Origin: Catajapyx aquilonaris | Lineage: Eukaryota | Direction of reading: 5' to 3' | DNA length: 64,000 nt | Assembly: GCA_000934665.2 (NCBI GenBank) | Contig: JYFJ02001931.1 | Span: forward strand, 1-64,000 | Shown here: one piece after another, positions 1 through 64,000 of the stretch | Layout of the letters: each line of letters starts with the position of its first letter | Position numbering within the stretch: the stretch's first letter is position 1 | Notes under the pieces: generated by a model | What the model saw: only the letters and a program-made list of their open reading frames with translations | Databases searched by the model: none | Told to the model about the DNA's origin: nothing | Made by a program: the position numbers and the translations under genes

Positions 1-103
1 GGGGGGGGGTTATTAATACAGAATAGTTTCTCCCATGCCCCCCCCAAATAGAAATACGTTCCGCCGCCGTTGATCGAGTGCGCCGAAACCTTGGCCGAAA
101 CGC

Positions 104-1135
104 TGCTAGACCATCTCCGATTTTGGTGAAAAAAATCACAGCTGTAGTACACACCTATGCCATAGCGCTGCATGTCACGTTTCAGTCATATTGCGCGATA
201 CTGTGGGGGAGGGAAGAAATTGTAAAAAGTTGAAAAATGCTGAAAATGAGGCCTTTTTGGATAAATTTTCGGTTAGTGGAAGTGATCAAAACCTAATGAA
301 CATATATATCAAATGAAAGAGAATCACGAGGATAATGCGGCCATGTAATTTGATTTCCTCAACAATGTAACCAGGAAATTGTGTGTGGCATTTCATCGGT
401 CACATGTCCAAGAATTAATTGGATCCTTGAAAATGAATGGAATATCTGTAAAACATACCTATTATTTTCTCGTGAGTGCATGACCCAGGCTTCAAACTGC
501 TGACCATATTAAACTTTGTGTGGGTCACAACTCCTGCCACCAAATATGAATGCTGTTAAGCAATACATCACTAATTGTTGGGGTCTAATTTCTTGGACAT
601 GATTGTGACTGAGCATGTGACCGATCGAATGGCACGCACATTGTTCTGGTTACATTTGACTTATTTGAGAGAAAAGCTTACTCCATAGGCGCATTCTCGT
701 GATTCCCTTTCATTTCATATACTGTATATGTGAATTGAATTTTGACAAGAGCTAATAATTTGACCACTCCCAATGACCGGAAAATATTCCAAGAGAGGCT
801 TCATTTCAGTTCAGCCTTTTAAAAATTTTCGTGATTTTTTCCCTGCCCACGGTATTGCAGCATTTGGTTGAAATTTGATATGCAGCCTTATGGCATGTAT
901 TGTATGTGTGTAGCTGTGATTTTTTGACCAAAATGTGAGCTGTTCTAGCAACATCTTTTCCCACATGATTTGAAATGACCCCTATATTTTGAGTGATTTA
1001 GTTGTTTGACTGTCCCAAGGTCAAAAACATATCTGTTACCAAATGAATGGTCATTATGATGAGTTAAGAGTGACCTAAGGGACATGGAAATAGCGATCAA
1101 ATTTCATGGACAGAAAAAAATTTGATTTTTGTTGT
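104..1135. mobile_element. ~1.2-kb foldback/MITE family D, copy 1
   Basis: Long internal inverted arms (~104-430 vs ~590-950). Homologous to 19030-19697, 46875-48457 and a fragment near 38625-38700 (shared gtgacctaagg.acatggaaatagcgat..aatttcc). Confidence 0.7.
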
Positions 1136-1277
1136 GGTATTATGATTGTGTTGTTATTATTTATAACAATAACTAGTATCACCTGTGTCATGCTAATTCA
1201 TGCTAATAATATTCTCCTTGTACTATATATCGAGCGACTGGAAAGCTACTGTAATACTAATAAAATAAACTAGTAAC

Positions 1278-1281
<4 letters not shown>

Positions 1282-1356
<75 letters not shown>
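1282..1356. repeat. (AAT)n microsatellite
   Basis: About 25 perfect units. Confidence 0.97.
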
Positions 1357-1357
<1 letters not shown>

Positions 1358-2653
1358 TAAGGTCTGCGCGCAATATCGTGAAGAGTCTATGCAGACAAAA
1401 AAATTTGAAATATTACATTGTCTACTATGAAAAGACATGACAGTCCGTTGCCAAGCTACACGACGGTTTACGTTTACCGCACATTTGGCACCAAATGTGT
1501 CTTTTGGAGGTCACGCAAGGGCACATAATAACAATGCTCTTTTGTCACATCTTCAAAATTAATCAATATTATGACTGAGGCAAAATGTGAAAGTTCCAAT
1601 TCCGTTATTGTATTTTTGCATGATACATGCTGCTGTGTCAGCAGGTGCAGGAATATCACGGAATAATCGAGGAATGAAAGTTATGTATTCCTGTAGCGTG
1701 ACAGTGGACCCTAGGAAGTGACAGAATTATTCCCTACTTTCGAATGGATCTAAGTTTCTGTTTTCAAGAATCTGAGGTGAGTTACAAAATCCTTTTAACA
1801 GCTACCTTTATCCAAGCGATAATTTGGCTAGCCTATTGGCCTTGCATTACAGTTGAAGTGTCATTTTAATATTCAAGATAAATCTGAACATAGCACCTTT
1901 TGTTGGACATGACATTTTTTTACACAAATACAAAGTAATTAACATAAACCAAAACCCCAATTAGCCCTAGGTCATAAATGGTTGGAGATTGAATGGATAT
2001 ACGTAGATGATTTGCTTCATTCATGGTAAGTGTTATTATTTTATGGGCTGAAAATAATGACAGTAGTTCCTTCCCAGGCATATCCAAATGTGGCGGTGCA
2101 TCTGTGTGGACTGCTAGCTGTACTGGTTTCATGAGATTGATTTGATTTGTTACTAAACTCTAGTGTAGTGGGTAACACGCATTTAAAGATATCAGAAGTT
2201 TAAAGTCGAGTTGCCGCAGTGGCTGCAAAATCTAGGATATCAATCGATCTCCTAAAGTCTAAACATCATACTGCTGGGCTGTCAGGCTGTTTAGACTTAA
2301 AAGAATTTGTTTAAGGGGGACCGCCCCGGTCCCCCTTAAACAAATTTTTTAAAGTCTAAACATACTGTGTAATGGACCAGTCACGATGACACTGGACTCA
2401 ATATAAAAAGCTTGTGCGTGAAAAACCTTTTGGTCACTCTTCTGGTTTCATGCTGTGAGACCATTTATTTTTTTAAATAATATTTTCTAAAAATACACGC
2501 ATTGTGGCACCAGCAGAAGTAATGTTAAGTGCTTACACAGTACATTTCCGTCATTAGAAGCTTGGGTATTATTTATTCATTTGCATATCATATTCTTACT
2601 TTTTTTCACTAAAGATATATGTCATTTTCATTTAGTTAGGTAATTGTGGTAAG

Positions 2654-5600
2654 ATGAAATACGACGAGGAATATGCGAGGCGATTGGTGAGGAGCATATA
2701 TTTTAATGATGGTGTCAAGAGAAGTTCAACGTTGCAGTCGGACTTCTGGGAGAGGGAACTGGGCATTTCACGACTCAATCAAGTAAAACTTGCAAATGCG
2801 ATGCAGCATAACAATGCCACCCGAAAGAAGCAGTCATGGGTCAATTTTGTTCGTAATGTTTTCAAAAGTTTTTGTGATAATACATCGATGCACGGGTTCA
2901 AGTACATCACCGCAGACTCTACATGTATCCTTGAAAGGTATAATGGCATATTATGTTACTATTCTCTGTCATTCTTAATGTCCATATTGTTTGCTTAAAC
3001 CTGTTTCAGACTGCTATGGTTCGTTATCTGCTGCGGTGCGGTAATTCTTACCTGTACTTTCTTAAAGCCAATTTTTACGAAATACTTTGCGCGTGAAATT
3101 ATAACAACCATCAGATCAACTGATGTCCCAATATGGGAAGTGGAATTTCCTGCAGTCACCATATGTAACGTAAACAAAGCGTCTAAGAGTTTGATTGAAG
3201 AAGCTGCCAAAAAATCTCCGTAAGTTATACTTAATTGATGATTATTAAAATACTGCATATGAATCCACGAATAGAATGCCCCGATTTTTTGTTAGCATCA
3301 TTATGAAGATGTTATTGTGCTAATTTTCTTATACTTATCAATGATTTGTGATTTGAATGTTGGGGCATTTGGGAATATTCTGATGGTTAGATTTTTAGTC
3401 AGCTGCCACGGTTGACCCCGCCGGAAATGACGGTGATGGAGTCGTTATAGTGCCACAGCCTCTGAGGTCCCTAGTTCGATCCCCGGGAAGAAGAAAGAAG
3501 GATTTTCACATGTGGAAAGAGTTTCCATGGGTTCTTTCCGTGCTCGCATGGTTTTCTAGGGGTTCTCACCCTTTTACTCACTGTCAGAAGATCACCTCCC
3601 CCTAGGTATCCTTCTCTCCCCGAGCCACAGTTATATCAGCTCCCCTAATAAACCAACCCGCAGTGGCCAACACATATACGAGTATGATTGTATAAAAGAT
3701 AGCAAGTGGTAACATGTGAAACTTCATGCGCATCGAATAGCTATTTTATTACTTCTTCCTTCTTATGGCTACCTATTCATCTTTTCCATGCCAACAATGT
3801 GCAAAAGAAAAGGGGCCGTATGCAGCCTCCACGTTTGTTTTCGTGTACTAATAGTGAAGTACACAATTATTATTACAAGTTTTACAGGCATGGCTGAGAA
3901 TCAAGGGGGTTACATGACTGTGTGGCATAGAAATCAATTCAATACAATATCAATACAAAATCAGATAAAAAGCGAAATATCTCCCCTTCATACTCACTTC
4001 AACCTATACAGGGTGTATCTGAACTCAGTGCCCCGACGTATATGACTTCCTTCCTAGCCACCAGAGGATCAACTTATGTAGAGGAGTCATTATGTCTGGG
4101 CAGCCTCATTACTGAGATACACTCTTTAGCGATTTTTTGCCTAATCGCTCCTTCTGACTTCTAAATAGAATTTTCGGGTGTAACTAGCCAAAGAGGCCTT
4201 ACCACCTGTGGGCAACAAACCAACAAAGTCCGGCCCCCAGACCTTCCAGGGCCTTCTGACTGGGGGAGGGTTCGATGGGTGGCCTAACCGACAGGATATT
4301 TTGTACTACATGTTTGCGGCCAATTATCTCAGTAATGCGGCGGCCAGACATAATGACTCCTATACTTAAATGGATCCTCTGGTGGCTAGGAAGGCAGTCA
4401 TATACGTCGGGTCACTGAGTTCAGATACACCCTGTGTTGCTTCTCATCGAGATTATGATTACTTATTCCCAGTAAGTTGGAGGGGGAGACAGGCGATTTT
4501 TTGCAATTCATTGCCGCATTTTAGCACATGATCGCATCATAGTACGAGTCGGAAAGTAAGTTTCGCGATGCTACAGTTTCGACGCCATGCGACGAACCGG
4601 GTAAAGACAAGCATGGGCAGAGACGTTGCAACGTCTCTGCCCATGCTTGTCTTTACCCGGTCCGTCGCATGGCGTCGAAACTGTAGCATCGCGAAACTTA
4701 CTTTCTGACTGCCCCTCGTATATACTCAAATACGGAAATGATAGAAAATTGGCAATTATTAGGATCTCAAATTGTACAATAATGTTTATATTAAGAATTA
4801 TTGGTTTCCCATTGCATTGCCCCATTTTAAGGGTTTCCAGATTGTGCATTGTGGGTTGCAAAATCATTTATTTTAAGCAACATTACTTTTCGTGAACAAT
4901 AAGCATACGGTATCAAAGATTGAACATTTTCTATCATTGCCAGACAAATTATGTAGAAGCTGCTAGCAATCTATTTTGGGGTTTAAGTATACTGGATACG
5001 CTTAGTGTGGACTGATTATGGATGCCAAACAATCTATTTCTTGCATTTTGGGATGTGGTTGACATTGTTCTGGGCCATAACAACTAATGATTTTAAAATG
5101 ATCCTGACGCTTTAACTAGCCGTTTGTGAGATATAAAAAATTAATTTTCAAATCCTTCTCAGTTGGATATCTAAGTGGGCAAAAAAAACTGACATTGGCT
5201 TATAATATGATTAGGAACATCCTCTCTCAAAATTATTGCGATTGAAGCCAAGAACGATCCTGGAAGGGATCTATCCTGTGACCGATCCGGTGGTCGGACT
5301 GTGGACCTCAGAAGTGGACGACTGTGGCAATAACCACTACGCCACCGTGCATACCTGTCTTTATATACACAATATTCCTTTATCCGGCAGATGGAGCAAT
5401 TACAGCTTAGACACAGTGAGAGAAGTGATAGACTTCATGGCACTCTTTGGTCAAATTCCTGTAGATGAACCGCATCCTCCAACGCCTAAAGTCATAGCGT
5501 GTGCGGATGAACAAAACCAATACATTGACTCTTTGATGCAGCAGGTAATGGGATGTCTAACTAATGTGCATGGAATAATTCAGCATGCCCCTGACTATAT

Positions 5601-8600
5601 GTGGTTGGCGTGTCCCTTGTTTTCAGGTTATTCAGCCTTTAGAGCGCATGATCATAAAGTGTTGGTGGGTTGGGACTCAAGTGAACTGCTCAGAACATTT
5701 TCAGCTAATAAGAACAGACGAAGGATACTGCTGGAGTTTCAATTCCGCAAAGATGAAGATAGACAAAGAGTAAGTATTAAAGTAGACACAAAAACATAAT
5801 AATTATGCTTGATGGACATCTTGAAAGAGCCCTCACCAAATATTTGGTTTAGACCCACTGGCTCTGAAGAAGACAGCAATCAAATATACCATGACCACCA
5901 TAGTGCTCTGCATCAGGCGGAATATGGCCTACGGATAATTACTCTACCTGATTCCGATGGATCAGAAGAAAATGAGAAAGGCAACCTTGATATGAAAACG
6001 GCTGCAGCTCAACACAGTGCGGAAGCTGATAATGAAGAAGTTGAGACAGAGAGTCCACCGAAAGTAGTGAGCGGAACAGGATCCAATATGGGCCTAACCG
6101 TATTGCTCAATCCGGAAATACATGAGTACAAGTGCAATACAAACAACGTCTATGGTTTCAAGGTACAGTAATAAATTTAAACTGTTACCCATACAGTTAG
6201 AAATGATTAAATGAGTTTTTATATAATGACGATTAAAATCGCAGGTGTTAGTTCATGATCCCGAAGGATTCCCTAGTGTCGCAATTAAGGCGTTTCTAGT
6301 AAACGCCGGACAAGAAATTTATGTTCCAGTGACGCCAACGAAGGTTAACAGCACGGAGGACATTGAAAACATTCCAAAGGATCAACGAAATTGCCGTTTT
6401 GACTCAGAAATGAGTCTCAGATTTCACGACACATACACGTTTGGAAACTGTTTTCTGGACTGTCAAGTATTATCAATGAATAAAACCTGTGGATGTGTAC
6501 CATACGTGTACTCAGAACTCCGTAAGTATAAAAGAAAATAGTAAATTATGGTCTTATGCCATGTAGGCTAGTCATCGGAATGGCAAAACCAGAGTAAGAA
6601 AATATTATGAATTCTCACCATGTGCACTGTGCAGTATGGTATACGCCCTATACGATACCAGGAAAAAAAAAAGAATGGGAACAGTAATCACTGCCATTCC
6701 CATTCAAGAGTAACCTAAAATCTCGTTCATGGGAAGGTCACGGCTCGTACAGCAAGTTAGGAACTGGAACTCACCTGAACATTATTTTTATACTACAACC
6801 AACGAGGGATGGAATTATGTAAATTCTTTTACCCCATTGGGAGAATTGGCACTCCATTAAGGGGGTGGAATACCACCATTGTACCACTAAGTTTTTCTGT
6901 AATTTTATTCACACACCGTGCAAGGGAGAAAGGGACATGGGGAAGGAATAGGGATTTTTGGGGAGGGGACACATGTGCAGGTGCAATGTCTCAAACTGGG
7001 CCATGTGCTGTTCCCCAGGAGGTTAGGTTGCCAGACACCTCCAAGGTGCAGGAAGGAGACCCTTCTGACGCAGGCGAAAGGGATCTCCCGGGCAGGGATC
7101 GAACCTGGGACCTTTCACTGAGCAAGCCGAGACGTTACCATCTCGGCCACCACACCTCCCCCAAAATTGTTAATATTAGCTACACTGGTGTCATTCCACG
7201 TTAGTTCGTACCAAGATTAGCATTGGGTATCTAAGTTATCGTTCAAACTTTTTAAATGGGACGCCTAATGTCTAATGCCTAATGCGGTGGGGAAGTGAGG
7301 CTAACCCTATAAGTTTACTACCTTTTTAAAATAAAAAAATATGAACATTCGATGTTCACTGCCTTTACCAGGACTACATCACACACAGTATCATTAGAGC
7401 TGAAAAATAACTGGATTCACAGAGTATAGGCCTACTGTCTTGTTGGAGCTCCTTACCATATTCCGTTTCCATCACTACCGGTATACTTTCGACTCTGCAT
7501 TTATCGCCTACCATTCATGTACTGTACACACTGACTTATTGTTAGGTGCACTGACAAACAAATACATTGTTTGATGGTTTTGCTTTTTATATTGCCAAGT
7601 CTCGCCATTATGTCAGATCTTTATTCGTTATTTTGTAAGTTTCACACAACTTGCATGTACTCTCTAGATCGAGACTGTAGGTCATTCACTGGTACAATAC
7701 TAGGACCGAAGCAGGTTGGCATAGTGGATAAGGCGTCCGACTGCTAATCGGGAGGTCCTGGGTTCGAATCCCGGGGCCGGCAACCTTGACTGTGGTATTC
7801 TGTGGTTTTCCACGGTCATTCTAGGATAATTCCGGGGTTGCTTCCGTATAATAGGCCACAGCCGAGCGCTTCCTTCCTTCCCTATCCTTGGAGGTTGAAA
7901 GGCAATGCTGGGCCAACCTCCTTAAATATATCAGTTATAAAGGTACAATACTAGGAAACTCAATGTTTTTATTCTTTATCACATCAGGCGGCGTGCAAGC
8001 GTGTGACTTCAATGGGATGAGCTGTGTCAATAACAATACAGGTTGGAGCACAGTGAATAATAAATTATGTTCAACTTCTTATTTGAGTGCAAGTTGAATC
8101 TAAATCCCTTGATATTTTTTAAAGCGAAGTTTGCGTCACTATTACCTGATGACGACCCAGAATGGACTGAATTCGAGAATTCTTCAGAGTCAATGGAAAA
8201 CTGCCATTGCCCTCTGAATTGCGAAGAGATTACTTACATTCCAGAAGTAACTACCGCTGCATTTCCCAAGCGTCCGGAATACTTACCCATGGATTGGAAT
8301 GCCACAAGGTACGTATAAAACGATATGTCACCAGTTTTGTGTCGGAACTCCTGTTTTTGAGATTTTTAATTTTTCAGAGAAAAGCTCTCACTTCTGAGGG
8401 TATATTTTAAAAGTTTTGGCTGCGTCGAGTACAGGAATGATCTTGTGTATTCGTCTTCGGATCTTATAGGTAAGATAACAAATATAATAATTGTAGAATT
8501 TCATGGGGCTTAGAGCTGATTTGAAGACCTGATATGCAGAACGATCAGATTATTTAGGAGAGGGGTTTTTAGCCTTTTCTATGTCCCGCACCCCTAGAGG

Positions 8601-10542
8601 AAATGTTCGATTAATGTTCGCATATGCACCCCTTACAAAAGTAACGTCAGATACAGAAGTACCGGTACATTGTTTAATTTTTGAACTACAACATGCAAAG
8701 AGAACCTCATGGTGAGGAACAAGTCAAAGTTCATGTTCAAATTACGTTGTCTGGCCCTTCAGGAACTATTATAAGTGCTTTCGGCGAGATTTTTGGTTCA
8801 TAGAAGTTTCTTGGGATGCGGAATACAACATTTTGTAAGGCCAGAAATCGCGATTTTTTTAAAAAATTTACCCCGTGATGACCTGTTAGGTCTATAGGGG
8901 TGGGGGTGGATTACCACCATTGGTATTTGTTTTTGGAGCCATTTAAGAAGATCTTAATTAATTACTCCAGGGTAGGTAGGAGGGGATGTGAAAAGTGCAT
9001 GTGCGCTGTCGTTAATTGGTCATTTTGTGAACTCCCCCGGGTGGATTAGTCTTTAGGAAATTTCCACCCGAAATGAAGCCAGAGACGGCCCAACTCTTCA
9101 CGGATAAGGGTGGGAACCCCGGGTGGGGATTGAACCGGGGACCTTCATATCCGTGGGCGCACGCGTTACCGCGACGCCACTTCATCTCCCTCAGAAATTG
9201 TGAATTATGCCAGTTAGTTACCACCCTGTCAGAGTGTCAGTTACATTTATTGTTTATTCCACAAGCTTCTATAGGGTCCGCACCCCCTGAAACTTCATCT
9301 CGCACCTCAGGTTAAGAACCCCTGATCTAGGAGAAGACCATCAGAAGCAGTTACGCGACGAGAACTATCCTACTTAATAGAGGAAGTACGGTACTCGTTT
9401 TATGCCGTTAATTGGATTCCAGAAAAACGCGGCGTAAAGTGAAAAGGTGTAAAACGAGACAAAATTATAATGTAAGTAAATGAGATAATTAGGTTCCAAA
9501 ATTTCCCCACAGACAGTACTTAAATTGCTGTTTTTAATGCCGAATATTTGAAACATTGACTAATGGGAGGTTCCAGGTTGAGGGTCATCGGGTTCTGAGG
9601 GCTTGTAAGATGTGGGCTCCGTTCCTTATTTTGGCAAGAACAGTAGGGTACACTTTGGGTATTTAACAACGGTTAGAGTAGGCTACTTCGAGGAGTGCCG
9701 AGAGCTTGGCCGAGACCAACAATACGGTATTGTATAATTATATCGATAGAACCTGCCACATGGCACCCGGAAAAACAAAAGAAGAGTATTTACGGTTGTG
9801 TGTTTGGTCTCAGAAGTGTTCCAGCAGTGATGTGTTTATGTTTAGATTTTTCAAAAAAATGCGATAAAAAATTTCGAATGTTATTTTTAAACCGGCGTTA
9901 ATGTGAAACGGCGTAAAACGGGTCCTTCCTGTACTTAATTAACTCTATTTTGACCAAAACAAGTTCTGTCTGATCGTCCTGAAAATAAAGAAGTATACCG
10001 TCGTAATACACGATGACATATTTATTTTAAAGCAACCCACATTCCATGGGTTATCTGGCGGGTATGTAAAGGTTGAACGTCCTCTAACCTTGGTTGTGCA
10101 ACAGGGTATTCCATGCCACAAACAGCCCCCCACAACTCCCACCCTAGCCTTATGGTGAAGGTAGCGTAGAGTTACTCAGGGCCATGATCTAATAATGTTT
10201 ATAAGTGAATGAAAAATAATGTTTGTTGTCGTGCGTGTCGTTACATCTTGGTGCCTCAATATTTCACACGCCTACATTTTTAACTAGTTGTGGATCAAGG
10301 GATCCAAATCGGCTAATACCTGCTACAGTAGTTGGAAACAGTCGAAACACCCTACACACCATTCAAATGCACAAACGCATCAGTTTGGAAGTAACAACTT
10401 TTTTATTACCTTTTCAGCTGCGTTTGGAGGGATCGTAAGCCTTGTAATCGGATTCAGCTTTGTCAGCGCAGCAGAGCTCCTTTATTTACTTACAATCAGA
10501 CCGATTCTTCATTTCCGCCGTTATATGAATCCACAACAATGA
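2654..10542 (+). CDS. Pickpocket-like DEG/ENaC sodium channel subunit, array gene 1 (~610 aa, 10 coding exons)
   Basis: GT-AG exons 2654-2937, 3010-3219, 5391-5544, 5627-5769, 5853-6162, 6245-6521, 7988-8041, 8125-8308, 8378-8469, 10418-10542 sum to 1833 nt with an open frame. Motifs: FCDNTSMHGFKYI (HG), TM1, VEFPAVTICN, TDEGYCWSFN, GSNMGLTVLLN, Cys-rich thumb (NCFLDCQ..CGCVPY..CHCPLNC), TM2 AAFGGIVSLVIGFSFVSAAELLY. Confidence 0.93.
3425..3670 (+). mobile_element. Possible degenerate tRNA-derived SINE
   Basis: B-box-like gttcgatccc at ~3475 followed by a GC-richer body resembling SINE cores; no TSD seen. Confidence 0.4.
4009..4434. mobile_element. Tc1/mariner-type MITE (CAGGGTG termini)
   Basis: TIR cagggtgtatctgaactcagtg.cccgacgtatatgact..cttcctagccaccagagga with its inverse at 4375-4434; TA on the left. 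Internal core is shared with 47025-47459 and 55061-55496. Confidence 0.8.
4543..4720. mobile_element. Loop-less palindromic mariner-type MITE
   Basis: Near-perfect ~170-bp palindrome centred on ttgcaa (4626-4631), with tacgag...cctcgta ends. Confidence 0.8.
6912..7162 (-). mobile_element. tRNA-derived SINE (family shared with 50660-50902)
   Basis: Minus strand reads ggggaggtgtggtggccgagatggtaacgtctcggcttgctcagtgaaaggtcccaggttcgatccc (A/B boxes); body matches the copy at 50660. Confidence 0.82.
7706..7941 (+). mobile_element. tRNA-derived SINE with ~15-bp TSD
   Basis: A-box tggcatagtgg and B-box ggttcgaatcc in a tRNA-like head, followed by a non-tRNA body. Flanked by ggtacaatactagga at 7691-7705 and 7942-7956. 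Confidence 0.85.
8880..9190 (-). mobile_element. tRNA-derived SINE (family shared with 36200-36515)
   Basis: Minus strand gtggcgtcgcggtaacgcg..ccccggttcaatcccc (A/B boxes); body homologous to 36200-36515. Confidence 0.72.
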
Positions 10543-10748
10543 TATCATACGATGTCTATTGTGTCAGTACCCTTGGCAGTTCGCTTCAAACGTTGCAGTA
10601 AGAAAGTGAAGGTTTTAATGAGCCCGCAAGTGGACTAAGAACGGCAATATGTATTTGGCCATGTAATTGAAGCAAAGTGAACCCTAGGCGATTTTGATAA
10701 AACTGTTTCAGAGAGGAAGCAAGATTTTATATACCGGTAAGGGTAAAT

Positions 10749-11014
10749 GAAGACCTCGGGAGAAAAACGATCTAGGTCCATAGGTATATCTCAGTCAGGT
10801 GAAACTGATCGAGATATTCGATATCCCATTTTAAATTTCGAAGGCCTATAAGGCTTCATTGTAAATCCCACTTTCCGGGCCTTCCATAGTGACCTATGAT
10901 CATTACGCCACAACCAAACCATCATGTATTCTATGCTAGTGTAACTATCTTCTGAGATATGTAACTCATTTTTGACAAAAAGTGGACCTTGATCGTTTTT
11001 CTACCGAGGTCTTC
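10749..11014. mobile_element. TIR MITE with 4-bp TSD AAAT (Sola-like)
   Basis: aaat|gaagacctcgggagaaaaacgatctaggtcca ... tggaccttgatcgtttttctaccgaggtcttc|aaat; ~200 bp downstream of the gene 1 stop codon. Confidence 0.75.
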
Positions 11015-12234
11015 AAATACAAATTCCTCTCTCCCATTGTTCCTTAGCTGTTAGCTGAGGTGAATGTAAGCAAGAGCTCTTGATGTATGAAAGTAAAATG
11101 CTATTTATTAATTTTTACATACCGCATTATATTGTTGTTATTTAAAAGTACAATAATTATTCCACGAAATTACAACTATAATTTCAATTGTTAAGTAAAC
11201 TATATTTAGTAAATGTTCTGTTGTACTGAAGAAATACTTTTTTCAACTACAGCTAAAAAATAATAAATCCAATGCCTCTGCTGTCGCCTCGCCACTGGGG
11301 TCCAGGCAGCTGCAAACACCTCATCGTACAGGTCTCGGTCCCTCTGGCGCACTCTGCCTTCGGGCTAGGCTCAATTTTATAGTGTACGAGGCGATTCAGG
11401 ACAATGCGACATGATCACTGCGCCATCACAGAAAGTGCGTTCCAGGAAGCCGCATTCCAACAATTGAAGAAAAATGTTAAAAACTGCCTATCGCCAGTAG
11501 AGGAAACTACTTTGAAGGGGACAGTGCTTAAAATGTTGCAAATTAAGCAATAGAGCGTGTATAGAAAAAGTTCGGTCTTTTTTTGAACAGCCCTCGTATG
11601 ACTCCAACGAGTCTGAACCCAAATCTGTACCGCACTGTATTATGTGTTGAGAGCCATTAAAGAGGCACATAACTGATTTTGGGAGTACCTTCCACTGAAC
11701 AACTCACCACCCTGCCTGATGCTGCAGAAGACAATTATTTATCAGGTGCCACAGTCTGGGTTCACATTTCCGAACAATGTAGAGTTGGTACCCCATTCTA
11801 TAGGCTACAGCCAGTGTAAGGAGAATTTTGTTGGCCAGGTGGGCAAAATCCAAACATGTCATTTTGCTTTGTTCTCTCTTCGGAAGTGTTCGGGCAGGCT
11901 CGAGTATGACGTTCGGCAAAGACCCATAAATTGCCATGACATTCTTGGAGAAAAGTATTGGTGAGGCCCATCTTATACATCAATTTTCATTTTCTATTCC
12001 CCTTATTAGAATTCGCTAATTTCCTTAATTAAGTACTCAAAATGGATTACCCTATCAGCTAAAATCACCTACATAAATCACATAGAGACACAATCAAACG
12101 CACGGTAATGACCCCCATACTCCATTACCGTTATGTGAAATTATCAATATTATTATTCCGTAACCGTAAGTGCCAATTTTTCGAAAATTATACTGACCAT
12201 CTTGTCTACCGATGTAACGAAAGTCAGCTGACTT

Positions 12235-12633
12235 GGGAAACTTCTAATTCAAGACTTCGCACATTGAGAGGCGGGACAAATGAAACTTTCCTACAGCAGG
12301 TTTGTTTCACGGGTGAAGCTACTTTTTATTTGCATCATCAAGAACAATGTGTGTGGCGTAAAGACCCATCATCTCCAGCACCTACGGGATATGATCGCAA
12401 CGGTAACTCCATCAGATATGATTGAGCGGGTTTGGCTCGAGCCCGAATACCGTCTTTTTTATTTTCTGAGCAACAAATGAAGCTCATGTCGAAACAAACT
12501 AACTGTAAGATAAGACAAAAACTTTCGACCTTTCTTAGCATTTCAAAATTTAAATCATTTAGATAACTTATGTCTACAAGTTTTCGAGTTATAGGAGTTT
12601 AAAATTGGGACATTATTTTTCGATGACCCTGTA
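12235..12633 (+). mobile_element. Tc1/mariner-derived non-autonomous remnant (family shared with 53820-54205)
   Basis: Reverse-complement homolog of 53820-54205 (ctccagcacctacgggata.gatcgcaacggtaactcc; gagcaacaaatgaagctcat); ends gaccctg|ta. Confidence 0.7.
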
Positions 12634-13007
12634 TAATAATATTCATGTGGAAAATGCAATCCGGTAATTACGACGTCCTTATCAGTGGTTTCACAATGTG
12701 TCCATTAATGATTTCATGGTCAGAGATATTTTGAAAAATAATGTAGTGTCTGCCATCACGTGACAACTGAATACTATGACCACCAACATTCTGAATGCCA
12801 TTCCTTTGTTATATTCCGCGAACTGGGATGGATTGTCACGAAAGCTTCGCGCAGGCCTTTCAATTTTATATGGCACGCGCGTGGACACCCGATTGTGATA
12901 GAAATGACCAAAGGACGTCAAGGCTTCGACCCACCAGGTATTTTGTTTTATAACCCCGAACATAATATCACGTAGTTGAAAAGCACTGCAAAGTATCACC
13001 AGTAGTT

Positions 13008-16000
13008 ATGGTAAGTCATTTTATTATTCCATAATACTCCACTAGAAATGCCTTCAGATGAATTTAACAAATTAATGATTTAAATTTATTCTCAAAAAGT
13101 AGTCTACAATATTTCAGTGGTTTTTAAATAGCCAGCATATATCATTTTACAAAAAACCACTGCACCCACACCTTTCAAATAATAATATTTGTACATATTG
13201 TTCCTCGAAGGACAAGATCAGAAAGTTGCGGGAATATATCGACGCCAGCGGAAAACCTAAAAATATTTTGACCGGCAACTATTTTCAAAAAGGATCCATA
13301 TTGCCATTGTATCCTTGGGAAAAGGAGCTGGGACTAACATCATTAGCTCAAGATCCGATATTTCGAGAAAAAATATACGGCCCAGAAAAATCTGAAAGAA
13401 GAACATGCCTGGGGTTCGTGCAAAAATATGCTCATGAATACTGCGATAACACTTCTGTGCATGGTTTTAAGTACGTCGGTGATAAATCAAACAAATGCTG
13501 CGAAAGGTAAGATTCAGAAGAAAGTAGGCATGGATTTAAACTGATTATTATCGTATTACGAGGAGAAGAATAATTATTTCGGAAATATTTCAGAGTCATG
13601 TGGATCTTCATATGCGGCTTATCCATTTTTGGAACTGTGCTGTTCTTGAGGCCATATTTCAAGCAATATTTCGATGTGAATTTGTCGATTACAATAGATA
13701 ACACTGCAGCACCCATTCACAACATACCATTTCCGGGAGTAACTATATGCAATATCAACAAAGCATCACGCTCTTTAATTGCATCATCTGTCAGGAAATC
13801 TCCGTAAGTTTTCATAACGGTGAATATTAGTTCAAATTCTCCCAATAACACTGTTAATGATAAGTGTGTAAGAACCATGGGGCTCAAATTGTTTTGGCCA
13901 CTTTATCCTGGTCTTGAAGCAACCCTTCACATCCACACACACCTGCTCAACGTGGGGCCTGTGCGAAGGGTTGCTTCAAGACCAGGATAAAGTTGCCAAA
14001 ACAACGTGTAGTACTGTACTAGTACATACACAGTTAACGTGCGTGAAATAATAGCATATGTGTACAGTACACCGCAAGTGAGGTGTGGTGCGAACAATAA
14101 ATTANCTGTGCTCATTATTTTATGCAGATGGACAAACTACACGCCCGAAGTCGTACAAGAAGTTATTGATTTTATGTCGCTGTTTTCACAAATCCCGGTG
14201 GACGACCCTCGACCAGTCAACAAAAAAATTAAAGATTGCGCCGACGAGCAAAATAATGAAATCGACAATTTAATGCGTGAGGTAAGCAGATAAAGTATTT
14301 TTAACGGGCAGAGCTCCCAAGATGTTGCTCTTCGAAACTCCTCCAGGGCGGGTACATGAGACCACAGGAGTAACAACTTCATTCTGGAAAGTCCGCCAAC
14401 TACCGATACGAAAATGAGCTCATTTCCTAACGAAAAAGTATACAAAGTATTGTTGAAGTTTCAATATGTGGTACATTTCTCAGGTCATTCAACCCTTGGA
14501 GAGAATGATCTTGAAATGCTGGTGGATAGCAGAGTCTGTCAATTGTTCCAAAATATTCAAGCTATCTAGAACAGACGAAGGTTACTGTTACTCATTCAAC
14601 ACCTTGGTCATGAGAGAGCTCGAGCCAGGAGAAGTATTCGTGTAAGTATAACATCACAGAAAACATGGCCATATTAAATACGGTACCGTTACACTGCTGC
14701 TACAACTACAACAACATGCATTCACGTGACTTTTAATGGTTGCAGAGAGCATGACTCCGGCAACTTATATGGTACGGGTGGTGAGGAAGCAGGATCTGGA
14801 TTCGAAGCATCCGGAGAAGGATCTGGAGGGGATGCCGAAGGAAAACCTGAAACCGCTGCGTCGCAGAGTGGCGCCGGAGGAACAATCATTTTTGGAGGAT
14901 TTGACGACGACGAATATTTCACTTTCCGAACGGGGAATTTTACGCCCCTGAGGGTAAATGGAGCGGGGCCCACTATGGGACTCACGCTCTTGTTGAATCC
15001 TGACGTAGAAGAGTACGTCACCAACACTAACAACGTAAACGGATTCAAGGTAAGTAGTGATCATATTGCACAACAATTATTTCATTCTTCATCTGGCCTC
15101 TCCAAACCTATAATGGAAGACAACAAAACTGGAAATAATTGTGAAAAAAGTGGTTGCATATAATTATCATAATGTGTAATTATATAGAATATAGATTAAG
15201 AGGCCTATAATAATATGCCCAAATCCACATAAAGTGTCAGCTGTCTAGAAATAGACGTGCTCTATATACACAGCACTTCTGCATTTCAGGTGCTGATACA
15301 CGATCCAACAGACTTTCCCAGCGTCGCGATGAGAGCTTTCATTGCAAATTCAGGTCGTGAAATACAAGTCCCGGTGACAGCAACGCAAATCAAAAGTACG
15401 GATGATGTCCGGAATACTTCTAAGAGTCAGCGAGCTTGCCGATACCCGGACGAGGAATCTCTCAATCTCTACACGACCTACAGTCACGCCAACTGCCTGC
15501 TGGAATGTCAAGCTTATTCCATGAAACATCACTGCAAATGCCTGCCATACATCTACTCCCAGCTAAGTTAGTTGCAATCTACCGTACTTGAATAAACTTT
15601 AGTCCTGCGAATAAGGTTCTGGACTTTCTCATTTAGCAGTATGATTCTGAAATTCGTTTAGCATACGAGTAGTCCATGAAACTCCCCAAAAAATATATCT
15701 CGCCTCAGTATTATTTTTGTGAATAGATGGTTCCGAAGTAGCAGCCTATACCCTTATAATCACGTAATCACGAAATATCTACTACGGGTATAGGTATACC
15801 CTGGTTTGTCGAGATACATATCCAGCAGTCAGCAATCCCGTAGCATTTCAATCTTGCAGATTCAATATAATTATGCACATGTCTGCATTGGTACTGTTGT
15901 ATTTAAGCAAAGTACAACCAGATAAAATATAGGCGATATGAGAATGCGCCTCTTTTTTTTCATATAGTATATTTTCGTCGAAAAATATTAACCACTTCTC

Positions 16001-17683
16001 AAAGGGGCCTATTGAGGGGGGCAGGAAACTTAGTAAATAATTAGACGAAACTGAAGTATTACTAGAAGTAGTCTATACTGAAGGTATTATTTTCGCTTGG
16101 TATAATTAATTACAATAAGTGTTATTTGTAGAAAATGTTAAATAGTCCAGAACCTTGTTTGCAATGGAGTCTCCCTTATGAGATAAAGATAATCATATGG
16201 TTCGCATTTCTCAGCAGTCACCGCGAAAAGAAGTGAAATGATATTATTGCCTGATACGCGTATAACATTATTTTGAAGTCAAAATATGTGCTTTAAGGTG
16301 CAGTATAAAAATATAGGCCTCCCTGTTAACATTAATTCCCACTTTTATACAATATTTACATCCACAAGGTTTATGCTGCGACATCCAAGCCTACAGATTT
16401 TTTTTTTCTTCTTTCCATACCCGCACGAGCGTCCCAGAGAAGGAAAGAACAGGTCCGGTCTGTCAAACCACACCCACGGACCCCACCGTATTACCTTTTG
16501 CTTCAATAATACTGTAACTTATAATAAACCAGAGAAGAATGTGAAGACTTACACCCTGCGCACAACACTCGGGTATAGGGCCTACTGCTATAGTTAAAAA
16601 GCACATATGTTTTTCAGTTACGTTTATTATAAAGCCATTCAAATAAATATTGTTCATTAGCACGTTAGCAAACCCTTCATGCAGTTTTTTTGGACCTGAG
16701 AAAAAATGTGCAATTCTAAATTTACCTACGGTAGTTTTTGCAGAAATACTGATACGAAAGTAAGCTGAGCCAGAATATTACTCAAGATAATCAGGATGCA
16801 TATTATGCGATGTTAAGCCTTTATAAAAATAATAATGTACAGTCCTATAAGATGCGGAGACAGTTTCCATTATATTTGCTCCACATCAAGGTCCCAATCT
16901 CAAGATGGGCCACACTATCGAGGTTTTCGTCATTTTATTTTTATTCCCATTTTGAATTGTATTGTAATAACATTACTACAAGATTTCGCTAAAAATATGG
17001 TGACATCACTGAGACAGGGAGAGCCTCACAGACCCAATTCGTTCCAGGTTAAAAACGAAACTCTACTTTTCACTCGCTGCCGCCCAGAAAGTGGCGGGAA
17101 ACCTAATGACCCGGCCCTCTTAATATGTTTGCTTCAGAAACATACTGTACATATGGTATACTGTATATGTCATCTTGTCTTTGCCATTTACTGTATTATT
17201 ACTCACCTTGAACTATCAGATATGTTGCAAAATGCTAGACAAGTTCAAACATAATTGGGCCTCATGTCATTTGCTGTGTTACACTAATGCCCTATATTTT
17301 ACAGAAACGGCACCAGCTTGTGACTTTGAGCAAATGGAATGTATTAACGACCATACAGGTACTTGCACTAATAACATAGTAGTTATTTTGTAGGCCTACT
17401 TGTACATTCTATCATTGCATATTATGAAATGCTCGTTTCTTACTATCAGGCAAATTTGCCTCCATCAAAGCAGACCCCTGTCCACCTGGTCTCGACTGCG
17501 AGAGAGAGTCGATGGAACAATGCAAATGTTCAACCAATTGCGACGAAGTCGAATACACGGCTGAATCAAGCACCGCAACATTTCCCAAACGTTTTGATAA
17601 CGTCCCAATAGATCTGCCGGGAGTTAACAGGTAGGATACCTTTTAACGTCAAACATGAAATACTAATGTTATAGCCTACTGCA

Positions 17684-17758
<75 letters not shown>

Positions 17759-20700
17759 GACTGCATTCCAAAAGTACTGCTTCGCCATTCAAATGTTCAA
17801 ATGATTCTCTCCAATAAGGAATGTATACATATTAAGAGTCACATCTTTAGCTGCGACTGCGCACCAATATCATGTTGGCATAGGCATTCTTCTAACCATG
17901 GCATAGGCCTATATTATTGTAAGCCTGATTTGAGATCTCTCACTTCCAAGCATATTCTTTCGCCTTATCTTGGTAGCCAAACATTTATACATACAGTAAT
18001 TAGAAAAACAAGTGAAAATCACTATATTCAAGATCTGGACCATGTTCTAGACCAGGGCTCAGCAGAGTGGGGTACACTTGCCCCGGGCCTCGGAAGAATA
18101 AGTCCAGCTGGGGCCCCCTGGCCGGACTTACCTTACCCTACCAGCCGACAGAAACTACTGGGCAAAACACCCAATCCAAATGGCGTTTTAACACATTAGG
18201 GGACTCTGGGCCCAATCATTTCTGCATGGATGCCCAATCATTTCTAGAGGCCCCTTTTCAATACTGACTTTTAATTTCCAAATTTTGGCAATAATAATTA
18301 GCCAATTTGGGGCCCTTATTTAGGTTGGGGACTCTAGGCCATATAATTCAATACGGGCTTTTAAATGTCAAATTTTTTCCAATAGAAATTCACCAATTTG
18401 GGGCACCTGTTTCTGTCGGGGCCAATTTTTGAAAACGGCACAGCCGATGCCTTGACCCCTGTCCATATGCGAAGATTCGATAAGACTTGCCCAAACACAC
18501 ACTAATTCTCTGACCCTGAAAATTGGACCACTCAAGATGTGGGAAAAAGGAAAAGGGCTAAATATTCAAAACTCAACTAACATAAATACGTAGTACCACT
18601 CATAAAGAATGGTACGACTCTATAGACAAAATGTTTATTCTGTTCCCAACCCCTGGGTCACCAACATGTTTTAGGAGTCATGAGGAAGGCTGGGAAAAGG
18701 CAATTAAGATCAAGAAAAAATAGAAGGAAAAAACAAGGCAAAGTAAGAAAATTTAAAGGGGGAAATTCATTTGAAATCTATGTAAGCATTGTACCAGGTA
18801 GAACATTTTGGTAATAAAAAATTTCGGAAAAAGTCGGGAGGGGGGGTCATATGGGTCGCTAGAGATCTAGGTCAAGTTGTCCATAGTGTCGCGACGAAAT
18901 CAGGTTGGGAATAATGCTGGATAGTCAGAATAAACACGTCGTCCATAGAGTCGTACCATTCTTTATGAGCGGGACTGATACATCAAAAGACGGAGGAGGA
19001 CGAGAATGCAACTATAAATTAGCTTCACTCGAATATGTAACCAGAAAAACGTGCGGAATTCCATAGGTCACATATCTCAGAATATATTTGGGTCTCCTAA
19101 AATAATTATAGTAGTGAATTTGCAAAACATCCCTCAGTCATATTTTCTCGCAAGCCATACATCGTATATCTGGTTTCAAATTGAATATAATATTAAACCT
19201 TACGTGGGTCACAACTCATGTCACCAAATATGACTGACGTTACGCAAACACATGACTGATAATTATCGGAGTCCAAATTCTTGGACGTGTGACTACGCGT
19301 GTGACGAATAGAACGAATGGCACACGTTTTTCTGCTTACATTTTTGAGGAAAATGTATTAATTTCATAGTTGAATTTTTCTAGTATTTTTTTACGTCATT
19401 TGATATCTATGTTTAAAGGGTTTTGACCAATTCCACTAACCGAAAAAGTACTTCCAAAAAAGGCCTCATTTTTAGTCATTTCCAAAATTTTGCGAATTTA
19501 CCCCTCCTCACGCTATTGAGCAATATGGATGAAACTTGATATTTAGCGTTATGGAATATGTGTGCACTTCTGTGTCTTTTCCACCAAAATCCGAGAGGTC
19601 AGAATGAAAGGTCATTATGAGTTACCAGTGACCTAAGGAACATGCATATAGCAATGAATTTCCAATGACAAAAATGTTGATTTTTGTTACATAGTGTAAT
19701 TATAAATGCCTCCTGTCGGGCATTAAAAACCCTAATTAATTAAGATGCTATGTGTGCAAGAGGAGCCATGACATTGCAATAGTAGGGGCTAGGTTCCGCA
19801 ACACCCTATTTGTGCACATTCATAGCCCCTTTCCTATTTTCCATATCTCGACTGGTTGCATTTTCATGGTGTGCGAATTGTACTGTGCTTGTGCAAGTGA
19901 AATCGGGACCTACTGGCACGTCTCATTGACTGCTTTGTACATTTTCAGAGTGTAGGGCATATAACTTTATTCCACTTTACACGGAGCAATGGGAACTGTG
20001 AATCGCAGGGAATAATAATTTTATACAGGGTGATTCTCCCGAATGGAAACCAAAACGTTCCTCAATAACATACTTTTTAACTATGGTATAGTTCCCAATG
20101 AAAATTGACAAGTACAGTACTTATACCTTGTATCAAGCCAAACGAGGTCTGACTAAAGAATATACCAAAAGTGGTCCCCTGCCTCCAGCATCCAAGAATT
20201 TTTTGATGCGAGTCTGCATATTGCCGAAGACTCCTGCTAATGTGGCGGCGGGGATGGCATCAATCTCCCGCCGTATCGCGTCTTTGAGAGCACCAAGGCC
20301 ACGGGGACAGTCCAATTATTCGTTTTGGGGTATGTTGGGTTGTTTGTTTTTCTCGCGGAGTGTGTCAAAGGGCTGTGTATACAAAAATAACCCTCGAACA
20401 ATCGATGCTCAAAGACGCCTTACGGCGCGCGGCGGGCGGGAGATTGATGCCATCCCCGCCGCCACATCTGTAGGAGTCTTCGGCAATTATATGCAGACTC
20501 GCATTAAAAAATTCTTGGATGCTGGAGGGGTCCACTTTTGGTATATTCTTGAGTTAGACCTTGTTTGTCATGATACAAGGTAAGTATACTATCGGGTTCA
20601 AATACTTTTGGCCACATCCTGGTCTTGAAGCAACCATTCGCACAGACCCCACGTTAAGGAGGTGTGTGTGGTAGTGGGCGCGTATTGCTATCCTAGTGAG

Positions 20701-20935
20701 GAATTTTTTACGCATTTTTCCTATCCTTGCGAGGAATTTTGTCATTACGAGGTAGTTTTCCTGTACCTCATAGTGAACACACGCCTCACAAGGACAGGGA
20801 AAAATCGAAAAATACCTCATAAAGACAGTAAAAATATATTTCACCAAAATTTCGTGTTTCCTTGCAGGTTAGGTTAGGTTAGGTTAGTTTTAAATTTTAA
20901 ATTTTGGAAAAACCTCACAAGGATAGGAATGCGCG

Positions 20936-20975
<40 letters not shown>

Positions 20976-22144
20976 GGGTTGCTTCAAGACCAGGATAAAG
21001 TGGCCAAAAGTATTTGAACCCGATAGTACACGTCAATTTTAATCGGGAACCCTACCATAGTTAAAAAGGTATTGAGGAATGTTTGGGTTTCCATTCGGGA
21101 GAATCACCCTGCATATTGATGATATGGGTATGAATTTATTTTTCGCTTACTGTAGATGATGTCTCAAAATGGTTGGAAAAACATGCAGACATGTTTAAAT
21201 GTATTTATTTATTTATTTTAACCAAAATCGCAAACATCGCTAAATAGGAAATGGGGTATATTCGTAAAGTCTGCAAGCTCTTTTAGAAAATTCAAGCAGA
21301 ATTAATTTGCACTTGTGACTTCATTATATACCTTAATCGGCTAACTTGCCAACCATTCCCAACCATGTAACCATAATAACATGTGCGTTTGTGACTTCAA
21401 TGCCAAAGGTCAATAGTAATATTGTTTATTTGGTTACGTGTTTTTTATGTCGTTATAAGAAGGGGCCTCTAACATATGACTCCTGCCCCCGACCTCAGAC
21501 AAGCTCTGCAGGGGCCTAGTCTGGACTATTTGGAGCATGTTCCAAGACAAAAAAAATTCCTCACTGCACATCTTATAGAGCAGGGGTTCCCAACCTGGGG
21601 GTCATGACCCCCCAAGGGACCCCCCAAGGTCCAGGGGGGCCGTGAGAGGCCGCGGTTATTTTTATAAATTAAAAAATAACTAAAAAATTAATAAAATAAA
21701 TTTTATAGGTAATTTCATCACGACGGTTTTTTTTCAACATCTACTAACACTCGAGGGAGAGGGGGGGGGGGTCGCATGTTACTTGACTATCATAAAAGGG
21801 GGTCGCGACCCGAAAAAGGTTGGGAACCCCTGTTATAGAGTATAGTCCTCACACAGGCATCACTCCACGTCTCGAACAGTTCAGTTGGGACAGCTTTGAG
21901 AAAGTGTTTGTTAGGCTAGAGAGTGACCAGACACTTATAAAGAATACAATTGGTGAGAAGAGCACTCTTGACATATTGGCTTGCAAAATCTGTTGCCAAG
22001 ATTCGAAAAATGCTTCTCCTGACATGATTTTTGGTTCAGTATTAGCTAAAACTTTGCGTTATCATGTAGTTACTGTATATTCATTTTCGGAGAGAATTCT
22101 GTGCAATTTTTTCGTGGCCAAACTGTATAATTAATTGTGGAACG

Positions 22145-22200
<56 letters not shown>

Positions 22201-22314
22201 GTAATAGTAGTAGTAGTAGTAGTAGTAGTACGTTCCAAAAAAAAGTAATTTAACATTTTTGTTGATCAAACACAACCGCATATCATTATTGGTGTTACTA
22301 CTACTACTACTACG

Positions 22315-22354
<40 letters not shown>

Positions 22355-22445
22355 GTAGTAGTAGTAGTAGTAGTAGTAGTACGTTCCAAAAAAAGTAATT
22401 TAACATTTTTGTTGATCAAACACAACCACATATCATTATTGGTGT

Positions 22446-22504
<59 letters not shown>

Positions 22505-25500
22505 TTTATTTTATTTTATTATTGATTACCCCACAAGGTCCAGAGGCCTTCTTCGGGGGACACACATCTCCTCTTTACATAGTATCGGGTAATTCACATT
22601 TCAATATCACAAAAAGTCAAATTCTTAATTATCAAATCAAAGAAACGAGCCAACATATAGGTATCTTCTTTAGATATATACCGAAAGAGCATGTGTAGCA
22701 GATGAGGTGGGGTTCGAGGTATTTTGACAAGATATTTTTTCCTCGCATTTCGAGAGAATCCACATTCATATATCAGATGGAACAAGGTCAGGGGTTCATC
22801 GCTCGAACACAATGTATGATACATGCTTCCTCTTTATTTAGCTTGATGTATCCAGTACTAACCCTGAAGGTCTCAGATTTGTTGCGAAGATTAGCAATCA
22901 ATCTAATCATGTTAATTGGTAGATTATAGCCAATATAATTAGCCTGCAGGTCACCAATATAGTAATCATCATAAAAGAAATACTTGTTTGATTGTTCATA
23001 TCCCGTTCGGTCGAGATGAAGCGAGTAGTCTATCAATGTCCTTATCAAAGAACCCACATCAAGACCCGCTGGATCCATTAATAAGCTAGATCCCTCCACC
23101 CCCATATTCCGTGACCAGCCATTAATTCGCTGAACCCAGTCAATTCCGGTCCCCATTGACGACTTCATGTAAGCCAATGCCTGGTGGACATATCCTTCCT
23201 GGGGCAGGTTATCTATTCTGGTTAGCCACCTAATAAGTTGTTTCAGGACATTGACAAACAGGTGTCTTCTCCCAGTTTCTAGTCTCACGAAGTAACCGGC
23301 AGTCCTTCGCGGTAGGGAGAAGAACCTCCTAATGAATTGGGTCTGTATTTTTTCAATTTCTAGAAGTTGCGCCAAGGACCATATTGGGGCTGCATAGAGG
23401 GCTGCTGGGAGGATTTGAGCATTAAAGATCCTCATTGCATGAGCAAAATTTCGAATTTTTAATTTAACTAAAGTGGGCCACATTCCATTTACAACGGCAT
23501 TTGCTTTTGCATACATCGTTTCCATCATCCTTCGATATGAAGTTGATGCTGAAAACACTACTCCCAAATATTTATACGTAGAACAAAATTCAATCGGTAT
23601 ATTCTGCGACCAATAGAACTGGAGTTTCTTAGGTATCCTATACCTTTTCTCCTAAAGACCACCACTTTTGTTTTACCAGTGTTTACACTTAACCCCTTGT
23701 CCTCGAGATATGCAGCCATTGAATTCAACAGTCTCTGTAGATAGATTGGTTGATCGCTAAGGAGCACCAGGTCATCCGCAAATTGTAAGCATCGAATCTC
23801 GATAGTTCCAGGCCCAAAGTTAATACCCGGTATACCTTTATCCTCCCATACTTTAGATAAATCGGCCAGAAAGAGATTAAACAATAATGGTGACAAGCGT
23901 TCGCCCTGCAGCACACCTTTGGTAATTTGAATGTCAGGCAACCCTTCGAATCCTCCTATTACTGCTGTCCCATAAATTTTTTGAATTAGTGACATTAACC
24001 TCCCTCCTAGTCCCAGTTTACTTAAATGCTGAAATAGTTTCTGGTGAGAAACGTTATCAAAGGCTTTCGTCAAATCAAGGAAAGCTGCATACAATTTGCC
24101 CCTGGGCTTGAAAGTGTACTTCTGAATAATTGCATTCAACGTAAGAAGATGATCATAGGTAGTCCTACTCGGCCGGAAACCCAATTGAAACTCAGGTATA
24201 ATATCCCACTCTTCGGACCAATCTCTTATTCTTATCTCCATGAGAGCCGTAAGGATTTTTGTTATGTTGTTCAGGAGTGAGATGGGGCGATAATTCGCCG
24301 CTACAAGAGGGTCCCCGCTCTTCAAAATAGGTATTACTTTAACCTTGACCCATTCCTCCGGTATTGTTGTCTCATATAAAAATTTATTGAATACCAAAAG
24401 TAGCATATCTCTCAGACGCGGGGAGGGGGTCGTCCACAGTTCATTTGGCAGCAGGTCAAGGCCGGTTGCTTTGCGATTACTAAGCTTCTTCAGGGCTCTA
24501 TCTAACTCATTCATTGTAAACTCGTTATCCAGTGGGTGAGGCAGGTAAACTGATTCCAATTTAAATGAGCTTATTATTGCGGATTTATAGTAGCTCTCTA
24601 AATAGTTATGCCACAGTTCGTTTGATAATTTAACTGTTTTCGGTTTAGATTGATATTTCCTTATAGTGGTCCAGAAGTCCCTCGAGTTTTTTGATCCAAT
24701 AAGTGTTTGTAGCGTCGTTGAGAAATACAGCTTCTTTTTTGCCATTATCAGTTTCCTATACTGTCTGTTCTCATTCAAGTATCCTATTTTGTCACTTTCC
24801 TTATTTGTGTCCTGCCATTTTCTTAGTGCTGTTCTTGTCAGTCTCTTCTTACTCCTCAAACTATCATCATACCATACGGGTCCTTTTTTAACGTTCAATG
24901 ACCTCTGAGTCACCACAATGAAGCCAAAATCAACAAGCAGCGTAGTCACTGTCCTGATCAGAGATTGGGCCGCCTCCAAGGCCGATTTCTCCATCGATCC
25001 AACCACATCTAGAGCACCCATCTGGTCCTTCAAAATTCCAAACCCCCCCAGTGGTCTTATCAGTATTTTCCTTTTATCCATTAATCTCCTAGACCCACCT
25101 TTCACTCCCAGCTGCATCTCAACCGAAATAAATAAATGATCAGAGGCTATCCTATCATGTATCTTAAAATCGGTAATAATCTCCTTCAGCTCATGCGAGC
25201 ACAGTGCCATGTCAACCACACTCTGTCCCATCTTCCCTATGAAGGTGAATTCTCCCCGTGGATCCGATTTGGACATACCATTTAAAACAAACAATGAGTG
25301 GTATTCCATAAACTGTATTAACTTCTTACCCCTTTGGTTCAAGACCCTGTCTTTTGATTGCCTCTGCTCTGCATCACATACTCTGTCTCTCCAGGAGGTT
25401 CAAGACTGTAATCCGCTATCCTCGCGTTGAAGTCACCCATCAATAAAATCTTTTCGCCTTTAACATAGCAATTTTCAATTATGACATTAATCTGTGATAT

Positions 25501-27101
25501 CACTGTATCAAAAAGGGGATTTGGAGGTAGGTAGATTAAACCAAAAGTGATTTCCTTTATCGGTTCCGGAAAAGTTAATCGCAGAAAAATAAAGTACTGA
25601 CTTGACGCAGTTTCGACCGGTTTAGGTGAATCATGAGCCAACAATAACAACCCACTAGAATATCTACCATCATAGCCTTTTGCTGGAAATTCACATATTT
25701 GTCCACAATTCGAGAAGTCACAATCTCAGAAGCCCAAGTTTCTAGGAAACCATAACAACCCGGAATTTCAAAAAGATTTGAGCACTCATTTAACACATCG
25801 TTCATTGACAATCCCGCTATATTCCAGGAGCCACACGTGTATGCACCAATGGGTTCCACGCCAGAGTTTGGGTAACTTACTTGAGTTAGTATCTTGCTCA
25901 CTTGAACTTGCTTTATCACGCACTTAGATTCACTACTCTGTATGGTACTGGATTCAACAGCACACGTTTCACTTGAGGAGGGGCTCAGGTATGTCGTTGC
26001 CAGCGAATCATATGTCAAAGACTTCCTTTTCTTGCTTCACTTTTTTTGACCCCTTCCTCTCCCACTTTTGGCCGTCTTGTTTCCGGCCAGTTCCCAACCG
26101 GCATGCTGATCATCTGATTCCTCTTCGTCATCTTCAATCACCGTGTATGTACTGTACTTGCCGCAAGCGGGTTCCCTTTTGACCCATGCTCAGGTGTATT
26201 TGGAGTCTCAGACGGGGAGAGGAATCTGGATTGCTTTGGGATACGGGGTGGTTCAGAGGGAGAACGCAGCCTTTTTTGTACAGGCAGGTCCGTTACTTGA
26301 CCCTGACGTATGTGGTCATGTCGGGCTGACTTGTGGAGCTGAATTGGGTATATATCCGATCCGTCTTCTGTAACTGCATACAGTTTCTTGTCCAAAAGCA
26401 GCTTGTCTTGCCTCAGGTGTGCGATGCAGCCTCGTTCTCTTGCCTCCTTTAGGAACGGGGCCAGTAGTTTCCTTTTGTTTCTCGTCTCCATAGAGAAGTC
26501 CTCAGCAATCCTAAAGGGCGTGTCCCGCAGAAGATGACCTCTCCGCATCACCATATCTCGGTCGGGGTAGAAGGTAAATTTTGCAATGATCGGACGTAGG
26601 CCTCGGACTTGCCCCATTCGATGGACCCTCTCGAGCTGCAGTGATGTTGGGCTGGGGTGTAAATTGTGTTCCGTCAAGAAGGTCCGGAACATCACCATGG
26701 TCTGGTCCCAGGTTTCTTCTTTCTCCTCCTTAACTCCGTATATGACTACGTTGTTACGGCGGGTTTGATTTTCCAGGCGTTCCACCAACGACTCCAAGGC
26801 CATGATGCGTGACCTCATCTCGCCATTTGACTTCTGTTGGTCAGCTACAAATGTCCCAAATTTCTGGTCCCACCTCTTCTCCATCTCGGATATCGCCGTC
26901 GTCAAGGAGGTGTCGAGTTCCATCTTCAACTTCCCCACTCGGTCATCAAGTAGGCCCGCTATCTGCTCGATAGATGCCATCTTCTTCTCGATTGCACGAA
27001 AGTGGCCCTATTGCACTCTTCTCACTTATCGACACGCTGTTAAAAAACACACGTCTGGTCTGGGTCAACTCTAGAGAGAGTGTGTACTACTACTACTACT
27101 A

Positions 27102-27159
<58 letters not shown>

Positions 27160-27648
27160 ATGATATGTGGTTGTGTTTGATCAACAAAAATGTAAAATTA
27201 CTTCTCAACTCAGTGTTTCGTAAGATTTTTTTTACAAGACAACAGCTTTAATAATGTGTAATATTGAAATTTAAATGATACAGAAAAACACTGACATAAT
27301 CTCATTGACCAATGATTGCAGGGAAACATTAACCGTGCTGAAGGTATACTTTAAGGAATTGACTTATATTCGGTACAACAGAGATCTCACCTACAGATGG
27401 TTCGATTTACTAGGTAAGAATTTCCCTAATGTACTGTATGATTCATGGATATATTCAGCTTCGATTGATTTTCTGGAAGTATGGTGTAATGAGTGCATGA
27501 TATTAAAATTATTTTCTCAGCTGCTTTTGGTGGAATATCGGGCTTGTTCACTGGATTCAGCCTCATCAGTGCAGTTGAACTTGTGTATTACTTCACTATC
27601 AGGCCTTCTGCTCGATGGAATGCATATTTCGGGAGGAAGAAAGAATGA
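13008..27648 (+). CDS. Pickpocket-like DEG/ENaC subunit, array gene 2 (~618 aa; ~9.7 kb TE-filled intron)
   Basis: Exons 13008-13010 (ATG only, inferred), 13211-13506, 13594-13803, 14128-14281, 14484-14641, 14746-15049, 15290-15566, 17305-17358, 17450-17630, 27322-27413, 27521-27648 sum to 1857 nt in frame. Motifs: YCDNTSVHGFKY, IPFPGVTICN, TDEGYCYSFN, GAGPTMGL, TM2 AAFGGISGLFTGFSLISAVELVY. Confidence 0.92.
13875..14003. mobile_element. MITE family B copy (right end degenerate)
   Basis: ttgttttggccactttatcctggtcttgaagcaacccttc ... gaagggttgcttcaagaccaggataaagttgccaaaacaa. Confidence 0.8.
17684..17758. repeat. (ATT)n microsatellite
   Basis: About 25 perfect units in the gene 2 intron. Confidence 0.97.
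19030..19697. mobile_element. Foldback/MITE family D, partial copy
   Basis: Shares gtgggtcacaactc, aattcttggac.tgtgac, aaaaaggcctcatttt and gtgacctaaggaacatg with 104-1135; ends catagtg|ta. Confidence 0.65.
20589..21026. mobile_element. MITE family B (TA-flanked), nested in 20026-21111
   Basis: ta|ctatcgggttcaaatacttttggccac..cctggtcttgaagcaacc ... ggttgcttcaagaccaggataaagtggccaaaagtatttgaacccgatag|ta; same family at 13875-14003 and 56878-57019. Confidence 0.82.
20677..20937. mobile_element. Small TIR element with internal (TTAGG)n, nested inside the family B copy
   Basis: ggcgcgtattgctatcctagtgagg ... cctcacaaggataggaatgcgcgcc; internal aggttaggttaggttaggttag. Absent from the other family B copies. 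Confidence 0.65.
21581..21832. mobile_element. hAT-type MITE with 8-bp TSD TTATAGAG
   Basis: ttatagag|caggggttcccaacct ... aggttgggaacccctg|ttatagag. Confidence 0.9.
22139..22503. repeat. Compound tandem repeat of palindromic (TAC)n(TAG)n blocks with a ~60-bp spacer
   Basis: Spacer tacgttccaaaaaaagtaatttaacatttttgttgatcaaacacaacc(g/a)catatcattattggtgt occurs twice between microsatellite blocks. Confidence 0.92.
22594..25832 (-). pseudogene. LINE ORF2 (APE endonuclease + reverse transcriptase + CCHC), broken by about four frameshifts
   Basis: Consecutive ORF-track pieces 25575-26018, 25339-25650, 23558-25342, 22788-23567 and 22594-22824 each carry the next ORF2 motifs in a different frame. 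Confidence 0.88.
26138..26980 (-). CDS. LINE ORF1 protein (coiled coil + L1-ORF1p-like RRM)
   Basis: 280-aa ORF with N-terminal heptads followed by RRNNVVIYGVKE, ERVHRMG, RPIIAKF and IAEDFS..R..RK.L, which are typical of RRM-type LINE ORF1 proteins. Confidence 0.85.
   Translation of the reverse strand: MASIEQIAGLLDDRVGKLKMELDTSLTTAISEMEKRWDQKFGTFVADQQKSNGEMRSRIMALESLVERLENQTRRNNVVIYGVKEEKEETWDQTMVMFRTFLTEHNLHPSPTSLQLERVHRMGQVRGLRPIIAKFTFYPDRDMVMRRGHLLRDTPFRIAEDFSMETRNKRKLLAPFLKEARERGCIAHLRQDKLLLDKKLYAVTEDGSDIYPIQLHKSARHDHIRQGQVTDLPVQKRLRSPSEPPRIPKQSRFLSPSETPNTPEHGSKGNPLAASTVHTR
27085..27201. repeat. (TAC)n(TAG)n block plus inverted copy of the spacer seen at 22245-22435
   Basis: tgatatgtggttgtgtttgatcaacaaaaatgtaaaattac is the reverse complement of the left-flank spacer. 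Confidence 0.9.
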
Positions 27649-28294
27649 GCATAATAAAACGAATAATGATTATTGGAAACAATTTAAGTTTTTATTTAGT
27701 AGTATTAGTATGTGGATATTATGACGATCATGCGTGAATTTTCTTACGCCATAAAAAGTAAGGGGAGTAGTTTTGCTTTTCAAAAATGGCATATAATTAA
27801 ACTGGAATGTATTTGGCGCGTCCAAATGAAAAGGTGACGAGCCCTCAACATGATATTAAAAAATCCGAGTGCGCCTATTTGTTGCTGGTTCCATACGGGA
27901 CTTCACAGCGCGTGACATGTGTATGAAGTCGCGTGTTCTTGAACATGAATCTCTATAATTATTGCATAAACGGGGAAATTATCATATGACTCTCATGATA
28001 TGAAAATAAACACATGATAAAATATCAATTATGAGTATTTTATCAGTAGACAATGGCCATCAACCCCAAGACAGCAGTGGAAAATAATTAGGCCTACAAT
28101 TATTGGAGCCATGGCCGTACACAGTATTCCTTTTCAGGGGGGGTATGACGCCAGCGTTGGGTTATTTTTCCAATTTTTAATCTGTATACTGTATCTCAAC
28201 AAGAATATAGGTAAAATAACTAAAGTAGTAATAAGACAAATTGAAGGTCCGAAGCAGATGATGTGGTGAGGTCAATGATACCCATATTTAAATT

Positions 28295-28960
28295 GCATTG
28301 ATCGCCCGAGGACATTGAATTCCAAAGAATCCATCCGCTGCGATGGGCCCACCAAGACTAGGGATGCCGATTATTGCAGCATTCCTACGCCTCCAAGACA
28401 AGCAGGAAGTACTGATGAGCACCAGGAATCTTCAAGGTACCAAGCTGGCGATCAGTGATGATTTTGCTCCCAAAACCAGAGAGTTGCGGAAGAAATAATT
28501 ATATTACTACACTGAAAAAACCGAAATGGTTACAGTAACCAAAACTATTTGGTTGAGTGAGATTTGGTTGCTTTCACCAAAATCTTAGCTGAATTGAAAA
28601 AACAGAATTGGTTGAGGTATGCGATCGTTTCAACCAAAACCTTAGCTACCACAGCCAAATGTACACCATGTCAACAAAAATGTTGGTTACATCAACCAAG
28701 TATTTTTGTAGAAAACGACAACCAAATATTTTTGGTTACTTCAACCAAATTTTTGGCAGGTTCTATATTAACCTTCCTATTTGGTTGAATTAAACATGTT
28801 TTTGGTTTGTTCAACTATTATTTTTTTTGAGTGTACCATTCTTGAAGGACGCTAAGAAAAATGGTAAGTAAACAAAGCCCACCTGAAGGAAGCAGATCTA
28901 GTGGTTAATGGAGCAGCATACACCCTCACTGAAGATGAAAAGGAGGTGCGGCGTATTGAT
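28295..28960 (+). pseudogene. Degenerate LINE ORF1 relic, related to the ORF1 at 26138-26980, split by a MITE
   Basis: Translates to ..IIAAFLRLQDKQEVLMSTRNLQGTKLAISDDFAPKTRELRKK / PFLKDAKKNG..AHLKEADLVVNGAAYTLTEDEKEV, which is colinear with ORF1 IIAKF..IAEDFSMETRNKRK..PFLKEARERG..AHLRQDKLLLDKKLYAVTEDG. Confidence 0.75.
28510..28833. mobile_element. MITE with CACT(G/C)AAAAAA termini and TA target duplication (CACTA/EnSpm-like)
   Basis: ta|cactgaaaaaa ... ttttttgagtg|ta, with internal short repeats ttggttgaa/ttcaaccaa in both orientations. It interrupts the ORF1 relic. Confidence 0.7.
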
Positions 28961-30038
28961 CTAGGCCGCCAATCACAAGGCGAGACGGGTCATCGTGGGA
29001 CCAACCAGAAGAAAAGGTATAGGTAGGAACACTCGGGAGTGACACCCCAGTCCAAAAAATACAACATGTGAATGTGCGCTACTTAATTATTTTTGAAGCA
29101 AAAATAATGAGATAGTCGAGCTCTCGCATCACCTGATTTGACGCACATGGAATGGGCCAATCTTGAGTCCACGCTCTATGTCTCCTTTCTGGGACAGTAG
29201 GAAGATGATCTGTATAGAGATCTTTACTGCTGTTCCTACAGGTGAGAGTAGGCCTAATACCCTTCCAACTGGAAACAGACTTGCACACTTCCCAATTAGT
29301 CTACTGGTAGGCCTATGTGAGAACTAAGCGAGGAATGAAACTTGCTTTCTTCACCTATCTCCCTTTCCCTACATTTAACGAGTAATTTGTCGGTCACTGG
29401 TGAATATTTTCTATTTTATGAAAGGGTCATAAGAAAAAGCAAACGCAGCAGGGACTATATATAGGTATGGGTACGTGATTTCCCCAAACTCGTACTTGTA
29501 ACCCCATGGTAGGTGGATGGAACCAGGGGCACTCACACCCTGGTTGCCCTCAGGGTAGGTAGGCTATAGATCGGTCAACATAAGAACGCAACCGAATGTG
29601 CATCGCCGTGGCGCACAGGATGCAATACTGGAATCAGAAGTGAACTGTATGGCTATGGCAGTGTCAGCAATAAGTGTAATCTACAACATATCACCTCTAA
29701 TTCCAGAATTGCATCCTGTGCGCCACACTCGGTTGCGTTCTTATGTTGACCGATATAGATTGGCCAGGGTGGTCACAGATAGTCTGGATAGGGTCAGATG
29801 GCTGGGGGTAATTAGGAGCAGTGAGACACTGAAGAAATTATTGGTACAGTAGAGTTTAACTGAGAATGCAATTGTGCTAACAGCCTTTATTAATCTAAAA
29901 GAGTACCTATTTAACCAATGTTAAATAGTTTAATAATTTAAAGGCAAAATGAGGTTCTCCTCCTCCTCTCCTCCTCCTCTCCTCCTCCTCTCCTCCTCTT
30001 CATCTCCCACCTGGTCCTGCACCATCCTCACCCTCATC

Positions 30039-33000
30039 CTACCAGTCCTCGTTTTCCTCACCACTCTCCTCCTCGTCCTCGACCTCCTCGACCTCGACCC
30101 CCTCGTCCTCGATCTCCTCGTCCTCGATCTCCTCGTCCTCGACCTCCTCGTCCTCGACCTCCTCGTCCTCGACCTCCTCGACCTCGACCTCCTCGTCCTC
30201 GTCCTCCTCGTCCTCGACCTCCTCGACCTCGACCCCCTCGTCCTCGACCTCCTCGTCCTCGACCTCCTCGTCCTCGACCTCCTCGTCCTCGACCTCCTCG
30301 TCCTCGACCTCCTCGTCCTCGACCTCCTCGTCCTCGACCTCCTCGACCTCGACCCCCTCGTCCTCGACCCCCTCGTCCTCGACCTCCTCGTCCTCGACCT
30401 CCTCGTCCTCGACCTCCTCGTCTTCGTCCTCCTCGTCCTCCTCCTGGGCATCATCTTCATCTCCCACCTGGTCCTGTACGCCCTCCCCATCCTGCCAGTC
30501 CTTGTTTTCCTCACCAGTCTCCTCCAAATTGACAGCACCGCCTTCTTCAAACCGAATAGCACCGAGAACTTCCATGATCTGAGCGAGGGGTATCTCCGAC
30601 CGACCCAGCTCCGCTTCGAGGCAGAGGGAGAATAACTTGTCGTAGTCAAAGCCATCCAGCACATTCCTCTCGCCATCTACCCTAAGCAGTTCCTCAATTA
30701 ACTTCTTTTTCAATCCTCCCGATGTGTCAATGTTTCCTCGCGCAGCGATCATCGCTTTCTCAGCTGCTTCCAGCAGCCTCCTCCTGCGCTTCAACTCCTG
30801 GACCTTCAGATCCTCTACAAAGAGGAATATCTGCTCCATCTCGTGAGGGATTTTGCTGTGCAAGTACCACAGCCCCGATCCGAGCAGCGTGACTGCAGCG
30901 CCTTATTTGACAAAGAAAAACAGAGCATCTCACCATGTTTGTGGGGTTAACTAATAAATAAGACATGTCTCTGAAGCTGGCGTACCAGATGCGAGGGAAG
31001 CCCAGAAGCACCACCCTAGGTGGAGCACCACGGTGACGTCCATGTCCATTGGAATGACGAAGGACAGATGCGCCCCGTCGTCCTGGTTCCTTTGATGTAC
31101 CCACATCACCACGGTGGCCAGCATAGCGAGTCCAGATGCAATAATGAGTTTGCATGATAAGACCACTGTGTGGTAAGACATGATGTAGCCTTTTAGCCAT
31201 ACCCCCAGCGCGAAACTGTGGGTCAGAAATGAGAGGATGAGACTACATCCCATACCTCAACTGAGGATTATTTAATTCTAGTCCGCTTGGACCTGACCAG
31301 TCACCAGAGGATTTACATGTACGGTATCGATCATAATTATGAAATGGCTAGGTGTTGTACTATCACCTCGTCATCGCTGGCTACCCCTTCATGGGGCAAT
31401 ACCATGATGATTGTATGAGTGTGAGAGTGTGCTTCATTCATGGTGCATCTTATCATATGCGGGGTCTCACAAAGGCGGCTAAGTCCATTTTTTGGGGAGG
31501 GGGGGGGGGTGTAACACAAATACGTGAAGCAATAATGCATTTTAATGTCATTAGGTATTAATTGCACATTTGCGTATGTAGCTGAGCCGTGGCAACTTAT
31601 GGACGAAAAAAATTTAAAGATTGTACCAGTGAAAGTTAAGAAGTTTATGGTCATTTTATGACGGTTTTTTTTACGTAGCCGCCTTTGATCTGAGATCCCT
31701 CATATACTCATCGGCTATACTCATATTACTCATCGGCTATAGGCCCTCCAGGAAAAGACTGCATGGGTTTTCTGGGGTTTTGAAGTAGAGTTGCCGGACG
31801 CAAAAGGAACCCGGAATACCCCACATCCACGTTGAAAAAAAAAATCCCCACCTGGCTACTATACTTACCTTCATGGCAAATATAGGGACTGGGGAGGCGG
31901 GCTGAAACGTTGTAAAAACCCACCTAATCCCCGCAGTCTCTTCTTGGTTCCCCTTTATATCTCTCTGTTTCTGTTTGTCCGGGGTGAGTCATCGCCTCGA
32001 GTTAGCCACCACCGCAAACAAATATACCTTAGGCCTACTGATTTTTATCAGTTTTCTTTTGGTAATGGGTTCACTAGTACAGTTGACTCCGGATATAACA
32101 TCCTCGGGTATAACACACTTTCGCTTATAACAGACTCGAAAGGCGAATCTCGGAATACTTCCATAAGGCCCTGTCTATTTTTACTCCTGATATTGCATTT
32201 TCATTTTCACCCCACCTCGTCTACAACAGACCATTTTGAGCACTCGGCTAGATAATATTCTGTTTTTGATTATTCGACTTCCTTTCCCACGTGCAGGAAG
32301 GCAGCGAATACTGGAGGGGGATGATTTTCGTATTTGTTACAGATCTAAGCAATTCAGAATCATACTTTTTCTGGGCTATTTGGCAACAAGGAGACGGAAG
32401 AAGAAAATTACGATTTTTCTAAAAGTCCTGGGTAATTTACCCGTGAACCAATTTCAAAAAAAAAAAAAAATCTTTCAGGCATATCTGGGTTAAGGACTTT
32501 TTCCAATTATCTGCCACAATTAATCTTTATTTGACACATAATTTTACGACCAGTGTTTTTTGGGACTTTTAGCCGCCCTTGATCTGAGACCCCTCATCTT
32601 ACACTTTAGTCTACCGTTTGCATAAGTCTGTATGCAGCCTCATCATCTATTTCGGCATCAAACAATGTGCATTCCTCGTGAACCATTTCTTGCATATACG
32701 GAACAAAGCGGAAAGCGTTCCACTTTGCCCGTTCCACTTTGCCCCATACCACGTGGTCTCGATTAACATTACTTACATTTTAGCAGTGCTGATCAAATCA
32801 AACTTTAAGAACTACCATCCTGTGAAGAGTGATCTTACATACCTCAAAAATAATTGATAGCTTTGACAATGGCTTACGCCAACTTCAGGAGCTTATTCAG
32901 TGAAGGGTCGAATTTACATCCGCGACCGCTCTTAATGCAAAATGGCTGCCTGAGTCGCTGTAGTTTCAAAAAAGTGCTGCCATCAGGTAATTAATGTGCA

Positions 33001-34099
33001 TCATTATGTGGATCATTAGATGTTCCAAGATCCAGGAGATGGCACACACCGCACGGAAATTTACGCCTGTGTTTCGCTTTGCCCTCCGCTTCACTTTGCC
33101 CCACCTTCCCCTAGTGGCCATTATAAGCATTTGGAAATCAGAAAACTTTTTGTATTTGCTACAAAAGAGGCGATTTGGCCATAACAGACCTCGGTTATAA
33201 CAGACATTTTCCCACTGTTCCTTGAAGTCTGCTATGGCCGGAGTCAATTGTATAACAATTACCGGTATACAAATTAGTATTAAAGCTACAAGAGAGTGGG
33301 TATGTGTGGATGGATATAATTATGTATATGGCAATGGCCTATTATCACTCACGCGTGTATGTACCAGCCGTAGTAGGCGACGAGTCGGAACTGCCGTCCG
33401 TATTGCAGGCGATCTGGATTTATGGACGTAAACGTATTCATCCACACGTTCAATGGGGTGCTTCCTATTATCGGTACTCCGCGGGGCTCACTCGCACTAA
33501 CTTCCATATCCTGAGGCCCTGATGGTCTTTCTTTGGAACCGAAGCACTGGTATCTCACCTTGCTGTACTTGCCGAACCCTGAGAGGTATTAATACTTATC
33601 TGTTAGCAACAAGGTATGCTCACCGACTTGAATATGTTGCCACTATTATACAGCCATTACAATAAGTATCCACTTGGCACTTGTTGAGACCCAGGCGGTA
33701 GTCTATCGTCAGGGTGTGCTCTTTACCCCTCATGATCACTCTGCCTTCAACACGAGAAACCTCCCAGTCTGGGGTTCTCATCAGCACTGCAATCAAAATT
33801 ACACCAACAGCTATAGTCTACGTTGACCCTCACTCACTTGGTCAGGGGCAGCATGTGTAATATTGGAGTATTGGAGACCAAGCAAGTGCCATTTTCGCAA
33901 TGAAAAAACAATATCAATATTGTGTGTAATTATTCCATGTTCAACTCACGTAGGATTAGGAACGCCGTTCCAGCCGCGCAGCCGTGGCGCACCCAAGGGA
34001 AAACGTTCTTCTGCAAAGAAATTCTAGATTAGTCGGAACTGCAGATCACTAATTGTTTCATTCGTAATATTTATGCCATTCACTCACCCAAAAGGCCAT
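30039..34099 (-). CDS. Divergent dual oxidase maturation factor (DUOXA/Nip/moladietz)-like membrane protein with long acidic C-terminal tail (~505 aa); start uncertain
   Basis: Minus-strand GT-AG exons 34099-34088 (tentative), 34010-33950, 33786-33661, 33578-33353, 31215-30986, 30901-30039 sum to 1518 nt in frame. Product: KNVFPWVRHGCAAGTAFLILLLMRTPDWEV...DYRLGLNK...LQYGRQFRLVAYYGWYIHAFALGVWL...ASGLAMLATVVMW...LHLGWCFWASLASGAAVTLLGSGLWYLHSKIPHEM. This matches from memory the DUOXA motifs SEW-V, GL, RQYRLAG-Y and G-x-FW..L..G....LLG.....PH. Confidence 0.72.
30065..30445 (-). repeat. Coding 15-bp minisatellite (GAGGACGAGGAGGTC)n encoding EDEEV repeats
   Basis: Roughly two dozen tandem, slightly variant 15-mers (plus strand gacctcctcgtcctc) in the last exon of the DUOXA-like gene. 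Confidence 0.95.
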
Positions 34100-36199
34100 C
34101 TGGATGCAGTCCTGTTGTTATTTTCTGATATGCCTACTCTGCGTGCACGGGAATGTTTCTTCGGACTTCACCGCAGTTTAGCTACTCGCTATGGGCTGAA
34201 TCTAAAGACACTCTTCTTAGGGTGCGGAGACGTTTTGTTGAAATGTTATTGAATTTTGAACTACAAATAATACACTATACTTCCGATTTTCCGTCGGCTA
34301 CTAAAGAATGCACGGGTATGTCAGGATAATCAGAAAATGGTCATAGACACCCCAGACTAATAATGACCTATTCAGAGGTTTTTATCGAACTATTGTACTG
34401 GGTAAATACTGTATATTGCTTTGAATAAGGTGTAATCAAAATAATATTTAACACTCATCATAGAAAACGTCTGATATTTCTTTTTTTTTTTTTTTGCGAG
34501 ACATAGGGCCTACTGACATTCTTTATGACTTTTCCCTAACATTTTTAGCAATGCACGGATTATCCGCACCAGGATAATCGGCAGTACAGTGTAAACAGAT
34601 AAAAAATAAATAAATAAGTGTCTTTTTGTTACATGTCTACACTAACTCACTTGACATCAAAATAATGCTCTAATTTCATTTGTGGATAGTGTGATGCAAC
34701 GTATGTGCTTAAGTCAAGAGAAATACTTACCAGTAAATCAAGCTGTGGAAACAGTAACAGTGGAGGCTGATTGCTTGAGAAATCTCAACCAGGCTGACAC
34801 CAGGTTCACAAAACATCAAAAATATCGTCCGGATATGGCTAACAGCTCCCTTTCAACATACAATCTTGTTTTTGAAAACAAAAATGTGGCCCGAGAATTC
34901 CTGGAATGTATGAATCACATTAGAAAATGAGCATGATCAGAAAATGGTACAAAAAAATATAGTGCACTAATAATAATAATAATGACGCAGGAGTGGTACG
35001 CGATACTGAACGGGAATGCAAATCACTTCGAATGTGATGTTCTGAACTGCATCTGCATGCCAAGACTCAAGAGTTCCTTAATAGCTACAATATATTTCAG
35101 AGCATTGCCACTGTCTTATGCCAGACTATTTCGTTTCTTTTAGCACAAATTAAATGTGAAGCTACTCATTCCAAGGGAGTATTGTGCATTTACTTAACGT
35201 TGGCTCTACCACCGATCTTCGGTATTACTGGTATCTAAGAGATATTGCGCTGGTGACCAATGCAGCCCTGACCCCTCGGGGCTCCCTAAAACACGCATTT
35301 CGGCCGAGATTTCGGTCCAGTGAAGCATTATTATTATTATCTTCACTATCTACTTGGTCAGTGCCCTTCCCTGGCTTCAGCTATACCACCTCAGTCTCCT
35401 GAATACGATTGAGAATTTCCAGATTATTTTACTTGGTCCGTCCCTCAAACACACAGGAGAATAAATTACCCTATTAAAGGGCGGGTGCATTCACGATTGG
35501 CACAACTATTTGACCCGGTAAAAGCACAAATACTGAGGCATGTCTGCGTAAAAACGGAATAAACTCGGTGCTCCAGTCTCCGTACATCCGTGGTACTGTA
35601 CATCCTAATCACTCCGTATAAATTCCAGTTTTACGGAGCTTGCGCTTCATCCTCCGACTTGGACCGGTAAAAGTACATTTAACGACGAATCCAACGCGAC
35701 CGCCTCCTCCTCCGACCCGCACATCGCATTTTGGTCGTGTGATTTTATGCGAATTATTATTCGTCCCGGAAACATCTCAGTTTAATGTACTGTATACATT
35801 GCCGGCCTGACCCATATAGTTTCACTTTATTAGTTTCACTTCACTAGTCATATGTATAAGGGCCGATGTCTTGGGAAATTCCATGCTCATGTCAGTCTTA
35901 AGTAGTATGGAATTTTTAAAATAAATAACGAAGCATGTTAGAATTTCTAAACCTTCCAACAGTATTATCTGTCATGTTATGCTGTACTAAATATGAAACT
36001 CATAGCTGCAGCTGTCAGACTGTCGAGGTCAAAAAGTCAAATGTTTGACTTCCCGAATTTGTCAATGTTTTTCAAAAATACGCTTTATTAATCCATGAAC
36101 CATTTAGATTCGATTGACACATCATGAACCATTGCTATAGAACTAATAGCTACCGAGACATGAAGCGACATATTATTATTATTATTATTTTTTTCATTA

Positions 36200-36515
36200 C
36201 CCCACGGGGGGGAGTTATGCTACTCCTTAGGGGGGGTGGGTTACCACCATTGGAATTTGATTTTTGGAGCGAGTTTAAGAAGATCTTAATTAGTGTACTC
36301 CAAGGGTGGGTGGGAGGGGATGTGCAAAGTGCAAGTGCAATGTCTCTAATCGTCATTTTGTGAACTCCCCCGGGTGGCTTAGTCTATCGGAAATTGCCAC
36401 CCGAAACGAAGCCAGAGATGGTCCAACTCTGCACGAAAGAAGGTGGGAACCCCGGGTGGGGATTGAACCCGGGACCTTAACTTCCGTGGGCGCGCGCGTT
36501 ACCGCGGCGCCACTC
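36200..36515 (-). mobile_element. tRNA-derived SINE (family shared with 8880-9190)
   Basis: Minus strand gtggcgccgcggtaacgcg..cccgggttcaatcccc; shares the blocks ttaccaccattgg, tttaagaagatcttaatta and gtcattttgtgaactccccc. Confidence 0.72.
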
Positions 36516-36550
36516 CGTGTCCCCCATGAAGCGACATAATTATATAGTTA

Positions 36551-36655
36551 CACTAGCCGCGGAGCCCGTTCTTCGCACGGCCTGTTTCCATGATTATCAC
36601 CAACAAAAACCCGTTGCCATGGACAAACAAACAAACAAACAAACTTTGCCTTATA
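36551..36655 (+). mobile_element. Possible Helitron/Helentron-type short repeat
   Basis: actagccgcggagcccgttcttcgcacgg head and (acaa)n tail resemble insect non-autonomous Helitron-like repeats; from pattern memory only. Confidence 0.35.
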
Positions 36656-37099
36656 AACACCTGCCACTGAAATATTTCCCACCCTGGTTTGTTTTCTTAC
36701 ATAATACCGATTTTTTTTTTACTTGTACTGCATAATTATAAGGCGACAATCTGAATCACTGTAAATGACGTAAGGTAGTGGAAGTGAACCGTTCTTCTTG
36801 AACTTCTGAATAATTAATTGATACCTGGTACTGCACCATATCAGGGATGATAACTTCTCATTATTCTCTGATGTGATCTCGGCAAAAGGAAAGGAAGGTG
36901 CGATATTCACGCTGTTACTGCAGAAACAGTTAGGTCAACATAGCAACATAACGACTTCTACCGGGTAATAGCAACATGGTGACCCTGCCACCTAGTCACG
37001 CTACCCTTTCATACAGTTGAGTATTAGGTCACGAATGCAACGCAATGACATTTGCATGAAATATTTCAAGGGTGTAGGCAGGCACACTCTCTGCAGAAA

Positions 37100-40000
37100 A
37101 TGTCTCGAAAAAGCGAATACTTGGAATGGACAAGGCGGAAGAGCAAGGTTCGGGGTTGGATCACAGGAAAAGATATTGTGCCAACTTACTCCTGGGAAAA
37201 GGAACTCGGGATTTCAAGGTGGATCAACAAAACGGTGCAATTGCAGTCGTTTTCGGACGGCGAAGATAAGCCTAAGGAGACTAGGTGTGAAGGAATCAGA
37301 CACACTGTCCACGATTATTGTACCAACACATCACTTCACGGATTCAAGTACATTACCGGTGATAACTTCATATTAGTGGAAAGGTAAGTACCAACTATGA
37401 AGTTCTAGCTTATACTGCAGAACGCATCCTGGCGCTTAAGGAATAAAAATGTTAATATTTAGTAAATGCATACATAGCACAAAATTATGATCTTTTGGCT
37501 CAAGTGACAGATCTCAAATTATTACTATTATTAAAATTAAACTTATGGGGACATGCATTTAAATGAAAATATTGGTGTTTCCAAACTTTGTGCTAGATGA
37601 AACTTTATTAAATGCACTATGTTCTTCACTTTCATATTAAACGTTGTTATTGGCTCACGACGCGTCGAGCAGAATTTTTTGGATAGTGAGCTGTGCACTG
37701 GCTCTGGTATCGTGCGTTTACTTTCTACAACCGGTTGTATACCGATACATCGAGGGCGCCATTCAAACCTCGGTGGCTTCTACAAACGAGCCCATTTGGA
37801 ACGTTCCGTTCCCTGGAGTTACAATATGCAATACGAACAAAGTATCCCAAAAATTACTTCGTAGAGCAGCAAGAAGGGAACCGTAAGTACAGTACATGCT
37901 CATGTGTCTCAAGTACGTATTAAAATACTGTGTTTTAATAAACTTGTTTTCAGCTGGAAAACATATGGGTACAATGTAACCGCTACTATCGCCTCCTTGA
38001 TGGCTACTTATAATCAGCTGGAAATAACCAGACGTACCAAAATCGATGAGAAATATCTGCAAGCGATTCATAACGAAGGGCAGAAGGTGGATCAATTAAT
38101 GCAAGACGTAAGTATTTTTATGAGATTAGCATTCTGTCTCTGTCACAAAGTGTTGATTAACTCTTATATCCTGTACCAATCATTGAAATAACAGAGGGTA
38201 ATTTATTGAAAATAAAAATCCCTATATTATTGTAAACAAATAGGGGCCTACTACAGGCCTAATATAGGCAAAACACGACGCAATATCAGATAATATCAAT
38301 ACATGAGGGGCATCTTTTAATGTGCAACTTGTTCACCATGCGCATAATAAATAGGAAACTTGGCTTTTTAATCATTTCATTCTTGGAAGTGTGATATTAG
38401 TATAATATATTCGAAAGTGAGAGCACAAAAAACCAGTCCTTGCCCTTCATGTAAATATCAAAAGGTCAGCTATTTCTATAGGCCTACTCTCCACCTGCTT
38501 GAAGTGATGTAATGACAATCCTGAGCCACATGGGAGCAAGACAGTCATTATTCTCAGAATGACACAATATGTAATAGCCGAGTGTCACAAAAACGTATAA
38601 AAATGTAATGCTATTGATAACGCCATGCAACATGATTTTTGTCCATGGAAATTCATCGCTATTTCCATGTTCCTTAGGTCCCTCGTAACTCATAATGCCA
38701 ATCATTTTGCCCGGATTTAAAAAAAATACTGTATTAGGTAAATATTGAAGTAGGCCTGTGAGAACGTTACTCGTGTGTATTATGATAAATAAGAAAACAT
38801 TTTTATGATAAAAAGAGTAACGGTAGATTTTGGCGCAAGAGTTGTTAATTGATTTAACAGGATCATAATTATAGAACCCTCGCGAATGGCCACTGCCAAG
38901 TGAGTAAAAGTGTGTTCGCAAGCTCGCGAGAACCGGTTGGTGCGGGTGAATTCGGGCGAGAAGACAACGGACGAAAAAAAGGCTTATCGCCCTCGATACA
39001 ACCAATTCTCGCGAGGTTGTGAGCACACGCACCTTAATATCTGACACGGCCAGGCTCGATTCTAGCAGGGAAATGACAAATTATGAGTCGCTCCCTGACC
39101 TCTGGTCATATTTTCCATCTTACCACTCCCCCCCCCCCACCCCGCTTCATGACTGACCTTTCTTAATCGGAATTAAATAAGCGCAATACCAAATAATGCA
39201 ATGTGCAATGGCAGGATTAGAGCTTCTCATAAAATGCTCAACAATAATAATTTGTGACAAGTATCGTTTTAAAACAACTTTTTTTTCCATTTTTATGTAG
39301 GGTATGCAGCAAGTTTAATATTACAAGATAATAATTGTTGCAGGTAATGCAGCCTATCAACAAAATGGCTGTTCGATGTTGGTGGTTAGGAAGAGTAGTT
39401 TCAAACTGCAGTAAGCTATTTTCCCTGCGGCGCACTGACGAAGGCTATTGTTGGGGGTTTAACACTGTCGAGATGAGAACGGAGTTGCCAGATTACAGGT
39501 TCAGGAAGCAATATATTGCTCTACTTATTGAATCAAAAGGTCACTGACTGAATAATGTCACAATTCCAGGCCAGAACATGACCACGGAATTGAAGACGAC
39601 GACGACATTGCTGGAAACGAGACCAGAAAAAAACGCCAAACTGCCAATAGCGGTACAGCAGGAGGGACCATACAAACCCACCACTCTCTGGATTCCCTAA
39701 ACGTGGAAGGATCAGATGACTTTAGACGGGTCAATGGAGCTGGACCCATTATGGGGTTGTCAATAATGCTTAACCCAGATACGGATGATTATTTTGAAAC
39801 TACCAACGAGGTGTATGGATTCAAGGTAGCCTAGGTATTTTATTGATCTAGAATTCTAGAACATCAGGAATGAGAATATGAACTCGAGTGTGGGGCATGT
39901 TTGGAATTGAATAAATCATTACACTCCTAGAAGGCGAGCTATATCAATAATTATTGCCGGAAGTTCATGGAAGGCGGAAAAATGGCAATAATGGCCTTGC

Positions 40001-41828
40001 ATCTTATAGTTCCCAGCTTACAAAAGCTACATAATATTCAAATTGATTAAAGGGCACAATATCTTTTTCTTTTCTCACAGGTTGTTATCCATAATAGTGA
40101 AGACTTTCCACTGGTTTCAAGAAAAGGCTTCCTGGCATCGGCAGGAAGAGAAGTTCACGCAGCAGTTACGCCAATACGGACTGACAGTTCTCCTCACGTG
40201 AAGGAAATTTACAAGTCTAATCGGAAGTGCATATATCCTGAGGAATACACTCTGGACTTTTACCCCATGTACAGTCTTACCAACTGCGTGGTAGAATGTG
40301 CAATTCATACCATGCGACATATTTGCAAATGCCTGCCATATCTTTACAACCAACTGAGTAAGTAGACATAGTTACATGTAACAACAATATTTTTGTCACT
40401 TTGTGAACAATGTAAAAATTTAACCACCAAAGTGACATGATATCCCTATAATATATTTAGTTATTTTCAAATAAAAACATTTTCAACAGCGTATTTTTAG
40501 TCATTTAGAACTCTAATTTACCTCCATAAATACAGTATATCACAGAAATCGTAAATTAATTCTTCAAGAATTGCATATGAATTTTATATTATAAAATTAT
40601 GACTTACGGACAGATGCGATTGGGAGGAAATGAGCAGCCAGTTACCTCACAACATTGTCATGTGACAGTGTTATCACCATACTTTAATATTGCTGAAACA
40701 GTGGGTGGAATTTTCGACCCTATTAGAGTCCCCATTTTCCGTAGTTCCAAGCCCACTGCGGATAAGTAAAACCCGCGGTTAAAACCTAACTCTACTGGTA
40801 TTATATACGTTTTAAAACGTACCACTTACCCGTTAAGTTTAAACAAACATATGAAGATATCAATAAAAATAATAAGCAATAAAATAGGATAGTTACGAGT
40901 ATAACAATACAGTATTGCCGTGAAAGAACGAGTCACTGGATGTTAAAATTTAATATTTTCGTATAATATTTGCTTAATATTTTCAAACGGTGGATTACGG
41001 AGGCTCACTGTATTTTAATAAGTATTGTTCGTGGCCACATTTGGCAAGTTTCGAAGGGTTATTACAGAATGTATAACTCGCATTTCAGACAATTCTCGGC
41101 TGTGTGATTACGACGGAATAATGTGCTTACAAAATAAGTCTCGTGAGTTTACAGTTTCTAAACTTGTGATTTCTTTGTTATCCATCCTGTTCCTTGCTTT
41201 GACTGTAATATATCACCAGGAACGTTTCTGTCAATCAAGCCCCACGAAGATATTGAAGGCATCGACCACGCTGATGAATCGATGCATTCCTGTCAACACT
41301 GTAAGCCCAACTGTGAAGATACTGCCTATGTTACTGAAGTTACTGCTGCAAAGTTTCCTGCCTTTGTTAAAGACATTACATTACCATCGACAAATCAAAA
41401 TGTCATAAAGTACGTATAAGCTGTAGTTTACTGTTGCAACCTTCGAGCGACTCAGTAATGCGACCTTCATTACACAGAGCTCATCTGGTACTGCTGAGAA
41501 TTTTCTTCAAAGATATGACATTTATTCGGTACCGGAGGGATTTAGCCTATACGTTAAATGACGTCCTTGGTGAGTATGCTAATAATTACATAGCTATGTG
41601 TATATGCATGTTACTATCACTGTGATATCACTGTGATGAATTGCAGAGAGTGATGAAATGCCCTGGCTTTTTTCAGCCAGCATCGGAGGTATTGCAGGTC
41701 TATTCATAGGCTTCAGCTTCATCAGCAGTGTAGAAGTACTCTATTTCTTAACGTTGAGGCCTGTGCTTCGTCGTTCCGGATTGTGTCAAGCTAAAAAATG
41801 CCGATCCGTCTGCCCCTTCAAGAAATAA
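37100..41828 (+). CDS. Pickpocket-like DEG/ENaC subunit, array gene 3 (~607 aa)
   Basis: Exons 37100-37383, 37673-37882, 37954-38107, 39344-39498, 39570-39825, 40081-40357, 41089-41142, 41220-41409, 41478-41569, 41677-41828 sum to 1824 nt in frame. Motifs: YCTNTSLHGFKYI, VPFPGVTICN, TDEGYCWGFN, TM2 ASIGGIAGLFIGFSFISSVEVLY. Confidence 0.93.
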
Positions 41829-44800
41829 AACAAGCACTGCTGCAATATATTTAAGCTTTTACTGTAAAAAAGAAGAAATTAATGAGTGCCAAACGTACCT
41901 GAAAATACGTACTGTACATTTGAATGCATGTGTTCAAGCACATGATCTTTGATTATAGTATGATGCCCCTGTGTATGGGCGGGAGAAGTGTTATCCAATA
42001 GAACAGGGCTTCCCAGAATTTAAAATATTAGGAAATTATTGTCGTGTTACATTCTACAGATAAAATTTTAGTCCTGCTTTATACTGGCCTTGCTTGAATG
42101 ATAGCAAGTTCTCTCCTTCAAGTGGCTGCCGTGTGAATTTTCAGATGTTGTATACCGTACCGTAATAATTATGAACTTGTTATTCTTGGTAGACACACAT
42201 AACTACATATGATTAGTCTCACAGAGTACAGTTGGGAGCAAAAAGATACGGACGGACCATCAGGGTCGAGAGCTAACTACTTAGGTCCTGTCCCTGCCAG
42301 ACAAACACCACCTGCCGAGTCACATCCCGTCTCAATTTTTTTTGTTCCCTCATATTCCTTCACATAATACAGTATTACCGTGTCCATATCCCCATTCTTT
42401 ACGTGTATTCAGCGAGTGAAGTGAACTGCATAGGATACTGATGTATAACTTACTATTGCCATTCATATCAAGACCCTCTTACAGAGAACTTAACAGGCGA
42501 TGCAGCTCTCAGCGAATCAGGAATTTTCATCAGTAGAATCTAAGTTTTGCAGCTTTTGTCATTAACAGTGGAAAGGAACCCTTATTTGTTGCTAGCTGTG
42601 GTAGCTGAGTAAGACATACTGTATATCCTCATCAGAAATCAAAAAGACTGAATGGTGATGATTGATGAATCGCTGGTCAGGTTTTATTGTTGTAGGTTTT
42701 CCGAGGGGTTTGTTTTATTGCTTTATCAGTTACATGTTTCATTGCATTCCATGTTTGTAATTATTATCAGCTCGTAATTGGGCTTAACTTGTGTCTTCAT
42801 CATCATCGCTGACTACATCTTATAGGGAAATGTCGCGATGTATTTTATGTATTGTATGTATAAAGTAAGAACTTTCTGGTGTGAATGGCCTTCAGTATTT
42901 TCAATCATAATAAATTATTCCTGAGCATTCACATCAACCATTCAGTTACATTCAATTTCCAGTAATCCAGTTGTCATTTATTCCTATTTAATATCACTCC
43001 TACATATTCCATACATTACTTTGAAGACTTCAAATTAATGCAGAACGATAGTGTCACATCGGAGTGAATTCGAGATCGAAGACCTTCAGCTTAGGTAATT
43101 AAATCATATGCCACAGAGAGGATTTCACTAAAATGCCAAGTGCTATAATTAGAGAAAATTTTTAAGCATGATAATAACAATATCCTGTACTGTGAATTTA
43201 ATATGGAGATGAGAAAATGTAAGAAGAATCGAAAACAGAACTCAGAACTCAGAACTCATCAGAAAAGGGCCATCCATAGTAGACTACTGTACCGGAAATA
43301 AATATCGAACAGTTATCAAGCTCGATAAGTGATGCACAGTACAGTACTTTTTAAAGGGAGGTTCAGCCCAATGTGACGGGCGTGACCAGGGCTTGGCATG
43401 GGGAAATGGAGCGGATGAGGAGGTAAAAATATTCACAAATGAGGGCATAGTGCAAATCTAATAGCATATATCTTGAGCAGAGAATTTGCGTTAAGGTCGG
43501 CTTATCTATACCAGCATCACATGACTCGATTACTCTTTGCACTAGAATGACTAGATTGTCCAACACTGGCGAGTTTACTGGGCTTATTGAAGGTCAACCC
43601 ACTTCATCCAGCCCAGAATGGCAGGAGATAAGAGACGACGAACTGTGGACATGGCAACAGGCATAATGCATGACATGACCGATGTGGCTTACAAAATATT
43701 TAGCCTGGGTTGTCTACATTATCAAGCTTCTTCTTGAACTTACATACTTTTGGCAAGAAAATCTAGATTTTTCATTACTGCTTATTCTAAAAAGCCTGAA
43801 ACCATTGAAACACTTCACTTAAAAGTTCGAAAAAAAATATCTCAACAGTATACGTTCTGATGCGACAATGGCGCGTGAGGTCACCACCATTTATGCTGGG
43901 CGTGAGAAAAGCGAATGACACATACCTACTACTTTGCATGTTGTTATTTTTAAATAAAAATTAGACACAAGTCATGGAAATAATTATTGCAGTCGCTCAA
44001 AATATACACACCAAGGTGACTTGCACCTTTCCATATTTACGGTACATTATAAAAAGGCATAGCACTTAAACACTACGACATAAAAATGTGAGACAAGCTA
44101 AAGAAAGTATAGCAACTAGAAATTCCAATATGCGTCACTGAAACGAAACAAAATTGTGACATAGTCATCTAATAACTTCCCGAGATTTTGATCCAACCAA
44201 TCAATGTGGTTCCTAGGTGACCCATGAAGTAACACTGCCTTTTTAGTATTGGATTATTCGCCTGTTTTTGTTTTTTTTTTCAATACTGCGAAGCTTATAC
44301 ACTTTCTCATGACAACACTGTTTTATTTTTAAGGTGGCACGGAAATGTGAGGAATATGGGCACCATTACCATAGTCTACTACAGTACCGTATTTTTTGTC
44401 CAGGTATAAATACTACATTTTGGCTTAGTTTATTGGTATTTACATATAAACTGCACAATGACATTCAGTTTTTGATGGCAACATATTCCTCTTACATGTA
44501 CTGTACGTTTGTATTAGTTTAGTGCTTGATAGACTATTTGTTGAGATTTCAAGAAACATTTTTGGACACCTCATATCGTTACTGTAACACTCCTCCTTGC
44601 ATGCCCAGTAATAAAATGTGTAACTTTGAGGTTTCTGTAGTAGTCTAATGTAGTGCAATAGCAATACAGATGAAAGTCGTTTTGTGGTTTCATATAAATT
44701 CCTTTACGACAAATAATCCCAGTTTTATCCCTTTCCACCTTGACTTAAAAAATATTATCATGCTTTCCGAAAACAAGGAAATGACTACCTTTTCGCTATT

Positions 44801-45532
44801 GCCAGTGGAGGCTGAGTAATTTAATTGTTAACTCTTACAAATGAAGAAGGTTTGGAATTTTTCACACGGTGTGATAACATCACAATCAACGATGCGCCAT
44901 ATAGGGGCCTATGGTCCAAACAAGGATTGTCGCGGGTTATCCTGGCTTGGATGCAACCCATTGCACAGGTGTGCATTGTGGGTGTCCACAAAGACAGCTA
45001 AGGAGGCTCCGATGCCGAGCAAAGCAAATAAGGGACGGACGGGGTCAGATAAGCAACACACATCTGTGAAATGGGTTGCATCTAAGCTATAGGATGCGAC
45101 AATCCTTGTTTGGGTGACAGTACTACTTCCAAGTGTGGGTGTGTATGTGGGGGGGTAAGAAGTGTTGCCAAAATTTGGCAACGGGTCCAACTAGTTCAAT
45201 ATAAAACTACATCCATCAATAAGTCTGGAGGCGTATAATGAAGAAGCGTGCAGAGAAGCAAGCATAACTTAATTACCGAGTACTCAAGTCGAAATTAGTC
45301 TGTCAATTAGATTACTGAATTATTGTGTCTTGACGACGCGATGGTTGTCCCCATGTAGTGTGATAGGCTTCTAAGTAATAAAGCCTCTATCCTCTTTGTG
45401 AGTCACGCAATTCTTGCATCAAGAGAGCAATAACGACGATATCCGTTGCTTTGCAATGCTTGTTGTTGACGCTTTATACGAACAAAGGCTGGTATAAAAA
45501 GTGTAGGTGATTGCAAAGAAGAGCCAACCACC

Positions 45533-48500
45533 ATGAAAACCAGACGTGCAGATAACATTGGTATAAGAGAAAAAATAACCGTGATAAAACCAAGTTGGGA
45601 GCAGTATTCACTAGAAAAAGAGTTGGGAGCTTCTCTATGGGATAACCACTCAAGATATTATGGCAAGAAAGAGGAACCAGCAACGGTGGTACAAACAGAA
45701 TCATCTGGGCCACTTTTGGCCGTCAAGGAATATTGCGCGAACTCCACACTTCATGGGGTCAAGTACATCACGGCAGACAACGTTTATCATATAGAGAGGT
45801 ATGGAGATGAAATATTTTAGCAGATATTCAAGGGATATACTATACTCTTAACTTTATCACTGTGGGCCTTAGTTTACTTGTTGTACAGTATATGCTACTT
45901 GAGGACTGCGTAAATGGACCTTGAAAGCTCAATTTTATCCTCTTTTAAATCTCATGCCTGGTTGCACCAACAAAATTACCGGTCCGATAGCTCTTAATGG
46001 ACAGATAGGTATACCTTTTAACATGTGCTATCTGTCCGTTAGGAGCTATCGGACCGGTAATTTTGTTGGTGCAACCAGGCATCAGTCTCAATTAATTACG
46101 CAGTGCTGCGCAAAGGTCTACTATAGACTATCCATTTTTAAAACATTAGACTTTGCATTTGACGACGGATGTTTCACGAATGGATAATCTAAAATATATT
46201 CATGTAATGTTATTGGAGACCTTGTTTGAATCTGTGTAACAAAATAATATAAGATTGGTCCCATTGGTTTTAATTAACTAGTTTTTATGGGAGATAGAAG
46301 AGAGAAAAGTGTCAATTTTTATGACAGTGCGTAACAGTGACCATTAGTGTATATTTTGGGAAGTAACTGGCCAATAAAAATTGCTATTTTAACCAAGAAT
46401 GGATCTCACATTTTAAAGTCGCGTCGGCCTATGACTTTACAATAATTGAGTTAATTATAATCGTTTTATTATAATTCAGACAGAAGCAAACATCAGTTAT
46501 CTTGTCGATTTGCGTGGAAGAAATCCTTATGGATAATTTATTTGAGCCAACTTACAATTTACACCATGGTGAACATGCATATTAAATTAAACTATACCAT
46601 ATCATTGGCAATATCCTCGTACCTTATTTCTCAAGAAATCTGCATGTGAAAAACCCTGCACCCCTGAAATTAACCTGTGGTGATGTGATTACTATCTTGC
46701 GTTATTTTCCATGAGCGCAATGTACAAGTATAAGGAATTTCCGATTCACCTTAATCGGCTTAATAAATAATCATGGATGTTGCAAGTTGCGTCAATAATA
46801 CAGCTGCCATTGCATTACCAAGAACATGAAACGTGTATGTGGTGGCCTTTATGATTGAGTACTTCAATAATCCCCATGCAACCAAAATCAACGTTTTTTC
46901 TGTCCATGGAAATTCATCGCTTTTTCCATGTTCCTTAGGTCACTCGTAACTCATAATGACCATTCATTTTGCCTGGGATTTGTTTTTGACCTCGGGGCAG
47001 TCAAAAAACCAAAATTTTCAAATACAGGGTGTTCATGAAAAACACCGACACACCTATATCACCCCCGACCTAGGGACCAGACGATCACATTATGTAGATG
47101 AGTGATTATTCCTGGGCCGCCTCATTACGGCGCAAATTCCTTCAAACAGGTAGTATAAAATATCCTGGAAGTTAGGCGACCCAACGAACCCTTCCCCAGT
47201 CAGAAGGGTCTGGAAGGTCTGGGGGCCGAACTTTGTTGGTTTGTTGCCCACATGTGGTAAGGCCTCTATGGCTAGTTACACCTGTAAATTCTATTTAAAA
47301 GTCAGAAGGAGCGATTAGGCAAAAATCGCTAATCAGTAACGAGTCAATTATCTCAGTAATGAGGCGGTGTAGACATAATGACTCCTCTACATAAAATGAC
47401 CCTCACGTTACCATTGGCCACTGGTTATCAGTTTGTCGGTGTTTTTCATGAACACCCTGTATAGTGGTTTTTCCCAATCAAGTGAGCCTAAATGCTACTA
47501 GACATTTCGGATTTTGCTGAAAAAAATCACAGCTGTACACACCTATGGGATAACTCTGCACATCAAGTTTCAGCCAAATTGCGAAATACCGCGGGGAGAG
47601 AAGAACCTTTTTTGGATAATTTATTTTGGTTAGTAGAAGTGGTCACACCCCAATCAACATATCAGTATATCAAATGAAATGGAAGCACGAGGAGAATGCG
47701 CCCATGGTATTTGTTTTCCTCAAAAATGTACCCAGAAAAACTTGTGTGGTATTCCCTCGGTCACATGCACAGCACCATGTCCAAGTATTTAGACTCCAAC
47801 AATATAGTCATGTATTTGCATAAGAGCAGCCATATTTGGTGACAGGAGTTGTGACCCATACAAGATTTAATAGGTTGGGTTTCAAGCCTGGGTCATGCAT
47901 GGGTCGCGAGAAAATAATAGATATGTTTTTCAGATATACCATTAGTTTTCAAGGACCCAAATTCTTGGACATGTGACCGATCGAATGCCACACACTTTTT
48001 TCTGGTTACATTTAAGAGGAAATCAAATTTAATAGGCACATTCTTCTCGTGTTTCTCTTTCATTGGATGTATAATTATGTTGATTGGGTTTTGATCATTT
48101 CCACTAACCGGAAAAAATTATCCAAAAAAAGGCAGTTTCCAAAATGTCGCGATTTTTTCCCTCCCCACAGTATTTCTCAATTTGGCTGAAACTTGATAAT
48201 ATGCAGTGTTATGGCATAGGTGTGTATAGATCTGTGATTTTGTTCAGCAAAATCCGAGATGGTCTAGCATCATTTAGGCCCACTTGATTGGGACAAACCC
48301 CTAGCTATATTTGAGGACTTTTGTTTTTTGCCTGCCCCGAGGTCAAAAACAAATCGAAGACAAAATGAATGGTAGGCCTAATTATGAGTTGCGAGTGCCC
48401 TAAGGAACATGGAAATAGCGATGAATTTCCACGAACAAATATCGTGATGCATAGTGTATACAGTACAGTATAATTATTGCAACCCTATAAAGGAATGTTT

Positions 48501-51500
48501 GAACCGGTTTGAACAAATATCTCAAAAGACCTAACGTCGCGGCGTCTAAAAATTTGAAATCTTCACATATCAAAATCACTCAAATACGAATATGATCGAT
48601 ATGATCTTTGTAAATGACTTCTTTTGGCGGCGGGATGACCTATTAGTTAGTAACATCACCTATAATAAATTGTATTCATTTGCATTGCTGAAGCAAGTAC
48701 CATGCTCTAGAATCGAGTCACCCTATACTCCTAATATTATGGATTAATTATATGTATGTGTCTTTTGTATTGTCAGGATTTTGTGGTTCGGCTGCTGTAT
48801 GGCTGCAGTTACAGGGGCCATCCTTTTCGTACTTCCCGTGTTCCAGAGGTACATGGACTACAGGATCATCACTTCTGTGGAGTCAACTAGCACCCCCATA
48901 TGGGACGTCCCTTTCCCAGGGGTCACAATATGCAACATCAATCGTGCCATGGCGAATCTGATTGACGAGAGAGCCAAAGTTCCTCCGTAATACATCACAT
49001 CATTATTGAATTACTGCCTTAATGCTACAGCAAAGTAACATTTCTTGTGCAAAATGCATAAGAGGTCAATGCAGTGAAACCTGGCTATAGCACAGTAGCT
49101 TCACTATATGCAAAAAAAGAGAGAAAAAACCACTAATTTTCTGCATCAGACAGAAATTTACAATCCTCACAGTCAGACGGGCCCTAACAAAAAATGTTCG
49201 GTGAATGGCAAGTTTTAGCAGAATCCAGGGTACTTTGCAGATAGGTTTCACTGTATTAAATCATCTGTGCCATATCAGGGTAGGATCCAGAGAGAACTTT
49301 TGGGGAAGGAACTATTTTGAAAATTAATATAAAAAACTCGTCTTCAAAACGCACAACGCGTTCTGGACTAAAATTAAAATGCCAAAACGCGAATTTCGTG
49401 TTGGGACTAGTTCAGAAAAGGAAATTAATCGTTTGTTGCTTGGCAAATAATTGTTGAAAGGAAGGGCAGAAATGAATTTTTGCGCCGTTAGAAAAATGCG
49501 CGGTTCCTTTGAAATTTGTGTCATTGGTTGACTGGGGGGAGGGGGGAGGGAGGAAGTCCCATATTCCCCCCTGTGGATCCGTCCCTGGCCATATACTTGT
49601 AATTATTACTGAACTACCAAAATAATGTAGTGACGAAAGTATAATTTTGCTCAAATATCACATCAGGGGTGTCTATTTTTGTCTCCAGGGGAAACAGAAG
49701 CATTGAGAACGTATAAGGTGATAAAGGTTTGCTTCACACGTGCCTGTTTCTCCTCAAGGCAGAAAAATACAGTTTCAATGTGATTCCGCCCAGTTTTATC
49801 AGGCTCAGTATGACTGCATGTCGGTCGTAGAGTAACACATTGTTACTGTACTTTTCCAGTTGGAAATATTACAAGAAAGAGCATTTCGGCAATGCCATCA
49901 GGCTCTTGAGTGTGTTAGGTCAAATAACACTCAAATCAAGCGCAGATGCTGACAAAGATGTGACACGCCTTCTGGACAGAAAAGCAAACTACACAGATGA
50001 ATTGATGACGAATGTAAGTTATTAGTTTTAAAACCCCGTCTAGAGTTTTTAAATATAGTGTAGCTTAGGGCTCATCCTGAGGAAACCGTTCACTTTAGAG
50101 ACGCCCACTACTATCTTGGACGAAATTGTTAGCAAAATTAAATTGTACTGTAGGCCTATATAACAAAATGGAAAATTTAACAAACCCCGGCGCACAGACT
50201 CACGCGCACTCATGCACAACCATTGCGTCATTACCCTAGACAAGAGAGGTATACGGTCAAGTATACGGTAGTAAGCGATGAATAGGAGGCACAAGTCAAA
50301 CACTCATTCAATACACGACATGTGGTCCAGTACCCAACACTTTTAAAAAATGATTGTATCATCGACCGTTGATGTCAATATATTGTCTCAATGCGCAATT
50401 TTCCATAGGAAATGCATTGAAATTCCGAGTTGGAATAGATGATTCAATTATGCTTAATATAGGGTGTTTAAGAGGAAAGTCCCACATTTGAGCACGGCCT
50501 ATTTAAAAAGCTTCCCACTTAAACACCATGTATTATCAGCGACTACTTTTGATGCCTTCTAAAAGTAACTATTCAAAAGTAACTGCTTAAAAATAAGAAC
50601 CTACTGCCAAAAAAAAATTTGCGAATAAATAAGATAACACGTCATAAGATAAAAATGCAGGGGGAGGTGTAGATGGCCGAGATGGTAACGTCTCGGCTTG
50701 CTGAGTGAAAGACCCCAGGTTCGATCCCCGCCTGGGGAACTTTCCTTTCACCTGCGTCAGGAGGGTCTCTGACCTGCACCGTCTGGCAACCTAACCTCCT
50801 GGGGAACAGCACAAGACCCCTTTACCGACATTACACTTGCACCTATGTTCCCTCCCCAAAAATCCCTTTCCTTACCCCATGTCCTTTCATCCTTGCACCG
50901 GAGTTAGAAGAAAAAGCAGAAAATTGCAGGAAAATTGTGGTATTCCGCTCCCCTATAAGGGCATATGGCCCTATCACGGGGTAACGTAAAAAAAAGTCAA
51001 AAATGCAGTAAATATCATTTTCGGGGAAAAACAAAGCTACATGCCCGCATAAATGTGGCCCTTTAATTAGCTGAGTTATAAATACGGGAAAGAAATGCGC
51101 TTATGTTATGATGGGGCTCTTAACAGGTTATTCAACCGTTGGAGAGAATGATTCTTAAATGCATTTGGTTGGGTGAAGCAGTGAACTGCAGTGACCTGTT
51201 CGAAATACGACGCACGGACGAAGGATTTTGCTGGGGATTTAATACCAAACCCATGAAGTCACCGCGAGCTACGGAGGTGTAAGTGCCAGCTCCGTTGCAA
51301 CTATTGTACAGTGTTGGACATTAACGGCGTCATGCTGCTTGCGACATTTTCTGATGCGGCAGAAGTGCAAATCGAAGTGATCGAGTGTGAGCCGTGCGAG
51401 TAAGAAGAGGTAGGCCTTGAGTGACGTCACCGGCTGGGGGACAATGGAGAAGAGGCTTGTCCCCATTTCTTACTCGCACAGCTCGCACTCTAGCACTTCG

Positions 51501-53530
51501 ATTTGCACGCCTGCCGCATCGGAAAATGTCACTAGCAGTATGACGGAATTAATGTCCTGCATTGTACCTTACAGCATGTTACAAAATGCTACTGAGATAA
51601 TTATGTACACATTATTTTTCTTTTTAATGTATAGTGACAGTGACTTCAGTTCCACTTACGGAAACGAAAACGATACAGCATATGCTGACAGCTACGAGGC
51701 AAGTGCATCCGCAGAAGATATCGCATACGATCATAATCTAACCAATAAGATCAGAAGGGTCAATGGAGCAGGACCAATAATGGGGCTTACTGTCCTGCTC
51801 AACCCTGATTCGCAGTATTATTTCTATCCGCCAATTGCAGTAACTGGATTCAAGGTCAGTACAACATAATTATGTTCTCAGTAATACCGGTATGGTGGGT
51901 AAGTAGGGGAAGTCTTTGGATGTCCTTTACTCGTATTATGGCTTGCTCTCTGATAACTTCCGCTCACAATGCAATAGATGAATCTTCGAATATTGACTGT
52001 GAACCGTTGTGATCACCTTTAAGTGGCACTGTCTTAGTTAGTGCCTGCTAAGACTTGTGTGCCTTGTGTTTCAGGTTCTGATCCACCACCCTATGGATTT
52101 TCCAAGTGTGTCATCTAAGTCATTTCTGGTGTCGGCGGGTCGTGAAGTCTTTGCCGCCGTGACCCCGACGCAAACATACAGTACTGACCAAGTCAAGGAA
52201 ATTCCAAGAAACAAACGAGATTGTTACTTAGAGCATGACTTGGCTCTCAAGTATTACACGGCGTACAGCTACAGAAACTGTCTGCTCGAATGCCAGATTG
52301 CATCCATGAAGAGGAACTGCCAATGCGTGCCATATCTGTTCTCCCTACTAAGTACGTTTGAAATAAGGTCTGGTTGAATCAACTCAAATTAGTGAGAAAA
52401 ATCAGCTTATGCATATACCTTAGGTAGTAGGTCACAATGTGCATATAACCAGCCCATCACAGAAGGGTAGTGGCTGACACGTCTAGGTATCGATGTTGCT
52501 AGCTAAAATTCACATTTGGTAACACATTGTGTGTATGTACCTACATTACAATCATATCAAGACATGAAATGCTGAATGATCAGGCAGATTTTGATGTAAG
52601 TTGAGTTATGAATTGTAGAATGTCAGCCTATTTGCTAGGACTACTAAATATTTCTGTAGAAAGTACAGTACGTAGCTACCTGTGCATGTTCGGAGATTTT
52701 TCATCATTTGTTGGATACAACGGGCCCTTACAGAGATAATAATATGTTATTTTATCCTATATCTTCAGATAATACAAAAGTGTGCAACTACAGCGGCGTG
52801 CTCTGCATCAACAGGAATATGAGTAAGAGTCATTTTTGAAAAATTGCTATTCCCAAACTAACGTCTAAATTTCCAGGAAGATTTTCTTCAATCCAACCAA
52901 AATCGCCTGTACTTGGATTGAACACGAGCGTGAAGTCTATGAAGGGTTGTAAATGCAAGTCAAGTTGCGATGAAACTACATATTTTACTGAAGTGACAAC
53001 AGCGCTATACCCAAACAAACCCGACGAAATTCAGCTGCCTCCCGATGTAGAGGATGTTAATACGTAAGAACATATTAAAATACTGTACTACACTCATATC
53101 AAAAAATGTTTCACCTTACTAGAGTTGTGTTGGTTGTATAACGTCAGAATACGTTTGTCCGAAGCTATCAACATGGGGTTACTTACAGATGAGCACTCTT
53201 TTTCTTACACTTTCAGGTACGAGTTGGTACTCATGAGAGTATTTTTCAAAGATATGTCCTTTATTACATATCGTCGAGATCTTTACTACAAATGGACAGA
53301 TGTCATTTGTAAGTGTAGCAGTTTTTAAGGGTCGTAAACACTACATGTGTCAGATTTCAACAAGGATCATCTGTTGGATATATCACATAATAACTACATT
53401 CTTTTCAGCTGCATTTGGTGGAGTAGTCAATCTCTTCATCGGATTCAGTTTCATCAGTGTGGCGGAACTGATCTACTTTTTTATTGTGAGACCTTTGTTT
53501 CGTCGACTTATGGCTAAGCGATTTCCATAG
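45533..53530 (+). CDS. Pickpocket-like DEG/ENaC subunit, array gene 4 (~577 aa)
   Basis: Exons 45533-45798, 48777-48986, 49860-50013, 51127-51278, 51635-51854, 52075-52351, 52769-52822, 52877-53063, 53217-53308, 53409-53530 sum to 1734 nt in frame. Motifs: YCANSTLHGVKYI, VPFPGVTICN, TDEGFCWGFN, TM2 SAFGGVVNLFIGFSFISVAELIY. Confidence 0.93.
45955..46081. mobile_element. Hairpin MITE with 3-bp TSD TCA (PIF/Harbinger-like)
   Basis: tca|tgcctggttgcaccaacaaaattaccggtccgatagctc ... gagctatcggaccggtaattttgttggtgcaaccaggca|tca. Confidence 0.8.
46875..48457. mobile_element. Foldback/MITE family D, full copy with nested Tc1/mariner-type MITE (47025-47459)
   Basis: Long inverted arms (ccatggaaattcatcgc..ttccttaggtcactcg vs cgagtgccctaaggaacatggaaatagcgatgaatttcc); ends catagtg|ta. 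Lies in intron 1 of gene 4. Confidence 0.75.
47025..47459. mobile_element. Tc1/mariner-type MITE, TA-flanked
   Basis: ta|cagggtgttcatgaaaaacaccgac ... gtcggtgtttttcatgaacaccctg|ta; near-identical inverted copy at 55061-55496. Confidence 0.88.
49276..49587. mobile_element. Small TIR element with GCCATAT target duplication (hAT-like)
   Basis: gccatat|cagggtaggatcca ... tggatccgtccctg|gccatat. Confidence 0.6.
50660..50902 (+). mobile_element. tRNA-derived SINE (family shared with 6912-7162)
   Basis: ggggaggtgtagatggccgagatggtaacgtctcggcttgctgagtgaaagaccccaggttcgatccc followed by the conserved body. Confidence 0.82.
51309..51564. mobile_element. TA-flanked hairpin MITE filling most of intron 4 of gene 4
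   Basis: ~95-bp imperfect inverted arms: gacattttctgatgcggcagaagtgcaaatcgaagtg..gtgcgagtaaga vs tcttactcgcac..cacttcgatttgcac..gccgcatcggaaaatgtc. Confidence 0.7.
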
Positions 53531-53819
53531 CACAATGTTATTCAACAACAGCTGTAGACGGAGTCAGTGTATACAGTAATCTTATTATTCACATTGGATG
53601 CAATCTCGTATGAGACTATGTTTGTGATTTTCGACCTGGTGCACAAAATGACAGTGTGACATCATAATATCTTGTCCACACCAAAAACACAAAAATTATG
53701 AATTATGAAAATGAAATGAAAAATTGGGATATCTCTTTTAGCTAGCGATTTTCAAGAGATTTTTCGCATTTAGCTTATTAATAATTCATCAAGCAGCAAT
53801 ATTTTGGATTATCTTAATA

Positions 53820-54205
53820 CAGGGTCATTGAAAAAGAACGTCCCAATTAAAAAACCCTATAAGTCGAAAACTTTTAGATATATCTATATTATTTAAATTT
53901 TGAAATGCTAAGAAATGTCTAAAGTTTGCGTCTCACCTTAGTTTGTTTCGATGAGCTTCATTTGTTGCTCGCAGATTAAAAAGATGGTATTCGGTCTCGA
54001 GCCAAACCCGCACAATCATATTTGGAGTTACCGTTGCGATCCTATCCCGTAGGTGCTGGAATATGACTGGTCTTTACACCACACACATTGTTCTTGATGA
54101 TGCACATAAAAAGTCGACTCATCCATGAAACAAACATGCCGCATAGGAAAGCTTAATTTGTTCAGCATCCTAGTGTGCGAAGTCTTGAATGAGAAGTTTC
54201 CCAAT
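53820..54205 (-). mobile_element. Tc1/mariner-derived non-autonomous remnant
   Basis: ta|cagggtcattgaaaaag terminus; homologous to 12235-12633 in the opposite orientation. Confidence 0.7.
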
Positions 54206-54917
54206 GCCTAGCAGCCCCAGAAGCCCAGCTCTTACCCGCGATTGACTTTTTTGTCGTACATGAATGGTGGAAATATCCGGCAGATCCAGCACACACGGGA
54301 TAAGATTTCAACGGTAACAATATTAGCTGCTGTTATTAGGTAAAATAGGCACATAATTTTAAAGCAATGAGGGATAATCTGGCATGAAAGAAATGGAATC
54401 AGATATTTTCCTCGGATGATAACGGGTCAAATGGATCATTTTCACTTGCAATATATCAGGTTGGGAAAGAATCGAAATAAATTAGCTATACTCTCTGGAA
54501 AACATCTATTTTGCTTGGGCTGCTACGATTTTTGGTTCACAAACACATGATAGTACCTAGGAGAAAAGTGAAAGACAAACGGAAAACTGTTTCTGAGATA
54601 GAACAAAGGGCTGCGAATTAAAATTTTTCATGATTCAAATGGCCACATAAGGCGGTATTAATATGCAATAATTACTAGTACCGTATTTCAATTATTATGG
54701 CTTGGTAGATGACAACGTATCACACTACTACGTTACCATGCACCGCAGACTTTAAAAAGTTGTAGAATGTATGTATCATACAGTACCGATCGGAGACTTG
54801 TGTAGCTAAAAAATAAATTTTTTGTTAAACCTGTAACCAGCATGTCCTTTCTTTCTTTATCCTTAATAAAATCCACTCTAGCCTGAAGGTTGTATAAGCA
54901 GTCAAACATGGGCCAAG

Positions 54918-54970
54918 GCAACAGCAGCAGCAGCAGCAGCAGCAACAACAACAACAACAATAATAATAAT
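54918..54970. repeat. Compound (CAG)n(CAA)n(TAA)n microsatellite
   Basis: Seen directly; lies between genes 4 and 5. Confidence 0.9.
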
Positions 54971-55060
54971 GCCTAAATTTTGTGTCACGATGTACGTACT
55001 TGCATCGAGACTTGCATGGTATCAGTAGGTCTACCGTATGGAAAAGCAAAGTTATATATA

Positions 55061-55496
55061 CAGGGTGTTCATGAAAAACACCGACAAACTGATAACCAGT
55101 GGCCAATGATAATGTGGGGGTCATTTTATGTAGAGGAGTCATTATGTCTACACCGCCTCATTACTGAGATAATTGACTCGTTGCTGATTAGCAATTTTTG
55201 CCTAATCGCTCCTTCTGACTTTTAAATAGAATTTACAGGTGTAACTAGCCATAGACGCCTTACCACCTGTGGGCAACAAACCAACAAAGTTCGGCCCCCA
55301 GACCTTCCAGACCCTTCTGACTGGGGAAGGGTTCGTTGGGTGGCCTAACTTCCAGGATATTTTATTCTACCTGTTTGAAGGCAATTTGCGCGGTAATGAG
55401 GCGGCCCAGGAATAATCACTCCTCTACATAATGTGATCGTCTGGTCCCTAGGTCGGAGGTGATATAGATGTGTCGGTGTTTTTCATGAACACCCTG
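55061..55496. mobile_element. Tc1/mariner-type MITE, TA-flanked (same family as 47025-47459)
   Basis: Same TIRs and internal sequence as 47025-47459 in the opposite orientation. Confidence 0.88.
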
Positions 55497-56572
55497 TATA
55501 TTATAATTGTATACTGTATACACAGTATACTGTATATTATAGCCTACTGAATCAACCCGTTCATTGTCATTCCAAATATTCCAACATGTAGCCTGATTTG
55601 AAGTAAATAAATGTCTAAATATGATCCCCTTTCTGTAGAAAATTCGATAATAGGGGCTAACTGTAGGAATTCATTTTTTTAAGGACATGACTGTACGTAT
55701 ACTGCGTACTCGCGTTGTCTGTGGAAAAATATTAATAGCGCTGGCTATGATTTTGTGAGGAAATCTTATACATTCCTGTTATTATGAGATATGGAGAATC
55801 ACAGTGGCATGACAAAGCATTTCTAAGAATTTGGTAGCCTAATTCAGAGGGCGTGTACATTATAATGAAATGACGAGAGACCCCTCCTACTTATTCGTTC
55901 TAAGAAATACCCCCCATACAGTATAACAGGAATCGATTGATCGTCAACCTTGGATCAGGTGAACATGCCGATAGTCCTCCGAATTACGAGCTACAAGCGC
56001 TGAATGGCGAGAACTGTGGATATTCCATTGACATCACATGCTGTATAATAATAAAGACAGCATATGATGTAATAGAAATAGATTTGACAGCTGAGAATGT
56101 ACAGCGCTGGACAAAACTGTCTTGTGTCCCAGAAAACAGCGCTCCCAGTCAGGACAAGGTGGAAGCATATTTGAACGACCTCTTGGGCACTTCTTGCGGG
56201 GGGTACACAAGGTTATTGTTTCCAATAGTGTACTTGACCATTATTCTGCTAAAGCGCACGCTATTGCAGTAACCTATGATCTTTTTTTAGACGGTTACTC
56301 TATAGAGATGTGTCCCAAGTGGCATTGCGCATTTCATTAGAAGTCCCATGCATCCTCGTTCACACCCCTCGAGACGGTTACATCAATGCCATTGCTACGA
56401 AGCTTGTCCTTACTGATTCTTGTAACACGCAATAATAACACGTGATGGGAGTGATAACAAGAAACCGGTTTCCCCTCTGCCTTTCATTCCGATTATTAGA
56501 AAGAAGTGTGTCTTGCTCACGTAACATGCCACAATAAAATCGCACTCTATCAGAGAGTGATCGGAGACAAGT

Positions 56573-59500
56573 ATGCCTGCCATCATGCAGAGCAGACGTC
56601 CCGAGAATATCGCCATAAGGGACAAGATATCGGTGATAAAACCAAGTTGGCCGCAGTATTCGTGGGAGAAAGAATTGGCGGCTTCTGTTTGGGAGAATCA
56701 CCCCAAATATGCCAAGCAGGAACCAACCCAGATCGAGAGATCGGGGCCAGTAGGGGCTGTCAAGGATTACTGCGAAAATTCTACCCTTCATGGAGTTAAG
56801 TACATCGCTGCTGATGACGTCTTCCTTTTCGAGAGGTAAGAATTCTATTGTTCACGTGGATTAAAATGAGACATGTACAATGGGGCTAAAATTGTTTTGG
56901 CCACTTTATCCTGGTCTTGAAGCAACCCTTCGCACAGGCCCCACGGTGAGCAAGTGTGTCTGTGTGAAGGGTTGCTTCAAGACCAGGATAAAGTGGCCAA
57001 AACAATTTGAGCCCCATAGTACGTACAATGTTACTTTATAATCTGACATAGTTATAAACCAAATACCGTACTCCAAAATCAAGATAATTATTTTTACCTA
57101 CCAAACAGGGAAAATTAAAATACTGTGATAGAAATATTCGACATTACTGGTATCATTACTCACTGTAAATGAAATCATAATAGTTCCGTATATACGTGAT
57201 TCCGTAACTATTGTAGGGTCAGATATTAAAGATTCAAAATAAAAGATGTTTGCGCCACTAATATTATACGAACGTAGGGGTCTGGTCCTTTCTGCCTCAA
57301 GGCATGAATCATCAGTTTTACATCATACATCTGGTCAAATCGCTTTTGACACATAAGTTAATATAGCCTACGTTACATTACTTTGTTTAAATTTATGAGA
57401 GGATAGGACTATTGCATGTATTTCACTAACAGTAAGATCAATACATCTGTAATTCTATATTGTGATGGTCAAAATCACGATAACAATAGGACTTTTTGAA
57501 ATGTTGGTCCGGAAGGGTTTTAATATTTCTTCCCCAAGTGGGAGACAAGTTGATTGGTGCCTGATACACGCTAGTATTCTTGATTAGCATACTAGATCCT
57601 TTATGCAAAGATAGTTTGCTGGATTACAATGATGTTTCTCGTGTGTTACCGTTTGGTACAACAAGTAATGTAAGGATGTTATCATGGCCTCGTAATCTTT
57701 CCATTCAGTATCATACATAGTTTGGACAAAGACGCTTAAATTTTTGGACCCTTATCCAAGCCGATCCAAGTCCTAATATTAAAAGGTTGTCAATAGAAGA
57801 TCCGTGCGTGACCAAAAGGTTTGAAGTTGAGCTTCCAGTTATATTTTGTTGTTGTTGAAGATTTTATACACAGCATATGGCAGTCAGTTATATTTTAAAG
57901 TGTGCGTTAATATTTTAATTACCCTGAAAGATATTTAAATTACTCAGGGCAGACTGAGGGTCGGTTGCATGAACATGAGTTATGGTTAAACCTGGAGTTA
58001 GCACTTTTTCATCTGCCAAAACGATGCGGGTGGTAGTGGTGCATATGGAAGAGGCATGGCATGGGTTCGAAAAACCGGCGACGATCCTTTTTGGAGACGT
58101 CGACCTTTGACACCGACGATGTCTATCCTAACATGGATGGATACCCCCTTGCATGGAGCCTGCATTGCTGATTGCCGGTCAAGGCCGGTTGAGCAATTGT
58201 TTGAGAGTGCCAGCGCCTGCCTCGGCAACCATCAGTGCAGGAATGCACAGGGGTATTCACACTAGTCAGGATGGACACGTCGATGTAAAAGTTCGTCGTT
58301 GACCTTTCGGTCACATGCCATGCTTCTCCCATATGCATCGCCTACTATCCGTATCATTTTGGAAGATTAATTCATCAAGTACACTACAGCCTACATAATA
58401 TTGGGAACGTTGATCGGGGCGCACAAGTCAAATACGCTCGTAACTTCTGATGTTTGCGTTAACTAAAATGACCCAGATACTTGGAACACACTGTGTACGA
58501 GCTACAGAGTAACCCGCAACTAATGTTCATACAAGTGACCCTTAGTGATACGTTATTAGTTTAAGAAGCTGGGAAATATTTTCCAGCCTTATAGGAAGTA
58601 ATTTGAAGAAATCTATCACATTACCGGTACCTGGAGCTTCTTAGTAAATGCGACCTGGACTTTTCCGAGGTCGTCTAAGACTCTAAGTGACTTTCGAGAT
58701 TACGATTGCGTCAAATTATGTACAGTATACACTGGCATTTTTGCCGGGAGTTTACCTCTGATCAACTTTTACCAAGCTGTTCCTATTGCTATTGATCCTT
58801 TCTTGATACTATCAGTTATACTCCCTTTTAAAATACTCCCTCCGAAGAAAACATTACTTCCAAGTTAAAACTGCGTGTTCATAAAGAATTTATCAAAGGA
58901 TTTGAAATGCATATCCCACCTAAAACAACTCGACTTTGTTGGATCCATTGTCCGATTCTTTTGGGAAGAACAGACCTAGCCTGAGCGATACCCATTTTTT
59001 TTACAAGCCACCCTCTGATCAGTAAGGTGTCCATATTTTCTATACTTACTCTACATTCACACGGCCAGGATTTTGTGGTTCGGATGCTGTGTTGCGGCCT
59101 TAGTTGGAGCAGTTCTCTTCGTGCTTCCCGTGTTCAAGAGATACGTGGACTACAGGCTCATTACTTCTGTGGAGTCCACTAGCACTCCCATATGGGAAGT
59201 ACCTTTCCCAGGGGTCACCATCTGTAACATCAATAGAGTCATGAAAAATCTGGCAGAAGAAAAAGCACCAAAGTAAACAAAAAATGCGACAGTTTCTGTC
59301 ATTGTAGTATTGCATATATCATATTGTGTGACTAGCGTGACTAAACTATTTTGTATTTCAGTTGGACTAAGAAGCGATTTAATGCTAAGTCTAATAAGGA
59401 AGATTTTTACAGTGCACTTAAACTTCTGAGTGCGCTGGGACAAATGAAACTAAAAGCGAATGAAAGCGTTTCTAAGGGAGTGAAGAGTTTGATGAACTCG

Positions 59501-62409
59501 AGAGCACAAAACACAGATTACCTGATGCGAGAAGTAAGTAAACATGCCATAAGCTCTGCGCCTGCTAACACAACCGAAAAAAAACGTACGGTAACATGAG
59601 GTAATTCCAACAAGGGAAAATGGTAGCGTTTGTTCTAGTTTAAGAACCCAATTTTTTCACCATTAATTACCAAGTTCAGGTGTTGAATTACCTATCTGAA
59701 GTCAATGACACACTACATAATTATACTAATCATTCCCTATGATGTTTCATGCTGTTGGAATTGCCCCATATGGGGTAGTAATTAGTGCCTTGCTCATATC
59801 CTGCTCTCTATAGGCAACTATATACGGCTACGTGACGGGTTGTTTTGCTGCTGACAGCTATAATGTGGGTTGTTTCGTGTGTATACTCTATAGCAGAAGG
59901 CACACGTTCACTGTCACGTGGGTCGGTTGGTGCCTCGACATTATTTTCTCATCCACATTGTAGACTTCCTTTGGGCAAACGATTCACTGACCTACTAAAA
60001 ATGTCTCACTAGCAAGAAACACCCTGTCTATTAAAGGTCCATTATCTGGGTAACTATAGGATGCAGAGACAACATGACTCTATGTATAGAGTGATCCATT
60101 TGTTCTCAAAATTCACCCTGTAAAGGATGTCCTGCATGATCGACTTTGCAGCGGCCGATAAAAAGTTTTGGAAATTCTTCTTATAACAATATTGGATGAA
60201 ACTGAAATATTAAACTGAGTTTAAAAAAATATATATGTTCTTTGAGTAGTGAAAATCTAGGTTCGAAAGTTTAGATTGTGCAACTTTTTCGCATTTCAAA
60301 TGACCATAATTATAAACCTGCAAATTCTGGAGGGTTCCTAGAGACTGATGTTGCCATTTCAAATTAGAAAAATTTCAATTTCTCAACATGAGATCCCAGG
60401 TTTTAACTACTCAAAGAACACACACGTATTTAAAAACTGAGTTTCACTTTTTAATATATAATAACTTACAGTATTATTATAGGAACAACTTCTATTAAAA
60501 ATTATCGTGGGCCACTGCAAAATCGGACTTTGTCGGCATTATTTAGGGCCACCATACACTCCTAAAACATAGTAGTCATAATATTATACGACCCAAAAGT
60601 GGTCGAATTTGACAACGTCATTGGGTTTTATTTGCTCGGACCAAACGTTGGATCAAAATGACCAACAAGGGTGGGTCTACATACATAATAATTTTGTAGA
60701 CCTGCACCGCATGTTGATTCAAAATATTAATGATACTATTTCTAACTCTCAAGTATAGTGACTGAAATTAATATGCTGCTGCGCTTCATTTCAAGGTGAT
60801 TCAGCCCGTGGAAAGAATGGCACTCAAATGCATTTGGCTAGGTGAGACGATGAACTGCAGTGAATTGTTTGACATTAGACGTACGGATGAAGGGTTCTGC
60901 TGGGGATTCAACACTAAACCCATGCGGACACCGACCACAACAGAAGTGTAAGCATAATTTGAAGATTATTTTGTGCTAATTTATAGCATATGCCTGACGA
61001 TTATCAGGTTGTGACCTTCTCTTGAAGTTACAAAGTTATGATATCAATATAAAACCACTCTCACCTAAACCCCTACCCACTTACCTATACTGACGGCTTA
61101 TTTTAATTAGCCTACCTTAGCTTTACTTAAGCCTTCTTACTTAAATTTTAAATCAGTCAGATGACAAGTCGGTCACAAACATGCTGCGTTGTTACATACG
61201 TCTGCTTTTGTTTATCAAAAACATGCCAAGTCGAGCTAATAAAGCAAAGCAAGGATGGCCTACATGTATACCGATTCAAACTATGAAACATCATTTTAGT
61301 GATGTCATGTAAGCGAGGTATTGCATAAAACAGGACTTTAAAAATGTTCCTTTTATTCTGATAACACAGCGACGACTGGAGTTCAGCATATGTCGACACC
61401 AGCAATTCATCTAGTGACTACGTTGAAGAACCTGATGCAACACAAGAGGATGTCTCGATGGACCAAAATCTGACCAGCAAAATCAGAAGAGTCAACGGAG
61501 CTGGACCAATGATGGGACTCACCATCATGTTAAACCCCGATTCCCAGCAGTACTTCAATCCTCCAATGTCAGTCACTGGTTTCAAGGTAGAACATATTCA
61601 GTGTAAACTTACATCGAATAATTCTTTGGTACAGATCTATAGTGAAGCAGTGTTTTCCTAGAAATAAGTTTGTCAAAGGCATTGCAAGTGCACAAAATAA
61701 TGTGACGCCTGTGCTGATGCACCTTATTACTTATAGCGGCAGAGTAGTAATCATACTGACGCGAATAATTCATAACAAAGAGTTAATAATGGATGTAGAT
61801 TACACCGTGGGGGAGACATTCGGGAAGTACTTAAAAAGTCACGTAACAGCGATGTTTCAGCTGACGTAAAGAGTCGGATAGATTCACAGTGCGACGGACC
61901 TTTACATTCCACCAGTCAACTCCAACTATGCAGTCGGAACGGCGAAATCTGAGGGAAAACTATTCTAGCAACCTTGCCAAACAGTCAAAAGTTTCAGAAT
62001 CTCTTTGAAGGCTTTCTTTCAGCATTTATCTGCTGATTTTTTTTAAATTCGCGTATGACATTGACGCGATTTTATTTAAAAGCCACTCATGAAATCTTAA
62101 TAATGCTGAGGCTGACGTGGATTTTGTTTCAGGTAGTTGTGCATCATCCTTCAGATTTTCCCAGCATGTCAACCAAGTCGTTCCTGGTGTCGGCGGGTCG
62201 CGAGGTATTTGCTGCCGTGACCCCAACGTCTACATACAGCACTGATCAAGTCAAGGAGATTCCAAAAACTAAGCGTGACTGTTACCTAGAATTCGACAAG
62301 AGGCTCAAATACTACACGGCCTACAGCTATGGAAACTGCCTGCTGGAGTGCCAGATTGCGTCAATGAGGAGGAATTGCCATTGTGTGCCGTATCTCTTCG
62401 CACTCCTAA
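56573..62409 (+). CDS. Pickpocket-like DEG/ENaC subunit, array gene 5 (partial: exons 1-6, rest presumably beyond window); close paralog of gene 4
   Basis: Exons 56573(or next in-frame ATG)-56835, 59069-59272, 59362-59533, 60796-60947, 61370-61586, 62133-62409 are in frame. Motifs: YCENSTLHGVKYI, VPFPGVTICN, TDEGFCWGFNTKPM, GAGPMMGL, NCLLECQIASMRRNCHCVPY. Confidence 0.9.
56878..57019. mobile_element. MITE family B copy, TA-flanked
   Basis: ta|caatggggctaaaattgttttggccac ... gtggccaaaacaatttgagccccatag|ta, with ~55-bp TIRs. Confidence 0.85.
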
Positions 62410-64000
62410 GTATGTATTAATCAAACGAAGCAAACTACACACCATCCATGACATTTCCCTATAACAGGAGTTAGCAGTGTAGGACACCAAGTCACTCACA
62501 GTAACAAAAACAGGCTTAAAAATTAAATCCATTAATAGGCTACATTCAATGAAATATAACCCATTAAAATATCAAATCTACAAAATAAAACGATTACTTT
62601 CCTGTTACGCGCTAGATATATTCCATTATACCTGCCTCATGTAAAAACACCCTGATCAATGTAACTCTTATCTGCATGACATTAACCCACTCTGGATATC
62701 CATCTTTCCTCAAGCTTTCAAAAGCTTACCATAACTTTTTCTGGCAATTTCAGCAGATTAATTCCATGACAATAAATTATTATTACAACCACACACTCCT
62801 TACCCTTATTTATGGAATAATAGCATCTCTTAAATCTTAAATACAACACCACCCTCAAAGGTAACTACACAAATTCGCCAAAAATTTAACACATTCCCAT
62901 CACCACATCTCACCACCTCAGAAGAAATAATGGCATCAATCTCAGGGGATTTACCTTAAATCAGGAGTCAAAAACACAGGGCCTTATGGAAGCATGCCGG
63001 GACATGCCTTTATAACCAAAAGTATGTTATGGCCGAGGCTGTTATATCCGAATTCAACTGTAATAAGTACAATGCGTTCATCCTAGAGCACGGGGTAACC
63101 GAGGTAACATTTCGCTAACAATATGTTGAGTTGGTAAACAAGTCTTGACAGAAAAAATCGGGGGGGGGGGGATTCAGAACTTCAATCCTGCAGCAGGTGG
63201 AACTGTGAGGTTTTGAACATAGATTCACACCAGAGTTATTGATTTAAAAAATAGAAACGTATTTTCTAGTGGGTTTTAAATTTTTTTGCGGCGTTTTGAA
63301 GAGGAATTCAGTTTAGCTTTAAATGGTATAGGAATGCACTTCACGACGGTGGGGATCTGTGTTAAAAATTTGGAAGCTCTACCTACAGCAAAACTTGACT
63401 TAGGGCGAATAAAAAAAACGTAACAAGAACAAGAACAAGATGCTGGAAAAATTAATTGTTGAAATGATACGCTACGTACGGTCTTTTTATTAATAGTCAA
63501 TACTGGTACAGGAACAATGAAATGACAATCATGTCCAAGATTACAATACATTAAACTACTCCTGTCAAAAAATAAACAAATAACACACATCTATACAATC
63601 ATTAATGTTGCTCTTCTCCAGTCATGTGTGCGATGTATGCGATGTATTTTAGGGGCTACCGCCCCTAAAATAGAAAGCTTGTGAGATATCAGAGCATCCT
63701 CGCAAAGCTCGTCAGCAATTATCCAGCATAACTTATCTGATTATAGTTATTCTCAGGAAAAATTCTACATACACAGCGACTCCTTAGGGTGCATTGACTG
63801 CAAGGGGTTCTCCAAAATGGCATAAAAAATATTAATTTCCACGTGATCTTTTGGCAGATACCACCAGGATATGCAACTACACAGGTGTGGATTGTATCAA
63901 CTCAAACGCACGTAAGTGAACCGAATTTCAAAAGTTCCCAAACATAATGCAGCACTTAAGTGCCTTATTTTACGTACAGGTAGATTCGCATCTATTGAAC

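What the first reader, a model, noticed from the sequence alone, without database searches (positions are those of the whole stretch)
30039..34099. Hidden spliced DUOXA-like gene embedded antisense inside a DEG/ENaC array
Seen: six GT-AG minus-strand exons join with compatible phases into a ~505-aa ORF that the ORF track shows only as unrelated fragments. It has four hydrophobic segments plus the motifs PDWEV, YRLGLN, YGRQFRLVAYY and LGWCFWASLASG..LLG..PH. Established: these are colinear with DUOXA/Nip/moladietz, the maturation factor and subunit of the H2O2-producing dual oxidase, which is usually a conserved, low-copy gene. This copy looks very diverged: no clear equivalent of DUOXA TM1, no N-x-S/T sequon in the first large loop, and a novel helical plus acidic tail. 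Inference: a neofunctionalised DUOXA paralog sitting among pickpocket channels could act as a trafficking or auxiliary subunit for them, or link ROS signalling to these channels. It could also be a chance neighbour.
Basis: partly seen in the sequence, partly recalled or inferred. Interest (0 to 1): 0.85.

Follow-up and report, generated by a model that had tools for sequence, protein, structure and literature searches.

The report
Diverged DUOXA-like gene among pickpocket channels
A probably real six-exon gene for a four-pass membrane protein, faintly related to the helper subunit of the hydrogen-peroxide-making dual oxidase, lies on the opposite strand between two sodium-channel genes; it remains a curiosity until its transcript and its partner are shown.

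Summary
Six minus-strand GT-AG exons (34099..30039) join into an open 524-codon frame with all four quoted motifs, four hydrophobic segments and no N-x-S/T. This beats chance. The five non-repeat exons score in the top 1-4% of 184 open control ORFs on a codon model trained on the window's channel exons. They beat all 2000 composition-preserving shuffles jointly, and a naive exon-chaining score ranks first of 13 segments.

The DUOXA link is real but thin. Only exon 5 hits Pfam DuoxA (21.7 bits, E 1.2e-4, below the 23.3 cut-off), colinear with profile positions 180-251 of 279. None of 179 control ORFs hit any family. No relative appeared in 1.84 billion proteins, the PDB or metagenomes.

The protein has one N-terminal hydrophobic segment where human DUOXA1 has TM1 and TM2. 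It has no glycan site and no DUOX neighbour. Its 129-residue acidic tail is encoded by a 15-nt minisatellite.

The neighbours are five pickpocket-like ASC genes; the gene lies in a spacer, not inside a channel gene. Splicing, expression and any coupling to the channels could not be tested. My reading: a fast-evolving DUOXA-family offshoot whose neighbours are probably there by chance.

The parts
34088..34099 (-). Coding part of exon 1: ATG plus 3 codons.
   Evidence: This is the first ATG after an in-frame stop 7 codons upstream. Its donor TGG|GTGAGT lies at the 99th percentile of all GT sites in the window. No longer upstream first exon with an ATG, at least 25 codons, a phase-0 donor and a hydrophobic segment was found in 34011-37050; the single candidate had a hydropathy maximum of 0.58.
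33950..34010 (-). Exon 2 (61 nt): the N-terminal peptide with F8-P9-W10 and the first half of the hydrophobic segment.
   Evidence: Acceptor at the 96th percentile, donor at the 95th. Codon score +2.5 bits in frame, best of six frames.
33628..33810 (-). Exon 3: the rest of the hydrophobic segment, PDWEV, YRLGLN and three cysteines (69, 75, 78) of the large loop.
   Evidence: Codon score in the top 2.7% of control ORFs. The acceptor is weak (42nd percentile); an in-frame alternative at 33786 reaches the 81st. The donor CAA|GTCGGT is at the 85th percentile. The stronger donor at 33624 does not fit the strong acceptor of exon 4.
33353..33578 (-). Exon 4: the second half of the large loop and YGRQFRLVAYY, at the start of the next membrane helix.
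   Evidence: Acceptor at the 97th percentile, donor at the 96th. Codon score in the top 4.3%. No Pfam hit on its own at E<=10.
30986..31215 (-). Exon 5: two membrane helices, a short loop and the start of the last helix (LGWCFWASLAS).
   Evidence: Pfam DuoxA PF10204 at 21.7 bits, E 1.2e-4, profile 180-251 of 279. Acceptor and donor both at the 97th percentile. Codon score in the top 1.6%.
30039..30901 (-). Exon 6 up to the TAG stop: the end of the last helix, about 145 residues predicted helical, then a 129-residue acidic tract.
   Evidence: The non-repeat part (30498-30899) has a codon score in the top 1.1%, and z = 2.8 against shuffles. The acceptor is weak (67th percentile). Alternatives lie at 30892 (50th percentile) and 30814 (99th percentile, would skip the last helix). 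AlphaFold2 on a single sequence gives five helices at mean pLDDT 50.
30068..30440 (.). A 15-nt minisatellite, 24.9 copies, 94% matches. It encodes the (E-V-E-D-E)n tract.
   Evidence: Tandem Repeats Finder. The tract is open in several frames on both strands, so being open is no evidence here. A unit of about 75 nt in front of the array recurs behind it, and there CAG is replaced by the TAG that ends the frame.
29886..29891 (-). AATAAA, about 150 nt after the stop. A possible poly(A) signal.
   Evidence: Read directly. This is weak evidence in A+T-rich DNA.
13190..27721 (+). Upstream neighbour: ASC (pickpocket-like) gene B, with a LINE-like element in an intron.
   Evidence: Pfam ASC exons at 13574, 15233 and 27275. 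A conserved 5' exon at 13190-13483. RVT_1 plus endonuclease ORF at 23561-25399 on the minus strand.
37073..41622 (+). Divergent neighbour: ASC gene C. Its first conserved coding exon starts about 3 kb from the ATG of the DUOXA-like gene.
   Evidence: Pfam ASC exons at 37641, 40051, 41162 and 41371. The exon at 37073-37384 is conserved in the four other ASC genes, E 1e-11 to 1e-12.

Best explanation
This is a real, intron-bearing gene for a fast-evolving, lineage-restricted offshoot of the DUOXA (dual oxidase maturation factor) family.

The protein keeps the claudin-like part of DUOXA: a large extracytoplasmic loop of about 115 residues followed by three closely spaced membrane helices. In front of the loop it has a single 21-residue hydrophobic segment where human DUOXA1 has TM1 and TM2. 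Behind the last helix it carries a cytosolic helical region and a minisatellite-encoded poly-acidic tail.

By inference from what DUOXA does, it most likely acts as an escort and stable subunit that lets a multi-pass membrane partner leave the ER and reach the surface. The tail has 19 D-x-E motifs, a pattern I recall as a di-acidic ER-export signal, and this would fit such a role.

The element that in the human complex touches DUOX from the first helix is absent or fused. The N-terminal peptide may lie on the wrong side of the membrane.

The position between pickpocket-type channel genes is most likely chance.

Shown: the open spliced frame, its coding-like statistics, the sub-threshold DuoxA match, the hydropathy pattern and the neighbours. 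Inferred: transcription, homology beyond exon 5, topology and function.
For: Gene-likeness.
- The codon model puts all five non-repeat exons in the top 1.1-4.3% of 184 open control ORFs.
- Jointly they give z = 3.9, with 0 of 2000 shuffles reaching the observed score.
- The exon-chain score ranks 1 of 13 at both intron penalties.
- 7 of 10 splice sites lie at or above the 95th percentile.
- AATAAA lies about 150 nt after the stop.

Family.
- DuoxA is the best match of the exon-5 ORF (E 1.2e-4; next is UPF0220 at 0.029) and the only match of the read-through piece.
- The match is nearly gapless: 78 residues against 72 profile positions, at the expected C-terminal third.
- 0 of 125 other ORFs of 75 aa or more hit any family at E<=1e-3, and 33 of those 125 have a TM-like segment. 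0 of 54 ORFs of 45-74 aa hit any family at E<=0.01.
- F8-P9-W10 in the model stands where the human structure paper places the DUOX-contacting F8, F10 and Y11 (passages of PMC7794343).
- The same paper says four of the five DUOXA1 helices and the loop are claudin-like. The language-model look-alikes of exon 5 were claudin-3 and clarin, at a weak 0.76.

Divergence.
- No relative at E<=1e-3 among 1.84 billion representatives other than 4 tandem-repeat artefacts.
- No second copy in the window.
Against: - The DuoxA score (21.7 bits; 21.4 with the read-through piece) is below Pfam's cut-off of 23.3 and rests on one exon rich in membrane helices.
- Exons 2, 3, 4 and the start of exon 6 give no DuoxA hit, even at E<=10 for exons 3, 4 and the exon-6 start.
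- phmmer of exons 3, 4, 5 and of exon 5 plus 6 finds no DUOXA1 chain in the PDB at E<=10.
- There are four, not five, hydrophobic segments, and no N-x-S/T.
- No DUOX-type domain was found in 197 ORFs of the window.
- The Atlas named claudin and clarin, not DuoxA, and gave nothing for exon 4.
- Two acceptors are weak, and a strong in-frame acceptor would skip the last helix.
- No transcript evidence and no orthologue are available, so a young pseudogene cannot be excluded.
- The spliced protein as a whole could not be given to Pfam, to a fold predictor or to a fold search.
Confidence: 0.5

Rival explanations
1. It is the species' ordinary DUOXA (mol/NIP orthologue), only fast-evolving, and still matures and partners DUOX.
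For: The DuoxA hit is colinear. Aromatic residues at positions 8 and 10 match the DUOX-contacting N-terminal peptide described in PMC7794343. I recall that DUOXA is usually single-copy in invertebrates, so any DuoxA-like gene has a fair prior of being the one.
Against: A conserved orthologue should give clear Pfam hits on every exon and clear relatives. Instead three core exons give nothing, and exon 5 finds no relative among 1.84 billion proteins. The channel exons of the same window score 50-82 bits each, so the lineage as a whole is not extremely diverged. One of the two N-terminal helices is missing and there is no glycan site. No DUOX gene lies within 30 kb, whereas DUOX/DUOXA are among the most conserved head-to-head pairs in human (passages of PMC2871058).
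Confidence: 0.1
2. It is a real gene for an orphan or claudin-superfamily tetraspan that is not specifically related to DUOXA. On this view the Pfam hit reflects shared hydrophobic make-up or the common claudin-like fold.
For: The score is below threshold and confined to the helix-rich exon. The Atlas look-alikes are claudin-3 and clarin. The hydropathy pattern is claudin-like, with four hydrophobic segments and a large first loop (N-in/C-in topology is my inference from the flanking charges). The first loop has W40 and then G-L-N-K-C69 ... C75, C78, which recalls the claudin W-GLW-C-C signature as I remember it.
Against: No claudin, PMP22, clarin or other tetraspan family appears in Pfam for any exon, even at E<=10. 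DuoxA is the best hit, about 250-fold better in E-value than the only other one. Hydrophobic control ORFs give no hits.
Confidence: 0.17
3. It is not a working gene: either a decaying copy of a DUOXA-like gene that is no longer expressed, or a chance chain of open frames.
For: No RNA run was listed and no annotated protein was found. There is no relative anywhere. A helix is missing. The stop codon sits in a duplicated unit where the other copy has CAG. The tail is a minisatellite open in many frames. Two acceptors are weak. With free choice of GT and AG sites almost any region can be chained into an open frame.
Against: All six exons are open with compatible phases. Coding statistics are on a par with the neighbouring channel exons and far above controls. 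GC3 exceeds overall GC in all five non-repeat exons. The Pfam hit argues against pure chance.
Confidence: 0.13
4. One reading: a neofunctionalised DUOXA paralogue that escorts or modulates the neighbouring pickpocket channels.
For: It sits inside the array, divergent from ASC gene C with about 3 kb between the start codons. As I recall, claudin-superfamily proteins do serve as auxiliary subunits of ion channels, for example the TARP/gamma subunits. DUOXA itself is an ER-exit factor that stays bound as a subunit (PMC7794343).
Against: Adjacency is the only evidence. Only one of four inter-channel spacers holds such a gene, and there is no remnant in the others. Three kilobases is not a tight shared promoter. 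Co-expression, synteny and binding could not be tested.
Confidence: 0.05

Closest known systems
DUOXA1/DUOXA2 (vertebrates) and mol/NIP (Drosophila): dual oxidase maturation factor, Pfam DuoxA PF10204
   Same: Exon 5 aligns with profile positions 180-251 of 279, which cover the last three helices. A large loop precedes these helices. Aromatic residues stand at positions 8 and 10 of the N-terminus, as with F8 and F10 of human DUOXA1. The C-terminal tail is cytosolic and of free sequence.
   Different: The score is below the family cut-off. There are four hydrophobic segments instead of five helices. There is no N-glycan site, whereas human DUOXA1 carries a glycan at N109. No DUOX gene lies head-to-head. 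The tail is 274 residues long with a minisatellite-coded acidic tract. There is no detectable pairwise similarity to solved DUOXA1 chains.
Claudin/PMP22/clarin superfamily of four-helix membrane proteins, including channel auxiliary subunits of the TARP/gamma type (recalled)
   Same: It has four hydrophobic segments with a large first extracytoplasmic loop bearing cysteines. The weak language-model look-alikes were claudin-3 and clarin-1. The DUOXA1 core itself is described as claudin-like (PMC7794343).
   Different: No Pfam match to any of these families for any exon. The first loop is about twice as long as a claudin's, as far as I recall.
Tandem arrays of pickpocket (DEG/ENaC) genes in arthropods
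   Same: Five ASC genes lie on one strand, with the same exon pattern and a conserved 5' exon. The best solved relative is Pickpocket 26, E 2.5e-12.
   Different: This describes the neighbourhood, not the gene. The DUOXA-like gene is an unrelated insert on the other strand in one spacer.

Membership tests
DUOXA / Pfam DuoxA (PF10204) | Match to the family profile at or above Pfam's gathering score (23.3 bits) | tested here: inconclusive
   Exon 5 alone gives 21.7 bits, E 1.2e-4. Exon 5, intron and start of exon 6 read through give 21.4 bits. Exons 2, 3, 4 and the exon-6 start give none. The spliced protein as a whole could not be submitted, so the proper whole-protein score is unknown.
DUOXA / Pfam DuoxA (PF10204) | Five transmembrane helices: TM1 plus a claudin-like four-helix bundle (PMC7794343, passages) | tested here: not met
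   Hydropathy shows segments at 17-35, 178-196 and 221-248, and I read a weaker one at about 152-172 from the sequence. Only one segment precedes the large loop. No extra exon fits in the 77-nt and 139-nt introns, and no upstream first exon was found.
DUOXA / Pfam DuoxA (PF10204) | Extracellular N-terminal peptide whose aromatic residues (F8, F10, Y11 in human) dock on DUOX | tested here: inconclusive
   The model has F8-P9-W10-V11. However, with a single following helix and K5 and R12 in front of it, the peptide would be expected in the cytosol. That expectation is my inference from the positive-inside rule.
DUOXA / Pfam DuoxA (PF10204) | Glycosylated claudin-like domain between TM2 and TM3 (N109 in human) | tested here: not met
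   A loop of about 115 residues is present, but the protein has no N-x-S/T at all. The loop's fold could not be tested because it is split between exons 3 and 4.
DUOXA / Pfam DuoxA (PF10204) | A DUOX partner gene, classically head-to-head (PMC2871058, passages) | tested here: not met
   No peroxidase, ferric-reductase, FAD-binding or NAD-binding domain appeared in 197 ORFs across the 64-kb window. The rest of the genome is not held.
DUOXA / Pfam DuoxA (PF10204) | Supports ER exit and activity of DUOX | not testable with these tools
   This needs co-expression and an H2O2 assay.
Claudin/PMP22 superfamily | Match to PF00822 or related profiles | tested here: not met
   No such family was listed for any exon at E<=1 or E<=10. 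There are only weak Atlas look-alikes at 0.76.
Claudin/PMP22 superfamily | Four helices with a large first extracellular loop carrying the W...GLW..C...C signature (signature recalled) | tested here: inconclusive
   The four-segment pattern is met. The loop has W40 and G-L-N-K-C69, C75 and C78, which is only an approximate fit to a motif quoted from memory.
ASC / DEG-ENaC (the neighbours, not the gene) | Pfam ASC PF00858 above its cut-off | tested here: met
   17 of 143 ORFs hit ASC, all on the plus strand, 10 of them above the 23.6-bit cut-off and up to 82 bits. They form five genes. The best solved relative is Pickpocket 26.

The most novel reading that the evidence does not exclude
A DUOXA-derived tetraspan that has shed the DUOX-docking first helix has been recruited as an ER-export escort or auxiliary subunit for the pickpocket channels that surround it. 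Its repeated di-acidic tail would supply the export signal. This would be the first dedicated accessory subunit of DEG/ENaC channels drawn from the claudin-like or DUOXA fold.
Probability: 0.05. Interest if true: 0.75.

Novelty: new variant of a known kind. Interest (0 to 1): 0.3.

Why it matters
DUOXA is known as a conserved, low-copy partner dedicated to one enzyme. A strongly diverged copy would show that this escort scaffold can be re-used for another client. That holds only if the copy keeps the claudin-like core, has lost one N-terminal helix and has gained a long acidic tail, and is expressed. It would also give a natural experiment on which parts of DUOXA are needed for DUOX. If it served the flanking pickpocket channels it would open a new class of DEG/ENaC accessory proteins. 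At present none of this is shown. The solid result is an unannotated, probably real membrane-protein gene with a faint DUOXA signature.

Tried and rejected
- RNA evidence. The look-up of sequencing runs listed no RNA holder for 30039-34099 (none was listed, which is not the same as none exists). Therefore no reads could be laid on the region.
- Whole genome. It is not held, so I could not search for a canonical DUOXA or DUOX and could not test synteny.
- Relatives.
  - The word-based protein search with exon 5 in 'longer' mode was blank. The same mode was also blank for an ASC exon that scores 82 bits in Pfam, so that mode is insensitive and its blanks mean little.
  - The search with exon-6 residues 1-135 in 'near' mode was blank.
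  - Exhaustive phmmer of exon 5 gave 4 hits at E<=1e-3. All four are tandem-repeat proteins matched by 4-10 weak stretches, with unrelated Pfam content, and I rejected them as artefacts.
  - Two metagenome scans, with exon 5 and with the exon-6 N-part, found nothing.
  - Earlier findings of this scan held nothing, by place, sequence or words.
- PDB by sequence. Exons 3, 4, 5 and the read-through piece found no DUOXA1. The only rows were multicystatin, an antibody chain, a viral A6 protein and a VP1, at E 0.04-1.2, which I take as chance.
- Read-through of intron 5. The intron is 84 nt and in frame, and I read its three stops as X to join exons 5 and 6 for Pfam. There was no gain: 21.4 bits.
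- Atlas. Exon 4 gave no usable hit.
- Structure. The exon-6 tail folded without an alignment gave pLDDT 50.1, too poor for a fold search, so none was run. The core could not be folded because it is split over exons. A spliced sequence is not accepted by the tools and I did not submit one.
- A longer 5' exon encoding a missing first helix was not found in 34011-37050.
- A second copy or remnant in other spacers was not found, by tblastn at E<=50 or by self-blastn.
- Literature. In the 20 papers listed of the 31 that held any of 'PF10204', 'DUOXA-like', 'DuoxA domain' or 'moladietz', none held 'DUOXA-like' or 'DuoxA domain'.


Full report
**What is there**

The window is eukaryotic DNA, about 40% G+C, and no whole genome is held for it. 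The exons are 34099-34088, 34010-33950, 33810-33628, 33578-33353, 31215-30986 and 30901-30039. Every intron is GT..AG, the phases fit, and the frame is open for 524 codons up to a TAG.

The four quoted motifs are present at residues 38, 62, 145 and 227. Hydrophobic segments lie at 17-35, 178-196 and 221-248. A fourth, weaker one at about 152-172 is my reading of the sequence; it did not reach the script's cut-off. There is no N-x-S/T sequon in the whole protein.

The last 129 residues hold 95 D/E and no K/R. They are encoded by a 15-nt minisatellite of 24.9 copies at 30068-30440. A unit of about 75 nt in front of the array recurs behind it. The stop codon TAG stands where the first copy has CAG.

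**Is it more than chance?**

Open frames of this size are common here: the window has 153 of 75 aa or more. With free choice of GT and AG sites almost anything can be chained, so I used three controls.

- Codon model. I trained a codon log-odds table on 1031 codons of the window's ASC exons. The five non-repeat exons score 0.085-0.145 bits per codon, which places them in the top 1.1-4.3% of 184 open control ORFs. This is like the ASC exons themselves under leave-one-out. The proposed frame is the best of six for all five exons, but that is partly trivial because the other frames contain stops.
- Composition control. Against 2000 mononucleotide shuffles, with stops not penalised, single exons give z = 0.9-2.8 and the five together give z = 3.9, with 0 of 2000 shuffles reaching the observed score. 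For comparison, 138 control ORFs have mean z of -0.2 and sd 1.07.
- Exon chaining. I wrote a naive chaining program that combines the codon score, a generic splice weight table and a fixed intron penalty. The region scores 44.9 or 31.0. Twelve control segments reach at most 26.7 or 19.5, and twelve ASC-bearing segments span 8.8-65.6 or 7.5-55.4. The program recovers parts of exons 3, 4, 5 and 6 but also inserts spurious mini-exons, so it supports a gene here rather than the exact model.

The splice weight table is recalled and approximate, and the same table was applied to the test region and to the controls.

**Splice sites**

Four of five donors and three of five acceptors lie at or above the 95th percentile of all GT or AG sites in the window. 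The weak points and alternatives are:

- The exon-3 acceptor is at the 42nd percentile. An in-frame alternative at 33786, at the 81st percentile, would drop eight hydrophobic residues.
- The exon-3 donor is at the 85th percentile.
- The exon-6 acceptor is at the 67th percentile. An in-frame alternative lies at 30892.
- A very strong in-frame acceptor at 30814 (99th percentile) would skip the last helix.

The ATG exon has only four codons. It is the first ATG after an in-frame stop, and its donor is at the 99th percentile. No longer upstream first exon was found. An AATAAA lies about 150 nt after the stop. No RNA run could be listed, so no junction is confirmed.

**What family**

Each exon was scanned against Pfam on its own, because a spliced sequence cannot be handed to the tools.

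- Only exon 5 matches anything: DuoxA PF10204 at 21.7 bits, E 1.2e-4, ORF residues 15-92 against profile positions 180-251 of 279. The next hit, UPF0220, is at E 0.029.
- The score is below Pfam's cut-off of 23.3 bits.
- Reading through the in-frame 84-nt intron 5, with X at its three stops, did not raise the score: 21.4 bits.
- Exons 3, 4 and the start of exon 6 give no DuoxA hit, even at E<=10.
- As a control, 143 other ORFs of 75 aa or more gave only ASC (17 ORFs) and reverse transcriptase with endonuclease (1 ORF). The remaining 125 gave nothing at E<=1e-3, although 33 of them contain a TM-like segment.
- A further 54 ORFs of 45-74 aa from the flanks and the large intron gave nothing at E<=0.01.

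So the hit is unlikely to be noise.

The human DUOX1-DUOXA1 structure paper (PMC7794343; I read the passages found) states the following:

- DUOXA1 has five helices.
- Its extracellular N-terminal peptide docks on DUOX1 through F8, F10 and Y11.
- The lower part of TM1 contacts DUOX1.
- The other four helices and the TM2-TM3 loop are claudin-like.
- N109 carries a glycan.

The model here has F8-P9-W10. It has only one 21-residue hydrophobic segment before the loop, with a central P-x-G, and no glycan site.

From memory of DUOXA sequences (a lead, not a test), that segment looks like the end of TM1 fused to the end of TM2. With K5 and R12 in front of it and D39 and E41 behind, it should insert N-in. 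That would place the N-terminal peptide in the cytosol and leave a plain claudin-type four-helix protein.

**Relatives**

None was found.

- Exhaustive phmmer of exon 5 against 1.84 billion representative proteins returned four hits at E<=1e-3. All are tandem-repeat proteins matched by many weak stretches, with unrelated domains.
- Word-based searches were blank. One of these modes also failed on a good ASC exon, so its blanks are weak evidence.
- phmmer against the PDB found no DUOXA1 for exons 3, 4, 5 or the exon 5 plus 6 piece at E<=10.
- Two metagenome scans found nothing.
- The language-model atlas gave claudin-3 and clarin-1 at 0.76 for exon 5, a weak lead, and nothing for exon 4.
- The tail, folded without an alignment, is helical at pLDDT 50, too poor for a fold search.

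A conserved DUOXA orthologue would not behave like this, and the channel exons of the same window match Pfam at 50-82 bits. So the gene is a fast-evolving offshoot rather than the standard DUOXA of a fast-evolving genome.

**Surroundings**

The plus strand carries five ASC (DEG/ENaC) genes, at about 2747-10539, 13190-27721, 37073-41622, 45605-53527 and 56651-62417 or beyond. They share the same exon pattern and a conserved 5' exon. Their best solved relative is Drosophila Pickpocket 26 (E 2.5e-12), then its partner chain, then ASIC5. 'Pickpocket' is therefore a fair name, and an arthropod is a fair guess.

The DUOXA-like gene fills about 4 kb of the roughly 9-kb spacer between the second and third ASC genes, on the other strand. 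It is divergent from the third gene, with about 3 kb between the start codons. It is not inside a channel gene.

The other three spacers are 2.7-4 kb and hold no copy or remnant. No DUOX-type domain is present in the window. In human, by contrast, DUOX/DUOXA are among the ten most conserved head-to-head pairs (PMC2871058, passages).

**How it most likely works**

Shown: a gene-like spliced frame for a four-segment membrane protein with a faint, colinear DuoxA signature and a long acidic tail.

Inferred: it is a DUOXA-family offshoot that keeps the claudin-like core and, like DUOXA, escorts a multi-pass membrane partner out of the ER and stays with it. The 19 D-x-E motifs of the tail, against 2 in the first 250 residues, could act as di-acidic export signals; that role for the motif is recalled.

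The first helix is missing or fused, and the N-terminal peptide is probably cytosolic. The classical mode of binding DUOX is therefore doubtful, and the client is unknown. I put this reading at about 0.5. The rivals are:

- the ordinary DUOXA, 0.1;
- an unrelated tetraspan, 0.17;
- a dead or chance locus, 0.13;
- an accessory subunit of the neighbouring channels, 0.05.

**Novelty and verdict**

If the gene is real, it is a new variant of a known kind. In the 20 papers listed of 31 matching papers, none used 'DUOXA-like' or 'DuoxA domain'. That is no proof that such paralogues are unknown.

Its family assignment is weakly supported, and its functional idea is untested. Interest is modest (0.3) until a transcript, a whole-protein profile or fold match and a partner are shown.

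Noticed in passing
window 22791-27007, minus strand: A LINE-like retrotransposon lies inside an intron of the second ASC gene. A 613-aa open ORF (23561-25399) carries RVT_1 (E 2e-34) and an endonuclease domain. Further long minus-strand ORFs flank it (22791-23651, 25342-26036, 26141-27007). It is possibly a young, near-intact copy.
   Followed up: partly
window 29567-29757: A nested inverted repeat lies about 280 nt downstream of the gene's stop. Its arms are 34 nt (94% complementary) and 41 nt (88%), and the whole is about 190 nt. It resembles a MITE or a hairpin-forming element.
   Followed up: partly
window 29965-30075 and 30425-30530: The 15-nt minisatellite is flanked on both sides by copies of the same unit of about 75 nt (82% column identity). 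The gene's TAG stop lies in the distal copy where the proximal copy has CAG, followed by a 4-nt indel. The 3' end of the frame is therefore recent and unstable.
   Followed up: yes
window 30814: A very strong in-frame acceptor (99th percentile) lies inside exon 6. If used, it would give an isoform lacking the last membrane helix.
   Followed up: partly
window 2747-2938, 13190-13483, 37073-37384, 45605-45799, 56651-56836: A 5' coding exon conserved among all five ASC genes (29-41% identity at protein level, E 1e-11 to 1e-12) has no Pfam hit of its own. It fixes the starts of the channel genes.
   Followed up: partly
window 47013-47463 and 55057-55508 (inverted, 96%); also 4064-4438: A dispersed repeat family of about 450 nt is present in several inter-channel spacers. 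Another family is shared by 93-1112, 18978-19600 and 47462-48437.
   Followed up: no
window 22145-22504: A direct tandem duplication of about 150-210 nt at 97% identity lies next to the LINE-like element.
   Followed up: no
window 14105: There is a single N in the window, inside the second ASC gene.
   Followed up: no
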